DNA of 63,485 bases, the filler included, from Anaerolineae bacterium (GTDB lineage: Bacteria; Chloroflexota; Anaerolineae; Epilineales; Epilineaceae), in NCBI GenBank assembly GCA_029262755.1. It is 8 parts of 8 records of this genome, joined end to end, with 100 filler letters (N's around TTAATTAATTAA, not from the genome) between each part and the next. Parts side by side here need not be neighbours in the genome. Positions count along the whole stretch, not along the records: positions 49,267 to 60,309 come from JAJCYU010000030.1; 7 more parts are not named here. One strand, written 5' to 3'. Within the stretch, counting starts at the first letter, position 1; each line of letters opens with the position of its first letter. A model generated the notes under the pieces. The model saw nothing but the letters and a program-made list of their open reading frames with translations. It was not told the origin of the DNA and searched no databases. The position numbers and the translations under genes were made by a program. This document shows, piece after piece, positions 1 through 63,485 of the stretch.

Positions 1-155
1 CACGCCGCAGCGCACTCCTCGCAGCCGGCCACGTGGGCCGCCAGTCCGGGATCCGTCGAAGGAACACCCCCGCCGGTATCGATCGGCGTCGCGCCGTTCA
101 TCATCGCGACCCGTGCCTCGTCGCAGCTCCACGTTCGATCGCGTTCGTTTGTCAT
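1..155 (-). CDS. zinc-binding anti-sigma factor (zf-HC2/ZAS), N-terminal part; runs off the window
   Basis: Hand translation: MTNERDRTWSCDEARVAMMNG...DPGLAAHVAGCEECAAA, with an HxxxCxxC motif. ATGA overlap with the sigma stop. Paralogous to the N-terminus of 1017-4022. Not in the ORF track. Confidence 0.85.
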   Translation of the reverse strand, partial: MTNERDRTWSCDEARVAMMNGATPIDTGGGVPSTDPGLAAHVAGCEECAAA

Positions 156-706
156 GCCGCACCTCCTTCGAGTCGGGCCTGGAAGCGGACGCAGGCCCGT
201 TGCCATCGTTTGCTGGCCGCCGAGACGCTGATGCCGAGCGTTTCCGCCGCCTCTTCCGCGGTCAGGCCCTCGACGCCCACCAGCAGGAGGATCTGACGAT
301 CCTCGGTGGGCAATTGCGTGAGGGCGCGTCGCACGCGCAGCGATTCCTGGCTGCGTGTCGCCATGTCCAGATCCGCGCCGGCGCTATCGAGCGCGGTCTC
401 CTCGAGCGGACGGTGGGCGTGTCGAGCACGGCGAACGCGGTGCGAGCGCGCGGTATTGGCCGCGATCGCGAAGAGCCACGCTCGGGCGCGATCGGAATCA
501 CGCAGCCCGTCCAGGCCGCGCCAGGCGCGCAGGAATACCTCCTGCGACACGTCTTCGGCGGACGCGGCGTCGCCGAGCATTCCTGCGAGGAAGGCGTGCA
601 CGGCCCGACCGTGCTCGCGCACGAGCGCGTCGTATTGCCTGCGTCGCGTGATTGCTGCGGGGGCGGAATCCATCGTCAGAGCCTTGGTTGCTGCCGATAT
701 AGACAT
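152..706 (-). CDS. ECF sigma-70 factor (copy 1)
   Basis: AEDVSQEVFLRAW, AWLFAIAANTAR and a region-4 HTH (LTAEEAAETLGIS). GAAGGAGG RBS before ATG 706. Confidence 0.93.
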   Translation of the reverse strand: MSISAATKALTMDSAPAAITRRRQYDALVREHGRAVHAFLAGMLGDAASAEDVSQEVFLRAWRGLDGLRDSDRARAWLFAIAANTARSHRVRRARHAHRPLEETALDSAGADLDMATRSQESLRVRRALTQLPTEDRQILLLVGVEGLTAEEAAETLGISVSAASKRWQRACVRFQARLEGGAA

Positions 707-748
707 GAGTCCTCCTTCGCGAGCAGGCCGGTGGCCCGCTTCACTCAA

Positions 749-778
749 GGAGACTCATGAGGGGTGATTATCTGGACA
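749..778 (-). promoter_or_regulatory. putative ECF autoregulatory promoter TGTC-N20-GTCTCC
   Basis: The same motif, spacing and 42-nt distance to the ATG occur at 4610-4639. Confidence 0.6.
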
Positions 779-1016
779 TGGAGTGTGCGCGCTTCGAGTG
801 TGCGCGCGAAGGGCAATCGTCTGCCAAGTCAGTCGGAAAGAACAGCGGTCGATCCACCAGGGATCGACCGCTGTTCGCTTCACGTGCGCTTGCCGCGATT
901 TTGGGAGCTACGGCTGCGTCGTATCCAATCACGTTCTCTGTCGTGGTCGAACTCAGGCGGATCCACGGTGATCGAAATGGGAGCTCCACGGCTGATCGCA
1001 TGCTTCGGAGCGCATC

Positions 1017-4000
1017 CTAGGGGACCCGCTCAAGTTTCCGAGACTCCACGACGGTGGTCCGTGTGTCCAAGGGGCCCATCCAGGCCTTCGAGGGTTTCTC
1101 GAGCGGGCTAGGCGTGCCGCGCGGCCCATCTTCTTGACCTACCGGCAGCTCGATCTCAATGACCTCCCGCTCGACGTGGCCCTCCGCCGTTTGTCGGATG
1201 AATTCCACGGCGAGACCGCCCTCGGGCCATTGGGTATCACCGTTCTCGCGATCGCGTTCGGCACGTCGCTCATGCCATGCGGACCACGGGATCGGAATCA
1301 ACGCGCGGCCCCTGGCATCGGTCTTGGCCGCATACCATGGCTGCTCGTCCAACGGCAATCCACCCGAACGCGTCCGTTCCGTCCAGACCCGAATCTCTCC
1401 GCCCTCGATGGGACTCCCGTTGTAGGGATGTTTCATCTCCGCCCAGAGCAACCAGGTTCCTGGCGGAGGCGCCAAGACATCTTCCAGAACATCTACCTGA
1501 ACTTCGACCCAGCTTAGCCGGTCTAGCGGCGGATCGATCGGCAGCCCGTGCCGTGCTCTCGTAGCAATGCCGTCCACTTCGATGTTCGGCAAGCGAAAGG
1601 TATCGGTCACACCAGCGGCCTCCGCGATTTCGGCGGGCAGGTTTATGAACGGCGGATAGACGCGCAGCGCAGCCAGGGAGAATCCCTCGGCCGGCTGCCC
1701 GACCGTCTCGGCCGTCACCCGAATATCTTTGACGACCGGCCCAGCCCACAACCTGGCATGCTCCGCTTCCGCGATCGCGGTAGCCGTCGCTTGGGCCTCC
1801 GCCGCCGGGTTGGACCGACGTTCTACACGCGTCCCGTCCGCGGTCAGCCGGAGGCGGGGGCGGGCCAACGCTGCATTCATGAACCAACCGCCCGAGCTGC
1901 GATAGATCTCGAACAGCGAAGGATCTCCTCCCCCGTTGGCGTTCAGAAGCGCGTGTGGGTCGTAGCGATAGGGTGCGGATCCTGCGTGGATCTGGACGCC
2001 CGCGCTCAGGGACTGCTCCGAGTCCGGCCGGTCGAAGCCGCTAAGAGCACGGATCCGTTCGCCCATCATTTCGTTCCTTGGGTCGCCCGTTTGGAATCGC
2101 CAAAGCGCATAGCCTTGGGAGTCGGTTCGGGTGGCGGCTAGCTCCAACATGCGCCCATCAATGGAAGCCTCAGGGCGCCATGTTCGCGTAGGCGCAGAGC
2201 CCCATTGCTGTAGTCTCGGATACGCCTCAACGCGGGTAAGGACCAAGGAAATCGGAACGTCCTTTGCAAGACGCCCATCCGCGTCGCGCAATTCGACCAA
2301 CAAGACGGTTTCACCTTCGCGCGCTTCCGCCTCCTTCGGGATGATGTCGAGGGCGACGGAGACGGTCGCAGGCTGTTGGGGAACGGGAATCCCGAGCGCA
2401 TCGAGACGTGGCGCGGCAAGCGTTCGCTGGGTGAAGTGCTGGAGGCCGTCCAGGGACAAGGGGGGTAGCCGAAGCGTTCGTGTGACCATGCCGAAGTCGT
2501 CCTCAACGCGCGTCAGCCGATCGTCGACCGCCGCAAACTCATCGAGTCGCGCGATCATCGCGGCGTCCGTGGGCAGAAGAAGACCCGACGGCGTGATGGT
2601 ATCGTCCCGCAGCATGCTGCCGGCAGGCAACGCGCCTTCCAGCGTGACCGCATAGTCGATCCAGACGGACTCCGGCTGCAAGCCGAAATCCTTATGAGGC
2701 CGTACGAACGCGTAGCGCGTTGCGGGCGCCCCTAGCCATGTTACCGGCGGTGGTTCGGTCGACCATCGGCTTCCCGCCGAGCCAGGTTTCCCAATCGGAA
2801 TGCGCAGCCACTCTTGGGTTCGAAGGGTGTGGCCGGTCAGCACCTTCAGTCGAAAATCGATCGCCAGTTCAAAGAACTCGTCCTCGCCGCGATATCCGTC
2901 CCAGTCCAGCGTATCCAGGTGTTCCGCAAGATCCGCCCACCGCAGCGGGATCAGCGCCTGGCCTGCCGCATCCGTTGTCCCCCCGAGCCAAGGGGGCTGG
3001 GTCAGCGGCGGAAGCCCGTGAAAGACATCCTGTGGCCAAAACGGCTCAGACTCTGGCAAGAGTCCGTGAAACAGATCATTTGGCCACACACCGACCTCCA
3101 CGCCTGCGATGGGATGGCCCGAAGCATCCTTCACTCGCGCTTCGATGAGCCATGTACCCGGCGACACGAGTTCGTCGGGAACGACCTGGATGCTCACCCG
3201 CACGGACGACAGCCCTTCGAGCGGTGGAGTCACGGGCACGTCCACGACATGAAAGCGATCGATCCCCTGCAGATCGATGTCCGGAAGCCGCAAGGAGTTG
3301 GTCACCCCGGCGGATGCCGCGACATCCGCGGGCAAATTGATACGCGCGGGATCAAACCGCACGCCAATGAACGTCGTCCCGGCAGCAGTGGTGCCGGTAA
3401 CGTTCGCCGTGACCTCAATACCCCTCACGCGCCCGTCCGATGGAGCCGCCTCGCCGGCCGAATGCCCCAGATCCGCTATCGGCGTCACTTCACGAGACTC
3501 GCTCTTCGCCGTCGCCTCCCCGAGCGGCTGGACCGCGGTCGAGTCGGGCAGCGTCGCGAACGCGCGCACCAGCGCCAGCACCACACCGGCGAGCGCGCCC
3601 ACGGCCAAGCCCACCTCCAGGCGCCGCGTCCGGCGACCACGACGTCCGGTCGGCGTTCGTGCCGAACCCACCGAGCTCGTCGCTCTCCGACCGGTCCGAT
3701 CCGGCGTCCTCGCCGCCTTCGTCCCGCTCGGGTCGTCCGCCACGTGACGCGCCCTTGCGCCCTCCACGGCACCCCCGGACCCCGCGCGCATTCGGCCCTC
3801 GAAGCGGGCGTCCGGTTGCGACCATGCGACGGCGGCCAGCGCTTCTCGCGTTGCGCGGAGGTCTGCCCAAGCCGCGGCGCAGTCGGTGCAGCCGGCCACG
3901 TGGGCGGCGAGGGCGGCGTCGCGCGGACCGTCGGCCGGGCGCGCCTCGTTCTCTTCGTTGCCATCCAGAATGCGGGCGATCGCGTCGTCGCAGGTGTAGG

Positions 4001-4022
4001 TCGGGGTCGTCTCGTTCGTCAT
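1017..4022 (-). CDS. large (~1000 aa) membrane anti-sigma factor: ZAS domain, one TM helix, three repeated extracytoplasmic domains
   Basis: Starts MTNETTPTYTCDDA; HVAGCTDC motif; TM VGLAVGALAGVVLALV; internal repeats with LRLP.I.L.G and TDA.G.AL. ATGA overlap with the sigma stop. Confidence 0.85.
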   Translation of the reverse strand: MTNETTPTYTCDDAIARILDGNEENEARPADGPRDAALAAHVAGCTDCAAAWADLRATREALAAVAWSQPDARFEGRMRAGSGGAVEGARARHVADDPSGTKAARTPDRTGRRATSSVGSARTPTGRRGRRTRRLEVGLAVGALAGVVLALVRAFATLPDSTAVQPLGEATAKSESREVTPIADLGHSAGEAAPSDGRVRGIEVTANVTGTTAAGTTFIGVRFDPARINLPADVAASAGVTNSLRLPDIDLQGIDRFHVVDVPVTPPLEGLSSVRVSIQVVPDELVSPGTWLIEARVKDASGHPIAGVEVGVWPNDLFHGLLPESEPFWPQDVFHGLPPLTQPPWLGGTTDAAGQALIPLRWADLAEHLDTLDWDGYRGEDEFFELAIDFRLKVLTGHTLRTQEWLRIPIGKPGSAGSRWSTEPPPVTWLGAPATRYAFVRPHKDFGLQPESVWIDYAVTLEGALPAGSMLRDDTITPSGLLLPTDAAMIARLDEFAAVDDRLTRVEDDFGMVTRTLRLPPLSLDGLQHFTQRTLAAPRLDALGIPVPQQPATVSVALDIIPKEAEAREGETVLLVELRDADGRLAKDVPISLVLTRVEAYPRLQQWGSAPTRTWRPEASIDGRMLELAATRTDSQGYALWRFQTGDPRNEMMGERIRALSGFDRPDSEQSLSAGVQIHAGSAPYRYDPHALLNANGGGDPSLFEIYRSSGGWFMNAALARPRLRLTADGTRVERRSNPAAEAQATATAIAEAEHARLWAGPVVKDIRVTAETVGQPAEGFSLAALRVYPPFINLPAEIAEAAGVTDTFRLPNIEVDGIATRARHGLPIDPPLDRLSWVEVQVDVLEDVLAPPPGTWLLWAEMKHPYNGSPIEGGEIRVWTERTRSGGLPLDEQPWYAAKTDARGRALIPIPWSAWHERRAERDRENGDTQWPEGGLAVEFIRQTAEGHVEREVIEIELPVGQEDGPRGTPSPLEKPSKAWMGPLDTRTTVVESRKLERVP

Positions 4023-4567
4023 GCTGCACCTCCCTCGAGCCGTGCTCGAAAGCGAGCGCTTGCCCGCAGCCATCGTTTGCGTGCCGCCGGAATGCTGATC
4101 CCAAGTACCGAGGCGGCTTCCACCGAGGTGAAGCCCTCCAGGCCGACGAGGAGGACGATTTGTCTGTCCTCGAGCGGCAGCGTGGCGAGCGTGCGTTGGA
4201 TGTAGAGGGAGCGGTCGCTGCGTTCGGCTAGACCGTCGTCCGCGTCGTTGCGGTCGGGCGCGGTCTCGTCGAGCGCGCTGTGGGCGTGCCGGGTGCGCCG
4301 CTTGTGGTGCGAGCGCGCCGTGTTGGCCGCAATCGCGAAGAGCCACGAGCGGGCGTGCTCGGCGTCACGCAGGCCGTCCATGCCGCGCCAGGCGCGAAGG
4401 AAGACTTCCTGCGTCGCATCCTCGGCGGACGGTGCGTCGCCGAGCATGCCCTCCAGATAGCGGTGTACCGCCCGTCCGTAGTCGCGAATGAGCGCGTCGA
4501 AGCGCGCACGCTGCTTCGTCGCGGATGGGGCTGCTTCCATGAACACGGCCCTAGCTGTAGTGGCCAT
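4019..4567 (-). CDS. ECF sigma-70 factor (copy 2)
   Basis: AEDATQEVFLRAW, SWLFAIAANTAR; ends ARLEGGAA like copy 1. GGAGG RBS. Confidence 0.93.
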   Translation of the reverse strand: MATTARAVFMEAAPSATKQRARFDALIRDYGRAVHRYLEGMLGDAPSAEDATQEVFLRAWRGMDGLRDAEHARSWLFAIAANTARSHHKRRTRHAHSALDETAPDRNDADDGLAERSDRSLYIQRTLATLPLEDRQIVLLVGLEGFTSVEAASVLGISIPAARKRWLRASARFRARLEGGAA

Positions 4568-4609
4568 CGGTCCTCCCTCCCGAGCGGGTCGGATCCCCGC
4601 GTCGGCAGG

Positions 4610-4639
4610 GGAGACCTCGCGAGAGAGGCAAACGAGACA
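4610..4639 (-). promoter_or_regulatory. putative ECF autoregulatory promoter TGTC-N20-GTCTCC
   Basis: Matches 749-778 in motif and spacing. Confidence 0.6.
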
Positions 4640-4881
4640 CCGATTGTGCCGTGCGTGCGGGTCGGGCGCGATGACGGGGTCCGGAGGAGAGAGACACGTG
4701 TCATCCACGAGAGGTCTAGGCGTCGCGGGAAGCCAAAGCTCCGGTTCGCGACGGACCTAGGCGTCACAGCCTGCCATCGCCCTCCTTACGCGAGAACAGC
4801 GCGCCAGTCATCGCTCTTCGCGAAGACCTTGAGGATCTCGTTGCGGCGCAGCAGGAAAAAGGCGCATGTTGCTTCCCACCG

Positions 4882-5892
4882 CTACCCGCCGCGCGCCCCC
4901 AGCAGGACGATCGGCCCAGTCGGCGTTTCGCTGCCGCCGTCCGGTTCGATGCTCACGCCGACCGCCTCGAAGGACGATAGATCGGCACCGGGAGGCAACG
5001 GGACGACGGCCTTGCCGTCGGCGGCGACGCGGAAGGTGCCGGCGCTCACAGGCGTTTCGCCCTCGATCAGCCAGAGCTGGTAGACCTGCTCGCGGGAGAG
5101 GCCGGGCAGGCGGTCGACGACGAGCACGGCGGCGCCGCGGTCGGCCGCGGCCACCAGGCGGGCGCCGGTACGGATGCCGCCCTCCGTGTCGGCCAGCACG
5201 ATCTCCTCGCTGCCGGGAAGGCGCAGCCCGGCGGCCAGCTCGCGCTCGAGCTGTGCGCGCTCCGCAGCGACGGCAAGCGCGCTGTCGAGCGCCACCGCGG
5301 TAGCGCGGGCGTCGTCACGTTCGGCCGTAAGGCGGTCGTTGCGATCGTTCAGGCGGCCCACCTCGCCGATCGCGAGCCCTGCGGCGACGAGGGATGCGGT
5401 CAGCAGCGCGCCGCCGAACACGCGCGTCCACGACCAGGCGGGGCGCAGGGAGCGGTGGTCGCCATCGGGAGACGATCGGCGGCGCGAGTCCCCGGGGCGC
5501 CGGCTGCCGGCCGGGTCGTCTGGCATCCGCGTGGAGATCGGGGCTTTCGGCATCGTGGTCGATGCATCCTGCACGCCCTGACCGGATATCGCGGAATCGC
5601 GAGTTCCGGCGGAAACCACCTGCGGCTCGACCGCGATGCGGCGCAAGAACGCACTGCGCGTCGCGGGCGACGGGTCTTGCGGCGGCGCGGCGTAGGGCAG
5701 CGCGTCCACCGAGCGGCGCAACTGCGCGAGTTCCGCGCGGCCGGCGGGGTCATCGGCGAGCCAGGCGGCCACACGCGCGTGCTCGTCCGGCGCGAGGGCG
5801 TCCATCGCGTAGAGCGCGAGGAGGTCGCGTGGCTCGGGCGAGTCTTCCGACGCGGGGCTAGGCTCGAAAGTCGACGGAGGCGGGATCGTCAT
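4882..5892 (-). CDS. anti-sigma factor, RskA family
   Basis: N-terminal LLALYAMDALAPDE, a TM helix, and C-terminal QVYQLWLI...PVSAG...VSIEPDGGSETPTGP typical of RskA_C. Confidence 0.9.
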   Translation of the reverse strand: MTIPPPSTFEPSPASEDSPEPRDLLALYAMDALAPDEHARVAAWLADDPAGRAELAQLRRSVDALPYAAPPQDPSPATRSAFLRRIAVEPQVVSAGTRDSAISGQGVQDASTTMPKAPISTRMPDDPAGSRRPGDSRRRSSPDGDHRSLRPAWSWTRVFGGALLTASLVAAGLAIGEVGRLNDRNDRLTAERDDARATAVALDSALAVAAERAQLERELAAGLRLPGSEEIVLADTEGGIRTGARLVAAADRGAAVLVVDRLPGLSREQVYQLWLIEGETPVSAGTFRVAADGKAVVPLPPGADLSSFEAVGVSIEPDGGSETPTGPIVLLGARGG

Positions 5893-6644
5893 ACCATCGC
5901 CCCCGCCGGTAGTTCGTCCGATAGGGCGGAGCGCAGCTTTTCGAGGCCGAGGCGGGCGCGGGTGTGGACGGTACCAAGCGGCATGCCCGTGGTCTCCGCG
6001 ATCTCCTTGCGCGTCAGGCCGTCGAAGTAGGCAAGCGTGACAACGGCGCGTTGCTCGTCCGGCAGGACGTCGAGCGCCGAGCGTACCCGTGCGTGGCGGA
6101 TGCGCTCCCACGCGGTTTCGGAGACGTCGGCATCGGGATCGATCTCTACGGCGCGCACGGATTCCGGCGGTAGAGCTTCGGGGCCGAGGGGGCGCGAACC
6201 GCGGCGACGGCGCGCGTCGAGGCCCGCGTTGCGAGCGATCGCGAAGAGCCAACCCGAGACGCTGCCCAGCTCCGGACGGTAGGCGGCGGCGCCCTTCCAG
6301 ACGCGTACAAAGGCCTCTTGCATGATCTCTTCGGCCACGCCGCGATCCCCGCCCACGACCGGCACGAGCATGCCGAGGACCGATCGAGCGTAGCGGTCGT
6401 ACAGATCGGCCATGGCCGACTGGTCGCCACGCGCAACGCGGGAGAGAAGGGCGCCATCCGGCTCCGAGCCACGTGCGCCGGGCGGGAGAGAGCCGGGGCC
6501 GCCGGCGGCGGTTGCGGCACGCCCGGCACCAGCGGCTGCCGCATCGCCCGAAAGGCCGGCCATTCGTGCGATCGTGGCCTTGAGCACGGCCGCGAAGGCT
6601 GCGAAGAGGGCGTCCGAGATGCGTGTGGTGACGGCGATCAACAT
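5889..6644 (-). CDS. ECF sigma factor, SigK-like (start uncertain)
   Basis: GDQSAMADLYDRY, AEEIMQEAFVRVW, LAYFDGLTRKEIA, PLGTVHTRARLGL. Overlaps the RskA-like gene. Confidence 0.9.
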   Translation of the reverse strand: MLIAVTTRISDALFAAFAAVLKATIARMAGLSGDAAAAGAGRAATAAGGPGSLPPGARGSEPDGALLSRVARGDQSAMADLYDRYARSVLGMLVPVVGGDRGVAEEIMQEAFVRVWKGAAAYRPELGSVSGWLFAIARNAGLDARRRRGSRPLGPEALPPESVRAVEIDPDADVSETAWERIRHARVRSALDVLPDEQRAVVTLAYFDGLTRKEIAETTGMPLGTVHTRARLGLEKLRSALSDELPAGAMV

Positions 6645-6984
6645 GTGCGGACCTTGGCTGGCTGGAACTGGGAGAGCGTGGCGTAGCGTATCACGCGTAG
6701 TGGTCGTAGGTGAGTCGCAGCGGGGGGACCGGCGGGCGATGAGTGAAGGCGTTGGGGGAGAGCTATTCGTGAAGCTTCGGGTCCAGCGTGCGTCACGTGA
6801 CGTCAGCGATTGCACGAGACGCCGGGGGGAGCGAGCAGGGAGGAACGCGCCCGCTACCCCGGCGTCACGGACCGGGTACCCGCAAGCCTTCCGGCCTGCG
6901 AGCACCCGGCCGGCGGAGGGTCGCCCAACGCGGACGCGCGAACTCTGCGTATCCAACGCCGGGCGACTCCAGCCGCGTCAGCCC

Positions 6985-8457
6985 CTAGGGGTTGGCGTGG
7001 AAGCGGTTGCGCCCGTCCGCGGGCGTGGCCAGGAAGGGGAAGCTGTCGGTGAGCGCAGCGTCGTCGACGTTGACGCCGTCGCCGGCCAGGCCCGCCACGT
7101 AGTTGGAGCCGCCGATGACGCGGACCGCGATGTCGGTCACGTCGTCGATCGGGCGACGGCCGTTGGGCCACGCGGCGGCGTCCGGTGTGCTGTTGCCCGC
7201 GGCGTCATGCGCCAACGGGCCCATGCGCTGCTGGTCGTCCAAGGGTGTCGGCGGCACGCGCAGGTCCAGGCGAAGCAGCTCGGATGGGCGGCCGACGCCC
7301 GGCTGGTAGTAGAGCAGGAGGTCCACCAAGTCCTGGCGGTTGGCCTTGTCGGCCGGCACGCCGTAGACCAGCTCGAGCGCCAGCGCCAGGCGCGGGTTGC
7401 GGTAGTAGTCCTCGAAGGCGAACTCAAAGACCGGGTCCGCGGCGTTCCACTTGTCCTTGTCCGCCGTGCCGATGACCGCTTCGTTGATCAGCGGGTTCGC
7501 CAAACGCTGGACCTGGATGTAGCGCCCGTTGTGCTTGGGAGGCGTGTAGGTCTGGTTCGGCCGCGCGTTCTGGCTCAGAACGCGCGTCGTCGAGCGGGAC
7601 GTGCTGGCGAAGGAGCCGAGGACGGGGAAGCTCGTCTCGTTGATGAGGGACTTGTCGCGCGTCAGCAGGCGGGCGGGCACCTCGAGAGCGATCGTGTGGA
7701 CGTTGAAGCCGCTGAGCATGTCCGTGCCGAAGGGGTTCGTGGTGTCGTCCGCGTCTTCCGCCGTGGTGAGCAGCGGCGGGTCGCGACGCAGGTTGAGCGT
7801 ATCAAAGACGCCGCCGAGGTCGATGTAGAAGGGGTCCTGGCGCTGCCCGGCGAAGGAGCGAATGATGCCCTTGTCCACCACGGCCTGCGCGGCGAGAGCC
7901 TCGTAGTCCGGCATCGTACGCGGGCCGACGTTCGGCGGGGCGACCGGCACGCCCGTGGCCAGCTGCGTGGTCTTGCCGCGGCGGTGCATCAGCAGCGTGT
8001 AGGTCTGGCGCAGGCCGAGCCCTTCGCTGCCGGGGCCGTCCAATGCCGTGATCGGCGGTAGGGCGACGAAGCCGAGGAAGAGGCCGGCGTCGCGGACGAT
8101 GCCCGTCAGCTCCGTCTCGAAGATGAACTCGAAGACCACGTCGTGCGCTAGGCCGTCCTGGTCGTTGTCGACGTTGATCCGGTAGCTGACGCTCGGGTCG
8201 AAGCCGTAGTAGTTGGGGCCGGCACTCGGCTCCTCGTTCGGCACGACGTTCATGATGAATACGACGTTCTCTTCTTGGCCGTCCTCATAGGAGCGGAAGG
8301 CGAAGAAGTCCGTGATGTCGGCGTAGGGGTCCATCGCGATCAGCGGTGCTTCGCGGTGGCTGGCCGCCTCGGCGGACGGCGCGATGCCGGCGGTGGCTAC
8401 GGCGAAGGCGACGGCGAGCATCGCCAACGATCGGGTCAAGAGGGTGATGGGACGCAT
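6985..8457 (-). CDS. DUF4331 family secreted protein
   Basis: Signal peptide then ASHREAPLI; FAGQRQDPFYIDL; WPNGRRPIDDV. AAGGAG RBS. Confidence 0.88.
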   Translation of the reverse strand: MRPITLLTRSLAMLAVAFAVATAGIAPSAEAASHREAPLIAMDPYADITDFFAFRSYEDGQEENVVFIMNVVPNEEPSAGPNYYGFDPSVSYRINVDNDQDGLAHDVVFEFIFETELTGIVRDAGLFLGFVALPPITALDGPGSEGLGLRQTYTLLMHRRGKTTQLATGVPVAPPNVGPRTMPDYEALAAQAVVDKGIIRSFAGQRQDPFYIDLGGVFDTLNLRRDPPLLTTAEDADDTTNPFGTDMLSGFNVHTIALEVPARLLTRDKSLINETSFPVLGSFASTSRSTTRVLSQNARPNQTYTPPKHNGRYIQVQRLANPLINEAVIGTADKDKWNAADPVFEFAFEDYYRNPRLALALELVYGVPADKANRQDLVDLLLYYQPGVGRPSELLRLDLRVPPTPLDDQQRMGPLAHDAAGNSTPDAAAWPNGRRPIDDVTDIAVRVIGGSNYVAGLAGDGVNVDDAALTDSFPFLATPADGRNRFHANP

Positions 8458-8589
8458 GGTGCGGTTCTCCTTGGGGCTTGGGTTCAGGCGCGGATCCGCG
8501 GTGGGAGCCGGCATGGGATTCGGGTTGGGAGCCGGGGTCGGAGTGCTGCTGGGTGCCCAGGCGAGGTGGAACGACGATCGGCGGCGCAT

Positions 8590-10182
8590 TTAGCGCCCCT
8601 TCGTCGCGAAGGACAGGAAGTTGCGCCAGATCGCGCTGTGGCCGTGCTCCTGGCCCTGGTGCGGCGGCGCGACGTAGGGGAACTGCTCCAGGTAGGGTCG
8701 GTCGTTGGCAGACACGCCGTCATCCAACACGCTGATCAGGCCGGCGTTGAAGTCGAAGCCCTCCGCGGTCAGCACCGGGTACGCGGCACCGGCAACCGCC
8801 AGCAGGGCGATGTCCGTCACGTCGTCGGCCAGACGCCGGCCGTTCGGGAAGCCGCACACGTCGCCGCCGAGCACGCCTAGCGCGTAGTTGGGCGGGCCGC
8901 AAAGCGTGTCCTTCACGCCGGGGCGGAAGGCCGGCGCGGTGTTGATGCGCAGCATCTCGGCCGGGCGTACGTTGGCCGGTTGGTTGACGTTGGTGCCCGC
9001 GGGCACGGTCACCGGACCGCCGGGGGTCTGAATCTCGAAGGGCTGCGCGGTCTGCATGCCGGTCAGGAAGATCGACACCAGATCGGTGCGCGGGCCGGCC
9101 GGTGCGGGCACGCCGTACAGCGCGCCGAGCAGGGTGCCAAGCTCCGGGGTCAGGACGCTTTGCGCCAGCAACTTGCCGGCGGGCTCATCCGAGGTGAAGA
9201 GAGCGAGGTCCGTGGTCGGCGGGATCGCGTTGAAGGCGTCCTTCAAGGCACGCGGCAGCACGACCTCGTTGGTCAGCGGCATGCCGAGGCGCGATACCTG
9301 CACCCAAGGGCCGGAGCTCTCGGGCGTTGCGAAGGTGCCGAGCGTCGTCGTGGCCTGGCGGCTCGACGTGGCCCAGATGCCAAGGACCGTCTCGTCGCCC
9401 ATGGTCAGATGGTCGATGGGGATCTGCAGCGCCACGCCGTGCACGTTGTAGCCGGCGAGGCTGTCCACGCCGGGCGTCCGCGGGCCGTAGCCGATCGGCG
9501 CCGCCTGGTTGCGCAGGGAGAGCAGGTCGAAGATCGAGCCGAGATCGACGAAGAAGGGGTCTTCGCGCGGGCCGGCGAAGGCGCGCATGGCGCCGCCGTC
9601 CATCGGGATATCGCGCACGGCGCTCTCCGCGAGCGCAACGTAGTTCGGCGTCGACTTGCTGCCGATGTTGGCCGGCGCCACGGGCAGATCGCTGCCGAGG
9701 ACGGTCGTCATCGGCATGAAGCCGGAGCGCACCTCGCTCAACGTGTAGGTCTGGCGCACGTTGAGATCGGGGTCGTCCAGAGACGTGACCGGGCCCGTGT
9801 TGTAGAGGAACGTGGCCGGGTTCATGGTCTGCGTCTCGAAGCGCAGGCGGTAGGTGATGTCCGGCGCCGCGTCGCCGTTGTTGTCGACGTGGATCTCGTA
9901 GCGCACGTCGTCGGCGAAGCGGTGGAAGTTCGGGCCGCCGTCCGCGTGCTGGAAGGGGTACCAGTTGGCGATGATCGTCAGGCTGTCCGGCTGATCGGGG
10001 CTGACGAAGGCATACAAGTCCGTCGTGTCGGCCGCGGGGTCCATCGCAATCAACGGTGCCTCGCGGTGGCTGGAGGCGTTCGCGGCGGGCGCGAAGGCCA
10101 GCGGCGCGACAAGGGCGGCCGCCGTCAGCGCTGCGACGAAGGTCGCGCGCATCCGGCGGGGGAGGGCAATCGGGCTGGTCAT
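8590..10182 (-). CDS. DUF4331 family secreted protein
   Basis: Signal peptide then SSHREAPLI; FAGPREDPFFVDL; GFPNGRRLADDV. AGGAG RBS. Confidence 0.88.
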   Translation of the reverse strand: MTSPIALPRRMRATFVAALTAAALVAPLAFAPAANASSHREAPLIAMDPAADTTDLYAFVSPDQPDSLTIIANWYPFQHADGGPNFHRFADDVRYEIHVDNNGDAAPDITYRLRFETQTMNPATFLYNTGPVTSLDDPDLNVRQTYTLSEVRSGFMPMTTVLGSDLPVAPANIGSKSTPNYVALAESAVRDIPMDGGAMRAFAGPREDPFFVDLGSIFDLLSLRNQAAPIGYGPRTPGVDSLAGYNVHGVALQIPIDHLTMGDETVLGIWATSSRQATTTLGTFATPESSGPWVQVSRLGMPLTNEVVLPRALKDAFNAIPPTTDLALFTSDEPAGKLLAQSVLTPELGTLLGALYGVPAPAGPRTDLVSIFLTGMQTAQPFEIQTPGGPVTVPAGTNVNQPANVRPAEMLRINTAPAFRPGVKDTLCGPPNYALGVLGGDVCGFPNGRRLADDVTDIALLAVAGAAYPVLTAEGFDFNAGLISVLDDGVSANDRPYLEQFPYVAPPHQGQEHGHSAIWRNFLSFATKGR

Positions 10183-10319
10183 GGGCATGCTCCTAGGTGT
10201 GCTTGCGTGGCTCGCAGTTCGAGCCGCGCGAAGAGGTGTGCTGCTGGGGTGCTGAGATCGCGCCACGGAGGTGCGACGCGGGATGGAAGGGAGGAGGTCG
10301 TCGTGGGAAGCGCGGACCA

Positions 10320-11792
10320 TCAGCGGCAATCCGGACCTGCGGAGAGCGCATCGATCCGTGCGCGTGCCACGTCCGCGCCGGCCACGGAAAAGGCGGGCTG
10401 CATGGCAAGCGCCGCTCGTAGGTGCTCGATCGCTGCGCAGCGGTCGTCGTTGGCATCGGCGATCACGCCGGCGGCGTAGCTCAGCTGTGGATCGCGCGTG
10501 CCGGAGGCCATGGCATCCGCGATGCGTTCCCCTGCCTCAGAGACGTTGCCTGCGTGTAGCTCCACCCACGCCAGGTCCAGGCCGTTGATGATGCTCGGGG
10601 AGCGTTCGAAGGCTGTCCGCGCCCGTGCCACACGCTGCGCGTCTGCCGGCTTGCCCTCGTGCTCGATCTCGAAGCGCACGAGCGGCAGCTCCATATCCGT
10701 GCCGCCGGCCACGTCCGATTCATGAATGGCGCGCGCGACCGCGATCGCGTCGGTCGCTTCGGACGGGCGGCCGTTCTTCTCATGGAGCGCGGCGAGGGTG
10801 AGCGCGGCGTCAACGGACGCCTCCTCGGCGACCAGGTCTGTGAGAGAGTCCATCGCTTCATCCACGTCGCCGCGCGAGAGTGCCACGCGGGCCAGCCCCT
10901 CACGGGCCGCCGCGTCGCCGGGGCTCTCGGCGAGGACGCGCTGGTAGGCGACCGCCGCATCGTCGATGCGGCCGTGGCGCCATAGGAGATCGCCAAGCTG
11001 CGCGCCGGTCCACAGCGAGGGCTCGGTGCCCGGCACGGCGCCGTCGCGCGCACGGCGCATCGCCTCGACCGCGCCGTCGACATCGCCGTGTAGCTCGCGC
11101 AGGTAGGCAATGCGGCTGAAGGCCGCGGTGTCCGGCCGGCGGTTGACCATCCGCTGGGCGGTTTCGACCGCCGCGCTCAGCTCGCCGAGCTCGACCTGCG
11201 CGTCGACAAGCAGGCCAAGGGCGGTCGGATGGTTGGGGCTGAGGACAAGCGCCTGCTCGGCCCAGTCGCGCCCACCGACGAAGTCGTGACGCGCCAGCGC
11301 CAGCAGGCCCTGACCGAGCGTTGCGTCCACGTGCTTCGGATCGAGCGCCAGGGCCCGGTCGAGCGCGCTCTGGGCGTCCACGAACAACGCGAACTCGCCC
11401 GTCTCCCGCACCTCGGCGAGGGCGGATAGCCCTTGGCGGGCGGAGAGATCGGCGTCGTCGACGGTCGCCGGGACGCCGGCAGCGGCCTCGAAGTCGGCTG
11501 CGACGCCGCTGTCTGCGATGCCGACCGGATCGGTGCGATCCAGCAGGGTGCGCGGCGCGTGCTGCGCTATTCCAGAGACGTCAGCGTCTGCGCGGTCCGC
11601 CGCGTCGCGGGCGACGTCGGATGCATCGACGAGGGCGACCCGTGCGATGATGAGCACCAGCAGCGCAATCAGGCCTCCGCTGAGCATCAGGGTGCGCAGC
11701 GAGCGGCCGATTGGGGACACGGTCTCGTCGTTGGGGTCCGCGACGTCGGGCGTCGGGCTCGTCAGGTCCTGCTCGGTGAGGCGATCGGACAT
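10320..11792 (-). CDS. membrane-anchored TPR protein
   Basis: N-terminal TM helix, Ala/Leu-rich helical repeats and SRIAYLRELHGD. Usual neighbour of DUF4331 genes. Confidence 0.85.
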   Translation of the reverse strand: MSDRLTEQDLTSPTPDVADPNDETVSPIGRSLRTLMLSGGLIALLVLIIARVALVDASDVARDAADRADADVSGIAQHAPRTLLDRTDPVGIADSGVAADFEAAAGVPATVDDADLSARQGLSALAEVRETGEFALFVDAQSALDRALALDPKHVDATLGQGLLALARHDFVGGRDWAEQALVLSPNHPTALGLLVDAQVELGELSAAVETAQRMVNRRPDTAAFSRIAYLRELHGDVDGAVEAMRRARDGAVPGTEPSLWTGAQLGDLLWRHGRIDDAAVAYQRVLAESPGDAAAREGLARVALSRGDVDEAMDSLTDLVAEEASVDAALTLAALHEKNGRPSEATDAIAVARAIHESDVAGGTDMELPLVRFEIEHEGKPADAQRVARARTAFERSPSIINGLDLAWVELHAGNVSEAGERIADAMASGTRDPQLSYAAGVIADANDDRCAAIEHLRAALAMQPAFSVAGADVARARIDALSAGPDCR

Positions 11793-12095
11793 GGGTGGGA
11801 CTCCTTCTGCGGTGTCGGTAGCCCTCTGGGGAAGGCCTTCACCGTGTCCCTACGCGCGCCGCGCGCACCTGCATCTGTCCGTTCGCATGTTCATCGAGCG
11901 CAAACTCGTCGAGCGGGGCATGAACCATCGCTGTGCAGCACGACCGGCCACATTCTGTATCGATGGGTGCCTACCACAAGCCGCCCCAGTAAACGCCCGA
12001 CGCCCTCCGCGGCTCTGACTGCACTGGACCCTCACGGCTCCCGAATTCGTAGGATCCCGCTAGCGACCATGCGGTCGTCCCGGTTAACGACCAGA

Positions 12096-12193
12096 GGCCG
12101 GGTCTGCCCCAGACCCGGCCCCTGCCTGCAAGGAGGTAGAGGTAGTCGGTCCGGCGGGTTCCCGTGCGCTGCTTCCGCCGGCTACGAGACTAC
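12096..12193. other. two-hairpin structured element flanking AAGGAGGT (candidate sRNA or leader)
   Basis: Stems 12096-12105/12111-12120, 12142-12147/12188-12193 and 12151-12157/12175-12181. Confidence 0.4.
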
Positions 12194-12247
12194 GATGATC
12201 CTTGCTCTGCTTCTCTTACTGAGCGCTCGATAAGACTCTTGTGACAT

Positions 12248-12283
12248 GCAACGTGCGCGGCGTATATACGCCGCGCACGTTGC
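12248..12283. repeat. perfect 36-bp palindrome
   Basis: GCAACGTGCGCGGCGTAT|ATACGCCGCGCACGTTGC, no spacer. Confidence 0.9.
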
Positions 12284-12405
12284 TCTTCGGACTCAGACGA
12301 CCGCGCATTCGCCGCGTCGCGAATCGGTCGCCCGCCCGCTGCTCGATCCGCTGCTGGATCCGCTGCTCGAGACCAGCTGATCGGGCCGAGGCTCAACCAG
12401 CGACG

Positions 12406-13204
12406 CTAGACGACCACGATCTCCGGCAGGATCACCGGGCGGCGGCGGGTGCGGTCGTAGACGAGGCTGGTGAGCGACTGGCGCAGGCCGTCGATGAGGG
12501 CCTTGGTTTCGATCTCGCCCTGGGCGTTGCGGACGGCCTGGCCGCCGCCGCCGCGGCCGTTGCCCTGGCCACCACCGCCACCGCCACCGGCGGCGGCGCC
12601 TTCCTTCTTGAGCGTGCGGCTCTCGACGAACTCGGCGGCGTGCTCGCTCAACTCCTCGAGCAATTCCTTGGCGCCGGCGTTGTAGACGAAGCCGCGGGTG
12701 ATGATCTCCGGATCGTGCAGGACCTCGCCGGACTCCTCTTCCACGGTTACGACGGCCACCAGGAAGCCGTGCTCGGCGAGCTTGCGGCGGTCGCGCAGGA
12801 CGCTGGTGCCGATGTCGCCCACGCCCTTGCCGTCGACATAGATGTAGTCGCCTGGGACGGTGTCCTCGGCGATCTTCGCGCCGCGGCCGTCGAACTCCAT
12901 GATCTGGCCGCTTTCGATGACGAAGATGTCCTCCGGCGCCATGCCGAGCTCCTCAGCCAGCTTGCCGTGCAAAACGAGCATGCGGTACTCGCCGCCGTTG
13001 GGCACGAAGTAGCGCGGGCTGATGAGCTTGAGCATCAGCTTCTGCTCTTCCTGGTTGGCGTGACCGGATACGTGTACCGGGGTCAGCGCCTGGTAGAGCA
13101 CGTTGGCGCCGTGCTTGAACAGCTCGTTGAGCGTGCGGTGCACCAACTCCTCATTGCCCGGGATGGGCGAGGCGGAGAGCACGACCGTGTCGCCCTTCTT
13201 CAGC
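12406..13204 (-). CDS. rnj: ribonuclease J, C-terminal part (5' truncated by contig end)
   Basis: SASPIPGNE, VHVSGHA, YVDGKGVGDIG..VLRDR, PEIITRGFV, TRRRPVILP. Confidence 0.93.
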
Positions 13205-13304
13205 NNNNNNNNNNNNNNNNNNNNNNNNNNNNNNNNNNNNNNNNNNNNTTAATTAATTAANNNNNNNNNNNNNNNNNNNNNNNNNNNNNNNNNNNNNNNN
13301 NNNN
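13205..13304. other. artificial contig linker
   Basis: N-run, TTAATTAATTAA, N-run; 100 bp. Confidence 0.98.
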
Positions 13305-14414
13305 GGCCGCGTTTCCCGAGCGCGTGCGCCTCCTCGTGCTCGACGGCGTCGTGCCGCCCGACCTCGCGCTCGGCGCCGACGTGGCGCGCGATGCACAGAC
13401 GGCCCTCGATCTCGTGCTTGCCCGCTGCGCCGCCGACGAAGCCTGCGCCGCGCGCTTCGGCGACGTCGGCGCAGCAACGCGTGCCCTTCTAGCCGAGGCT
13501 ACCACCAACCCACGAACCGTCACGCTCGACCACCCGACGACCGGCCTGCCCACGGAGCTAATGCTCACACGCGACACGATCGCCGGCGCCCTGCGCTTGC
13601 TGCTGTACGCGCCCGAAACCTCCGCCATGTTGCCATGGCTGCTCCATGCCGCGGCCGAAGGCGACGCCCGCCCCTTGGCCGCCCAAGCCCTGCTCATCGC
13701 TTCCGCACTCGACGAGAGCATCTACCGCGGCGCGAGCTACGCGGTGAGCTGCGCCGAGGACGCGCCGTTCCTCCCGACGCCGGATGCCGGCCAAGTGCAG
13801 CCCGACACGAACCTTGGATCGCCGGTGCCACAGGACGCCGACGGATCGGACGCCGACGGATCGGACGCGGATGTCGCGCCCACGTCGAACATCTCGGTGA
13901 CCTCGGTGACCTCGGTGACCTCAGCGACCTCGGCGACCTCCCCCATCTCACCCACGTCTGCCGTCAACGACCAAGAGGACCTAGACCTAGCGCCCACATC
14001 GCCCACACGGCCCACGTCGATCGACCCCGCCCAGCCCGCCCCCTTCCTCGGCGATCTCGTGGCCGGCAGCCTGCGCGCGATCTGCTCCGCGTGGCCGCGG
14101 CCGGATGTGCTCGTTCCGCCTGCGCCTGCGCCCCCTTCCGATGTGCCGACGCTGCTGCTCTCCGGCGCGGAAGATCCGGTGACGCCGCCCGAGTACGGCG
14201 AACGGGCGGCTTCCACACTGTCGCGCTCACGTCACCTGGTCGCACCTGGTCAGGGGCACAACATCGTCGCGCGAGGCTGCTTTCCGCGGCTGGTGACGGC
14301 GTTCGTGGAGACTGCCGATGCCGAGGGGCTCGACGCGGCCTGCGTCGACGATCTGCGTGCGCCACCCTTCTTGCTCGGACCGACCGGTCCCTATGCCCCG
14401 CCGGAGGAAGCGCC

Positions 14415-14418
<4 letters not shown>
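13305..14418 (+). CDS. alpha/beta hydrolase, TAP-like C-terminal domain (5' truncated)
   Basis: RLLVLDGVVP, VSCAED, PTLLLSGAEDPVTPP, PGQGH. Long Ser/Thr/Pro insert. Confidence 0.87.
13838..13940 (+). repeat. short in-frame tandem repeats (15-bp x2, 9-bp ACCTCGGTG-like x5)
   Basis: Encode DADGS x2 and TSVTSVTSATSATS. Confidence 0.8.
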
Positions 14419-15142
<724 letters not shown>

Positions 15143-15146
<4 letters not shown>

Positions 15147-16339
15147 GGGCCTCCTTCGGTCGCGTATGGGTCGTGCTCGCCAAAGAGGTCGTGGATAACC
15201 TCCGGGACCGGCGCTCGCTGCTCGCGGCGCTGGTCTATCCGATGCTCGGCCCCGTGCTCATGATCGGTCTGCTGGCCATCGTGGGGCGCACCTTGGACGA
15301 GCGCGGCGACCGCCTGCTCACGCTGCCCATGATCGGCGCAGAGCGCGCACCGGATCTCGTGGCGTTCCTGACCAATCAAGGCGCAAACATCGTCGACGGC
15401 CCGCCGGACCTCGTGGCGGCCGAAGCCGCGGTGAAGGCAGGCGATCTCGACGTCGTGGTGGTCGTGCCCGAGGGCTACCGCACGCTGCTCGCGGAAGGCC
15501 GCCCTGCGACGGTGCGCTTGGTCCTGGACGCCTCTCGGACCGATTCGGCCGTGGATATCGGCCGCGCCGCCCGACTGCTCGATGGCTACAGCCGCCAGCT
15601 CGGTGCGCAGCGCCTGCTTGCGCGCGGCGTCGACCCGGCCGTCACGGAAGCCTTGGCCGTGGAGCGCGTCGACGTAGCGACACCGCAGAGCCAAGCGGCA
15701 CGCCTGCTCAACCTGCTGCCCTACTTTCTGATCTTCTCGGTCTTTATCGGGGGGATGTATCTCGCCATCGACGCGACGGCCGGGGAGCGCGAGCGCGGTT
15801 CGTTGGAGCCGCTCCTGATCAACCCGGTGGCACGCTGGGAGCTCGTAGCGGGCAAGCTCCTTGCCACGATGCTCTTTACCGTGCTGAGCGTCGTGGAGAC
15901 CCTCGTGGCCTTCGCGCTCCTGCTGCGCTACGTCCCGCTCGAGGAGAGCCTCGGCGTCCGCCTGTCGCTCGCACCGTCGTCGTTCTTCGTCATTTTCGCG
16001 ATCGCGGCGCCGATGATCCTGCTCGCCGTACCCTTGCAGTTCATCGTCGCCACCTTCACGCGCAGCTTCAAAGAAGCACAAAACTACCTGAGCTTCCTGC
16101 CGCTCGCGCCGGCCCTTCCGGGCATGGTGCTGGCCTTCCTGCCGGTGAAGCCCAGCGTGGCCACCATGCTCGTACCGACCTTCGGCCAGCAGATCCTCAT
16201 CAACCGCGTCCTGCGCGGCGAGTTCGTCGATCCGTGGCATGTCGCGATCTCGACGGGCGTCACGATCGGGCTCGGCATCGTGCTTCTCGCGATCGCCGTC
16301 CGACTCTACGCACGCGAGCGCATCCTCTTTGGCACGTAG
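15143..16339 (+). CDS. ABC-2 exporter permease (NatB-like)
   Basis: KEVVDNLRDRRS, AGERERGSLEPLL, multiple TM helices. ATGA overlap. Confidence 0.92.
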
Positions 16340-16410
16340 CGCCTTCATCCATCGAGCCAACGGCACGAACCCGCACCCACGTACACCATCCAAGATCTGC
16401 TGACATACGA

Positions 16411-16436
16411 AGGCCGCGACCCGTAGGTCGCGGCCT
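16411..16436. terminator. GC hairpin between convergent genes
   Basis: AGGCCGCGACC-cgta-GGTCGCGGCCT. Confidence 0.55.
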
Positions 16437-16668
16437 CGTGCGGTCCTGTTCCCCCACAGCCGGGCCGAAGACAGGGACCTCGGGCCTGGCGGAGAAAGCA
16501 AGTTTGTCGCTAGCGCACGACCGACTCGTTCCCAACTCGATCCGCTCGCCTCGGGTGTGCATCTCGTCTACACGGCGGGTGTTGACCAGCCCGATGCGTC
16601 CCCCTTGCTTCGAAGACGATCTTGAAGGCCAGAGGTTTCATCGCCGTTTAAGGCCGGTCTCGCGTGGG

Positions 16669-17418
16669 TTACGCTTCTTCGGCTACGGAGAAGGTGCTGC
16701 CGAGGCTCCAGGGACCCCGCAGCGTCGGTCGCGCGACCGACGTCGCAAGCACGTCGAGATAGCGATCGCGGGACCACTCGCGGAAGCCGAGCGAAGCCAG
16801 ATGCTCGGTGGGTAGCTGTGCATCGAAGAGGTCGAGGCCGGCGGACGCGAGGTGCTGGGCGAGGGTCACGAGCGCGACCTTCGATGCATCTCGCTCCCGA
16901 TGAAACATGGATTCCCCGCAGAACGTACCGCCGATGCTCACGCCATAGATGCCCCCGACCAAGCGGCCGTCGCGCCAGGCCCCCGCGCAATGCGCAAAGC
17001 CGAGGCGGTGCAGCCGCCCGTATGCCGTCTGCATCTCCTCCGTGATCCACGTACCCGCCTCATGAGGGCGCGGCGTGCTCGCACACGCGGCGATCACGGC
17101 GTCGAAATCCTCGTCGAGCCGCACCTCGAAGTGCCCCTGGCGCAGCGTCCGCGCAAGACGGCGCGATATCCGCGGTCCCGCCTCGCCGTCCCCATCGCCA
17201 CCGACACCGATCGGACGAAGCGGCAGCACCATGCGCGGCTCCGGGGAGAACCAAAGCAGCGGCATCCCCTCATGGGGCCAGGGAAAGATGCCGAGGCTGT
17301 AGGCCGCGAGCAGCCGCTCGGGGCGAAGATCGCCGCCCCACGCGACGAGGCCGTCTTCGTCGGCGCCTCGAGGGTCGGGGAACAGGCGTGGATCGGGGCC
17401 GAGCTGCGGGACGGGCAT
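16669..17418 (-). CDS. aat: leucyl/phenylalanyl-tRNA--protein transferase
   Basis: GGDLRPERLLAAYSLGIFPW, GTWI, LVGGIYGV, FCGESMFH, DASKVAL. Confidence 0.95.
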   Translation of the reverse strand: MPVPQLGPDPRLFPDPRGADEDGLVAWGGDLRPERLLAAYSLGIFPWPHEGMPLLWFSPEPRMVLPLRPIGVGGDGDGEAGPRISRRLARTLRQGHFEVRLDEDFDAVIAACASTPRPHEAGTWITEEMQTAYGRLHRLGFAHCAGAWRDGRLVGGIYGVSIGGTFCGESMFHRERDASKVALVTLAQHLASAGLDLFDAQLPTEHLASLGFREWSRDRYLDVLATSVARPTLRGPWSLGSTFSVAEEA

Positions 17419-17430
17419 GCGCGCGGCGGG

Positions 17431-18828
17431 CTAGTTTGCCAGAAGGTGCGCAAGCCGCGTGCGCACCTCGGCGCGGATCTCCGCCTCGTCCTGGATGATG
17501 CCGTCCGACATGAGCACGCGCCCGTCGCAAATCGTGTGGCTGACGGCGCGTCCGTTCGCGGCGAAGACGAGGTCGGCCGCCAGATCGTGGTTTGGAAACA
17601 GCGTCGGGTGATCGAGGTCGACCAGGATCAGATCCGCGACCCGCCCGGCCGCGATCGTTCCGCCGTCCACGCCGAAGGCTTCCGCGGCATCTTTGGTGAC
17701 GAGCGCTAGCGCCTCCTCGGCGCTCAATGTCGTCGGGTCTCCCGTGGCGTGCTTGGCCATCAGGGCCGCGAACTTCAGCTCCTCGAAGAGGTCGAGGTTG
17801 TTGTTGGAGGCCGCCCCATCCGTGCCGACGAGCACCCGTGCCCCGGCTTCGCGTAGCGCGCGGTACGGCATTGGGCCCCCCGAGGAGAGCTTGAGGTTGG
17901 AAACCGGATTGTGCAGCGCGTTCACGCCGCGCTCGGCCAGCAACGCGACCTCTTCCGCATCCAGATGCACGCAGTGTGCGGCCAGTAGGCGCGGACCCAA
18001 GAGGCCGAGCGCGTCGAGCCAGGCCGGCGGGCGCACGCCGTGCACGGCCACGCAATCGGCGACCTCACCCGCCGTCTCCGAAAGGTGGATGTGTACGGGC
18101 AGGTCGAGCGCCTCGGCCTGCTCGGCCACCCAGCGCAAGCTTTCCTCGCCGACGGTGTAGACCGCGTGCGGTGCGAGCGAGGCCTGTACGCGCGGTCCGT
18201 AGCGGGCGACCGATGTGACGTCCTCGAGCACGCCTGCGCGCATGGCGGCTACGGATTGCGCGTCGCCTTGATCCAGGATCACGCTGCCGATGCGCGCGCG
18301 CATGCCGCTGTCCTCCGCGGCGCGCGCGGTGCCTTGAAAGTGCCAGTACATGTCGTTGAAGAAGGTTGTGCCCGTACGGATCATCTCCAGGCATCCGAGG
18401 CGAGCGCCCCAGTAGACGTCCTCCTCGCTCAGTCGAGCCTCCAAGGGCCAGATCTTGTCCTGCAGCCACGCCATGAGCGGCATGTCGTCCGCGTATCCCC
18501 GCAGCAGGGCCATCGCGGTATGGGTATGTGCGTTCATCAGCCCCGGCAGCGCCGCCCGCCCGTCCCCGTCGACGCGCACGGCCGCGTCCGGCAGCCGTCG
18601 CTCACCGGAGCCGGCCGGCGCGAGCTCCACGATCCGCCCGCCCGCCACGAGGATATCGTGGGCAATACCGTCCACGGTCGCGCCTAGAATCCCGAGCGTG
18701 AGCGCCCCATCGGCGCTGGGCGAGGGTGCGCTCACCGCATCGCCCGCATTGCCGCGAACCGCATCGCCGCTCGCCGAACCCGGGTCCGCCGCGTTGCTCT
18801 TCGACGCGCCCTCCGGCCGTCCGCTCAC
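17431..18828 (-). CDS. mtaD: MTA/SAH deaminase family amidohydrolase
   Basis: PGLMNAHTH, HIHLSET, AAHCVH, HNPVSNLKL, GTDGAASNN. GTG start overlaps the upstream stop. Confidence 0.85.
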   Translation of the reverse strand: MSGRPEGASKSNAADPGSASGDAVRGNAGDAVSAPSPSADGALTLGILGATVDGIAHDILVAGGRIVELAPAGSGERRLPDAAVRVDGDGRAALPGLMNAHTHTAMALLRGYADDMPLMAWLQDKIWPLEARLSEEDVYWGARLGCLEMIRTGTTFFNDMYWHFQGTARAAEDSGMRARIGSVILDQGDAQSVAAMRAGVLEDVTSVARYGPRVQASLAPHAVYTVGEESLRWVAEQAEALDLPVHIHLSETAGEVADCVAVHGVRPPAWLDALGLLGPRLLAAHCVHLDAEEVALLAERGVNALHNPVSNLKLSSGGPMPYRALREAGARVLVGTDGAASNNNLDLFEELKFAALMAKHATGDPTTLSAEEALALVTKDAAEAFGVDGGTIAAGRVADLILVDLDHPTLFPNHDLAADLVFAANGRAVSHTICDGRVLMSDGIIQDEAEIRAEVRTRLAHLLAN

Positions 18829-19550
18829 GTCAATGCCTCGACGTCCTTGGCCAGTGCTCCCGCCACACGAGCCCAACGCCGCGCGCCGGCCCGCTTGGCC
18901 GCATCGATCGCGGACCCGCTGGGTGCCTCCCCGCCTGTGATCCCATGGGCCATGTTGTCCACGGCACACACCGCCGCCACGGGTAGCTCCACTTCGTGGC
19001 ACAAGGTCGCTTCGCTCGCGAAGGTCATGCCCACGACGTCCGCGTGGCCGGCCAGCATGCGCACCTCGGCGCGCGTCTCCAGGCGCGGTCCGGCGGTCTG
19101 CCAATAGACGCCGCCGTCCACGGTCTTGAGCTTCAGGCCGCGGAGCAGGCGCAGCAGCCGAGCCCGGAGCGGCTCGTCCAGCGTCGGCGTGACGTGCACC
19201 GGACGGTCATCGAAGAAGGTGGGCGGCGCGAGGAACTGACCGTAGTCGTCGGGCACGACGAGCGTGCCAGGCACGAGCGCCGGCCGCAGGCTGCCCACCG
19301 AGCACAGGGACACCACGGCCAGCACGCCGGCCTTTCGCAACGCGTAGATGTGCGCCTGATGGTGCACCCGGTGCGCTGGGCGTCGCCCCCCCGACCCGTG
19401 ACGCGAAACGAGCACGAGCGGGCCGGCATGCTGCAACACGACCTCGCCGAAGGGCGTGGTTACCGGCATGCGCACTGCGGCAACGAAAGGCGGCTCGCGC
19501 AGCAGGCTCGTGCCGGCGATGAGGCCGAGCAGGGGGTCACGATCGGTCAT
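18825..19550 (-). CDS. mtnP: MTAP-family purine nucleoside phosphorylase (probably 6-oxopurine/MTI type)
   Basis: TPFG, SRHG, SVGSL, GPRLETRAE, DVVGMT, AVDN. Confidence 0.85.
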   Translation of the reverse strand: MTDRDPLLGLIAGTSLLREPPFVAAVRMPVTTPFGEVVLQHAGPLVLVSRHGSGGRRPAHRVHHQAHIYALRKAGVLAVVSLCSVGSLRPALVPGTLVVPDDYGQFLAPPTFFDDRPVHVTPTLDEPLRARLLRLLRGLKLKTVDGGVYWQTAGPRLETRAEVRMLAGHADVVGMTFASEATLCHEVELPVAAVCAVDNMAHGITGGEAPSGSAIDAAKRAGARRWARVAGALAKDVEALT

Positions 19551-19742
19551 GGCGGCCGATAGTAGCGACCGCGAACCCGCACCGCAACGGCCACGAGCAA
19601 GCAAGGGTGGCGTCGGCTCGACGAGACGCACAGAACCGAAACCGAGAGATCCCGCGGACGCCGGTATGATTGGGCGCGCAACGCCCCTGAGTCCGACCGC
19701 TCCGCAAGCGACCGCACTCGCGTCGAAATCGCACCGAGGAGC

Positions 19743-19842
19743 NNNNNNNNNNNNNNNNNNNNNNNNNNNNNNNNNNNNNNNNNNNNTTAATTAATTAANN
19801 NNNNNNNNNNNNNNNNNNNNNNNNNNNNNNNNNNNNNNNNNN
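19743..19842. other. artificial contig linker
   Basis: N-run, TTAATTAATTAA, N-run. Confidence 0.98.
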
Positions 19843-20015
19843 ATATCAATTCCTTCCATCGTTTGTCTGAAGTTTCTTTGTGTTATAGTTGTATCATTGG
19901 TGTCGCTGATGTCACGTGTCTGAAAACTCAAACCAAATTCAAGTGAAGAACTATCAGTAATATCAAAATAATTTTTTAGATGTGCCAGATATATCTGATC
20001 CTTACGTTTTGATAA
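19843..20015 (-). pseudogene. start-less fragment resembling an outer-membrane beta-barrel protein
   Basis: Hand translation LSKRKDQIYLAHLKNYFDITDSSSLEFGLSF...MEGID, preceded directly by an in-frame stop and a tandem duplication. Confidence 0.35.
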
Positions 20016-20016
20016 T

Positions 20017-20085
20017 CATAAACCTTCTAATGGGTGACATAAACCTTCTAATGGGTGACTACAATATGGAGTTGACTACAATATG
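20017..20085. repeat. 21-bp tandem duplication followed by a 13-bp direct repeat
   Basis: CATAAACCTTCTAATGGGTGA x2; TGACTACAATATG x2. Confidence 0.85.
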
Positions 20086-20589
20086 ATTACAGTAGATTTT
20101 ACAACTAGTCTATTCTGTGCAGTGAATTCTTGTCAATGTGGTTATGGTTTTTAAATTCTCTATTATCCAACACTTATGAATTTTTGTTAAGGACAAGCTT
20201 GAAATGTACAATTTTGGCTTTGCTTTCCTATTGATTACATTCGTATTTCTGAATATAATATTATGCAGTATTTACACTTACAGTATAAACAAACGCTTTT
20301 TCCAAAAGTTCCACCTTTGTTCCCGTATGGTTGTCAATGTGGATTTCATTGAGATCCCGGGATAGAATGTTGCCGTACTCCGCGGCAGATACAGAATTAT
20401 ATATCCAGGATTTCGGGCATTCCTCGCTCTTGTTATATATCAATAAAATTCATCCCCCTAAAATCCAAGAGAAAGTAAACAAAACGAACCCATGCTGATA
20501 AATTATTATGGATATTAGTATTGAATGAAATTTTGCGAGGGACAGGGTTTTGCCTTATCAGAACAAAGAGTCTTTTTGCACTATTTGGT

Positions 20590-21777
20590 TCAAGATAATC
20601 CTTTTATTTTATTAGAAAGTTGTTTTCCCATTTCGACTATTTTTTCGTGGTCATCGGTCGAAGGAGGACCCTTTACCTCAAGCGCCCCCACTAATTCAAT
20701 TTTAGTCGGCCTTAGGATTTCCAATGCTTGCTTAACGGCCCCTCCACCCCATCCATAAGAGCTAAGGACTACGCCGTATTTTAATGGCGGACGCAATACT
20801 TTTACCAGGTAAGCGGGAGTTATAGCAAGAGGGTGCATTCCTCCTAATACTGTTGGTACTCCAAAGACAATTGCAGACGAATCAACAAGGTCTTTAGCTA
20901 TATCACCTATATCTGAGTTGGAAATATTATATAAATCAACTTCAATCTTCTCCGATAGTAGTGTTTCAACCATTGTCATTATCATTTCTTCCGTAGAGTT
21001 CCACATACTAATATAAACAACTAATGCCTTTTCTTTAGTTTCACCGGCAATCCATTTACGATAAGCACCAAGGATCCTTTCTGGATTTTTATAAATAGGA
21101 CCATGACTTGGAGCAATAATCTCGATTTTTATGTCTTTTAGTTTTTCAAGTGCTTTCCTACCCATATTTCTAAAAGGCATCATTATTTCTCCGAAGTACC
21201 TCTTTGCAAAAATTAATATTTCCTCAACTTCATCATCGAAAAATCCAAAAGCGGTGTGGGCCCCAAAAAAATCGCAGGGGAATAAGATCTTATTCTCAAC
21301 AAGATATGTAAACATGGTTTCCGGCCAGTGGAGCCAAGGTGCTTCTATGAATTTTAGGGTTTTACCACCAAGTTCTATAATATCGCCATCCTTAACCGTC
21401 TTTATTCTTTCTTCCGATACCTTATAGAAGGTCTTTGCCATACTGGAACCTTTTTCAGTTGTAATGAGCAATGCCTCTTTGTTTCTTTCCATTAAGTATG
21501 GGATTGCACCGGCATGGTCTGGTTCCGCATGATTCATGACAATGTAATCTAAGCTTTTTAGTTCTATTACCTGGCTAATTTTCTCTGCCAATTTCTTTTC
21601 AAATCCAGGATTCACAGTATCGACAAGGGCAGTTTTTTCCTTACCAATCACAAGATAGGAGTTGTACGTTGTTTCCTGGGGAAGAGGTATCAGTGCATCG
21701 AAGACTTTTCTGTTCCAATCCTTTACGCCTACCAGAAATACATTTTCAGATAATTCTAAGACACTATATCTTTTCAT
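20590..21777 (-). CDS. fprA: flavodiiron protein (A-type flavoprotein)
   Basis: TYNSYL, NHAEPDH, LHWPETM, CDFFGAH, PSHG and a C-terminal flavodoxin domain (SYGWGG). Confidence 0.95.
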   Translation of the reverse strand: MKRYSVLELSENVFLVGVKDWNRKVFDALIPLPQETTYNSYLVIGKEKTALVDTVNPGFEKKLAEKISQVIELKSLDYIVMNHAEPDHAGAIPYLMERNKEALLITTEKGSSMAKTFYKVSEERIKTVKDGDIIELGGKTLKFIEAPWLHWPETMFTYLVENKILFPCDFFGAHTAFGFFDDEVEEILIFAKRYFGEIMMPFRNMGRKALEKLKDIKIEIIAPSHGPIYKNPERILGAYRKWIAGETKEKALVVYISMWNSTEEMIMTMVETLLSEKIEVDLYNISNSDIGDIAKDLVDSSAIVFGVPTVLGGMHPLAITPAYLVKVLRPPLKYGVVLSSYGWGGGAVKQALEILRPTKIELVGALEVKGPPSTDDHEKIVEMGKQLSNKIKGLS

Positions 21778-22038
21778 TTTTCATATATGCTTGAATAGGA
21801 TGATAAAAATTGCTTTTAAGGAGTGATTTATTAGGGATGTTATATCTGGGATTAATCTCTCTGGTATCTTCAATTCCATCCATTTCACCGTTTAATATTA
21901 TGTGTTGCTTATATAAAATACTATTGAAAGTCGTTTTATGTGTGATTCGTTTCTGTCTGTTTGCCTGCCTACAAGCAGAAATTGAAAATGGGTATGTATT
22001 CGTAATCATTGTAATACGATATAAAATTACAATTTTGA

Positions 22039-22257
22039 GAAACCTTAGCAGTAGTTCAGCTATCTAAACTTAAGTGTAGTACAATAAAAAGTATAAGCAA
22101 GGATATATTAAGTGATGAAATTGAAGATGAAGAGTTCCTTGAATTTGCTATAGACAATTTAGATGAGTTATCTTCATATATCATTAACGGTAATTTAAAT
22201 ATAAGGATTCACAGGGATATTACAGGTGAGATGTGGTTTGGAGTGGCTAAGATTTGA
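22039..22257 (+). pseudogene. start-less acidic ORF remnant of unknown function
   Basis: Open frame ...KDILSDEIEDEEFLEFAIDNLDELSSY...IRIHRDITGEMWFGV with no upstream start. Confidence 0.3.
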
Positions 22258-22552
22258 ATTGGAATATTTGTAAATCTTTATTAAGGCCAGCGCTATAAAG
22301 GCCGTTTTCATTGAAACAGTCAACAAGCTTTTTATCAGTGCCTTGAATGTGGTTAATTAACCACCACTTTAAGTATTCAAGTATTTCATTTGCAACTTGA
22401 TAATCACCATTAATTACCTTGTTAATATTAGCAACCGCTTTATCTGTGAAATCGAGGTGTTCATTTCTATGTAATTGAAACTCTGGAAAATTGAACTTTA
22501 TCATGTAAGTCTCTTCAGTTGCAAAATGCTTAAGGGCATACTTAACCATTTC
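22247..22552 (-). CDS. bacteriohemerythrin (5' truncated)
   Basis: HFATEE, HRNEH, WLINHIQGTD iron-ligand motifs. Confidence 0.92.
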   Translation of the reverse strand, partial: EMVKYALKHFATEETYMIKFNFPEFQLHRNEHLDFTDKAVANINKVINGDYQVANEILEYLKWWLINHIQGTDKKLVDCFNENGLYSAGLNKDLQIFQFKS

Positions 22553-22652
22553 NNNNNNNNNNNNNNNNNNNNNNNNNNNNNNNNNNNNNNNNNNNNTTAA
22601 TTAATTAANNNNNNNNNNNNNNNNNNNNNNNNNNNNNNNNNNNNNNNNNNNN
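22553..22652. other. artificial contig linker
   Basis: N-run, TTAATTAATTAA, N-run. Confidence 0.98.
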
Positions 22653-25080
22653 GAGCCTCACCACCCTCGGGGACGCTCAGGGCCGCGGGGAGCGCTGGCG
22701 CAAGCGGGGCCGGCGCGACGCCGGGTTCGTGGCGCACGGTCCACGTCGTATTCCCCTCGGCCGCCTGACGCGCATCGAGTACGCGGATGCGCGTGGTGAC
22801 GGTCACCGTGTCCGCCGCGTGGCGTCCTAGCTCGCGTGAAGGCGGCAGCAGCAACGCGCCGGGCTCCAAGGCACGGTCCAAGCGCAGACGGCCCGCACCC
22901 TGCACGGTCGCCGGCGCAAGGGCGCCGTCGCGGTGCGCGACCGGATCCGCGGTGATGACGAGCGCGCTGTGGATCGCGTCCACGGACCAGTCCGGGCGCG
23001 CGCCGCGCAGCACGGCGGCGGCGCCCGACACTTGCGGCGCGGCCATCGAGGTGCCGGTGGCGAGGGTGTAGCCGGCGGGCGAACCGTCGTCGTTCGTGTT
23101 GGCCGAGAGGATGTCCGTGCCCGGTGCGGCGAGATCCGGTTTGAGCGGCCCGGAGACGCCGGCGGCCAACGGCACCGGCCCTCGTGCGCTCGTAGGGTGA
23201 ATCGCGTCCACCGCATCCGGATCGATCTCGCTGCGCGGAGTGGGGTCTAGCCGCAGCCGCATCGTGGACCGTCCGTCCGCGAACTCCGCGAGCGCAACGG
23301 CCTGCGGCCCCGCGATCACGGCCGTCACGGGGAAGCTCAGATCCTCGCCGAGACCGGGAATCGGCAATTGGATTTGGCCGAGGGCGCCTTCGATCAGCGG
23401 CGCGAGCAACTCCAGCACGGACAGAGAAGCAGACATGGCGTCCAGGTCGCCGTCCGGTTGGTAGAAGACCACGGCCTCCGCCCCGACCATCGCAGCAACG
23501 ACCATCTTCTCGACGAAGGCCACAGCGCCGGGTAGGGGCAGCCCGAGCACGGATTCCTCGCAGGCGGTGTCCATGCGTGCCAGCGCGATCCGGCCCGGCG
23601 CATCGAGCAGCAGCTGCACGGGATCGCATAGATCCGTGAAGAGCGCGCGCCGGTCGATGACCTCGAAGCTCCGGTCGAAGGCTTCGTAGCGCGTCGGGTG
23701 CACCTCGAGCTCGGGCGGCAGCTCGTCGTCGCGCGCGGTAAGGACGTAGGCGAAGCTCCGTCCCGTGGCGCTGTTGGCCACCGTGATCACGTCCTCGCTC
23801 ATCTGGTGCGGTCCGCCGAGCGTGGCTTCCCCGTTGACGCCGGCGTTGCCCGCGGCTGCGACCACGACCACGCCCGCATCGCGCGCTACGCCGAAGGCTT
23901 GCGCCACCGGATGCGGCGCGGCCGGCACGATGTTCATCAACGACGTGCCCCACGAGTTGTTGATCACGTCCGCCCCGTCACGCAGGGCGTCCTCAATCAT
24001 GGCCAAGATTTCGGGCGTGTAGGCGTCGTTGAACTTGTAGGCAAGCACCTGCGCACCGGGCGCGACACCGGAGAGCGCCAGCGAGCCCGTGCCTGGATCG
24101 CCCGGCGCAGCGCTCACGCCGACTCCTGCGGCCGTGGCGGCGACGTGCGCGCCGTGGAAGCCGGGGTTGGGCAGCGGCAGCGGGACAGGCAGCGCGAGCG
24201 GATTGTCGGCCAGCGGCGAGAGCAACGTGCGAGGATCGACGCCTGCCGTGACCAGCTCCGGATTCGCATAGACGCGGGCGGCAATCACCTTGGCGTTCGT
24301 GTACAGCGCGGCCTGCTCCGCCTCGTAGTCCCACGTGACATCGCCGACGTGCGCCGCTGCGCGCGGAAAGCCCTCCGGCGCCACGAAGCCCTCGTCCGCG
24401 AAGAGCGGGTGCGCGGCGCTGATCCCGCTGTCGATGACCGCAATCCGTGTCCCGCGTCCGGCGCCCGATGCACCGCCCACGAGCGGGTTCGCCCACGCGG
24501 CGGGCGCGCCGATCAGCGGCAGGCTCGCGTCCATGAGCGGTCGGACCCGCTCGGCGGCGGTGACCGCCTTTACGCCAGGCAGCGCACGCACCTGCGCTGC
24601 TTGCGTGACATTGAGCCGAAACGCGAAGCCGTTGAAGGCTAGTGAGTAACGGTGCTGTGGGCGAACGCTCGGCGCAATCCGTTGCATGCGGGCCAGGAAG
24701 GCCGCCTGCTCGAGCTCGAGGGCGCGCGCGCGGCCGCTTCTTTGCGGCGGAAACCCCGGTGCCGGGCGGTAGCCGACGTGCCGAGGCGCCACGATTCCGG
24801 GGAGCGCAGCGGCGAGCGGCGTGCCCGCCAACTGAACGATGTAGCGTGCACTCGGCGCGGTGGCGGGCAACGACGTCGAGGGCGACGGCACCTCACGAAT
24901 CGTCGCGGCAACCGCCGCTGTGTCGCGGAGGCCCGCCGCGCTCGCAAGGCGTAGGTGTCCGCTTGTCGCGAGCGTACCGAGCGCGACCGCGGTGACGATC
25001 AGGGCCGACGTGGGCGGCGTGAGCCACGAACCTCGACGGCGCTCTTCAATGCGCTTTGTGGGCGGCGTGGGGGCAAACAT
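22653..25080 (-). CDS. secreted S8 (subtilisin-like) serine peptidase with I9 propeptide and PA-like insert (3' truncated)
   Basis: IAVIDSG, HGAHVA, AAAGN, KPDLAAPG, GTSMAAP. Confidence 0.93.
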
Positions 25081-25432
25081 CGGCGGCTCCTACGATCATC
25101 ATCGGCGTAGTCGGCAACGATAGGCGCGCGATCCCCGGCCGCCCACCTGGAACCGGACCGGAGCAAGGCGGCCGCATGGCCAGGTTCCATGATGAATGGA
25201 CGCGCACGCGATGGACCCTCCTCCTCGCTGCTCGGCGACGCTCGATGCCCAGCCGACGCACTGGGTTGAACGTCGCACGTGCACGGTGTCGACCGCGAAC
25301 GACACCAAGACTCGGCCGGCCCGAACCTGCTCGCTTCCTGGCCGGACGTCGCCGCTCCTGCTACGCTTCCGGGCCTGCTGAGCCCCTTTTTTTGGTGCCT
25401 GCAGCGTTGCCCCGCGTGGAGCCCGCCCCGCC

Positions 25433-26398
25433 ATGGATACCCCCATCACCTTCGCCCACTGGGCGGCCTTCAACATCGCCATTGCGGCGCTGTTGTTCCT
25501 GGACCTTGGCGTGCTGCATCGCAAGGCGAAGGTCATCCCGGTGCGCGCCGCACTTTGGCAAAGCGCGGCGTGGATCTCGCTCGCGCTGTCCTTCGGCGGT
25601 CTCGTTTGGTGGTGGCGCGGCAAGCAGAGCGCGCTTGAGTTCCTGACCGGCTACGTGATCGAGCTTTCGCTCTCGGTCGACAACCTCTTCGTGTTCCTGC
25701 TGATCTTCTCCTACTTCGCCGTACCGAAGGCTTTCCAGTACCGCGTGCTGTTGTGGGGTGTGCTCGGCGCGATGGTCATGCGCCTGACCTTCATCCTTGC
25801 GGGTGTGGCCTTGCTCGAGCGCTTCGAGTGGTTGATCTACATCTTCGGCGCCTTCTTGATCTACACGGCCTATCGCGTGGTCAGCTCCGGTGACCACGAG
25901 GTGCATCCGGATCGCAATCCCATATTGCGGCTCTTCCGGCGCATCGTGCCGATCACGGACGACTACATCGAGGACAAGCTCTTCGTACGCCAGGCGGGCC
26001 GGCTCTTCGCGACGCCGCTCTTCGTCGTGTTGCTCGTGGTCGAGACCACGGACGTCGTGTTCGCGATCGACTCGATCCCTGCGATCCTGGCCATCACGCA
26101 AGATCCGTTCATCGTGTATTCCTCGAATGCCCTGGCGATCCTCGGCCTGCGGGCGATGTTCTTCGCGATCGCCGGGCTGCTCGACTACTTGGAGTACCTG
26201 GACTTCGGTCTGGGCGGGGTGCTGGCCTTCATCGGGGTGAAGATGCTGCTTACCTCGGTGCACGTGCACATTGACGTCGGCGTTTCGTTGGCCGTGGTGG
26301 CCGGCATTCTCACCCTCTCGGTCCTGGCCTCCTTGGTCCTCCCTCCGCGCGGCAAGGCGAAGGAATTGGCCGACGTGGTACCGGACCCCGAGGGATGA
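25433..26398 (+). CDS. TerC/Alx family membrane protein
   Basis: GYVIELSLSVDNLFVF, ETTDVVFAIDSIPA, SNALAILGLRA. Confidence 0.95.
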   Translation: MDTPITFAHWAAFNIAIAALLFLDLGVLHRKAKVIPVRAALWQSAAWISLALSFGGLVWWWRGKQSALEFLTGYVIELSLSVDNLFVFLLIFSYFAVPKAFQYRVLLWGVLGAMVMRLTFILAGVALLERFEWLIYIFGAFLIYTAYRVVSSGDHEVHPDRNPILRLFRRIVPITDDYIEDKLFVRQAGRLFATPLFVVLLVVETTDVVFAIDSIPAILAITQDPFIVYSSNALAILGLRAMFFAIAGLLDYLEYLDFGLGGVLAFIGVKMLLTSVHVHIDVGVSLAVVAGILTLSVLASLVLPPRGKAKELADVVPDPEG

Positions 26399-26443
26399 CG
26401 GCCTTCGCGTTCAGCGCCCACCTCCAGAACGGACGCTAGCCTG

Positions 26444-27826
26444 ATGTCCCGCCAACCCGGGCTCTCGGCGATGCCGCTGCGCAAATCGCCTCCGGTTGCA
26501 CGCATTCCGCGGCCCCTGCAGGACTTCGTGCGCCTGGCCTCGAACGGCGGCCTGCTCCTGCTCGTGGCCACGATCGTCGCGCTCGTCCTGGCCAACTCGC
26601 CGTGGGCCTCCGCCGTCGAAGCGTTCTGGCACACCGAGATGGCGGTACAGATCGGCGGCTTCACCCTGCGCGAGGACCTGCGCCACTGGATCAACGACGG
26701 CCTCATGGCCATCTTCTTCCTGCTCGTCGGGCTCGAGATCAAGCGCGAGATCTTGGTCGGGGAGCTGTCCAGCCTGCGCGAGGCGGCCCTGCCCATTGCC
26801 GCCGCCGCCGGCGGGATGGCCGTTCCCGCGCTGGTCTATCTCGCCATTGCGGCCGGTTCGGGCCCCGGCGCAACCGCGGGATGGGGCGTGCCCGTCGCCA
26901 CGGACATCGCCTTCGCCCTCGGCGCGCTTACGTTGGTGCGGGGCCGCGTGCCGACCGGCCTGACCATCTTCCTCGTCGCCCTCGCGATCGCGGACGATAT
27001 CGGTGCCGTGCTCGTGATCGCCCTCTTCTACACGCAAGAGCTTGCCCTGGGATGGCTTGGCGTGGCCGCCGGCTTCCTCGTCCTCCTTGCCGTGATCAGC
27101 TGGCTCGGGGTGCGTCACGCCTGGCCCTATTGGGTGCTCGGGATCGGGCTGTGGCTAGGCGTGTTCGAGTCCGGCATTCACGCAACGGTGGCCGGCATCC
27201 TCCTCGCGTTTACCATTCCCTCCGACCGCCGCATCGACGGCGACTACTTCCTGCGTCGGGCGCGCGAGTTGCTCGACCGCTTCGAGCGCGCCGCGGACGA
27301 CGTGACCGAGGAAGCCTCCACGGATCAACAAGAGATCGTGCGCGTGCTCGAGATCGGTTGCGAGCGCGTGCAAACGCCGCTCCAGCGCATCGAGCGCGGC
27401 CTGAACCCGTGGGTCTCCTACGTGATCCTGCCGCTCTTCGCCCTCGCGAATGCAGGGGTATCGCTCGACGGCTTCGGCGACTCCGGGATGCACCCCGTGG
27501 CGCTGGGCATCATGGCCGGTCTCGTGTTGGGCAAGCCCGTTGGGATCCTGGCCGCCTCGTGGCTGGCCGTCCGGCTCGGCCTGGCGGATCTGCCCACCGG
27601 CGTAGGCTGGCGCCACGTAGCGGGCGCGGGCATGCTCGCGGGAATCGGCTTCACGATGTCGTTGTTCATTGCTGCCCTGGCGTTTGAGGGCACAGACCTC
27701 GTGCCGGTCGCCAAGGTCGGCATCTTGGTAGGATCGCTGGCTTCCGGGTTGATCGGCGTCCTATGGTTGCGCGCTATACCGCCTGCGGTGAGCGATGCGC
27801 CCAGCTCGGCCGCCGACGGACCATGA
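26444..27826 (+). CDS. nhaA: Na+/H+ antiporter NhaA
   Basis: WINDGLMAIFF, GLEIKRE, ATDIAFA, LAIADD, LAGIGFTMSLFI. Confidence 0.96.
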   Translation: MSRQPGLSAMPLRKSPPVARIPRPLQDFVRLASNGGLLLLVATIVALVLANSPWASAVEAFWHTEMAVQIGGFTLREDLRHWINDGLMAIFFLLVGLEIKREILVGELSSLREAALPIAAAAGGMAVPALVYLAIAAGSGPGATAGWGVPVATDIAFALGALTLVRGRVPTGLTIFLVALAIADDIGAVLVIALFYTQELALGWLGVAAGFLVLLAVISWLGVRHAWPYWVLGIGLWLGVFESGIHATVAGILLAFTIPSDRRIDGDYFLRRARELLDRFERAADDVTEEASTDQQEIVRVLEIGCERVQTPLQRIERGLNPWVSYVILPLFALANAGVSLDGFGDSGMHPVALGIMAGLVLGKPVGILAASWLAVRLGLADLPTGVGWRHVAGAGMLAGIGFTMSLFIAALAFEGTDLVPVAKVGILVGSLASGLIGVLWLRAIPPAVSDAPSSAADGP

Positions 27827-27892
27827 ATGCAGGCGTAGGCCCGATCGCGATGAGCAAGGCCCCGTGAGTTGCGCGCGGTCACGACCGCGTCC

Positions 27893-29014
27893 ATGAGCGA
27901 GGGTCAGGTGCAATTGTGGCTGGACGCCGTCATCATGGCCGTGACCGCCGACCGCCCACGCGTCCTGACCGTGCTGCGCGGCGCCGATGGAAGACCGCCT
28001 GCGGAGGCGCTTGCAGATTCCGAGCGCGAACCGGCGGCCCCTCCGCTCCACGGACCTTTGGACGCGCTGCCGTTCGGCCCGCTCGACGTGGCGGGGGATC
28101 GCACGCTCGAAGGCGGGCTGCGCCGTCACGTGCGGCAGCAGACGGGCCTCGAGCTTGGCTACGTGGAGCAGCTCTATACCTTCGGCGATGCGCTCCGTGA
28201 TCCGGCCCAAGCCGACGGCGGACCGCGCGTCGTGTCGGCCGCCTACCTCGCGCTCGTGCGTGAGGAGCGACCCGTCGCCGGCGACGCGCGCTGGCGCGAC
28301 GTCTACGCCTTTCTGCCGTGGGAGGATCACCGCGTAGGGCGGCCGTCCATCCTCGACGAGCGGATCGCGCCGGCGGCCACGGCGTGGGCGGCGGGTGCGC
28401 AGGGCGTCGGGGCCCCCCGCCCGCGGGATGCACGCGGCGACGCGATGGCCGAGCACGGTGAGCGTCGGGAGCGCGCCGATATCGCGTTCGGCTTCGGCAC
28501 GGCCCGGTGGGACGACGAGCGGGTGCTCGCGCGCTACGAACTGCTCTACGAGCTGGCGCTGGTGGCCGAACGGGCTCGCGACGACGGCGCTCCTGCGCCG
28601 CCGATGGATCCCCCGCGTGCGGAGTCTCTCGCAGAGCCGGGTAGGGGCCGCAAGGACGACGCGGATGCCGGGCGCGCGATGGCGCTGGACCACCGCCGCA
28701 TCCTCGCGACTGCCCTTGGCCGGGTGCGCGCGAAGATCAAGTACCGGCCGCTTGTCTTCGAGCTCGTGCCGCCCGAGTTCACGCTGCGTACGTTGCAGCA
28801 CACGGTCGAAGCGCTCGCAGGCATGCGGCTGCACACCCCGAACTTTCGCCGCCTCGTGGACCGTGGGGGGCTCGTGGAAGGCACCGGACATTTCGAGCAG
28901 GCTACAGGTGGCCGTCCCGCGGAGCGCTTCCGCTTCCGCAGGGAGGTGCTACGTGAACGACGCGCACCCGGCGTCGGTCTGCCCACGAGCGGATCGGCCC
29001 GGCGCCCGAATTGA
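27893..29014 (+). CDS. nadQ: NAD biosynthesis regulator, NadQ/NrtR-type (NUDIX-like plus wHTH)
   Basis: LGYVEQLYTFGD, PWED, RYELLYE, DHRRILATA, KYRPLVFEL, NFRRLV, GGRPA. Directly upstream of nadABC. Confidence 0.85.
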   Translation: MSEGQVQLWLDAVIMAVTADRPRVLTVLRGADGRPPAEALADSEREPAAPPLHGPLDALPFGPLDVAGDRTLEGGLRRHVRQQTGLELGYVEQLYTFGDALRDPAQADGGPRVVSAAYLALVREERPVAGDARWRDVYAFLPWEDHRVGRPSILDERIAPAATAWAAGAQGVGAPRPRDARGDAMAEHGERRERADIAFGFGTARWDDERVLARYELLYELALVAERARDDGAPAPPMDPPRAESLAEPGRGRKDDADAGRAMALDHRRILATALGRVRAKIKYRPLVFELVPPEFTLRTLQHTVEALAGMRLHTPNFRRLVDRGGLVEGTGHFEQATGGRPAERFRFRREVLRERRAPGVGLPTSGSARRPN

Positions 29015-29036
29015 CCGCGCCGCGACGAAAACGCTG

Positions 29037-29064
29037 TTGACCGCCCTGCATTGACCCCTAAAAT
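29037..29064 (+). promoter_or_regulatory. putative sigma70 promoter of nadABC
   Basis: TTGACC-N16-TAAAAT in an AT-rich intergenic patch. Confidence 0.5.
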
Positions 29065-29100
29065 TGGAGCGGGCGTAAGCTTTTTTCTTGTGCCAACGAC

Positions 29101-29121
29101 TAATACTCACATTGAGGTTAA
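29101..29121 (+). promoter_or_regulatory. NadQ-type operator
   Basis: TAATACTCAcatTGAGGTTAA resembles the ATRCTCA-N3-TGAGYAT NadQ box. Confidence 0.7.
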
Positions 29122-29163
29122 GTGGAAGGGTGTGAACCCTCCTCGTGCTCCAGGAGCGTTTTC

Positions 29164-30195
29164 ATGACGATCGAATCCGCGGTGGCCGCGCCCGTTGTGC
29201 GGCCCGCCCCGAGCCGCGCGGCGCTGGATCGCGCAACGAAGCGGTTGCAGGGCGCGGTGCCCGATGTCGAGATTGCCGTCCATGCGCCGCTGATCGCGCG
29301 CATCGAGGCGTTGAAGGCCGAACGCGACGCCATCGTGCTGGCCCACAACTACATGACGCCCGAGATCTTCCACGGCGTCGCGGACCTGGTCGGGGACAGC
29401 CTCGCGCTGGCCAACCTGGCCTCCGAGACCGAAGCGAGCGTCATCGTGTTGGCGGGCGTGCACTTCATGGCGGAGACGGCCAAGCTCATCAACCCGGACA
29501 AGACCGTGCTCATTCCGGATCTGGGCGCCGGCTGCTCGTTGGCCGAGTCGATCACACCGGCCGACGTGCGTGCGCTGCGCGCGCAGTATCCGGGCGTGCC
29601 GGTGGTCACGTACGTCAACACAAGCGCCGCGGTGAAGGCCGAATGCGATATCTGCTGCACATCGTCCAACGCCGTCGAGGTCGTCGAGTCCTTGGGCTCC
29701 GACCGCGTGATCTTCGTCCCCGATCAGTATCTGTCGGCGCACGTCGCCACCCAGACCGACGTCGAGATCATTCCCTGGGACGGTGCGTGCGAGGTGCACG
29801 AGCGCTTCGTGGCGCAGGACCTGATCTCCCTACGCGAATCGTGGCCCGGCATCGAGATCATCGCCCACCCCGAGTGCCCGCAAGAAGTGCTCGCGGAGGC
29901 CGATTTCGTCGGCTCCACGTCCGGCATGATCCAGCATGTGCGCGACCAACGCCCGGAGCGCGTCGCGCTGATCACCGAATGCTCGATGAGCGACAACGTG
30001 GCGGCGGAGCTTCCCGAGATCGACTTCGTGCGGCCCTGTAATCTCTGCCCGTACATGAAGCGCATCACGCTGACCAAGATTGCCCGCAGCCTGGAGACCA
30101 TGCAGCACGCGGTCGAGATCGATGAGGCGGTGGCCGGTCGTGCCCGCATAGCCGTCGAGCGCATGCTCGCCGTTGGACGCGGCCGCGGCGGGTGA
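29164..30195 (+). CDS. nadA: quinolinate synthase
   Basis: [46 protein letters not shown]. Confidence 0.96.
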
Positions 30196-32156
30196 GCGAG
30201 CCCGTCCGCGGGACGGACGCGCCCGCGGGCGGTGCCGTGGCATTCGACGCGTTGGCTTCCGACCAACGCGCCATCGACGACCGGTCCTTCGTCGACGGCG
30301 CATCCGCTAACGCTGCCTTCGACGTCGTCGTGATCGGAAGCGGTCTCGCGGGGCTGAGTACGGCCCTGCGGCTGGCCGAGATCGACGACGGTCGCCGAAT
30401 CTTGATCGTGACCAAGACGCCGGCCTTACCCGGTGGCTCGTCGCGCTACGCCCAAGGAGGCATGGCGGCGGCCGTCGGACCGGGCGACACCCCGCAGGCC
30501 CACGCGCGCGACACGGTCGACGCCGCGGCCGGGCTGGGCGATCCGGGCGCGGCGCGTCGTCTGACCGACGGTGCACCGAACCAGGTACGGCGCCTGCTCG
30601 ATCTGGGCGCGCGCTTCGATCGGGACGAGCGCGGGGGCCTTGCCCTCGGCCGGGAAGCCGCGCACGGGCAACCGCGCATCCTCCACGCGCACGGCGATGC
30701 GACGGGCCTCGAGATCGTGCGCGCCCTCGTCGCCGCCGTCGAAGCCCACCCGGCCATCCACACGCGCGTGGACACGTTCGCGCTGGACGTCGTCTCCGAG
30801 GAGGGACGTGTTGTCGGATTGCAGGTTCTCCACGCGACGGGGCGCGTGGAGCACATCCGGGCGCGCGACGTCGTGCTCGCGACAGGCGGGCTGGGCCAGC
30901 TCTACGCCCGTACGACCAACCCACGCGAATCGACGGCGGACGGTCTAGCGATGGCCGCGCGCGCCGGAGCAAGGCTGGTGGATGTCGAGTTCGTCCAGTT
31001 TCATCCCACGGCGCTCGACGTGCCCCATGCCGATCCGCGCCCCCTCGTGACGGAGGCCCTACGCGGCGCAGGGGCGGTTCTTATTGACGGCGCAGGCAAG
31101 CGCTTCATGCTCGAGGAGCATCCGTCCGCGGAACTCGCGCCGCGCGATATCGTTGCGCGCGCCATTGCCGCCCGCATCGCGGCGGGCGACGGCGCCTTCC
31201 TCGACGCACGCCGGGCCGTAGGCGAGGCCTTCCCCATCCGCTTCCCCACGGTGTTTGCGCTATGCACGGCGCATGGCATCGATCCGCGTGTCGAGGCGAT
31301 CCCCGTGACCCCGGCCACGCACTATCACATGGGCGGCGTTGCGGTGGACGCGCTCGGCCGCACGAGCGTGCCCGGGCTGTGGGCCGGCGGTGAGGTCGCA
31401 TCGACGGGCGTACACGGCGCAAACCGTCTGGCGAGCAACTCGTTGCTCGAGGCGCTTGTCTGGGGCAGCGGCGTGGCAGAGGCGATCGCTACGGGTGACC
31501 ACGCGCCGGAATTCGATCCCGCGTTCGGTGGGCCGTGGACCGAACACCGGAAGATTCCTGCCGCCGGGTTGGACCATGCATCCACAGCACCCACAGCACC
31601 CGCAGCACCCGTAGCATCCGTAGACAGCCCCTCGACCCGCGCGGTCTCACACCCCTGTCACCCGACGCCCGATCGCCAACCTGAGTCGGAGCTGGAGGTG
31701 CGAGCGGCGTTGCGCGCGATGGCCTGGCAGCGCATCGGCCTGGAACGCGACGGTGCCGGGCTCGAGGCGGCCGCGGCCTGCTTCGCGTCGTGGCGTCCTC
31801 CGCTGCCCGACAACGGTCCTGTGGACCGCGCCACGGCGGAACTGCGCAACCTTGCCTGCGCCGGTCGCCTGGTGGCGCTGGCTGCTCTGGAACGCAAAGA
31901 GAGCCGTGGGGCCCATCGCCGGGTGGACTATCCGTGGCGCGAGGCCGCGTGGAGAAAGCGCATTGCGCTCACGGTTGAACACGGAACCGTGCGAATCGAA
32001 ACCGGTCCGCGGCTCGACGAGGCCGCCTTCGCCGATGTCGTGCCAGACCTGGAACCCGACCCTAACCCCGACCCCAATCCCAACTCCAACCGCAACTCCA
32101 ACCCCAACCCCGAGCGCGTTGGCGCATCGGACGTCGCACACCCCGCCGGGATGTGA
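30192..32156 (+). CDS. nadB: L-aspartate oxidase
   Basis: [56 protein letters not shown]. Confidence 0.95.
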
Positions 32157-32358
32157 CGACCGCTAGGCTGCGATCATGGTCGCCCGCAGCAATCCCGCAG
32201 CAATCCCGCAACACCGTCGTTCACAACCGTTCTTAATGCGCTTCGACCCGCCTTCCCAACTTCCCTTACGCGCGCGCTCGATATCGCCCCCGTCTTCGCC
32301 CGCCCTTGCGCTCTTCTACGAACCTCCGTTCTCTTTCCACCTGTTCCTGGAGCCTGAC

Positions 32359-33249
32359 GTGACGCTTCCATCGATCCCGCCGCTGCCGTATCCCCTCCAA
32401 TTCGAGCCCCTACTGCGCCGCGCGTTGCGCGAGGACCTCGGCCTTGCAGGCGACCGCACCAGTGACGCCATCATCCCTCCGGGCGCCACCGCGGAGGCGA
32501 GGATCGTCGCGCGGGCGGCCGGGGTCGTTGCGGGTCTTCCGGTGGCCACGGCCGTCTTCGGGCTGCTCGATCCGGCCGTCGGCGTCGAGCTGCGTGCGGG
32601 CGAAGGCGAACAGGTCGCGGCTGGCACCACGCTGGCCGTGCTGCGCGGACCGGCGCGGCCGATCCTGGCCGGCGAGCGCGTGGCGCTCAACCTCCTCGGG
32701 CGCCTGTGCGGCGTCGCGACGGCCACGCGGGCGGTGGTGGACGCCGTCGCGGGCACAGGGGCGGCGGTCGCCGGCACACGCAAGACCACACCGGGCCTGC
32801 GTGCACTGCAGAAGTACGCCGTGCGCTGTGGAGGGGGCGCCAGCCATCGCTACGGCCTCGATGACGCGGTGCTCATCAAGGACAACCACGTCGTGGTCGC
32901 CGGGTCCGCCAGAGAGGCGGTCCTGCGGGCGCGTCGGGCCGTGGGGCACATGATCCACATCTCGTTGGAGGTCGACACCCTCGACCAGTTGCGCAGCGTA
33001 CTAGACCTACCCTTCGACGTCGTGCTGCTGGACAACATGAGCCTCGATCAGCTGCGCGAGGCGGTTGCCATGGTCGACGGACGCTTCGTCACGGAGGCGT
33101 CCGGCGGGGTCACGGTGGAAACAGCGGCCGCGATTGCGGCGACGGGCGTCAACGTTCTTTCGCTCGGCGCGCTCACGCACAGCAGCCCTGTGCTGGACGT
33201 GGCTCTCGATGTCGATGTGGCCGCGCAGCCGGGCATGCAGAGCGCGTAG
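32359..33249 (+). CDS. nadC: quinolinate phosphoribosyltransferase
   Basis: ALREDLG, ERVALN, TRKTTPGLR, LIKDNH, EVD, LLDNM, EASGG. GTG start after GGAG. Confidence 0.95.
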   Translation: MTLPSIPPLPYPLQFEPLLRRALREDLGLAGDRTSDAIIPPGATAEARIVARAAGVVAGLPVATAVFGLLDPAVGVELRAGEGEQVAAGTTLAVLRGPARPILAGERVALNLLGRLCGVATATRAVVDAVAGTGAAVAGTRKTTPGLRALQKYAVRCGGGASHRYGLDDAVLIKDNHVVVAGSAREAVLRARRAVGHMIHISLEVDTLDQLRSVLDLPFDVVLLDNMSLDQLREAVAMVDGRFVTEASGGVTVETAAAIAATGVNVLSLGALTHSSPVLDVALDVDVAAQPGMQSA

Positions 33250-33325
33250 GCGCGAGTTTGCGCTTCCTCGGCCACGTGTGCCGTACGTGCCGAATCCGCG
33301 CTGCGACCTTCGGGTCTGAGCAGCC

Positions 33326-34924
33326 CTACGCGTCGCCGTCGTCCGCACTCGTCCAGTCAAGGCTGCGGGCGAGCGCCTTGTTCCAGCCGGCGATCAGGCG
33401 AGCACGCTCGTCTTCTCCCATGCCCGGCGTCCATCGGTTCCGCTCGCGCCACTGCGCCCGAAGCGCGTCCTGATCCGTCCAGAGCCCGACGGCCAGTCCC
33501 GCCGCGTAGGCGGCGCCCAGCGCCGTGGTCTCGTTGATCTCGGGAACCGCGACGGGCGTTTGCAGCAGGTCGCTCTGCAACTGCATGAGCAGTTCGTTGA
33601 CTACCATGCCGCCGTCCGCCTTGAGCACCGCAATCGGCAGCCCCGTGTCTTCGCGCATCGCCCGGATCAGATCGAGCACCTGCAGCGCCGTGGCTTCGAG
33701 GGCAGCCCGGCACAGGTGATCGCGCGTCACGTAGCGGGTGAGTCCCGCGATCACGCCACGGGCGTCCGGGCGCCAATGCGGCGCGAACAACCCGGAGAAC
33801 GCGGGCACGATCACCGCGCCGCCGCTGTCCGGCACGGCCCGTGCGCGCAGCTCGAGCTCTTCGGCGCTCTGCACGATCCCGAGCTGATCGCGCATCCAAT
33901 GCACAAGGGCGCCGGCGATCGCCACCGAGCCTTCCAGCGCATAGCAGGCGGGCTCACCTTCGAAGTGATAGGCGACGGTCGATAGCATGCCGTGCGCGCT
34001 CGCGACGGGTTCGGTGCCAGAGTGCAGCAGGAGGAAGCAGCCCGTGCCGTACGTGCACTTGGCCTCCCCCGTCTCGAAGCAAGTCTGACCCACCATGGCC
34101 GCCTGCTGATCGCCGAGGATGGCATGGATGGGGATACCCGACGCCGTGCGACCATAGGGCGCGCGCACGGAAGACGGCCGGATCGTGGGCAGCATTGAGC
34201 GAGGAATGCCGAAGGCGCTGAGCAATCCATTGTCCCAGCCCAACGTTCGTAGGTCCATCAACATCGTGCGGCCGGCGTTGGTCGGGTCGGTCACATGGAC
34301 GGCGTAGTCGCCCCGGCCCTCGCGAGCAGCACCGTCGCGACCGTCCGCCGGACCATCCTCACGACCACCCCCAGTCAGGCGCCACACGAGCCAGGTGTCG
34401 ATCGTCCCGGCCAGCGCGTCGCCGCGCTCCGCGGCGGCGCGTGCCCCGGGAACGTTGTCCAGGATCCACCGAATCTTGGGCCCTGCGAAATACGTGGCGA
34501 GCGGCAGTCCTGTTTGGGCTCGGAAGCGGTCGCGCCCCAACGCGGAACGTTCACGGTCGGTTTCGGCCGCTAGCGCCGCGCACAGGGCCTCGGTTCGCGT
34601 GTCCTGCCACACGATCGCGTTGCCGAAGGGAACGCCCGTATGGCGATCCCACACGACCGTCGTCTCTCGCTGGTTCGTGATGCCGAGCGCGGTGATGTCC
34701 GTCGCGACCAGCCCGGCGTGGGCGATGGCGGCGGCGACGACCTCCTTTGCGTTCCCCGCGATTTCAAGCGGGTCATGCTCGACCCAGCCGGGACGCGGCG
34801 TGATCTGTGCGTGCTCGCGTTGATCCGCGCCGACGACGTTTCCTCCGGCGTCGAAGATCAGACACCGTGTGCTCGTCGTGCCCTGGTCAAGCGCCGCTAC
34901 GTAGCCGGTCGTGGTCGTGCTCAT
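33326..34924 (-). CDS. glpK: glycerol kinase
   Basis: [44 protein letters not shown]. Confidence 0.96.
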
Positions 34925-36096
34925 AGGATGGAAGCGAAGCTGAGCAGCGTGATCGGCACGGCGCTTCCGGTCAAGTACGGCCAATACGCCAGCTTCATCG
35001 CGAGCCCGTCCCGCCAACGTACAATTTCAGCGATACGGCCATGCCCCACGCTGAAGACATAGGTGAAGACCGAAACCAGAAGCAGCGTGAGGTACATCAA
35101 CAGGTGAAAGCGCTCCAGATAAACCAGACGATCGCTCTCGAATTGCTCGCGCAGCTGGATATGCGCCAACAACACCACGAAGAAGAGAGCCGACGCGGCT
35201 CCGATCACGTTCATGTCATTGAATCCCAACCGCCCGCGCCGCTCTGGATGGTCCGTCACGGTCATCAGCACCGCGAAGAGCAGCCCGGCGATGAGGAGCA
35301 AGGGCACTAGGTTGATGAAGAACGCGTTGAGGAAATTGCGCCGGATTACCAGGTTGAAGTGGAGCTCGGGGAAGTGGTCTTGGCCCACGTAGTCTGCGAT
35401 TCCGAAGTTCGTGTCATAGCTGGACAGTACGTAGCGGAAAAAGGACTTCTCGATATCCCAGCCGGCTAGGACGATCTGCTCTTCCACGCCGAACGTCGCT
35501 CCGGGTAGCGTCGAATCGTACGCCCCCAAGTCCGGCACGAGCACGACGTTTCGATCGAAGTCCGTATGCCACATGCGGATCCAGACTTCCTTGTGGTCCA
35601 GCGGATAGCGGCTGTAATCGAATCGCTGGCGCAGCGTGGCCTCTACATACCAGCCGATGACCTCGCCCTCGACGGGCCCGTCCGCGGTCTCAACCGTGAC
35701 TGGACGGCGATAGACCTCCTCCATCACCCCGTCATTGGAATCGATGGCCTCGGGTAGCACGAAGCCCCGGTCTAGTCCGTCGTGGACACCGTCGAGATAT
35801 ACCTGCCATACGTAGCCGCTGATGCTGATGTCACACGCGCTGACAAAGGCCAAAGACTGTAGAAAAACTCCCGTTCGGATCGCAATCGGCTCTTCGTCGG
35901 CCGTAGAGCCGTAGCGTTCATCGTGGGCCTCCAGGTACGCATCCACGCGTTCAGGGCGCGTTAGGGGGTTCGCTTCAACCAGGTGTGTCGTATCGACCCG
36001 ATACCACATCCATGCCACGAGGAGCACCATGACGACGCTCCCCGCGATCGCAATCCGCCACCACGTACGCTCCCTAACACGGTCGTGCGCTTCCAT
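34921..36096 (-). CDS. pentameric ligand-gated ion channel (pLGIC)-like membrane protein
   Basis: N-terminal TM helix, beta-rich domain with Pro-loop-like [11 protein letters not shown] motif, VIRR pre-M1 and four C-terminal hydrophobic segments. Confidence 0.65.
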
Positions 36097-36289
36097 CCCG
36101 CTCTCCCCCTTCCAACTGCCCACGGTGTCGTTGCGTTGCCATCGCAACCTTTGCCTTTCTGGGCAGCGCGATCGCCGTCGGGAGGGTGCCACGTTCGCCG
36201 CGCGTGCGCGAGACGCCGTCCGCGGCGGGTTGCGCACTTCACGCGCCGCGCATCTCTGGCTAACATGAGCGAACCTTCGCAAACCAAGG

Positions 36290-36928
36290 ATGCGAACCAT
36301 GACCCAAACAGAACCCGTGGCTGGGCCGCTGCGCCGGCGTCCCACGCAGGCACGCGGCTGGCGCCGCGTCCATCAAATCTTGGACGCGGCGGCAGGACTC
36401 ATCGCGGAGATGGGCTACGACAACGTCACGACGAACGCGATTGCCGAACGCGCCGAGACTTCCATCGGCTCGCTCTACCAATTCTTCCCGGACAAGGCGT
36501 CCATCCTCCATGCCCTCAACGCCCGCTATCTCGAGCACCTGGAGCGGGTGACCGATGAGGTATTGGCGTTAGACCGGTCTGGCGAAGCCCTGGCCGATCT
36601 AATCGACGATGTCGTCGATGCGTTGGCGACCTTCCATCATGCCCATCCGGGTTTCCAGGCTGTGTTCTACGGCGGTCACGGCTCGCCCGAACTCGGCGAA
36701 GCCGCCCGACACGCCTCGGAAGCGATCGTCGAGCGCCTCTCCGCGCTCTACGGCACGCGCCGCCCCTCATTGCCCGCGGAACGACGCGCGGTCGTGGCCA
36801 CGACGAGCATGGAGCTCATGAAAGCTATGCTCGCGATGGGCGCACTGCGCGATGAACCCTGGCGACAGCGGGCCGCGCAGGAAGCCAAGACCGTCCTCCT
36901 GCGCTATTTGGAGCCCGAGATCGGCTAG
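36290..36928 (+). CDS. TetR/AcrR family regulator
   Basis: ILDAA...GYDNVTTNAIAERAETSIGSLYQFFPDK. Confidence 0.94.
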   Translation: MRTMTQTEPVAGPLRRRPTQARGWRRVHQILDAAAGLIAEMGYDNVTTNAIAERAETSIGSLYQFFPDKASILHALNARYLEHLERVTDEVLALDRSGEALADLIDDVVDALATFHHAHPGFQAVFYGGHGSPELGEAARHASEAIVERLSALYGTRRPSLPAERRAVVATTSMELMKAMLAMGALRDEPWRQRAAQEAKTVLLRYLEPEIG

Positions 36929-37136
36929 GCGAGGTGAGTTTGATCGGCGGACGATACGCGGCCCGCATCCGATCTCCCAGCTCCCATGTCCCAGCGAAAT
37001 CCGGTTCCGATGATCGCGCATGTCGCGCCGTCGGATGATCATGCGCAGCGCGATTGCAAGCCGCGCGCCAATCCGATACGCTCGCGACGTTCGGAAGGTC
37101 CAACCCGCTCAACCGGCCCCGTCCTGGAGGCGCCCC

Positions 37137-39186
37137 ATGCTCTCGCTCCACCGCTCCGTTGTGTTGCGCCCCCGGCTTGTCCTTGCAAGCGCCCTTGCCA
37201 TCATCGGGCTAGGTGCTTGGCTCACCGTACCGCGTGTGCTCGCGCAATCGAGCGTCCTCCCCCTCGTCGCGCAAGATCCGGATGAATGCGCGCCGCGCCC
37301 CGTCACGGACCCCGTGGCGAACTTCTTCCGAGACGCCTCCATCGAAGCGGGTATCAAGGCCGATGACGAGGCCGTATGGCCGCCGGAAGGCGTGATCGTC
37401 GGTCATCCTCGCGCCATGGTGGCTGACGTAGACGGTGACGGTTGGGACGACATCCTCTTTCACAACATGTTTCCACGCGTTCGCGAAGGGCTGGAGCCCT
37501 TCGAGCACCTGATCTACCACAACAACCAAGACGGCACGTTCACCGAGGTGGGCGATGTCAACGGGCTGGGCGACGCCCAGGTCGGCTGGCTGGTATTCGG
37601 CGATCTCGACAACGATGGTGACCCCGATGCCGTCGGCGGTATGGATCACATCGGCTACCCGGCCGGCACGGAGGGCATGGCCGCCACGCAGCCGACGCAC
37701 GGCGTCTGGCTGCAGGACGCCGGCGGCGTGTTCGAGCGCGTCGCAAGCGCGGGGATCGAAGCCGCGCTCGGCGTCGACGGTGAGGGCAATGCTGTGTACG
37801 CCGCAGGCACGGCGGTGCTTGCCGACTTCGACGGCGACGCGCAGCTCGACCTGTTCCTCGGCAACGGACAGACCAGTTACGCGCTGCCGGATCAATACTT
37901 TCTCGGCAACGGGGACGGTACCTTCCGGGACGCGACCGCGCAGCTGATCGGCAACGAAGACTGGCCTTCCAACGGCTCCGTGGCCTGCGACGTGGACGCC
38001 GACGGGGATCAGGACCTCTTCGTGTCCGTCTACGGTGTCAGCCACAACGGTGCGCAAAACCAACTGTTCATCAACGACGGCACAGGGCGCCTCGTGGACG
38101 AAGCGATCGCGCGCGGGGTGGCCAGCCAAGCGGGCGGCAATACCTGGCGCGCGGATCTCGACCATGGCGCGAAGCCGGAACCCGACGCGGTGCCGGGCGG
38201 CTACATCGGCGGCAACGGCTTCGGTGTCGATTGCAGCGACGTGGACCAAGACGGCGATCTCGACCTGTTGTTCACCGCGATCAGCCACCCCACGGAGTTT
38301 CCCTTCCCCTTCCGGGATTGGACGCGCGAGACCGTCGATTTCTACAATCACACACGCCGCTGGTCCGATCCGACCCACGTGTTGGTCAACGACGGCGAGG
38401 GTCTGTTTGAGGCCCGTTGGCGCGATGCTGGCTTGCCCTACAACGAGGGCGACATTGACGGCTCGTTCGCGGACTTCGACAACGACGGCCGCATGGATGT
38501 GGCGGTTTCACGAGACAAGAAGTACGAAGCCGGCTACAACACCTGGGACCAGAAGGGCTGGTTTGGCCTGTACCGCCAGGTCGAAGGGGGACAGTTCGAG
38601 AGCCTGGGCGAACCGAGCGGCATCAACCATCCCGATGACGAGACCGGCACCAAGCGCATGGGTGGCTCCGGCAACGTGAACTGGTCCGATCTCGACCACG
38701 ACGGCGATCTCGACTTGGTCGTCGGCGGTGGCCCACGCACTCGCGGCGGGCACGTGTTCCTCAACGAGATCGGCAGCGAGAACGACTGGCTCGCGCTACG
38801 CCTCGTCGGTGACGGCGACACCGTCAACCGCGACGCCATGGGAGCGACGGTTACCGTTCATCATCCGGGCCATGGCATTGCGCTAAGCCGCGCCGTCGTA
38901 TCCAGCCGCGGAACATACAACTCGGCGGATTCACGCGTGCAGCACCTCGGGCTGGGCAGCATGCCCTGCGACTACGTGCTGGTCATCCGGTGGCCGGACG
39001 GCAGCGAGGACGCATGGTCGGGCGAGCAGGTCGGTAGAAACCACTATGTGCGGGCAACCTACGGGCAGGGACTCATCTTGCTGGACGCCGCCGGCGATCC
39101 GATCGGCGATCCGCTCGCGCCCTCCGAGCCGTCCGAGCTCTTGTTGCCGCCTCCGCCGGCAGGCATCTACCTGCCAATGCTCGCGG
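37137..39186 (+). CDS. secreted FG-GAP/VCBS repeat protein with ASPIC/UnbV domain (CRTAC1-like); stop lost at contig end
   Basis: Repeated DxDxDGxxD, WLALRLVG...NRDAMGA, HLGLG, IRWPDG; ends GIYLPMLA. Confidence 0.9.
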
Positions 39187-39286
39187 NNNNNNNNNNNNNN
39201 NNNNNNNNNNNNNNNNNNNNNNNNNNNNNNTTAATTAATTAANNNNNNNNNNNNNNNNNNNNNNNNNNNNNNNNNNNNNNNNNNNN
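39187..39286. other. artificial contig linker
   Basis: N-run, TTAATTAATTAA, N-run. Confidence 0.98.
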
Positions 39287-42200
39287 TGGTACTCGCTGTA
39301 GATCAGCGGCCCGAAGGCCACCTGGTTGCCCGAGCTGTACACCGCTTCGGTCGGGTCGTAGGTGTAGTTGATCTCCGCCGGCTCGCCGACGTAGGTCATC
39401 AGCACATCGCGGCCGACGATGTCCACCGCGATGCCCATGATCTGGCTCGAGCGCAGCCACGCCGAGCCCTGGAAGTCCGGGCCCACGCAGTCGCTGGCCG
39501 CCAACTGGTAGCTCTCGCCCGGCGCCAGCGTCAGGATCTCGCAAATGCTGGCCCGCAGACACGCGTCCTGCTCCTGGAACCACACCTCGATCGACGAGCA
39601 CTGCAGCCCGCCGTTCTGGATGTACATGATCGACTCGAAGCCCGACGCGTCCGCATACACCAGCGGCACGTAGTAGCCGTAGCCGCCGAAGACCTCGTCG
39701 AACACACCCAGGTGCGTCCCCGCGATCCCGTTGTACTTGCTCGTTACCTCCACGCCCGGCGTCACGTCGCCCGGGCACGTGCGGTGGACGTCCACCGCCA
39801 GCGCGCCGTCGCCCTTCGCCCGGTCGTCCAGCACCACGCCCGCGAACTCCAGGCCTTCGTCGTAGGCCTTCTTGAAGCGCCGATAGTCGTCCGCGTCACC
39901 CACGACGCCGAAGAACAGCGTCTCGCACAGGTAATCGCCCACGATATCGTCGAAGCCCAGATCCACGCCGATGTCCGAAAGCTGCTCGGTCGTGAACTGG
40001 AACAAGATGCCGCTCTTGGAGCCGGTCGGCACCTGCGCGCCGAGCAGGTTCCACGTGCTGCCCGGCTTGAGCATGCCCGTGCACTCCACCTTCAGCGGAC
40101 CCGCGGCCTGCGGCGGGCAGAAGCCCGGCTCGCCCCACGTCACCAGCGCCGCCTTCGCAAAGTCGCAGCCCAGGTTCTGGACCTCGACCCAGGTCTCGCA
40201 CACGTCGTCCTGGCCCAGGAAGTTCAGGATCGGGATGTGCACCTGCCGGTCCAGCTGGGTGTTGGGATCGATGATCGGCTCGCAGTTGAGCAGCATCATC
40301 ATGTTCTCGGAGAAGCCCGCGATCTCGTTCTCGCCCGCGTTGCAGGTGTCCGTGCGGACCATGCCCATCAACGCGAACTCCGTGCCCACCGGCAAGCCGC
40401 CGCGGATGCGCGCCCGGTAGCGGATGCGCACGTGCGCACCGGCCTCGATCCGGCCGTCCCAGCGCACTTGGCGCTCCGTGATGCGGCAGCGTCCACCGCC
40501 CATCAAGACCTCGCAGGATCCCGGTAAGCCCACGACCGTGTCGGGCAGCGGCACTTCGAACTCGGGGCCTGGATTGTCCGGCTGCGCCGTGAACGCTTCA
40601 GGTCCGGTGTTACCGAAGAGTTGCTCGACCTCGATCTCCTCGCCCGCGGCGATGCACTGTTCTTGGAAGGTAGCTTGGACGTCGGAGCGATCCGCGGCGC
40701 CCGTCGCCCTTGCGGACGGCGCTGGCGAACCTCCGCGATCCGCGCCGCCGGCAAACAAAGCGGGACCACCATCGCCGTGGTGCGACATCAACTCCGCCAT
40801 CCAGACCTCGAGATCCGCGCCGGCCAAGACGTCCGTCTCTACCGTAATCTCGTTGTTCGTGAGGTCTGGGTCCGGAAGGCAGTTGCCCGCCGAACGCAGC
40901 ATGGTCATCACACCGGCGAGCGGATCGCCCGTACACGGCGCAATCGAGCACATGGTGCTGCTCCCCACCGCAACCGTCACGACGAGCGACGCGCTCGACG
41001 CGGGCGCCGCCGGGTCGCAGGCGTCCGGCGCGCCGAGCTCGCCCAAGGAACACGTGACGCCGTCCTCGTCCGCGACGCAGGTGGCCGCCGCCCCCGTGGC
41101 CGAGAGGAACTTCACGTTCGGGTCCAGGTCGAGGCGCAGCTCCGTCTCGCGGCTCGCGGAAGGACCGAGGTTCTTGATGTCGATCGCGTAGCTCATCTCG
41201 GCACCGGCCATCACCGGATCCGGCGAGTCCGCAACGGTCACCGCTAGATCGGCTCGGGTGGCAAGCTCCACATCGAGCGTCGCTTCGTCGTTCTCGGCGT
41301 CGCGCTCGGCCTGCCGCGTTGCGGACGATGCCGTGGCCGTGAAGGTGAGTTCTTCGCCGCACGCGGGATCACCGCAGCTGGTGAGCGCGAGATCGACGCG
41401 CCGCGCAGCCCCCGCGAAGGACGTACCCGTCCACGTGCATACGACCGTGCCGCCGCGTGCGTCGGCGGCCGGGGTCGTGCAGGTGCCGGCGCCGTCCGGC
41501 GTGGCCGACACGAAGCGCGCGTTCTCAGGCAGATCGACCGTTAGGGTCAGGTCGTCGGCGCCGTAGGGACCTTCGTTGCGCGCAATCGCCGCCACGCTCA
41601 TCGCGCTACCGGCGACGACCGGGTTCGCCCCAACCACTTCGATTGTTGCCGCCACGTCCGCCATTGTCGGGATCCGGAACACATCGTCCGGAAGCTCGTC
41701 GCCGATGTCGGTGTTGCGCCGGATGAGGTCGGCCAGGGTTGTCGCCTCGATCTCGTCGCGCTGCGCGCCGGAGAAGGTGCGACCGTACCAGAAGGCGTCG
41801 CAATCACGCAGCCTGCGGAATTGATCGCCCAGAATCGTGAACACCAACTCGCCCACCATCGCGCCCGGCATGTGGTCTTCCGCCAGCCCGCCGACCCACA
41901 CATCCATGTCGGCCGGCGTGGCATAGGCCGTAGCCAAGCGCGCCTGCGTGTCCGCGTCGGCGGACACGGCGGCGAAGGTGGTGTTCGCGCTTAGCCCCAA
42001 GCCGGCGCGCGTTGCCGCGTAGCCGGGCAGACCGTGATCGCGGCCGCGTTGAATGTTGAGCGCTGCGAGATCGAAGCCGCCGGCACCCGGTGGGCCAAAC
42101 AGGAAGTTGCGCACCGCGTCATCAACCCGTACATCGACTTCCTGCGAAGGGTTGTAGGCCAAGCCGCGGAGCAAGGGCTCGAGACCGCCTTCGTTAACCA

Positions 42201-43067
42201 GCCGATCAGGCCGGAAGAACGCGCTGAGCAAGGGCAAGTGTCCCTCGGCGATCGGCGCAAGGTCGGCGTCCAGACGCAGCAGGTCCGGCGTCAAGGTGCT
42301 ATGCCCGAAGCGATAGGCCGCCGTGCTGAAGACGTTGGCGATGCGTGCGTCGCAGCTCGCGTCGTAGCCGCTGTAGGGGGCGATCGCGCTTGGGCCCAGC
42401 AACAACGGCAGAAACTCGTTGAACGTAATCGCCTGCACGTGAGCGCCCACCCATGCCCGCGCGAGCTCGTAGACCGCGTCGGCGTCGAGCGCAGGCTGCG
42501 CGGCGCGGATCTGCGCCGCGCGGCGGTTGTGCTCGCGCACGAGAAGCGTGTGCATCGCGGTGAGCCCGATCTGCTCGTTGGCCCGGACGTCGCCGGCCAG
42601 GAAGAGCGTCGCGCCGGGACCGCCGGCGTTGGGTAGGCCGAAGGTATTGAGCGGCGGCAGATCGCCGACCGGCGAGGCCGCGACGCGCAGGTTTCCCGGC
42701 ACGTCGGGGTCGCGGAGCGTATCTGCGCGTACCGCATCGGAGCCGTAGACCATCGATGCGTCGATCCACGCGGTGATGCCGTTGGTCTGCTGGCGACGCG
42801 GCACGGCGGAGAAGGAATCGGTATCCAGCGTCCACGTCGAGCGGTCGAGGCCGATAAAGGGCGCAGGCGCGAAGTGCGGATCGTCGACCGGCACGGGAAT
42901 CCCAAAGGACTCCGGCGGCACGTGCCCCTCGGTGAGATCCATGTCGTGGTCGACGAACTGGCCCCATTGCCACAGGTACGACGAGGCACCGGCCGCGTTC
43001 AAGGTCCGGCCGGTCTGGCTCGCAACCGCATTGCTGACCGCACGCGCGCTCGGCCGGCTTGCGCCGG
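39287..43067 (-). CDS. animal-type heme peroxidase fused to DUF11-like Ig repeats and a Cys-rich C-terminal module (truncated at both ends)
   Basis: WGQFVDHD, TAWIDAS, GDVRANEQ, AYRFGHS, NIQRGRDHG; then ADLAVTVADSPDPV...NLGPS repeats. Confidence 0.88.
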
Positions 43068-43167
43068 NNNNNNNNNNNNNNNNNNNNNNNNNNNNNNNNN
43101 NNNNNNNNNNNTTAATTAATTAANNNNNNNNNNNNNNNNNNNNNNNNNNNNNNNNNNNNNNNNNNNN
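43068..43167. other. artificial contig linker
   Basis: N-run, TTAATTAATTAA, N-run. Confidence 0.98.
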
Positions 43168-44211
43168 GAAACTATGCGATTTGTTAAAGGCCTATACAAT
43201 GAAAATAAAAAAGGGTTTGTTCAGACTAAACTCCACAAGAAACCTTCGATGCATGCCGCTCACTGTGCAATAGGAATTGTAGCTTTATTGTACAAACCTC
43301 ACAACATAGATAACCGAGTAGATTGGAGTAAGCCTATTGGGAGAAGTCAACTCCAAAAACATCTAGGTGAGAGAATAGTGAATTCAATAATCAATTTTAT
43401 TATACATGATTGTTACCGTTACGGTGGCTATTGTGAAAGCAAGGAAAGTTTACCAACAATAAATGCAACGGCCTCTGCGTTGTGGTGCTTATGGCACTTA
43501 GAAGCTTTAGATAAAGTAGATGTAACGATATTAAAGCAATTCGTAAATAAAAACGCTGTTCATGAAGATGGTAAGCTCGGCTTTAAAAATGAAGAAAAAG
43601 ATCAAAACGCATGGGTATGTTCCACGTATTATGCATTACGTATTTCTAGAACGCTAGAATCAATTGGTATTGAAAAAGCAATTCCTTTTAAAGGGGAAGA
43701 AATACTATCCTTTCTCTTTGACTGTAAGGAAAACGGAAGCGGATTTAGAGACGCTAGCAATTTAGATTATGAACCAACGATAGTTCACACAAAAGATGCT
43801 CTTGCATTGACTGATGACAAAAAATATTGTTTGCGATTTAATGAATTTGTCAAAAATAAGAATATAGACTTTGAGCAAATGATAAAAGATATCAAGTTAT
43901 TCTTGAAAAAATGTGTCTTTAAAGGTGTATATGGTTTTGCAGAATCAGAATTATATTTCCCTAATGTATATGGAACATTATTGGCAATAGATATAAAGCG
44001 ATTTTTGAAGAGGCTAGAAAACAAAGAAACTGAAGACGTTATTAATAAAGAGCAGCGTAAAGATATCCTTGTATTCCTTAACTCATGTAAGGATGGAGAG
44101 AAAAAAGGAGGATATCGCGGTTACAGTTTAAATCCTAATTATATTTCCGATAAATGGTGGGAAACTGAAAGGGCCAACAGGGAACAATTTATGGAAGTAG
44201 AGCAAGAATGA
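43168..44211 (+). CDS. prenyltransferase/squalene-oxidase-repeat (alpha-alpha toroid) protein, probably 5' truncated
   Basis: Recurrent G(G)F/Y..x6-8..T..AL units: GGYCES..PTINATASAL, LGFKN..VCSTYYAL, SGFRD..PTIVHTKDAL, YGFAE..PNVYGTLLAI. Confidence 0.65.
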   Translation, partial: ETMRFVKGLYNENKKGFVQTKLHKKPSMHAAHCAIGIVALLYKPHNIDNRVDWSKPIGRSQLQKHLGERIVNSIINFIIHDCYRYGGYCESKESLPTINATASALWCLWHLEALDKVDVTILKQFVNKNAVHEDGKLGFKNEEKDQNAWVCSTYYALRISRTLESIGIEKAIPFKGEEILSFLFDCKENGSGFRDASNLDYEPTIVHTKDALALTDDKKYCLRFNEFVKNKNIDFEQMIKDIKLFLKKCVFKGVYGFAESELYFPNVYGTLLAIDIKRFLKRLENKETEDVINKEQRKDILVFLNSCKDGEKKGGYRGYSLNPNYISDKWWETERANREQFMEVEQE

Positions 44212-44319
44212 TTATTAGTGTCAATCCATAAGTTCAGGTCTAAGTTTATCACAAATCACTTTAATAAAAACTATTTACTAATCTACTGCACAAATCTTTA
44301 TTAATGGATTTTCTATACC

Positions 44320-44610
44320 TTACACTTGTTGCTTTCTCCTCGCATCTAGAACTTTGCTGAAATCAATCTCTACGTATTCAGAATTCCACTCATTATAAAA
44401 AGAGGTATTATCGCTGCTTGATTTAGGTCCAGGTGGATCAATTTTTATTCTCGTAGGCATCATTACCGAATCACTAAGTAAGATACATTCTCCTCTTCTA
44501 AGAGTCGAAAACATACTTACTATTCCTCTAATTGAGTCAGGCAGCAAATTTTTAACATATGCTTGGTCATCAGGGTTAGTAATTATTAAGTATAAAAAAG
44601 TATTACATTT
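44320..44610 (-). pseudogene. C-terminal remnant of a HerA/DUF87-like ATPase
   Basis: CNTFLYLIITNPDDQAYVKNLLPD...TLRRGECIL..D..MP. No P-loop; begins at the stop of the upstream gene. Confidence 0.7.
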
Positions 44611-45301
44611 TCCTAAGCACATCCAATAAAACCCAGTCACCAGGAGCACGCTCATATTGCCATGCACTCCATCCATTGGCAGAACGTTTCACAACAGCTT
44701 TCGCTGCGAGTGAAGGAGAGTTATAAAGTTCTTTATTATAGAAAATAGTCCCGTCCTTTCTGACAGTCGCTTTATACATTTTCCCTTTATATTTAAAACG
44801 TATCCTGAAGCTTTTGCTTACATAAGCTGCCAAGATTGGTTTTCGACCTTTAACCTTCTTGATTTCTTTCTTCTCCGTTTTTTTCTCTTTTGTCATCCCA
44901 AGTAGCAATGCCAACTCTTTTTGCTGAGCTTTGGATATCTTTTTCTTAAAAAGTGGCTTGAGGTCTTGAGATTTAATAAACTTGCCTGATTGTCTATTAC
45001 CCTTGGGAGAAGCTATCTTAAGAATGAGGGTTTCAAGCTCTCTTAAATGTGAGTCTTTGATAGTTAAATATACACTGAATGAATCCCAGGTTTTTGCATG
45101 TCTGTCTCTTAAATGTGTGGTAAGTCTATTACGGAGGTTTGATGCCAGACCTACATAACAAAGGTTATTTTTTCTATATAAGGCATAAACTCCATGACGG
45201 CCTTTAACGTATTCTTTTATTATATTTTGATAATTCTCTAACGCCTTGCGGGATATATTTTCAAGATGCTGGCAGACTAATTGTCCTTTGCGAGATTTCA
45301 C
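44603..45301 (-). CDS. GIY-YIG nuclease fused to a RAMA/DUF4357-like domain
   Basis: GVYALY...YVGLASNLRNRL; C-terminal YKATV..DG.I.Y...YNSPSLAA..V..SANGWSAW. GTG start after AAGGAG. Confidence 0.8.
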   Translation of the reverse strand: MKSRKGQLVCQHLENISRKALENYQNIIKEYVKGRHGVYALYRKNNLCYVGLASNLRNRLTTHLRDRHAKTWDSFSVYLTIKDSHLRELETLILKIASPKGNRQSGKFIKSQDLKPLFKKKISKAQQKELALLLGMTKEKKTEKKEIKKVKGRKPILAAYVSKSFRIRFKYKGKMYKATVRKDGTIFYNKELYNSPSLAAKAVVKRSANGWSAWQYERAPGDWVLLDVLRKM

Positions 45302-45410
45302 TGTTCAAGCTCCTTTGTTTTTTTAAACCTAATGGGTTGAGTCGACTGTTATTTTGTAAGATGTGGTTATCATTTTTTACAATCAGAATAAGCTTCTGCT
45401 AATGTAAGCA

Positions 45411-48400
45411 TCAAAACCTTTCCTGAATATACTCATGCTGTTTTTTCCCTTCCAGCATATCTGTAGCTGGTCCACTTCGAACATAAAACTCGGTATCTTC
45501 TAGAAAGCATGGCGCATTTGCCATACCACAATTAACTCGTAACACCTTTTTCCCATCCACTTCTATCAATTTATAATCTATCAATGGATAGAAACCCTCA
45601 CCTACTTTTGACTTAATATGATTCTTGAAATTAAGCAAATACTTATCGTCGTTCTTGTAGAACTTGCTTATTTCGTCATCAACTCCTATGACGTCACCAT
45701 CATCATTGACACCAATTAACAAGTCACCACCTTCTGAGTTAAGAAAAGCTCCTATAGTTTTCAGCGATGATTTTTCAATATATTTTTCTTTGGTACCCTT
45801 TTTGATATCAACCGAAAAAGTTTCCTTAAACTCCAGGGTTTTAGACTCACCTTTAGGTATTAATAATTTGATTTGATCTTCTTCACTCAAATTTTCTTTT
45901 GCTAATACTTTATATAGTTTCTGTCCTAGGTTATCTTGTGCTAAGTCTCTAAACTCTGGATCGCTCATCAAGCGCCCAAATATATCTTCATTCCCCTCCA
46001 TTCGATCAATAACCAAACCCTCAAACAGCTTTTTAAATATTTCAAGAAAATCCCGCATTGAATTGACTTTCGCAGCCTGACGCAAATTATCATCATCTTT
46101 GGCTTCTGCTTCAATCTGGTCAAAGAACAATTGATCCGCCTCAGTGAAGTCAGTACCAAAGCGTTCATTTAAAATATTAATCAACTCAGAAAGACGTATT
46201 TCATCTTCACCTGTCTGACCTGTACCAACATCACTCGGGCCTTTAAGTGGTTGCGCTTCGCCTCCGTATAAATTAATGCTTCCCTCACTAATTTTTTGTA
46301 ATCGGTAATATTCAAGTTCGACTTCATTTTCCAAATGATACGCAGGGCCAGAAGGACGTCTCGGCAACTTAGTCAATAAAAAGCGTAGATAGGTGTACAA
46401 TTTCTCTAAATCTGAATCCTGATATGGAATTACTTGAGACAAGAAAGCATACATGTTTCGGAAATTAACAAACAATCCTTTTATTTCCTCCTGATCGGTT
46501 TCATCGAGTTCTTTATATCGTTCGACTGTCAAATCGAGAATGCCATTCATTCTGGCATGGTCATGTACGGATTCTTTACGCTTCGGAGCAAAATAGACGG
46601 CGCAGAAATCCCTTATTTCACTATCACGAAGTACTTGTCTTTCCTCTATCTGTCCTTGTAAGCGGTACATATGATGAGGATCGGTGAGTTCTTCTGCCTC
46701 TGTCTCTTCGTAATAAGGTTTGAATGCCACAAAAATCTCTTCCCGCGAATTCCTAAAATCCAAAACAAAAGTATCTTCCTTACCTATTGCCATACGGTTT
46801 AATCGCGAAAGTGTTTGAACAGCCTGGATACCCGACAGTATTTTGTCCACATACATGGTGTGCAAAAAGGGTTGATCGTAACCGGTTTGATATTTTTCTG
46901 CCACCAACAATACTCGATATTCTTCTGTATCAAATTTTTCCGGCAGCTCACGCTCACTAATGCCACCATTCATTCCAACTTCTGTATATTTCTTGCCCGG
47001 CACCTTTGGGTCTTCTACAGTACCTGAAAAAGCAACTAGTGTTTTTATATCTGTATATCCTTTATCTTTGAGATAGTCATCAAAAGCTAGTTTATAACGT
47101 ACAGCGTGTAGACGTGACTCAGTCACCACCATCGCTTTTGCACGGCCACCTATTTTATGCCGTACAGAAGCTCGAAAATGCTCAACCATGATCTGTGTTT
47201 TTTGACCGATATTAACCGGATGTAAAGTTAGAAATTGCATCAATTCTCTTGCGGCTTTCTTCCGCTCTACGTTTTTATCATCCGTTACAATATCTGCTAT
47301 ACCGAAATACGTCTCATAAGTCGTATAATTTTTTAATACATCTAGAATAAACCGCTCTTCAATCGCTTGGCGCATGGTATATTTATGAAATGGTGCTTCG
47401 CCGCTAGGGCCGGGTTCATCAAAAACTTTCTTCGTTTTGTACTTTGGTGTTGCCGTGAAGGCAAAAAAGCTGATGTTTGGCTGGCGCCCTCGTTTCATCA
47501 TACTTCTAATGATTGCATCATCTTCGTCTTCGTCATTTTCTGTTATACATAGTGCCGCCTCTTCTTCAATTCCCTCTTTATTCAGCACATACTTCAGCTC
47601 CATCGCCGTTTCGCCGGATTGCGAGCTATGTGCCTCATCGACAATGACCGCAAAACGCTTACCTTTCGTGGATATGGCAACACTACCCTCGCCTTGTTCC
47701 TTGTTTACCTTTTCAATAGTCTCGGTAACAAAAGGAAATTTTTGCACAGTAGAGATAATGATTGGTGTGCCAGTCTTCAAGGCAGTCACCAACTGGCGCG
47801 TATCCTCATCGATTTTCTGTACTACGCCTTGTTTGTGCTCAAATTGATAAATCGTGTCCTGCAATTGCTGATCAAGCACTCGCCTGTCGGTAATCACCAC
47901 CACGGTATCAAATATTTTATTATCATCCGCATCATGCAAGCTTGATAAACGATGGGCCAACCAGGCGATAGAATTGGATTTACCTGATCCGGCAGAATGC
48001 TCAACTAGATAGTTTCGCCCAGAACCATTCTCCTTACTATGGCTAACTATTTTTCTAACGGAATCTAGCTGATGATAACGGGGAAAGATCATCGTTTCTT
48101 TACGGATTTTTTTAATTCCCTTATCCGTCACCACCTTTTTATCTTCCACTTGCAAATGCATAAAGCGGCCTAATATATCAAGCAAGCTATCGCTTTGTAG
48201 TACCTCACGCCATAGATAGGCCGTTCGATAGCCGCCATCTGCTGCGGGTGGATTACCCGCACCACCATTGCAACCCAAATTAAAAGGCAAAAAGAATGTC
48301 TTGGAGCCGCTTAAGCGAGTTGTCATAAATACCAAATCTTGATCCACAGCAAAATGCACCAAGGCGCGTTTCTTAAACTGAAACAGCTTTTCTTTAGGGT

Positions 48401-48920
48401 CGCGGTCGGTTTTGTACTGGTGTTTGGCATCCTCGACCGTCTGCCTCGATAAAGGATTTTTTAACTCCATCGTAATTACAGGCAGGCCATTGAGGAATAA
48501 CACCATGTCCAGTGACTTTTCATTATCGCTAGAAAAATATAGTTGGCGAGTTACGCTTAAGGTATTGTCTTTATACTGGGCCAAAGTATTCGGGTTTAAC
48601 TTAGTGCTCGGCAAAAAGAAGGCTATCCTCAGCTTCTTGCCGTAGCATTTAAAGCCATGACGCAATACATTAAGCATACCCTGAATTTCCAGGGTTTTGC
48701 ATAAATCATCCAGCACAACCTTTTCAGTGTCACTACCGTGTATACCTTTTAGCGCCTGCCATAGCTTATCTTGAGTTTTCTGAATAAAGGAGAGTACACG
48801 AACCGGTTCCAATGCGCGTTCGGTGTCAAAATCGTCAGACTCGCCTTTTTCATAACAGTCTTTCTCTACAAACTGATAATCAATAGCATCTTCCAGACGA
48901 TCTTCGGTATGTTTTTTCAT
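45411..48920 (-). CDS. hsdR: type I restriction endonuclease R subunit with C-terminal Schlafen/AlbA_2 domain
   Basis: DMVLFLNGLP..MELKN, HSAGSGKS, DEAH, FTATP, QTLSRLNR; then GESKTLEFKE...KTIGAFLNSEGGDLLIGVNDD. Confidence 0.93.
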   Translation of the reverse strand: MKKHTEDRLEDAIDYQFVEKDCYEKGESDDFDTERALEPVRVLSFIQKTQDKLWQALKGIHGSDTEKVVLDDLCKTLEIQGMLNVLRHGFKCYGKKLRIAFFLPSTKLNPNTLAQYKDNTLSVTRQLYFSSDNEKSLDMVLFLNGLPVITMELKNPLSRQTVEDAKHQYKTDRDPKEKLFQFKKRALVHFAVDQDLVFMTTRLSGSKTFFLPFNLGCNGGAGNPPAADGGYRTAYLWREVLQSDSLLDILGRFMHLQVEDKKVVTDKGIKKIRKETMIFPRYHQLDSVRKIVSHSKENGSGRNYLVEHSAGSGKSNSIAWLAHRLSSLHDADDNKIFDTVVVITDRRVLDQQLQDTIYQFEHKQGVVQKIDEDTRQLVTALKTGTPIIISTVQKFPFVTETIEKVNKEQGEGSVAISTKGKRFAVIVDEAHSSQSGETAMELKYVLNKEGIEEEAALCITENDEDEDDAIIRSMMKRGRQPNISFFAFTATPKYKTKKVFDEPGPSGEAPFHKYTMRQAIEERFILDVLKNYTTYETYFGIADIVTDDKNVERKKAARELMQFLTLHPVNIGQKTQIMVEHFRASVRHKIGGRAKAMVVTESRLHAVRYKLAFDDYLKDKGYTDIKTLVAFSGTVEDPKVPGKKYTEVGMNGGISERELPEKFDTEEYRVLLVAEKYQTGYDQPFLHTMYVDKILSGIQAVQTLSRLNRMAIGKEDTFVLDFRNSREEIFVAFKPYYEETEAEELTDPHHMYRLQGQIEERQVLRDSEIRDFCAVYFAPKRKESVHDHARMNGILDLTVERYKELDETDQEEIKGLFVNFRNMYAFLSQVIPYQDSDLEKLYTYLRFLLTKLPRRPSGPAYHLENEVELEYYRLQKISEGSINLYGGEAQPLKGPSDVGTGQTGEDEIRLSELINILNERFGTDFTEADQLFFDQIEAEAKDDDNLRQAAKVNSMRDFLEIFKKLFEGLVIDRMEGNEDIFGRLMSDPEFRDLAQDNLGQKLYKVLAKENLSEEDQIKLLIPKGESKTLEFKETFSVDIKKGTKEKYIEKSSLKTIGAFLNSEGGDLLIGVNDDGDVIGVDDEISKFYKNDDKYLLNFKNHIKSKVGEGFYPLIDYKLIEVDGKKVLRVNCGMANAPCFLEDTEFYVRSGPATDMLEGKKQHEYIQERF

Positions 48921-48929
48921 ATTTTAACC

Positions 48930-49166
48930 CTAACCTATAGACTCTATGGCAGCATTTTCTAACTCGTTCAAACTTAACCCATCTATATCTTTATAGTGAT
49001 AATGACGAATTGATGGCTCCTTAACTAAATACTTGTTATCAGCATCTAAGTAACTAGAAGGGTCTTCGCAATAACTTAAAGCATATTTTGTAAGGTTCAG
49101 TCGCTTGCGCTTGCCAGTATAGATATTTATTGTCGCACTAAGCGCCCTGCACCAATCCTCGCTAGA
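48930..49166 (-). CDS. hypothetical protein, C-terminal part (5' truncated)
   Basis: Open frame SSEDWCRALS...NAAIESIG* ending 9 nt before the hsdR start. Confidence 0.6.
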   Translation of the reverse strand, partial: SSEDWCRALSATINIYTGKRKRLNLTKYALSYCEDPSSYLDADNKYLVKEPSIRHYHYKDIDGLSLNELENAAIESIG

Positions 49167-49266
49167 NNNNNNNNNNNNNNNNNNNNNNNNNNNNNNNNNN
49201 NNNNNNNNNNTTAATTAATTAANNNNNNNNNNNNNNNNNNNNNNNNNNNNNNNNNNNNNNNNNNNN
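49167..49266. other. artificial contig linker
   Basis: N-run, TTAATTAATTAA, N-run. Confidence 0.98.
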
Positions 49267-52200
49267 CTTCGTCCTCGCGCAGCCGCGTCCGCCACACTCG
49301 ATTGTTGGACATCGCCGCCACGTTCGGCATCTCGCCGCATAGCCAGCGCCTCGCCTCGCGCGTGGGCCACCATCGCTCGTCCTCGTAGCCGTCCGCGGCC
49401 ATGAAGCAGGCCCATTCCGCGTTCGTCACGGGAAACCTCCCGATCTCGAAGCGCTCCAGCGCCACCCTGTGACGCGGGATGTGTGCCGACGAGACGCCGG
49501 AGCCGCCCGTTGGATGCCCCCAGGCGATCGGATCGTCATCCCCAATCTCGTAGGTCCCGGCTCCCACCGACACCAGCGGCGGCATGTGGTACGTGCCGTG
49601 CGGACCGAGCCTGCGCTCGAAGCGAGGATCGCCCAATGCACCCACCGCGTGGCCGCAGGCGATCCGCGCCCGCAGGTCGGCGCGCGCGTCCTCGGCGCAG
49701 GCGGCCAGCGTGCCGCGCAGCTCGTCGAGCAGCTCGTCCGCAAGTCGCGGCCGCACGTCCGGCTGTGCCGCCACGCGGCCCGCCAACGGAAGGTTCGCCT
49801 CCATGATCCCCCGCACGAAGGCGTCGGGATCCGGCGCCATGGCCGCCGCGAGCAGGGTGGTCTCCTCCCAACCCGTGCCGCTTCGCGGCGGCAGCGGGTC
49901 GGCCGCGCCTAGCGTGTCGATCAACGCCTCGACGCTCGGGTGGATCTCCGCGGCACGCCACGCGGCGCGTACCCGCTCCGGATCCGGCGATCGCGCCAGC
50001 TGCCGCGCCGCGAAGTACTCCTGCACGAGCTGGTGGACATACATCAGCTCGCCGGCCGCCTCGTCCTCGTCCAGCACCGCAAGGGCCGCGCCCGCAGCGA
50101 GGATGGCCTCGTCGGTCTTGCTGTCGAGCATGTCCAGCGCGTCGTCGACGTCGACGCGCACCTGGCTGGCCTCGCCGTCGGCCCGACTGGATTGCATCGC
50201 ATGCGCCAGTGCCGCCAGCTGAGGCACGAGCACCCCGCGTTCGGGCAGGTCGTACGCGCCCTTCCACCGCCACTTGGCCACTTGCTTGAGGTCGCGACCC
50301 GCCAGCAGCAGCCCAGGCTCGAAGAGCGCGTTGCCGCGCTCGATCTCTCGCCGCAGCGCCTGCCTCACGAAGCCCGTGAAGAGACCGACCCGCCCGGTGG
50401 GCATCTCGCCCGTCGCCTCCACCTGCTCGACGAGCAGGACCAGGAAGTAGGGGGAGCGCAGGACCTCCAGCTGGGGGCTGCCCTTCAGGGCGGACCAGAT
50501 CCGGCGATGGTGTCCGGGACTGTAGAGCGCAAGGAAGTCCGCCACCTGGGCATCGGTCAGCGGCTCAATGCGCACTTGCGGCACGCGCAGATCCGGCGTC
50601 GAGAGCGATTGACTGTAGTCCAGCGAACGGCAGGAGAACACGACGCGATTCCCGGCATGCTCGCCGGCAAGGCCGATCAGCCAATCCTTCCAGAGGCGCA
50701 CGCGGCCATGGAAGTCGGCCTCGGAGGCGGCGGGCATCTCGTTGAGCGCATCGAGCAACAGGGTCACGCGGCCCTCGGCGAGGAGCGCTTCGAGCGAAGG
50801 AAGGTCGGGGCAGCGGGCGGACCAGCGCTCGGCGAGCCAGTCGGCCGGCGCCGGGAGCGCCTCGCCGGGGCGTGCCGGCTTGTAGGTATTGAGCGACACG
50901 AGGAGGGTGATCCGGTCGTCTCCCTCGCCGCGCAGCGCGCCGATCGCCGTGTCGAGCTCGAGGCGGCGCAGCAGCGTCGACTTGCCTCCGCCGGGCGGGC
51001 CGAGTACGACGACGGCCGGATGCTCCGTCCTCGACAGCAGCTCCGCCAGATCCGTGTGCCGTTCCTCCGTGGCCGCCCACCGGTCGGTGGCGGTCTCCTC
51101 TCCCTGATCGATCAACAGCGTCAAGCCCACAAAGCGCCCGTCGAGGCGGTAGCGCGCCTGGCTCCACTCGGCGATGCGGCCCAAGCGATAGGTCCGCCAA
51201 TCCGCCGGCTTGTGGCGGGCCAAGGCCGTCGCTTCTGCCGAGGTCAACGTCGCCGTGAGCCCCCCATCCCCCGTGACCGCCGCTTCCAGTCGCGCCCGGG
51301 CGCTGTCGGTGTCGGACGGCCCCTCCCCGGCCTGGCGATCCACCACGCGCACGAAGTCCCGCGGGTGCAGCGCCTCCGCGGTCCGTGGCGGCGTGTCGAC
51401 CTCGGGCATACCGGGAGTCAGGATCTGAACGATGTGCTCCGAGTGCCGCAGGTCTTTGAGGCGGTGCTCACCCCAGTCGCGCAGGCGGGCGTCCTCCGCA
51501 AGATGCTCGCGCACGAGCGTCGCCGTGACCCCGGAGAGCAGCACTTGCCCCCCGTAGCCGGCCGCCTCCAACCGCGCCACCCGGTTGACCGGCTGCCCGA
51601 AGTAGTCGCCGCCTCGCTCGGTGGCCTCCCCGGTGTGCAGACCCATCCGCACGCGCAGGGGTCCGAATCCCTCGCCGAAGACCGACCAGTCCTCCGCCGT
51701 CACGCTGCGCTGCGCCTCGATAGCCGCGGCCAGGCCGGCACCCGCGGTCGCGAAGGCGGCGCAGAATGCGTCGCCGATGGTCTTGAAAACGTGCCCGCCG
51801 GCCGCCGTGACCGCCCGGCGCAGCAACGCGTCGTGGCGCTCCAGCGCGGCGCGCATGGCATCGGGCTGCTCGTCCCAACGCTGGGTCGAGCCCTCGATGT
51901 CGGTGAAGAGAAAGGTGACGGTTCCGCTAGGCGGTCCGATCGCCTCCGCTGCGTGGGCGGCGCGGGCACGGGCTTCGTCGCCGGGCGCTGCCGCTGCGGC
52001 GTCCTCGCCGTCGCTCTGCGATGGGCCCTGCACCGTGACCGACTCAGCCGCCGCCACCAGCGCCCGCCCCACGCTCTCCGCGAGCTGTGCCAACGCCGCC
52101 TCGAAGGGCTGCCCGTGAAAGTCCGTGTACTGGATCCGCCCAAGCTGGAAGTGCACCTTCGTGGGCTCCAGCAGCACCGGCAGGACGGGCGTCCCGCGAT

Positions 52201-52438
52201 CGAGCGCGTACTGCCACTCGTCCTCCACGTTGGACGAGGCCATCGCCGCGGGGGAGAGCACGAGGACGAGCACGTCGGCGGCGTCCAGCGCCGTCTGGAT
52301 CGCCGTGCTCCACTTCGCGCCGCCGTGGATGCCGGCGCGGTCGATCCACGGCTCGATGCCCAGCGGCGGCAGGGCGGCCGCTAGGCGGTCGGCGAAGGCC
52401 TGGTCGGGGCGGGCGTAGCTGAGGAAGGCTTGGGTCAT
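49267..52438 (-). CDS. TIR - class III nucleotide cyclase - NACHT NTPase - FGE/SUMF1 multidomain protein (3' truncated)
   Basis: AFLSYAR...WID...VEDEW (TIR); FLFTDIEGST, KTIGDAF, RMGLHTG, VNRVAR (cyclase); GPPGGGKST, LLLDALNE, HQLVQEYFAA (NACHT); IGRFPVTNAEW (FGE). Confidence 0.9.
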
Positions 52439-52878
52439 GGATAGGCAGGATGCCATGACGATGTCGGCCATGCTATCGAGGGGCCGGGCACCGGGAAGCG
52501 GTTCCGGCCGGCTATGCGGCCGGATGAAACGGCCGCGCACACGATGAGCGCATCCCTTAGGGACACGCTGTGCGGAACCTTCGCCGTCGCGGAACACGTC
52601 ACGGACGGCGGCGCCGTCAACCTGGGCACCGGCCCTTACAACTGCAACTGCGACAACGCGCTCGCCAAGGAGCTGCTGATCACGGAGTCGCACGTGCACC
52701 TAGAGGAGGGGCGTGCGTCGCGCCATCGACTGGTACTATGCATTCCGCGACGGCGCGGACATCCGTCCGGAGCTGCAGCACCTGCTGTTGGAGCGCTAGG
52801 GGGCGCCGGAACCCACGACGAAGCAGCGCCGTCGCTACAGTGGAAACGCGCCCAACCCACCCCATTAGGAGACCCCAC

Positions 52879-53250
52879 ATGCCAGGCGGACATGCGTACA
52901 CGGGCCCCGCGGAGGCCCTGGCCAACTACAGTGCGGCCATCGAGGCCTCCGGGAGCGACGCGGAGCTCAAGGGGGCCAAGAACCCCTACACCTCGCGCAA
53001 CGGCAACATGTTCAGCTTCCTCTCGCCGGATGGCTCGTTGGCCCTGCGCATGTCCAAGGAACTGGGCGAGCAGTTCCAGTCCGAATATGAGAGCGGGCCG
53101 GTAATGGCCTACGGCAGCGTCATGCGCGGCTACGTCTCCGTGCCGGCCGACTTGCTCGCCGATCCGGCGGCGCTCGCCCCCTGGTTCCATAGGGCATGGG
53201 AATGGATCGGCACGCAGCCGGCGAAGGCGACGAAGAGAAAGAACAAGTAG
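52879..53250 (+). CDS. TfoX/Sxy N-terminal-like small protein
   Basis: NGNMFSF..LALR...MRGYVSVP.DLL.D...L..W. AGGAG RBS. Confidence 0.75.
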   Translation: MPGGHAYTGPAEALANYSAAIEASGSDAELKGAKNPYTSRNGNMFSFLSPDGSLALRMSKELGEQFQSEYESGPVMAYGSVMRGYVSVPADLLADPAALAPWFHRAWEWIGTQPAKATKRKNK

Positions 53251-53289
53251 TAGAGATCGCGAAGGAGAAGGCCCTAGTGTTTGAAGAAG

Positions 53290-53322
53290 ACACGGCCGCG
53301 ACCACTCTGGTCGCGGCCGTGT
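53290..53322. terminator. GC hairpin between convergent genes
   Basis: ACACGGCCGCGACCA-ctc-TGGTCGCGGCCGTGT. Confidence 0.6.
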
Positions 53323-53371
53323 GGCTTGTTTGCGCTCCGCCGACGCCCTATTCGAAGCCCGCGACGAACGC

Positions 53372-53992
53372 TCAGGTGATCACGGAGGTCGGCGCCTCCG
53401 GCAAAACCTCGGCGGCGAGGGGCTCGTCACCCGGCCCCGGGGCTCGGCCATCGGGTCCGCCCGTCGACGAGATGGCGTCCACGATCTGCTCCGGCTCGAC
53501 ATGATCCCCGGAGTACGCGCTGACGTGCAGGAAGCGCGTCTCGCCGTCGGCGTCGATCACGAGCACGCCGCCGTTCTGGTGCGCATCGCCCCGCGTCGCG
53601 GACTGACGGTATCCCTGGAGCATGGCACGCGCGGACTGGACGAAGGTCGACGCCGCGATCCGCCGCGTCATGCCCAGGGCCGCGTAGGCCCGGCGTTCCG
53701 GATCGACGTACAGCGCGAAGGGCACATCCACTTGCTCTTGGAAGGCCTGCGCGTGGGCCGCCGTCCCGTTCCCGATGACGATGACCTGTGCCCCCCTGCG
53801 CTCAAGCTCGGGCGCGATGTCGCGCAACTGCGCGACTTGCTGTCGGCAAAACATTCAGCCGAAGTGGCGCACGAAAACGATCACGCTCAGGCGGTCGGCG
53901 ATCAGGTCGCCGAGGGCGACGTGCCGACCGTCCGGGGACTGGACCTCGATGGGGGCCAGGCGGTCCATGATACGAGGGCTTGGGTGGGGCAT
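53372..53992 (-). CDS. peroxiredoxin-like (AhpC/TSA-2, PRXL2/SelU-type) selenoprotein with UxxC
   Basis: Frame reads VIVFVRHFG-TGA-MFCRQQ through 53855-53857; later LYVDPERRAY.ALG and QNGG. GGAG RBS before ATG 53992. Confidence 0.85.
53819..53836 (-). promoter_or_regulatory. candidate bacterial SECIS hairpin
   Basis: GUCGCGC-AGUU-GCGCGAC starting 18 nt 3' of the UGA, with a G in the loop. Confidence 0.55.
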
Positions 53993-54113
53993 GGTGGACT
54001 CCCGAGTCGGCGCCGGATACGCACCATGGGAGCGCGGAGAGGGGCGCGTTCTTACGTGGGCGGCTTCGAGGAGGGGAGGCTGGAGAACCAGACCGGCGTG
54101 GTCGAGCCCGGCC

Positions 54114-55985
54114 TCAGAACCGCAGGCCGATCGCGTTCCAATGCCAGCACACCAGCGTGGCCGTCAGCGCCGCGAGCGAGAACACGGACAGGTGCAGCTT
54201 GCGCCAGGCAGACAACTCGGCATGGGCGAAGGCGTGCGCGCAGAGGCCGGGGAGGCACAGGGCGAGGATCGCGCCGAAGGTGGCCAGCACGAGCGCAGCG
54301 CGCACGGTTGCGGGCACGCCTGACTCCAGGCTTCCTGTCGCCGTCGTGATCGCCATGCCGAGCAGAAAGGCCAGGAAGGAGAGGGCGCAGAGCGCGGCCC
54401 AGGCACGAACGCCCGGCCGCCCGGGCGGTCGTCCTCGCCGGATCGACCGCAGCCCTTGCGCCGCCCAATACACCACCGACAGCGCCATCACGCCTAGGGC
54501 CAGGAGGAACGCACTGCGTTGGGTGCGCGGCGGCACGGGGTCCGTGCTGCGGAAGTACGTGCGCGACGCCGTGCGCAGGCTCACGCCGCCCATGAGCGGG
54601 TCCGCGGCGAAGGCCAGTCGCGGTGCCGCCTCGCGGAGCCGGCGAAAGTGCGCCGGTCGCACTTCCACGTAGGGATCTCCGTCCACGAGCAGGAGGCCCT
54701 CCGGACCCAACCGCACCTCCTCGGCGCCTTCCATCAGGGTGAAGAAGCGATCGAAGGTAAACGAAGGCACCCCGCCGTAGAGGTAGTCGCCGACGTAGGC
54801 ACCGTGGTCCGAAAGGGGCTCGAAAGGCCCGGTTCCCTCCGCCTCAGCCTCGGGCGCGGTGGCCAGCCGCGCGATCAGCGTCTGCGCGAAGGCCGCGTGC
54901 GCGCCGGCGCCCTCCGCGTCATTGGAGGCCAGGAAGAAGGCGAGCCCCTCGTCGGGCAAGATCTCGAAGCGGGCGGACCAGCCGCGCATGTCGCCGCTGT
55001 GGCGAAGGGAGCGGGGCGTGCCCCCGTCCCGCTCGTGGATCCACAGACCGTAGCCGTAGGCGGTGGGCAGTCCGGGTGCGTTGCGGTGTTGGGGCTGCAT
55101 CATCCGGCGTAGGACGCGGGCGCTCAGCACCTGCCGGCCTTCGATCCGACCTTCGCGCAACAGCGCGGTCAGGAAGCGCGTCATGTCCGCGCCTGTGGTG
55201 GTCATCCGGCCCGCCGGCGCGGTGTGCGACGGCTCCGGCCCGATGGCGCGCCCCTCCACGTAGCCGGTGGCCAGGTCCGAGGCTTGACCGAGCAGATCGA
55301 AGCTCGATCGCGTCATCCCCAGCGGCTCGAAGATGGTCCGCGCCACGTGAGCCCCAAAGTCCTCGCCGCTGCTCTGCTCCACCAGGTGACCAGCGAGCGT
55401 GTAGCCGTAGTTGTCGTAGACGAAGGCCCCGCCCGGCGTGCGGACGACGGGGGGCAAGGCATGGGCCAAATGTCGGCCCAACGGTTCCACCGCCGCGGGC
55501 GAGGCGGCGCGGCTCCCATAGCTGCGTCGATCCAGGCCGGCCGTGTGCGTCAGCAGATGATGCAACGTGAGATCGCCCGCCACGCGCCGGTCCAGAAAGC
55601 CGTCCGGAAGGTCGGCGCCGATGTCCCGCTCCAGCGACAGGCCACCGCGCTCCACCTCCTGCAGCGCGGCCAACGCGGTGAAGGTTTTGGACACGGAAGC
55701 CACCCGGAAGATGGTGCTGCGCGGATCGACGGCCGCTTCCTCCTCCACGTCCGCGTAGCCGTAGCCTTCCTCGAGCAGCACGCCGTCACGGTCCAACGCC
55801 ACGAGAATCGTTCCCGGCACGTCACGCTCGGCCAGGTCCGCCTCCAGCGCGTCGGCCGCGGCCTGGAGCGCGAGACGGTGCGACGGCGCGCGCTGATCCT
55901 CGTGCTGTGCGGCGGCGGGGGCGGCCCGCGCGGGAATGGCAAGAAGACTGGAGATTGCGGCAAGCAGGATCGCCGAGCGGCGCAT
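54114..55985 (-). CDS. serine hydrolase (beta-lactamase/AmpC family) with C-terminal TM helices
   Basis: Signal peptide, FRVASVSK, LLTHTAG, YDNYGY, HSGD. Confidence 0.9.
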   Translation of the reverse strand: MRRSAILLAAISSLLAIPARAAPAAAQHEDQRAPSHRLALQAAADALEADLAERDVPGTILVALDRDGVLLEEGYGYADVEEEAAVDPRSTIFRVASVSKTFTALAALQEVERGGLSLERDIGADLPDGFLDRRVAGDLTLHHLLTHTAGLDRRSYGSRAASPAAVEPLGRHLAHALPPVVRTPGGAFVYDNYGYTLAGHLVEQSSGEDFGAHVARTIFEPLGMTRSSFDLLGQASDLATGYVEGRAIGPEPSHTAPAGRMTTTGADMTRFLTALLREGRIEGRQVLSARVLRRMMQPQHRNAPGLPTAYGYGLWIHERDGGTPRSLRHSGDMRGWSARFEILPDEGLAFFLASNDAEGAGAHAAFAQTLIARLATAPEAEAEGTGPFEPLSDHGAYVGDYLYGGVPSFTFDRFFTLMEGAEEVRLGPEGLLLVDGDPYVEVRPAHFRRLREAAPRLAFAADPLMGGVSLRTASRTYFRSTDPVPPRTQRSAFLLALGVMALSVVYWAAQGLRSIRRGRPPGRPGVRAWAALCALSFLAFLLGMAITTATGSLESGVPATVRAALVLATFGAILALCLPGLCAHAFAHAELSAWRKLHLSVFSLAALTATLVCWHWNAIGLRF

Positions 55986-56290
55986 AGCGGCTCCCTCATG
56001 GTCTGGCGGGGTCTGACGGCCCGTGCACGCCACCGGCGCCCGGATGCGTGTCGGGTGCATCCGGCGCGCTACCGGCGCGGTGGGCGCTTGTGGGTCGGAC
56101 GGCAGAGCGGGAGCGGATGTTTCGGCATGGGAACGGTTCGGCTCCGATCGGGGCCGGCAACGCAGGTCCTCGGTGGGTGCCCTTCGGTCGCGGAAAAGCG
56201 CGGCCCCTCCGTTCCGCATCCAAAGTCTCACATCGGCGTCGTTGGCGATGCACCCGCACGGACCCTTGCCCGCCGAGCTAGAATCTCCCC

Positions 56291-57382
56291 ATGGCTTCCC
56301 CACCCGCGGACCCTGCGCCGCCACGCTATCGTCGCATCCACCTCCGCGGCGGCCCGCGGTCGATGGGCAGGGCCCAGGCCCGCCTCCTGGCGCCCTACCT
56401 TCCGCCATTTCGCCGTTGGGCGTGGGAGCGCGAGCCCGGCTTTCTGGACGCCTGCGCCCGACTCGTGCGCGATGTTCACGAGCCCTTGTGGGAGGAGCTC
56501 TGCGCCTTTGCGGCCTCGCACGGGATGCCCGAGACCGAGGGTCTCTTCGTCCGGGCCAGCGCCCTGCCCCACGGTTGCAGCTCCTTCGCCTGGCGGCTGC
56601 CGGACGACCGCGTGGTGGTGGGCCGCAACTACGACTTCCATGCCAAGAGCCCCACGCGCGACCTGCTCCGCACGCAGCCGGCCGCCGGCCACGCCCACGT
56701 GGGCATGTGCGGCGGCCTGGTCGGCGGCCGTTACGACGGCGTGAACAGCGCCGGCCTCTTCGTTGCGCTGCACAAGGTGATGGCGGACCGCCCGCCGCGC
56801 TATGCACCCGGCGTGCCCTACCACCTCATCCCTCGCCTCGCCCTGGAGCTGACCGACACCGCCGCGGACGCTGCCCGCCTCATCGGCGGCCTCCCCCACC
56901 TTGCGCCCTTCAACTACCTGGTCGCCGACCCCGGCGGCACCTTCGTCGGCCTGGAGTGCTACCCCGGCGAAGCGGTCCGCGCCCGCCGCAGCCACCGCGC
57001 CCTCGCGATGACGAACCACTATCGGCATGGAGCGCTCGCGTCGAAGCAGGGACGTCGCTCGCTGACGCATTCGCGGCGGAGGTTGGCGCGGCTGTCGACG
57101 GCGCCGGGCGGCGAGGATGGCTCGCAGGATGGCGGGGAGGGTACGTCTGCGAGCGCTTCGCAAGCGCCCGTTGGTCGCACGATCGTCCCGGCCCGCGACT
57201 CCGACGCGCTCGCCCCGGTCCGCGACGCGCTCCGCGATCACGACGCGCCGGTCTGCAACCACGGCGAGATGGGCGCCACGCTCTGGAGCGCCGCCGCGGA
57301 CCTCACCCAGCGACGGCTGGCCTACGCCTTCGGCCCGCCCTGCGAGGTTGAGTACCAAGTCGTGCCCTTTCCCGAGCGGTAG
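56291..57382 (+). CDS. peptidase C45 (Ntn autoproteolytic acyltransferase/hydrolase)
   Basis: GCSSF, GRNYDF, DGVNSAGL, NYLVAD, TNHY. Confidence 0.88.
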   Translation: MASPPADPAPPRYRRIHLRGGPRSMGRAQARLLAPYLPPFRRWAWEREPGFLDACARLVRDVHEPLWEELCAFAASHGMPETEGLFVRASALPHGCSSFAWRLPDDRVVVGRNYDFHAKSPTRDLLRTQPAAGHAHVGMCGGLVGGRYDGVNSAGLFVALHKVMADRPPRYAPGVPYHLIPRLALELTDTAADAARLIGGLPHLAPFNYLVADPGGTFVGLECYPGEAVRARRSHRALAMTNHYRHGALASKQGRRSLTHSRRRLARLSTAPGGEDGSQDGGEGTSASASQAPVGRTIVPARDSDALAPVRDALRDHDAPVCNHGEMGATLWSAAADLTQRRLAYAFGPPCEVEYQVVPFPER

Positions 57383-57612
57383 CGTCCGCAGCGGCTGACC
57401 GCGCTCCGCAACCGCTCCTCGAGCGATCGCCCCGCTACCACGGCCGCCCCCGCAACAGGTTCAACGGGCAGGCGAGCAAGGCCGGGAAAGCCCCGCGCCG
57501 CTCCGTGATGTCGAGCGCGAGGCTGACGAACGCGAGAACGATGTATATGCCCGAGCTCCGCCGCCTCTTCCCACGCGTACGTGCATTTCTGCCACCATCG
57601 ACGTCCCACGCG

Positions 57613-57645
57613 GTTGCCGGCGATGCAACATCGCGCCTATACCAT
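57613..57645 (+). promoter_or_regulatory. inverted-repeat operator GTTGC-N7-GCAAC plus -10-like TACCAT upstream of the WYL gene
   Basis: The same motif and geometry recur at 58793-58825. Confidence 0.65.
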
Positions 57646-57694
57646 GCTCCGGCGCGCCCTCCTTTCACGCCCCAACCCGGCCAGGAGCTTCGAG

Positions 57695-58678
57695 ATGTCC
57701 CGTTCCACATCGAAAGCCGAACGCCTAAATCACATCGAGCAGCTGCTCCTCTCCAACACGCGCGGTATCCGCAAGGCGGACATCGCCCGGCGGCTGGGCG
57801 TGCATCGCTCGACGGCCGGACGGGACATCGAGGAGCTATGCCGGCGTCTGCCCATCTGGGAGAGCGACGAGGGCCGCCTGGGTATCAACCGCGACGATTA
57901 CTTGACCGAGGTGCGCTTCACCATTCACGAGAGCATGGCCGTGCATTTGGCCACCCGCCTCATGGCCACCCGGTTGGACAAGCACAACCCGCATGCCGCG
58001 GCCGCTTTGCGCAAGTTGGGCCGGGCGCTCAAACCCTGCGCACCCCTGGTGGCTCGGCATCTGATGCAATCGGCCGATGCCCTGGACGCCGGCGGGCTGC
58101 GTGTGAATCGCAACTACCTCCGTACGCTCGAAACGATCACCACGGGGTGGTCGCAGGGGATTCCCGTGCGCCTCGAGTACGTGGCCGGCGACGGGCGCGA
58201 ACGTCGCTTCACCTTCGAGCCGCGCTTCATCGAGCCCTATGCCGTCGGCCGCACCACCTACGCCATCGGCTGGGTGCGCGAGCGGGACGCGCTGCGCACC
58301 CTGAAGCTCGAGCGCATCCGCGCCTGCGACCTCCTGGAGGAGGAGCGCTACGAGGTGCCGAAAGACTTCGATGCTCGCACCTTTCTCATGGACGCATGGG
58401 GTATCTGGTTCACCGTGGACGACGCGGTGACCGAGGTGATCCTCCGCTTCTCCCCCGCCGTGGCGAAGCGCGTGCACGAGACCCAATGGCACCCCTCGGA
58501 GGTGGTCGAACACCTCCCAGACGGCTCGCTCGAGTGGCGCGCTCGGGTCAGCGAGTGGCAGGAGATGCTGCCGTGGGTGCGCGGCTGGGGCGGCGAGGTA
58601 GAGGTGGTGGCGCCGGAGGCGATGCGCGAGGATCTTGCGGAGGAGGCCAGGGCGCTGGCGCGGATGTACGGGGGGTGA
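57695..58678 (+). CDS. WYL-domain transcriptional regulator (HTH-WYL-WCX)
   Basis: KAERL..IE, IARRLGVHRSTAGRDI, EPRFIEP..YAIG...LRTLKLERI, AWGIW, WHPSE, EMLPWVRGWG..VEVVAP. AGGAG RBS. Confidence 0.93.
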   Translation: MSRSTSKAERLNHIEQLLLSNTRGIRKADIARRLGVHRSTAGRDIEELCRRLPIWESDEGRLGINRDDYLTEVRFTIHESMAVHLATRLMATRLDKHNPHAAAALRKLGRALKPCAPLVARHLMQSADALDAGGLRVNRNYLRTLETITTGWSQGIPVRLEYVAGDGRERRFTFEPRFIEPYAVGRTTYAIGWVRERDALRTLKLERIRACDLLEEERYEVPKDFDARTFLMDAWGIWFTVDDAVTEVILRFSPAVAKRVHETQWHPSEVVEHLPDGSLEWRARVSEWQEMLPWVRGWGGEVEVVAPEAMREDLAEEARALARMYGG

Positions 58679-58791
58679 GGGGCAACGCTCTCTTCACTAC
58701 GATCACACACAACTAGGTTCCCGTAAACAGCACCAGGCAGACGTCAGCGTTAGCTTGGAGATCGAGTTTGGACCTCGCCCAATGCGCAGCT

Positions 58792-58825
58792 TGTTGCCGT
58801 AGTTGCAACAGTCGCCGCCGATCAT
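58792..58825 (+). promoter_or_regulatory. second copy of the operator, TGTTGC-N7-GCAACA, plus GATCAT
   Basis: GTTGCCGtaGtTGCAACA versus GTTGCCGgcGaTGCAACA at 57613. Confidence 0.65.
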
Positions 58826-58879
58826 TCCGGTGCCTGTCGCAATCAACGCCAACCCACCTCCAATGCAAAGGGTGAGAAC

Positions 58880-59668
58880 GTGGACATAAACAAAGGGATC
58901 GACAAACTCCGGAGTTTCCTGAGCAAAGTCCGGCAAGTTTGGGCCAACGGCTGCATCGGGAAGACCGTCGTACTGAGTGGAATCTGGATGCTCTGCGGAA
59001 TCTGTTCGATCGCGATGTGGATTGCGACACCTCAGTCGGTCAAAGACGAGCAGAATGCAACGGCTACTGCTCGCGTCGAGAATCGAGAAGCCACAGAGGA
59101 GGTACGCGGGACGCAGAGTGCCGCCGAAGAGACAGCAGAGGTGGCGACTGAGGAATTCGAAGCAGCGCAAAGCCAAGCCGATTCGACTGCGACAGCGGAT
59201 GCGGTTGCCGCGATGACCGCACTCGCCCCTACCGAGGACCCGGATCGCGCGTCGATCGAGGAATACTGGAAGTTCGTCGGTTCCAACCTCGGCAGCATCG
59301 GCGAAGTCTCCACTGCTGCCGGGGAGCAACTGGGTCTTGCAGGAGAGGATCCCACCGTCATTCTCGACGAGGACTGGAAGCTCAGGATGGCGGTCGGCCT
59401 CGGTTTCATGGGCGGCTCGGCGGAGGCCATCATCAACCGCGATGATGTGCCTGAGTCGGCCACGGTTCTTCAGGCGGCGCTAGAGGAGATGGCTCGGCAC
59501 CTCTCGGCGTCGGTGACGAGCTTTGCCAACGGTATCGACAATCTTGATCCGAGTGAGTTCGAGGCGGGCGGACGCGAGATGTCCGCGGCCAACTCTGTCC
59601 TGCGCGAGAAAGTGATGCCTGAGGTAGCGCGTTTCAAAGCCCTGCATGGCCTTGAGGATGTTGACTAA
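58880..59668 (+). CDS. hypothetical single-TM protein with Ala/Thr/Glu linker and helical C-terminal domain
   Basis: 262-aa ORF with TM VVLSGIWMLCGICSIAMWIA; visibly lower GC than its neighbours. Confidence 0.75.
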   Translation: MDINKGIDKLRSFLSKVRQVWANGCIGKTVVLSGIWMLCGICSIAMWIATPQSVKDEQNATATARVENREATEEVRGTQSAAEETAEVATEEFEAAQSQADSTATADAVAAMTALAPTEDPDRASIEEYWKFVGSNLGSIGEVSTAAGEQLGLAGEDPTVILDEDWKLRMAVGLGFMGGSAEAIINRDDVPESATVLQAALEEMARHLSASVTSFANGIDNLDPSEFEAGGREMSAANSVLREKVMPEVARFKALHGLEDVD

Positions 59669-59846
59669 ACACGAGTGGTTTCTGAGCCGACAACGACGAT
59701 CAATGGCCATATCGCGAGGACGGGTGAAGGACTCACTGGCGAGCGGACTGGTGGGTTTCTGGATCATTCCATGGAATCAGGTATTGCGTGGTTGGCGGAT
59801 TGCGCTCGCCCTGTGTGCCAACATAGCGTGAGCCAACGTACCGTGA

Positions 59847-60309
59847 TCAACGCGGCCCCCGTTCTAGAATCTCCTCCGCGCGCGCAGCCACTGCCTCCAG
59901 GTCCATTTCGTTGCCGGTCCAGAGGTTCCAGCCAAAGTGCGAGGCGGCGATCTGGAGCTCGTAGCAGTGATGCCGCAGGGCCGCGTCGGCGAGATCGTCC
60001 GGACGCAGGTCGGGCGCCTCGAGTGTCCGGCGCCAGAGGTCGGCGGCCGCGATTCCTGGGTGCCACGGGCCCCAGTGCGTGCACCAAGCGACGTCGAAGA
60101 GGAAGTCGCCGCGCACGGAGCACTTCCACGAGAAGACCGCGGTCACACGCGAGGCGTCTTCGCTGATCAGCACGTTCTGATGGAGCAGGTCGCCGTGGAC
60201 CAGGTCACGACGCTCCGGGCAACGCGGTAGCAGCGCATCGAGACGCGCTTCGCATGCCTGGATTATGGCATGGAGGCGGTAGTCCTGCGCCAGCTTGTCT
60301 CTCCAACCG
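59847..60309 (-). CDS. aminoglycoside phosphotransferase/choline kinase-like protein, C-terminal part (5' truncated)
   Basis: LVHGDLLHQNVLI, GDFLFDVA. Confidence 0.8.
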
Positions 60310-60409
60310 NNNNNNNNNNNNNNNNNNNNNNNNNNNNNNNNNNNNNNNNNNNNTTAATTAATTAANNNNNNNNNNNNNNNNNNNNNNNNNNNNNNNNNNN
60401 NNNNNNNNN
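60310..60409. other. artificial contig linker
   Basis: N-run, TTAATTAATTAA, N-run. Confidence 0.98.
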
Positions 60410-61312
60410 ATCGGACGCGGCCCGTTCGGACGCGCCCCGACCGGAGGCAACAGGGTCGATTGGACCCCCTGTCGCGCCGTCGCGACCACCGCCGTCGCGC
60501 CATCTCGATTCACGGCGTCGCCACCTCGTCCCACGGTGCCGCCACGCAAGCCACGCCAGCGGCACGACCGGCACCAGCCCGAGGAGACGACCGGCGGGAT
60601 GCGCGTAGACACCAAGCGCATACGCCGCGCCGACGATCATCCACGCGACGATCGCATCCCGCGGTCCGCGCAGCGCCCGCCACAAGGCCCAGGCGGCCAG
60701 GGACGCCACGAGCGGCAGGATGATTCCGCGAATACCGATACGGCTGAAGTGCAGATGCCAGTACGTCGTCGCCGTCGCGAACGCGGTCGCCAACGCGACC
60801 AGGCGCGCCGCGGAAGTCGATGCGCCGCCGGGTTCCACGTAGGCCGGCGACGATGCGCCCGCCGGATCCACGGTGCTCGTCACGCCCAACGCACTTCGAG
60901 CCCCCACCGCACCCTTACCACCCCATCCGACGCGCCCGAGTTCACCCAACGGCAGGCAGCGAACCCACGCCCACGCCGCCGCCACGCCCGCTGTCCCGAG
61001 CAGCGCGGACGCGAGCCGCAGCCCGGCGGGCGTCGGGCCGAAGCCCCCGATCGTGAGCGCTTGCACGTAGCTGAAGAGCGCCTCGCGCCCGTCGTTGCCC
61101 GGGAGATAGAGCGGCCGCCAGCCGCCGAGGATACGCAAAGCGTCGACGCCGTTGTGCGCCTCGTCCACGTGCAGGCCCGGCGGGACCTCGCCTAGCCGCC
61201 ACAGACGCAGCCCCAGGGCGATGGCGAGAATGACGAGCAGCAGTACGAGTTCCGTGCGGCGCGACAACATCGGCCGCGGCGCTCCTGACGATCTCGCAGC
61301 GCGACCCATCAT
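60410..61312 (-). CDS. GT39/ArnT-PMT family glycosyltransferase, N-terminal part (3' truncated; start uncertain)
   Basis: LRLWRLGEVPPGLHVDEA, GREALFSY, LRLASA, WHLHFSR. Confidence 0.88.
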
Positions 61313-61571
61313 CTCGGCTTCACCGCGGTACACGTTCGTTCAGAGGCCCATCGCGCACCTGGCGATCGTGCTACCGACGGCCGAGCAGCCGCCGAATGCG
61401 CAACCGGCGTTCCTTCGCCCGCCACGCGCGCCGTCGACGTCCGTTCGCCAAGCGTCTTCACGCCCGCCACGCGCGACCTCGCCGTCCGAGCAGCCTGCAT
61501 TCTCGCTCCCGCGGACCGCGCCCCCCACGCCCGCGCGCCCCGTCGCCCGCCCTCCGACCGTCCCTCGCGTC

Positions 61572-63485
61572 TCACGGTGTTTCGTCGTCGCCGCCGCTCG
61601 GCAGGGGAACGCTCGACCAGAGCTCGCGCAGTGGCAGCGCGTCCTGTTCGCCGACGCGCATGCGTTCGCCCGTGGTTCGGTCGTACCAGCCGATGACCGG
61701 TCGCAAGCCACGCAACTGGTCCGCGCGTCCTTCTGCGTCCGCGTCAGCGTCACTCGCGTCCGCGTCGACGACCGGCGTGAAGCGGTCGATGACGATGTCG
61801 CCCGTGCGCCAGCGTGTGGTGGGGTAGGTGCCGCCGCCCGGCTCGCCGTCTTGTTGGCCCCAGGTGGTGCCGTCGGCGGCGACGAGGTGGACGAACGTGG
61901 TCCAATCGCGATCCAGAGGTTCGACGGTTCGCCAAACGAGGGTGATTGGCACGGCGTCACCAGCCCGCGGTGCGTCCCCGACCGTGTAGCCCACCAGATC
62001 GATCGCTCCGCCGAAGCGTGCCGCGACGAAGATCTCGGGCTCCAAGAGGGCATCGCGCGGCGGAGCCATATCACCCGCCATGGTGCCGGACACGCCGAGG
62101 ACGAGCAGGCGCATCCGTCCACGAGCATCGGGCAGACAAGCCAGCTCCAGGCCCATGCGCCTCTGCAGGCCGGGCAAGCCCGAGATGGGGCCCCGCACGG
62201 CCTCGCCGTCCACCATTCGAAGCTCGCCGCCCTGCAGATCGTCACCGCAAATTCGGCTCACGTCGTCGCTTGGCAACACGAGGGAGTCGCCCTGCGCGAC
62301 GCTCACGCGGATCTCGTTCCACGGCGCAAGTCCGCCCACGAGACGGTCGAACGCGGGCATCACATCGTCGCGCTCCGCTTCGTCGGCCGGCCATGCGAGG
62401 AGCACGTCGCGCCCGTCGCCGGGCAGCACGAGCGAGCGGCGCCAATCCAGGCCGCGCAGCGCCGGCTCCCCCACCCGGCCGTCCGTGTCGCCCGCTTCGA
62501 CGACGACGCCCACGACCGATTGCCCGTCCTCCCCGCCGTCCGCCCAGGCCTGCCACTGCTCGGGTGTCCAATCGTCCGAATCGGCCAGATCGAGCACCTC
62601 GCCGCCGCTCCCGTCGCGCCCGCCAAGAAGCGGCCGTGTGTAGTTCAGCAGGTAGTCGACCGTGGCCTGCTCCGCCCAGACCGGCGCCAGGAAACGGTCC
62701 GCATCCGTCGGCAACGCGGCGAGCGCGGCCACGATCTCGACCTTGTCCTGGTCGTAGCTATCGGCCAGTTGCGGCAGCGCGGGGAAGACCACGAAGGTCT
62801 GGTAGATCGCCCACACACCGGCCCAAGCCATCGCGGCCTCCGGCAACCGGCGCGCGATCACCGGTATCCCCCAACGAGTCGCGAAGCGGCAAAGCCCAAT
62901 GGCCGGCAGGGTCATCAGCACGGGCAGCGCCCCGATCGCCCGCGAAAAGTTCGGCGGGCGGTCCGAGAGCAGGGTGGGCAGCAAACCGACGAGGGCCCAT
63001 AGCAGCAACAGCGCCGCCGCGTCCGGGCTGAGTTCCAGCCACGGACGGGGCTTGGCTGGATCGGCCCGTCTCGGTACGACCGTTTTAACCAGGATCGCGA
63101 GCCCGATCACGGCCCACAGCGCGGTGATCGGATCGTAGACCGGAAGTCCGGGCAGCCCGTGGAAGGTGGACGGATCCCCCGCCACGAAGAACATGCCCGC
63201 CACGGCCGTGATCTGCGCCCACAGCGCGCGCCCGAGGCTGCCATCAAAGTCCCGCGCCGCGACCGCGGCCAAGGAGACATCGGAGGCGTGGCCGCTGAAC
63301 AACCAGGGATGGCGCAGGAAGTACAGACCGAGGGGCGCAAACAGCACGGCGGACACCGTCCCGGCGATACCCAAGGTGGACATGTCCCGTCGCGGCCCCG
63401 GTGGGACTATCCGTGTTCGTAGCGATCGCGAGGTCCTGGCACCCAGCCGGCGTTCGTTCGACGTCGAGCCGGCCGTCTCGCGCAC
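61572..63485 (-). CDS. GT39-like membrane glycosyltransferase, C-terminal part with extracytoplasmic domain (5' outside window)
   Basis: TM helices, PNFSRAIG, and ITLVW...DWTTFVHLV...GQQDGEP..YPTTRW..GD. Confidence 0.8.
   Translation of the reverse strand: MRETAGSTSNERRLGARTSRSLRTRIVPPGPRRDMSTLGIAGTVSAVLFAPLGLYFLRHPWLFSGHASDVSLAAVAARDFDGSLGRALWAQITAVAGMFFVAGDPSTFHGLPGLPVYDPITALWAVIGLAILVKTVVPRRADPAKPRPWLELSPDAAALLLLWALVGLLPTLLSDRPPNFSRAIGALPVLMTLPAIGLCRFATRWGIPVIARRLPEAAMAWAGVWAIYQTFVVFPALPQLADSYDQDKVEIVAALAALPTDADRFLAPVWAEQATVDYLLNYTRPLLGGRDGSGGEVLDLADSDDWTPEQWQAWADGGEDGQSVVGVVVEAGDTDGRVGEPALRGLDWRRSLVLPGDGRDVLLAWPADEAERDDVMPAFDRLVGGLAPWNEIRVSVAQGDSLVLPSDDVSRICGDDLQGGELRMVDGEAVRGPISGLPGLQRRMGLELACLPDARGRMRLLVLGVSGTMAGDMAPPRDALLEPEIFVAARFGGAIDLVGYTVGDAPRAGDAVPITLVWRTVEPLDRDWTTFVHLVAADGTTWGQQDGEPGGGTYPTTRWRTGDIVIDRFTPVVDADASDADADAEGRADQLRGLRPVIGWYDRTTGERMRVGEQDALPLRELWSSVPLPSGGDDETP

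Follow-up and report, generated by a model that had tools for sequence, protein, structure and literature searches.

Textbooks treat type I restriction enzymes as defences that act on DNA alone, and AlbA_2 domains have long been annotated as DNA/RNA-binding only. To our knowledge, PrrC/EcoprrI is the single link between a type I enzyme and tRNA cleavage, and its nuclease is a separate, unrelated protein. PrrC combines a HEPN domain (Rx4-6H) with an N-terminal ABC ATPase (PMC3710099). Prokaryotic Ex4ExK Schlafen domains have been established by experiment as phage-triggered tRNases, and every tested bacterial Schlafen with the Ex4(E/D)xK motif, defined in PMC13056530 as the Schlafen catalytic motif, cleaves tRNA (PMC13056530; PMC13462974; 10.64898/2026.05.29.728809). 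The signal that activates the R-M-linked members is explicitly left open in these 2026 papers.

The gene described here, hsdR::Slfn (45411..48920, minus strand), lies in the window, the whole 63,485-nucleotide stretch of DNA that was analysed. It begins with ATG, runs without an internal stop and encodes 1169 residues followed by a stop codon. The product is a complete HsdR, with a PD-ExK nuclease and an SF2 motor, continued in one reading frame by a 155-aa Schlafen/AlbA_2 domain. The first-pass annotation had read the locus as a complete HsdR running in frame into a Schlafen domain, and this was borne out by the single 1169-aa ORF and by Pfam domains above their gathering scores; the HMM scan that it proposed matched HSDR_N, SWI2_SNF2 and AlbA_2, all above gathering score. 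On balance, we favour the view that the protein is a working type I R subunit with a second, RNA-directed effector at its C-terminus, latent until the restriction complex changes state.

The window consists of eight contigs concatenated through N44-TTAATTAATTAA-N44 spacers. The contig that carries hsdR::Slfn is 5999 bp long (43168..49166, 38.3% GC) and has such a spacer on both sides. Its GC content is 38%, against 68-71% in the other contigs of the window and 68-69% in the flanking ones. The low-GC stretch was considered as a genomic island in a high-GC chromosome, a reading that was dropped because the spacers bound the stretch. Because these are separate contigs joined by spacers, the window shows no true neighbours of hsdR::Slfn beyond its own contig. 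Upstream of the gene only 246 bp remain before the contig end, which is probably why hsdM and hsdS are missing from the window. In this upstream segment lies the 3' end of orf200 (48930..49166, minus strand), comprising 78 codons and a stop, truncated by the contig end and corresponding to the C-terminus of a ~200-aa family; its stop codon lies 9 nt before the hsdR::Slfn ATG. A downstream GIY-YIG/RAMA gene was ruled out as a component of the system, as tblastn against 80 related loci finds it in none. Scans of the 5999-bp contig for promoters, terminators and repeats returned none above shuffled expectation.

The HsdR body is well defined. The HSDR_N PD-(D/E)xK nuclease domain (residues 114-205; 48306..48581, minus strand) matches Pfam at E 8.9e-16 (58.8 bits vs a cut-off of 25.1), with catalytic residues D138 and E153-x-K155 at 48456-48509. 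The SF2 translocase motor (residues 280-740; 46701..48083, minus strand) is delineated by Pfam and by motifs that include III and VI. Above gathering score, it matches SWI2_SNF2 (residues 283-535, E 4.5e-26), ResIII (280-441) and T1R_D3-like (664-724); DEAD was also matched. Its Walker A sequence GSGKS (residues 311-315, lysine K314) is encoded at 47976-47990 and its DEAH box (residues 428-431) at 47628-47639; TATP and Q-x2-S-R-x2-R (residues 702-709) are also present. The HsdR C-terminal region that follows (residues 741-1014; 45879..46700, minus strand) matches no Pfam family. PADLOC REase_I matches the protein at E 2.5e-36. The NCBIfam hsdR model TIGR00348 gives 198.3 bits (E 2.3e-58, residues 114-740) and misses its cut-off of 284.55. 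On these family-model scores, the protein is assigned to an HsdR lineage that TIGR00348 under-scores and that the Pfam and PADLOC models accept.

The junction falls where HsdR proteins naturally end. Unfused relatives stop at about residue 1010-1036, and the linker LAKENLSEEDQIKLLIPKG spans residues 1006-1024. The Schlafen/AlbA_2 domain, as delimited by Pfam, AF2 and Foldseek, covers residues 1015-1169 (45414..45878, minus strand). Within it, SLFN_AlbA_2 (PF04326) matches residues 1025-1153 at E 3.8e-18 (66.6 bits vs a cut-off of 25.3), spanning profile positions 1-114 of 118. The strings GESKTLEFKE and AFLNSEGG.LLIGVNDD, quoted in the first-pass annotation, are present in the translation, and GGDLLIGVNDDG corresponds to residues 1064-1075. 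The acidic site that it had called intact, E-x4-EFK/D, aligns as E1025-SKTL-E1030-F-K1032 (45825..45848, minus strand), and is invariant in the 68 domains aligned from R-, M-, S-, BrxL-, GmrSD_N- and TPR-fused proteins. In the same alignment, E1025, E1030, K1032, D1073 (45702-45704) and R1148 (45477-45479, both minus strand) are each conserved in 68/68. E-x4-[ED]-x-K is also kept in all 45 fused near-clade clusters and in L059.

Structural prediction agrees with the family assignment. AF2 models residues 1015-1169 with a pLDDT of 94.7 and a pTM of 0.88. All 21 Foldseek matches in the PDB at E<=1e-3 are AlbA_2, Schlafen or SAMD9 chains; the best is 3lmm (E 1.9e-5, TM 0.63-0.65 on the query), and the SAMD9 tRNase domain 9o0d and SLFN5/11/12/13/14 are among them. 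The modelled fold is that of the Schlafen C-lobe/AlbA_2. A phmmer search of PDB sequences with the full protein gave nothing at E<=0.001. A profile of the domain alignment retrieved weak Schlafen matches (SLFN11 7fex, 4.9e-4) together with HsdM structures, the latter because M-fused rows shaped the profile. Prediction of an AlbA_2 homodimer from two copies with the domain alignment scored 0.01, against a mark of 0.42, an outcome that weighs neither way on dimerisation. With synonymous sites near-saturated, pN for the domain is 0.056 (vs L002) and 0.098 (vs L003), compared with 0.089 and 0.119 for the HsdR core. Constraint on the Schlafen domain matches that on the HsdR body, and the domain is under purifying selection.

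The homologue survey suggested in the first-pass annotation found that the fusion recurs. The same in-frame architecture occurs in 45 of the best-scoring 120 HsdR clusters (90% identity) and in a second HsdR clade; among 80 species-representative genome loci, three carry it. Carriers include Candidatus Kuenenia sp., Photobacterium lipolyticum and Candidatus Thiodiazotropha. Fused proteins keep Walker A, TATP and motif VI in 77/77 cases and DEAH in 76/77. Of 54 proteins in the fused HsdR clade, 10 have lost or lack the Schlafen domain, which is therefore dispensable for HsdR function. In two relatives (P0054 and P0072), a DUF900 alpha/beta-hydrolase follows the natural HsdR C-terminus in place of the Schlafen domain. 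All three fused genome loci with context have the operon hsdM-hsdS-(orf200)-hsdR::Slfn, with orf200 separating hsdS and hsdR in two of them. This small gene was ruled out as fusion-specific, since 8 of the 10 loci that carry it (among 80) are unfused.

The Schlafen subfamily of the window protein is not confined to HsdR; it is also found C-terminally fused to HsdS, HsdM, BrxL and GmrSD_N. Among the best 120 long proteins with this subfamily, 91 are HsdR-type and 19 contain N6_Mtase. Among the top 150 representatives, with length unrestricted, the N-terminal parts match an iterated HsdS profile in 122/142; the un-iterated profile matches 39, and Pfam Methylase_S matches 19/95. One of the closer relatives of the window's Schlafen domain is P0139, a GmrSD_N fusion. 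On plasmids, tblastn with this domain gave no match at E<=1e-10 and seven distant matches (29-35% identity) at E<=1e-4. The same Schlafen subfamily has thus been attached repeatedly to all three type I subunits.

By analogy with other prokaryotic Schlafens, the domain most likely has tRNA-directed RNase activity and is held latent. In the mechanism that we propose, the HsdR body would join an HsdM2-HsdS1 core, pull in DNA from unmodified target sites and cut it. As a metal-dependent endoribonuclease, with tRNA as its most likely substrate, the 155-aa domain would stay inactive in the resting enzyme and become active once the state of the restriction complex changes. The switch could operate by bringing together or re-orienting Schlafen domains, as oligomerisation does in three characterised bacterial Schlafen systems. 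Protein synthesis would then cease in cases where restriction of the DNA might be too little by itself to stop a phage, so that one enzyme probably both attacks foreign DNA and shuts down translation. As to the trigger, we speculate, with rather less confidence than in the latent effector itself, that the complex need only enter some lasting "closed" state, whether reached on unmodified DNA or through jamming by a DNA-mimic inhibitor. In the same tentative spirit, the cassette may be viewed as a portable "second-strike" module that, on R, S, M, BrxL or GmrSD_N, uses a DNA-reading complex as its sensor and fires when that complex is trapped in the closed state.

Two narrower triggers were weighed, each of which we regard as possible though unlikely on its own. 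The first, proposed in the first-pass annotation, is a PrrC-like guard, in which the intact, uninhibited complex restrains the Schlafen tRNase and an anti-restriction protein (Ocr, ArdA or Stp-like) sets it off. The precedent is PrrC itself, encoded inside the type IC EcoprrI locus and freed by T4 Stp (PMC12707154; PMC3710099). HsdS and HsdM, which form the core targeted by DNA mimics, are the subunits that most often carry the cassette, and a backup that fires only after the first line fails would carry the least cost to the cell. Against this, the AlbA_2 domain has no homology to the HEPN/ABC architecture of PrrC (PMC3710099), and neither a HEPN nor an ABC family is among the Pfam, NCBIfam and PADLOC matches of the protein. 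The protein contains no evident inhibitor sensor, and the same cassette is found on BrxL and GmrSD_N too. Moreover, it is recognition of a nucleic acid, not inhibition, that licenses the DNA-linked Schlafens characterised so far: SLFN-pAgo by target DNA (10.64898/2026.05.29.728809) and SLFN11 by ssDNA (PMC13056530). The structural half of the guard proposal holds, as there is an HsdR-Schlafen polypeptide with an intact site and related domains are phage-triggered tRNases (in the papers cited above); its choice of trigger does not follow, because the sequence fails to separate inhibition from engagement.

The second, which we consider equally doubtful as a complete account, is that recognition of unmodified DNA followed by translocation or collision, which also sets off DNA cleavage, turns the tRNase on, independently of any phage inhibitor. 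Here the SLFN-pAgo and SLFN11 precedents count in favour: in the former, the Schlafen domain is licensed to cleave tRNA once DNA is recognised through the guide (10.64898/2026.05.29.728809), and the tRNase of the latter is activated by ssDNA binding to its helicase domain (PMC13056530). The Cash authors likewise speculate that R-M-linked Schlafens sense structures arising from DNA cleavage (PMC13462974), and the motor and nuclease motifs of HsdR are fully kept in fused proteins. An enzyme of this kind would, however, be self-toxic whenever the host chromosome exposes unmodified sites, and a second effector is of less obvious use when restriction succeeds.

A non-catalytic or DNA-directed accessory role, in which the AlbA_2 domain only binds nucleic acid, for instance to anchor or sense DNA or RNA at the moving motor, or acts as an extra DNase, in either case without shutting off translation, appears improbable. 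Source annotations of close relatives do read "RNA-binding" or "putative DNA binding domain-containing protein", and the Foldseek matches include the SAMD9 AlbA_2 domain 7ksp and the SLFN5 N-domain 7cux, the entry titles of which mention DNA binding. Nevertheless, two glutamates, a lysine and an aspartate that never vary over 68 domains in very different hosts form the pattern of a catalytic site, the SAMD9 domain has been deposited as a tRNase (9o0d), and the tested bacterial Schlafens with the same motif all cleave tRNA, as noted above. Finally, although the gene lies on a short contig from a mixed bin, the chance that two genes were merged erroneously in sequencing or assembly, or that the contig is a chimera, is negligible; such an artefact is excluded for practical purposes by recurrence elsewhere, as the same continuous frame, linker and length (1165-1184 aa) are found in 44 further near-clade clusters from independent assemblies.

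If the favoured reading, a restriction subunit with a latent RNA-directed effector, and its extension to a portable cassette are correct, the cassette would be a counterpart of PrrC that is encoded in cis and evolved independently, and many type I R-M systems would be combined restriction and abortive-infection systems. The HsdR-Schlafen fusion leads to a testable claim, namely that the RNase reads out the state of the restriction complex, and the presence of the cassette on HsdS, HsdM, BrxL and GmrSD_N helps this claim. It also offers a compact system for asking which signal R-M-linked Schlafens respond to: unmodified DNA, translocation and collision, or anti-restriction proteins.

Comparison with known systems places the protein among several partial relatives. 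Classical HsdR proteins (EcoR124I, EcoKI and unfused family members of ~1010-1036 aa) share with it the PD-ExK nuclease, the SF2 motor and the C-terminal region, and the HsdR part of the window protein is 56-74% identical to many unfused relatives; it differs in the 155-aa Schlafen domain appended after the natural C-terminus. In PrrC/EcoprrI (type IC), a tRNA-directed nuclease is likewise paired with a type I enzyme as a second line. PrrC, however, has an unrelated fold, is made as its own polypeptide from a gene between hsdS and hsdR, and is triggered by Stp/dTTP (PMC3710099; PMC12707154), whereas the nuclease here is of the Schlafen type and covalently joined to HsdR, so the likeness is in logic only. 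Human SLFN11 offers a parallel, as it holds a Schlafen tRNase and a DNA-engaging NTPase in one polypeptide, with the NTPase controlling the tRNase. Its domain order is reversed, its NTPase belongs to another family and its Schlafen module is two-lobed; unlike the window system, it has neither a DNA nuclease nor methylation-based reading of self and non-self.

The prokaryotic Schlafen set (pSlfn1-55, Taboada et al., Nat Microbiol 2026, PMC13056530) has the same AlbA_2 nuclease domain and motif. Within it, RorSlfn5 (Slfn with an Ig-like sensor) and EcoSlfn7 (DUF262/GmrSD_N with Slfn) join effector and module in one polypeptide, as here. Compared with these, the partner in the window protein is a complete, catalytically intact DNA nuclease-translocase belonging to an enzyme of three subunits, with the Schlafen domain at the C-terminal end. 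A term search of the supplementary tables of that study (17 files) returned no HSDR_N, ResIII or SWI2_SNF2 entry. The tables do list one 516-aa T1R_D3-like+AlbA_2 protein, two Methylase_S+AlbA_2 proteins and one N6_Mtase+AlbA_2 protein, and none of these four R-M-type fusions is discussed in the available main text. A search of text passages in the literature on Schlafen and HsdR found no HsdR-Schlafen fusion; the architecture is present in public databases under generic names. The reported R-M-linked Schlafens (10.64898/2026.05.29.728809; PMC13462974) resemble the window protein in that a Schlafen nuclease is physically coupled to a type I R-M component. As described there, they are M or S fusions or separate genes, often with a GHKL ATPase, whereas in the window protein it is the R subunit that bears the domain, 155 aa long and unaccompanied. 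Publications of 2025-2026 already cover prokaryotic Schlafen effectors and the way they associate with R-M systems, and the HsdR fusion is a variant of these rather than a new kind of system.

The hsdR::Slfn gene spans positions 45411-48920 on the minus strand as one open reading frame of 1169 codons, with an ATG start and no internal stops. Pfam domains, all above gathering score, were assigned as HSDR_N (residues 114-205), SWI2_SNF2, ResIII and DEAD (residues 280-535), T1R_D3-like (residues 664-724) and SLFN_AlbA_2 (residues 1025-1153; E 3.8e-18; 66.6 bits, cut-off 25.3); HSDR_N, SWI2_SNF2 and AlbA_2 were the families by which the first-pass annotation had proposed to check the fusion. The HsdR body carries a DNA nuclease motif (D138 and E153-x-K155), Walker A (GSGKS, 311-315), a DEAH box (428-431), a TATP motif and Q-x2-S-R-x2-R (702-709), and the Schlafen tail carries E1025-SKTL-E1030-F-K1032 and GGDLLIGVNDDG at 1064-1075. 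With these motifs and domains present at their coordinates in an uninterrupted frame, the first-pass observation of HsdR fused in frame to a Schlafen domain is confirmed, including every motif it named. PADLOC classes the protein as a type I REase (E 2.5e-36); the NCBIfam hsdR model TIGR00348 matches residues 114-740 at E 2.3e-58, yet its 198.3 bits lie below the model's own cut-off of 284.55. The computation shows that both nuclease sites and the motor are intact and that a single polypeptide carries all of them.

Residues 1015-1169 were aligned with the domains of the 67 proteins carrying the closest ones. E1025, E1030, K1032, F1059, N1061, G1064, G1065, G1070, D1073, G1079 and R1148 are invariant across all 68, and D1073 presumably supplies the third acidic residue of the catalytic site, as happens in mammalian Schlafens. 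An AlphaFold2 model built from this alignment (pLDDT 94.7, pTM 0.88) gave 21 Foldseek matches in the PDB at E<=1e-3, all 21 to AlbA_2/Schlafen-family structures, including DIP2311 (3lmm), SLFN5, SLFN11, SLFN12, SLFN13, SLFN14, the SAMD9 DNA-binding/tRNase domain (7ksp, 9o0d) and a RecG-related N-terminal domain (2kyy). Non-synonymous divergence (pN) of the domain was not above that of the HsdR core, either against the relative locus L002 (0.056 vs 0.089) or against L003 (0.098 vs 0.119), with synonymous sites near saturation (pS 0.56-0.82). By these computed rates, the extra Schlafen domain is under selection. The motor is likewise retained in the fusions: 77/77 keep Walker A, TATP and motif VI and 76/77 keep DEAH, the D...ExK pattern used for the same count being loose and little informative.

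The fusion recurs, as the homologue survey proposed in the first-pass annotation now establishes. A whole-protein search scored 8000 candidates, and the best 120 clusters (90% identity) were examined. PF04326 was present in 45 of these, query included (66-100% identity, 1165-1184 aa; one, called at 964 aa, is cut at its N-terminus), and E-x4-[ED]-x-K is kept in the tail of all 45, as in the fused protein of locus L059. The fused proteins come from, among other named sources, Candidatus Kuenenia sp., Photobacterium lipolyticum, Candidatus Thiodiazotropha and a Cellvibrionaceae MAG. Source annotations of the fused proteins read "RNA-binding domain-containing protein", "putative DNA binding domain-containing protein" or "type I restriction endonuclease subunit R". 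The remaining 75 clusters are mostly ordinary HsdR of about 1010-1036 aa. Among 80 loci of the same HsdR family in species-representative genomes, the domain was found in three (L002, L003, L059), a count in which at least L004, L011 and L013 end within the gene and cannot be scored. Two of the 75 unfused clusters (P0054, P0072; 73% core identity) carry a DUF900 alpha/beta-hydrolase (E 8.9e-48) at the same C-terminal position, and a third (P0103) has a ~180-aa tail without an assigned family there. This HsdR family seems to use its C-terminus as a slot in which effectors can be exchanged.

The isolated domain, searched over proteins of 642-2046 aa, returned 651 candidates (322 at E<=1e-3), and the best 120 were classified. 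HsdR-type domains occur in 91, divided between a near clade (46 proteins, domain identity 61-100%) and a second clade (45 proteins, domain identity 37-46%, an HsdR core sharing only about 45% identity with the window's). N6_Mtase (HsdM-type) occurs in 19, some with a Methylase_S domain, and Methylase_S without a methylase in two; other partners include BrxL (P0137), GmrSD_N/DUF262 (P0139), TPR (P0125) and EAD7/AAA (P0190). The AlbA_2 domain forms the last ~155 residues in every such long protein. At any length, the search gave 5846 representatives at E<=1e-3, 2820 at E<=1e-10 and 293 at E<=1e-30, the best 150 being mostly ~540-aa proteins with the domain at the end. Pfam, applied to 95 of these 150 in rank order, found AlbA_2 in 95/95, Methylase_S in 19, N6_Mtase in 11 and HsdM_N in 8. 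A local profile from three genuine HsdS sequences, run on 142 N-terminal parts (>=60 aa), matched 39 un-iterated and 122 when iterated (median 391 residues covered); since iteration can drift, 39/142 is the safe lower bound. The computation shows that the cassette is interchangeable among all three type I subunits (R, M and S).

The 68 domains were placed in a maximum-likelihood tree, which is unrooted, rests on a short domain and has several long branches. In it, the window's domain and the near HsdR clade group with all M-, M+S- and S-fused domains (97/98); across the split lie the second HsdR clade (100/100), L059 and the BrxL, GmrSD_N and EAD7 fusions. The second clade reflects either a separate acquisition of the domain or movement of the cassette between subunits. 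A FastTree of the HsdR core comprised 125 rows: 119 of the 120 best clusters (P0090, too short, was dropped) and six second-clade outgroup sequences. It places 44 near-clade fused proteins within one 54-tip clade (support 99), which also encloses ten unfused proteins, four of them forming a group of named marine isolates. This topology fits one domain capture at the base of the clade, cross-phylum spread and repeated loss, though the "losses" in P0024, P0025 and P0028 may be truncated gene calls.

A Pseudoalteromonas nigrifaciens plasmid (L081; NZ_CP011038.1, record 56448-73731) carries an annotated type I operon in the order N-6 DNA methylase with C-terminal AlbA_2, hsdM, hsdS, a 661-aa "RNA-binding domain-containing protein" and unfused hsdR; a SAVED-domain gene adjoins the operon. 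By gene content this is one R-M locus with two apparent Schlafen-type genes; its methylase-AlbA_2 protein is listed in the PMC13056530 supplement as N6_Mtase.SLFN_AlbA_2.

The window is divided by seven identical spacers (44 N, TTAATTAATTAA, 44 N) at 13205-13304, 19743-19842, 22553-22652, 39187-39286, 43068-43167, 49167-49266 and 60310-60409, and is therefore a string of eight joined contigs. The hsdR::Slfn contig (43168-49166, 5999 bp) has 38.3% GC, against 68.1% and 69.1% in its flanking segments, and a length of 5999 is also what the protein database gives for the longest contig encoding exactly this protein. Segment 19843-22552, with a flavorubredoxin-like gene at 20590-21780, is also GC-poor (35.1%), and the other segments have 68-71% GC. 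This contrast suggests a mixed bin, and, the contigs being joined, the source organism of the hsdR::Slfn contig may differ from that of the bulk of the window. Where an open reading frame crosses a spacer, as 49211-52699 and 39235-43002 do, the crossing end is an artefact. Two proteins on other, high-GC contigs are cut by contig ends: 49267-52699 (minus), a STAND-type defence-like architecture of TIR_2, adenylate/guanylate cyclase, NACHT and the beginning of an FGE-sulfatase domain, with the protein's C-terminus lost, and 39287-43002 (minus), an animal haem peroxidase domain (E 8e-125) followed by DUF11 repeats. Because the contigs are joined, neither gene is physically linked to hsdR::Slfn.

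Downstream of hsdR, a minus-strand gene at 44603-45301 encodes a 232-aa protein with an N-terminal GIY-YIG nuclease and a C-terminal RAMA/DUF4357 domain; in PADLOC it scores best against PDC-S14, a candidate defence family (E 4.8e-18), and it was found in 0/80 related loci. Its 3' end is overlapped by a 118-codon frame (44320-44676, minus) whose match to anti-phage HerA models (PADLOC HerA, 4.3e-28; NCBIfam HerA_antiphage_2) is confined to their final ~95 positions. This frame is apparently what remains of a truncated HerA gene. A 345-aa frame at 43174-44211 (plus), its 5' end at the contig edge, weakly matches the prenyltransferase alpha-alpha toroid (E 3.2e-10) and has no match in defence libraries.

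Neither hsdM nor hsdS lies on the 5999-bp contig. In all three fused loci (L002, L003, L059) both genes lie directly upstream on the same strand, so a type I operon context is computationally shown for fused relatives, and in L003 and L059 a ~200-aa frame, orf200, separates hsdS from hsdR (full copies at L003:4683-5282 and L059:4124-4753). In the window, an open frame on the minus strand (48930-49166) is cut by the contig end at 49166, and its stop codon precedes the hsdR ATG by 9 nt. It had no Pfam match and corresponds to the C-terminus of orf200 (46% identity to L003, E 8e-26; 38% to L059, E 2e-21). The simplest reading of these alignments is that the operon would continue as hsdM-hsdS-orf200 past the contig end. 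orf200 is present in 10/80 loci, eight of them unfused, and is therefore not tied to the Schlafen domain. The family had no matches in Pfam or PHROG and shows a nearly invariant D...E-x-K...Q pattern. The top structural matches of its AlphaFold2 model (pLDDT 81) are PD-(D/E)xK nuclease domains, at middling Z only (FokI cleavage domain, Z 6.3; Can2; R.BspD6I small subunit; Cfr10I), and orf200 may be an accessory nuclease of these operons.

PMC13056530 describes bacterial Schlafens as phage-triggered, cell-defending tRNases whose Ex4ExK site is essential for tRNA cleavage. We infer that the window's domain is a latent RNase whose activity depends on how R2M2S1 is assembled or on which state it occupies. 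Since any of the three subunits can carry the cassette, the most plausible sensor is the whole enzyme, not HsdR by itself. The first-pass annotation had proposed a PrrC-like guard that cleaves tRNA when restriction is inhibited or engaged by phage; this guard is a candidate hypothesis. The trigger is a matter of speculation, with two options about equally likely. The domain might be released when anti-restriction proteins inhibit the enzyme, for which the PrrC logic (PMC12707154, PMC3710099) would be a precedent by analogy. Alternatively, engagement with unmodified DNA might license it, by analogy with pAgo and SLFN11: in the preprint 10.64898/2026.05.29.728809, SLFN-pAgo does not cleave tRNA until it has recognised a DNA target through its guide. 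Similarly, the authors of PMC13462974 speculate that RM-linked Schlafens sense DNA cleavage products. Conjecturally, a long-lived closed state would cover both triggers.

A term search of 17 supplementary-table files of PMC13056530 gave 0 entries for HSDR_N, ResIII, SWI2_SNF2 and PF00270. The tables hold one 516-aa T1R_D3-like+AlbA_2 protein under "P-loop_NTPase.pSlfn", two Methylase_S+AlbA_2 entries and one N6_Mtase+AlbA_2 entry, and supplementary file 12 contains the string "GmrSD_N" 109 times. No description of an HsdR-Schlafen fusion was found in the running text of the searched literature, and the papers found to name both Schlafen and HsdR are not concerned with one.

Prokaryotic Schlafen effectors are themselves a known kind, published in 2025-2026. 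PMC13462974 ties more than half of its defence-linked Schlafens to R-M systems or other nucleases and describes Cash, a Schlafen-Csx15 fusion that cleaves tRNA when cA4 shifts an inactive dodecamer to filaments; the pAgo preprint (10.64898/2026.05.29.728809) reports both a type I S subunit fused to a Schlafen-GHKL module and the conversion, by dimerisation, of a single-lobed bacterial Schlafen domain into a two-lobed nuclease, and a BREX survey (PMC12839542) lists Schlafen RNases as backup effectors. Alongside these systems, the HsdR-Schlafen fusion is real, well conserved and mechanistically suggestive, and extends a recently described class with a form that public databases carry under generic names.

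Follow-up and report, generated by a model that had tools for sequence, protein, structure and literature searches.

A putative NLR-like receptor with TIR and class III cyclase domains on one chain in a Chloroflexota bacterium

Introduction

In its accessible text, a survey of bacterial NACHT proteins places both cNMP cyclase and TIR domains among their N-terminal effectors, describes FGS as an "antigen receptor-type" sensor of these proteins, and reports expansion of NACHT paralogues in multicellular bacteria (Kibby et al., bioRxiv 10.1101/2022.07.19.500537). The accessible portion of another preprint proposes an immune lineage of cNMP cyclases, "Immune clade 1", which is fused to NACHT or AP-ATPase modules and is uncharacterised (bioRxiv 10.64898/2026.08.12.744502). 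STAND-FGS systems with TIR effectors and links to diversity-generating retroelements (DGRs) are described in the accessible part of Kaur et al. 2021 (PMC8195603), and DGR-diversified STAND-CLec/FGS proteins are presented as putative antigen sensors in the corresponding parts of that paper and of Dore et al. 2024 (PMC10907252).

Here, we describe a gene from an Anaerolineae bacterium that lies in a stretch of 63,485 nucleotides (the window) and encodes TIR, cyclase, NACHT and FGE-sulfatase domains. An earlier note on this DNA had recognized these four domains, but had missed that the core is a catalogued family, that the gene has many paralogues, and that its 3′ end was lost to an assembly break. 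Cyclase-NACHT-FGE proteins form a large Chloroflexota family that has already been catalogued, and the window gene is one of many paralogues. The window gene stands apart in that a TIR domain is added to this known receptor design, a rare pairing of heads.

Results

Gene, contig and assembly break

The window consists of eight draft contigs chained by seven artificial N spacers. Position 49267 is the first base of draft contig G000 C30 (11,043 bp, GC 0.69); the preceding segment (43168–49166) is a separate and unrelated contig, C29, with a GC content of 0.38. From the minus-strand ATG at 52438, the reading frame is open to the contig edge at 49267 (Table 1). The domain scan with Pfam used a longer translation of 1068 residues from an ATG at 52471. 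The ATG at 52438, which is also the upper limit given in the earlier note, is the likely true start, since homologues begin at the methionine encoded there, and residues are numbered from it.

The gene is cut inside its FGE domain because the assembly breaks there, and the incompleteness of the window copy is due to this break alone. The earlier note had proposed recovery of the 3′ end. A contig of the X1 run, with 0 differences, extends 182 nt past the edge; a k-mer overlap search (21–127 nt) joined the end of C30 to none of the assembly's other contigs. Contig C290, which opens with an FGE fragment (profile positions 91–253) lying ~62 residues beyond the end of the window gene, was considered as a candidate tail; its nearest relatives pointed neither way. 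The neighbouring genes on C30 encode a TfoX_N protein, a beta-lactamase-family protein and a C45/AAT-type protein, and no defence genes were found among these neighbours.

Table 1. Positions in the window of the gene, its domains and its motifs.
Feature	Coordinates	Strand	Evidence or remark
Contig spacer	49167..49266	none	N44-TTAATTAATTAA-N44; artificial, not biological sequence
TIR-cyclase-NACHT-FGE gene	49267..52438	minus	1057 codons present; 3′ end cut by contig end
TIR_2 domain, residues 5–119	52082..52426	minus	Pfam 2.6e-27, 96 bits (cut-off 28)
NVEDEW motif, N70–W75	52214..52231	minus	E74 codon at 52217–52219
TIR-cyclase linker, residues 120–170	51929..52081	minus	Ala/Asp/Glu-rich, variable
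Class III nucleotidyl cyclase catalytic domain, residues 171–327	51458..51928	minus	Pfam Guanylate_cyc 2.9e-15
FTDIEG, first metal-binding Asp (D180)	51890..51907	minus	Aligned with FTDIE of GRESAG4 and Ma1120
KTIGD, Lys K219 and second metal-binding Asp (D223)	51770..51784	minus	Alignment with adenylyl cyclases
GDYFGQPVNRVAR, Asp D278, Asn N285, Arg R289	51572..51610	minus	Alignment with adenylyl cyclases
NACHT NTPase core, residues 476–608	50615..51013	minus	Pfam 5.1e-07, 30.1 bits (cut-off 26.7)
Walker A GPPGGGKST, residues 480–488	50975–51001	minus	Motif intact
Walker B-like LLLDALNE, residues 560–567	50738–50761	minus	Motif present
Post-NACHT helical region, residues 609–954	49577..50614	minus	No Pfam family matched
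FGE-sulfatase domain, first part	49268..49576	minus	Pfam 7.9e-07, 29.4 bits (cut-off 23.3)

Domain organization and the TIR head

Pfam confirmed the four-domain architecture of the earlier note on the minus strand, with all four domains above cut-off. The order along the protein is TIR_2, class III cyclase, NACHT, helical region and FGE-sulfatase (C-type-lectin fold).

A search of the PDB with the single TIR sequence returned no match, and a profile was required: built from eight TIR sequences of the same genome, it matched TRR-2 (1.8e-06) and the bacterial TIR 7uxr (2.6e-05), as well as AbTIR and SARM1. The AF2 model of residues 1–345 has a pLDDT of 90.9, and its TIR portion adopts a beta-alpha fold at a pLDDT of about 90. 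E74, the expected glutamate of the earlier note (VEDEW), aligns with the last glutamate of WTEYE in chain 7uxr_A, which we take to be the catalytic glutamate of this solved bacterial TIR. This residue is present in 8/8 TIR domains of the genome, and the entire NVEDEW motif is invariant in the alignment of all nine TIR-bearing homologues. The tryptophan of the WxxxE motif is absent, with its position occupied by N70, which is invariant in the TIR subtype carrying NVEDEW. The linker to the cyclase has indels in the alignment of homologues, a pLDDT of 57–75 and a mean paralogue identity of 0.43.

The cyclase head

The Guanylate_cyc match scores 56.8 bits against a cut-off of 21.9, and phmmer against the PDB returned GRESAG4 (4e-19) and Ma1120 (1.6e-18). 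The cyclase half of the model superposes on the adenylyl cyclase Ma1120 (Foldseek 5d0e_B, 1.7e-14, target TM-score 0.91); the matches listed for the two-domain model are all cyclases, and this search provides no comparison for the TIR. Alignment with adenylyl cyclases shows that the six class III residues are canonical and of the adenylate type, which bears out the metal-binding aspartates, the lysine and the Asn/Arg residues described in the earlier note. From the class III cyclase literature, we take D180 and D223 to be the metal-binding pair, K219 the purine-specifying lysine, D278 the adenine-specifying aspartate, and N285 and R289 the transition-state residues. The predicted product is most likely cAMP, since the Lys/Asp specificity pair is present.

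A motif search found all six residues canonical in 95/113 family proteins, and the remaining 18 are mostly failures of the pattern search rather than altered residues. The cyclase site therefore appears to be under purifying selection in the family. In one paralogue, on contig C223, the TIR is kept but the cyclase site is degenerate (TEIDGAS, RSIGD, GAYVG); thus, the cyclase activity may be dispensable.

NACHT, helical region and sensor

The P-loop reported in the earlier note is intact in the window protein, and the Walker A motif was found in 109 of the 113 family proteins by motif search. The helical region that follows is conserved in the family, with a mean paralogue identity of 0.61. The FGE match spans only profile positions 5–76 of 255, and the remainder of the domain, with its hypervariable C-terminal loop, lies beyond the contig edge; complete paralogues are about 250 residues longer than the window gene product. 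The NCBIfam equivalogs EruA, ThcB4, LipJ and EgtB scored far below cut-off (best 56 bits versus 800, and 45 versus 1000). The window gene and the complete paralogues have the tripartite NACHT plan of an N-terminal effector, NACHT and a C-terminal sensor.

Paralogues and rarity of the pairing

A tblastn search of the same genome, whose assembly is 84% complete, gave 22 matches on 19 contigs. Among 19 ORFs scanned with Pfam are three further complete TIR-cyclase-NACHT-FGE genes, together with three cyclase-NACHT-FGE genes, one TIR-cyclase-NB-ARC-TPR gene, two TIR-NB-ARC-TPR genes and nine pieces cut by contig ends. Complete paralogues include those on C277 and C218. Effector heads are swapped freely among the paralogues of this one genome.

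The pairing of TIR with cyclase occurs five times in the genome and is as uncommon as the earlier note had supposed. Outside this genome it is seen in a handful of metagenome proteins: one search had it in 10 of the 120 best-matching proteins, four of which are from this genome, and another in two short fragments within the top 150 of 78,086 matches. None of the matches listed for the order's 34 other genomes has it. Close relatives of the window cyclase also head STAND-TPR proteins with LuxR/SARP DNA-binding domains in Chloroflexota.

Paralogue variability had been suggested as a check in the earlier note. The paralogues are hypervariable at the equivalent sensor tip, with a mean pairwise identity of 0.47 for the VR-like stretch, versus 0.51–0.63 for the remaining body domains and 0.82 for the TIR.

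Diversity-generating retroelements

The suggestion of the earlier note that a DGR might be involved holds for a homologue, but the genome of the window gene has retained only relics of reverse transcriptase (RT). In locus L031, from another MAG, RVT_1 (9.9e-15) and bAvd (2.8e-22) come after a 1313-residue TIR-cyclase-NACHT-FGE gene, as does a template repeat that is 80% identical to the 3′ end of the gene, with 16/17 mismatches at template adenines. This four-domain homologue is the target of a complete DGR. Locus L117 also fits the description of DGR-diversified STAND-CLec/FGS proteins, with a repeat pair, near which no RT was detected by similarity to that of L031.

In the window gene, the 3′ end, where a variable repeat would sit, is off the contig. 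No RVT_1 match was found in its genome, 11 FGE paralogues, searched over their final 300 nt for a template-like repeat, gave only paralogue matches (64–84% identity), and no repeat was found near the paralogue on C315. The RT relics are an N-terminal stub after the paralogue on C277 and a C-terminal fragment on C425.

Cyclic-nucleotide partners

At locus L063 (Anaerolineaceae), a gene for a cNMP_binding-TIR protein (PADLOC PycTIR, 1.1e-19) is followed 25 nt downstream by the start of a cyclase-AAA_16 STAND gene (PycC, 2.3e-15). The TIR of L063 is 44% identical to that of the window protein and has the same NVEDEW motif. No cyclase was found in the flanking DNA examined at a second cNMP-binding-TIR locus, L062; two others are short, with only 1.4 kb of downstream sequence at L065 and an end at the TIR itself at L066. 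In this organism, cAMP is also a housekeeping messenger: the genome of the window gene has 13 cNMP-binding matches in channels (including MscS), CRP-type regulators, NDH2, a patatin protein on C155 and others. None of its nine cNMP-binding proteins is fused to a TIR, and none is encoded next to the window gene.

Discussion

We consider it probable (about 0.6), based on sequence and predicted structure, that the window gene encodes a single-chain, ligand-triggered NLR-like (bacterial NACHT/STAND) receptor with two nucleotide-directed outputs in a filamentous-type Chloroflexota host. The lectin-fold domain would bind a foreign or danger ligand, and binding would free the NACHT switch, leading the protein to oligomerise. 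Oligomerisation would gather the N-terminal heads; the cyclase domains, active only as dimers, would then make a 3′,5′-cyclic nucleotide, most likely cAMP, and the clustered TIR domains would cut NAD+. The affected cell would arrest growth or die, possibly with a diffusible cAMP signal. The lack of defence context on C30, the missing WxxxE tryptophan, the failure of the single TIR sequence to match a solved structure, the degenerate cyclase site of the C223 paralogue, the housekeeping use of cAMP, the sub-threshold NCBIfam scores and the location of the sensor end off the contig weigh against this interpretation.

The protein could instead serve in signalling, and not in immunity or cell suicide, with a ligand from the cell itself or its environment (for example, in filament or kin recognition, or an envelope glycan), a cyclase that feeds the ordinary cAMP network, and a TIR that serves in assembly or as an adaptor. 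Such a role would suit the housekeeping-type neighbours on C30, a genome rich in cAMP receivers (CRP-type regulators, MscS channel, NDH2) and the kinship of the cyclase with those of LuxR/SARP-bearing STAND-TPR proteins; the occurrence of this cyclase type in 28 of the 35 genomes of the order also suggests a routine function. However, the TIR has an invariant glutamate and belongs to a subtype shared with a PycTIR-like effector, the paralogues have expanded strongly with shuffled heads, and the hypervariable tip and DGR-targeted homologues are more easily reconciled with an arms race than with an unchanging self ligand. We regard such a signalling role as unlikely. A further alternative is that the two heads are not co-equal. 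Thoeris-type TIRs produce a signalling nucleotide, and the TIR of the window protein might do the same or be inactive, or the cyclase might be the sole output with the TIR as a back-up against inhibitors. The TIR domains of the paralogues are nearly identical (0.82) whereas the bodies differ, which suggests a recently spread add-on module, and the TIR is distributed patchily across a FastTree phylogeny of the body (56 rows), with 5 changes. The replaced tryptophan and the C223 paralogue, with its TIR retained and cyclase residues lost, also point this way. Nonetheless, both sites are intact together in 7–8 of the nine TIR-bearing members, and in L031 the same body bears a TIR of another subtype (31% identity versus 54–65% elsewhere). 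TIR and cyclase thus appear to have been brought together, or their pairing renewed, on more than one occasion, an argument for their joint use. We consider a single executioner quite improbable.

It is very unlikely that the window copy is functionless, whether as a decaying or truncated pseudogene or as an assembly chimera of paralogues, although the gene stops at the contig edge and its nearest relatives differ by segment (P0002/P0003 for the NACHT region versus P0014/P0011 for the FGE start). Read depth is also low (about 5–7), and the X1-run contigs leave 49940–50232 and 52096–52116 unbridged. Against this, all 1057 codons are open with every motif intact, and the X1 contig without differences continues past the edge. 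A chimeric contig, which the earlier note had named as a possible objection, is unlikely because three complete paralogues from this genome, as well as proteins from independent metagenome assemblies, have the four domains in the same order.

Beyond the two-output receptor that we prefer, the TIR-cyclase tandem could be a selected two-channel output, "a Pycsar folded into an NLR", rather than an accident of domain shuffling. A ligand-gated, DGR-diversifiable antigen receptor would then kill the sensing cell through NAD+ cleavage by the TIR and emit a diffusible cyclic nucleotide that warns or primes neighbours in the filament through their cNMP-binding proteins. This extension is speculative and rather doubtful, although some observations point towards it: the unrelated TIR subtypes of the window lineage and L031 suggest that the pairing formed two or more times, TIR and cyclase were transferred together to a second STAND/TPR backbone (C255), and an unfused form exists at L063 as a STAND-cyclase with a cNMP-gated TIR.

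NLR-like receptors with lectin-fold, retroelement-diversified sensors have been proposed to provide adaptive-like antigen recognition in multicellular bacteria, and the L031 locus brings DGR targeting, NLR-type switching and cyclic-nucleotide chemistry into one gene. Two nucleotide-directed enzymes on one chain offer a test of NACHT oligomerisation as a general switch for dimer-dependent enzymes, and a two-headed receptor could show whether cell-killing and signalling outputs combine. Even if it proves ordinary, the window gene records the free swapping of effector heads among the paralogues of one genome.

Comparison with known systems

Like Rv0386, which we take to be a mycobacterial-type adenylate cyclase-STAND-TPR-HTH protein of a kind regarded as regulators, the window protein has, in its N-terminal part, a class III cyclase ahead of a STAND ATPase. 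Proteins of the Rv0386 type, however, have TPR sensors and DNA-binding tails, and lack both the TIR and the lectin-fold sensor. The pairing of a class III-type cyclase with a TIR resembles Pycsar/Pucsar systems, which consist of a cyclase (PycC) and a cNMP-binding TIR effector (PycTIR), and the NVEDEW subtype is common to the window TIR and the PycTIR-like protein of L063. Unlike in Pycsar, TIR and cyclase are fused here, with no cNMP_binding domain in the protein and no adjoining effector gene. The similarity of the window cyclase to PADLOC PycC is weak (5.1e-08), and its specificity residues look adenylate-type as opposed to pyrimidine-type.

In the accessible descriptions of DGR-diversified STAND-CLec/FGS sensors (PMC10907252, PMC8195603), NACHT or nSTAND1 is followed by a C-terminal lectin fold with an RT-rewritten tip, and both L031 and L117 match this plan; no cyclase head on a DGR target is mentioned in those portions. 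The window gene differs in that its variable end is off the contig and its genome has RT relics only. It shares with "Immune clade 1", as described in the accessible text (bioRxiv 10.64898/2026.08.12.744502), a class III cyclase fused directly to NACHT, a likeness of description that does not imply placement in the clade; that text makes no mention of a TIR on the same chain. The accessible parts of the cited literature report activity for no cyclase-NACHT protein. The assayed bNACHT proteins of Kibby et al., as far as the available text describes them, belong to other clades and have other sensors, and the tandem of TIR and cyclase is not mentioned in that text, although its Table S1 may list one. 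As portrayed there, the bNACHT/FGS proteins share with the window gene the tripartite arrangement of enzymatic effector, NACHT and FGE/FGS, whereas the window gene has two enzymatic heads in tandem on one chain.

Domain architecture and assembly context

The minus-strand gene in the window is real and was correctly read. It encodes a member, rare in having two heads, of a receptor family that is already catalogued. Its open frame runs from 52699 into the adjoining spacer, with candidate ATG codons at 52471, 52456 and 52438; the N-termini of homologues, MT-x-(A/V)-F-(I/L/V)-SY, agree with a start at 52438, and residues are numbered from that methionine. Pfam confirms the four domains ascribed to this single protein in the earlier note (TIR, cyclase, NACHT and FGE), the C-terminal FGE being partial, and all of the motifs listed there are present in the translation. 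PADLOC returned only generic TIR models and a weak PycC (Pycsar cyclase) match, and every NCBIfam match was far below its cut-off.

The 14 runs of 44 N in the window make up seven artificial spacers between eight pieces, each an entire contig of the draft genome G000 (428 contigs, 5.06 Mb, 84% complete, 0.7% contamination), and gene adjacency across spacers is meaningless. The window gene lies on contig C30 (11,043 bp, GC 0.69; the median contig GC is 0.675). As C30 begins at 49267, this position is a contig edge, and the DNA on its left is no part of the gene, which is incomplete through the assembly break. The preceding C29 is a distinct contig and one of 23 in G000 with GC below 0.55, as is C25; both are probably mis-binned DNA.

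An 855-nt contig of run X1 (depth ~5-7) matches 49267-49939 with 0 differences and runs 182 nt past the edge; thus, the gene continues in the organism. X1 is a biofilm metagenome in which 0.86 of the sampled words are present; it may be the source, and so is not independent. Another G000 contig, C290, opens part-way through an FGE domain (profile 91-253), ~62 residues beyond the point at which the window gene breaks off, and may or may not be its missing tail.

Coordinates of features in the window, the window protein and related loci
Feature	Location	Strand	Details
Artificial spacers	13205-13304, 19743-19842, 22553-22652, 39187-39286, 43068-43167, 49167-49266, 60310-60409		N44-TTAATTAATTAA-N44
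Contig C25	window 19843-22552		GC 0.35
Contig C29	window 43168-49166		GC 0.38
Contig C30	window 49267-60309		
HSDR_N/SWI2_SNF2/ResIII protein	C29, window 45411-48920	minus	1169 aa, C-terminal Schlafen AlbA_2 domain
GIY-YIG+RAMA protein	C29, window 44603-45301	minus	
Prenyltransferase-like protein	C29, window 43174-44211		
TfoX_N neighbour	C30, window 52570-53250		divergent neighbour of the window gene
TIR_2	residues 5-119		Pfam 2.6e-27
Guanylate_cyc	residues 171-327		Pfam 2.9e-15
NACHT	residues 476-608		Pfam 5.1e-07, above cut-off
FGE-sulfatase	residues 955-1033		Pfam 7.9e-07, above cut-off; profile 5-76 of 255
NVEDEW	residues 70-75		TIR motif
FTDIEG	D180		cyclase motif
KTIGD	K219, D223		cyclase motif
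GDYFGQPVNRVAR	D278, N285, R289		cyclase motif
GPPGGGKST			Walker A
LLLDALNE			Walker B-like
TIR-cyclase-NACHT-FGE, complete, 3 further genes	C277, C218, C223		~1300 aa
Cyclase-NACHT-FGE, 3 genes	C218, C60, C328		
TIR-cyclase-AAA/NB-ARC-TPR, 1 gene	C255		
TIR-NB-ARC-TPR, 2 genes	C8, C315		
FGE-only, 1 gene	C32		
Pieces truncated at contig ends			9
Divergent family members	L002 (C218) 4685-8050	minus	
	L002 (C218) 15510-19409	plus	
TIR and cyclase gene pair	L063 9425-12169		
DGR region	L031 9881-15559		
Second repeat pair	L117 8980-9387		
RT relic 1	L001 (C277) 12162-12350		
RT relic 2	L068 (C425) 3475-3768		
Stubs like relic 1	L023 9619-9741, L021 2758-2877		
FGE fragment	L069 (C290) 1-492		
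Patatin protein	L075 (C155) 244-2535		

Cyclase and TIR heads

The closest solved sequence relatives of the cyclase are adenylyl cyclases only, trypanosome GRESAG4 (4e-19) and M. avium Ma1120 (1.6e-18), and it aligns with them at the metal, substrate and transition-state positions. Residues 1-345 were modelled with AlphaFold2 at a mean pLDDT of 90.9; the cyclase half of this model resembles Ma1120 (target TM-score 0.91). By motif search, all six cyclase residues are canonical in 95 of 113 family proteins (those with the first cyclase motif among the 120 best listed); most of the other 18 were missed by the search pattern, not substituted.

A single-sequence search with the window TIR found no solved relative. 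A profile of eight G000 TIRs of its subtype matches TRR-2, the bacterial TIR 7uxr, AbTIR and SARM1. N-V-E-D-E of the window protein lies over W-T-E-Y-E of 7uxr, with an Asn in place of the usual Trp, which places E74 at the last Glu of that motif, which we take to be the catalytic position. E74 is invariant in 9/9 TIR-bearing homologues and 8/8 of the genome's own TIRs, bearing out the earlier description of a TIR with the expected Glu.

A common family with a rare second head

Searching a 5.8-billion-cluster protein collection with the window protein gave 927 of 8000 scored candidates at E <= 1e-3. Nearly all of the best 120 are Guanylate_cyc+NACHT+FGE-sulfatase proteins of ~1120-1150 aa, so this core design is a common Chloroflexota family; the named sources among them are Caldilineae, Anaerolineae or Ardenticatenia MAGs, and where named the proteins are annotated as 'SUMF1/EgtB/PvdO family nonheme iron enzyme'. 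In G000 itself, tblastn gave 22 matches on 19 contigs, and Pfam analysis of the 19 underlying ORFs provided the paralogue census (Table). Two family members on C218, one with and one without a TIR, lie divergently 7.5 kb apart.

The added TIR is rare. TIR_2 occurs in 8 of the best 120 proteins with the full-protein query (3 from G000), and two more, P0006 and P0007, start within a TIR. It occurs together with Guanylate_cyc in 10 of the best 120 with query residues 1-340 (4 from G000). Against 1.84 billion cluster representatives (78,086 hits), both domains were present in only two short fragments, P0165 and P0166, of the 11 proteins picked by match ranges and scanned with Pfam among the best 150. 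GTDB, at one genome per species, gave 50 related loci, with all four domains only in L031 and with TIR and cyclase in adjoining genes in L063; 77 metagenome loci included the tandem on two short contigs (L105 and L109). The window cyclase type is found in 28 of 35 genomes of the order (E <= 1e-40), and matches spanning TIR and cyclase occur at five places, all in G000, among the matches listed for these genomes (17 weaker ones stand outside the list). The pairing that had been called uncommon is thus rare in protein, GTDB, metagenome and order-level searches.

Head shuffling and an unfused counterpart

Among the G000 paralogues conservation is highest in the TIR, with a mean pairwise identity of 0.82 compared to 0.51-0.63 for the other domains. 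The C255 paralogue aligns with the window gene without a break through TIR, linker and cyclase (61%), whereas its STAND differs and its sensor is a TPR. The nearest relatives of the window protein vary from segment to segment, and TIR presence takes five changes on a FastTree phylogeny of the cyclase-to-end region (56 rows), a quick tree with no AU test, where a truncated gene call accounts for one of the 'no TIR' rows. Related STAND proteins also stack their heads: P0172 and P0174 have two cyclase domains ahead of STAND-TPR, P0173 has two TIRs, and P0219 has seven TIRs ahead of WD40 repeats. Seven loci (L126, L129, L130, L133, L135, L150 and L152) hold short genes with a TIR of the window subtype (51-56% identity) and an FGE ~0.6-0.8 kb on, apparently without a STAND NTPase.

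In L063, from an Anaerolineaceae MAG, a 320-aa cNMP_binding+TIR_2 protein is followed after 25 nt by a Guanylate_cyc+AAA_16 gene that runs off the contig end. PADLOC matches (PycTIR, 1.1e-19; PycC, 2.3e-15) identify the pair, by sequence, as Pycsar-like with the cyclase fused to a STAND ATPase. Its TIR is 44% identical to that of the window protein and shares NVEDEW, whereas the L031 TIR is 31% identical and without this motif, the remainder of the L031 protein being 54-65% identical. As the two TIR subtypes differ, the four-domain design appears to have come together, or been reassembled, with each of them. The informative relatives of the window gene are this unfused counterpart and a DGR-targeted homologue.

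Diversity-generating retroelements

A DGR template repeat, which the earlier note had suggested looking for, was found in a homologue but not in G000: in the 84% complete genome there was no RVT_1 match, and the 3' ends of 11 FGE paralogues had no template-like counterpart. A screen of 67 loci for imperfect repeats with base-biased mismatches yielded one case, L031 (DAOUCP010000064.1, an Anaerolineae MAG). Its TIR-cyclase-NACHT-FGE gene (1313 aa) shares its 3' end, at 80% identity over 122 nt, with a repeat lying 1.6 kb downstream. All but one of the 17 mismatches fall at adenines of the downstream copy, and RVT_1 (9.9e-15) and bAvd (2.8e-22) genes lie between the copies. This is a complete DGR targeting a four-domain homologue. 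A 7-nt insertion in the assembled variable repeat puts the sequence out of frame before the end; it may reflect actual damage to the gene, or a consensus artefact arising from a variable population. Screening a further 86 loci revealed a second repeat pair, in L117, after a TIR-NACHT-FGE gene without a cyclase (80% over 138 nt; 22/26 mismatches at a single base of the downstream copy); similarity to the L031 RT revealed no RT there.

With the L031 RT as query, two RT relics were found in G000. One is a weak match (RT residues 3-20, E 0.016) in a short ORF ~100 nt downstream of a four-domain paralogue; the other covers RT residues 251-348 (49%, 1e-21) without the RVT_1 core. Stubs similar to the first occur at two other loci (Table). 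The variable-repeat equivalents of the 11 paralogues match the L031 template at 67% of non-adenine sites (520/781) versus 35% of adenine sites (119/341), and the third base at the template's 11 AAY codons is C in 64% (78/121) versus a 45% background. This pattern is compatible with a fossil DGR footprint; selection on binding residues could look alike.

Proposed mechanism and alternatives

STAND/NLR proteins oligomerise upon ligand binding, class III cyclases build their active sites across a dimer interface, and TIR NADases require self-association. From these behaviours, ligand binding at the lectin-fold domain would release the NACHT switch, and oligomerisation would pair the cyclase domains and cluster the TIRs, so that the cell would lose NAD+ while making cAMP. 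We favour such an oligomerisation-gated, two-output receptor, at a probability of about 0.6. The architecture, intact motifs, family membership, paralogue expansion, variable sensor tip and the DGR on a homologue support it.

The main rival, a receptor for non-immune cAMP signalling, is improbable by comparison, and a receptor with a single head as its true output slightly more so. The gene's neighbours on C30 are a TfoX_N protein, a beta-lactamase-family protein and a C45/AAT-type protein, and no defence island was found on this contig; the divergent TfoX_N ORF (1.8e-07) is longer than its domain, which makes its start uncertain. Nine G000 proteins carry 13 cNMP-binding matches (an MscS channel, NDH2, CRP-type regulators, a patatin protein, a bPH protein and a methyltransferase), none of them with a TIR and none adjoining the window gene. 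The patatin protein combines two cNMP-binding domains with a patatin phospholipase domain and is a conceivable receiver of a cyclase signal, unlinked to any paralogue.

Comparison with known systems

In the portions consulted, a survey of bacterial NACHT proteins (bioRxiv 10.1101/2022.07.19.500537) includes cNMP cyclases and TIR among N-terminal effectors and describes FGS as an antigen-receptor-type sensor, 'in several cases' DGR-diversified; Kaur et al. 2021 (PMC8195603) report STAND-FGS systems headed by TIR and other domains and frequently linked to DGRs. DGR-diversified NACHT/nSTAND-CLec targets, some with TIR, are described by Dore et al. 2024 (PMC10907252), and a 2026 preprint (bioRxiv 10.64898/2026.08.12.744502) names an immune clade, as yet uncharacterised, in which cNMP cyclases are fused to NACHT or AP-ATPase. 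The portions consulted in these four sources make no mention of TIR and cyclase on one chain, whereas the window gene bears both.
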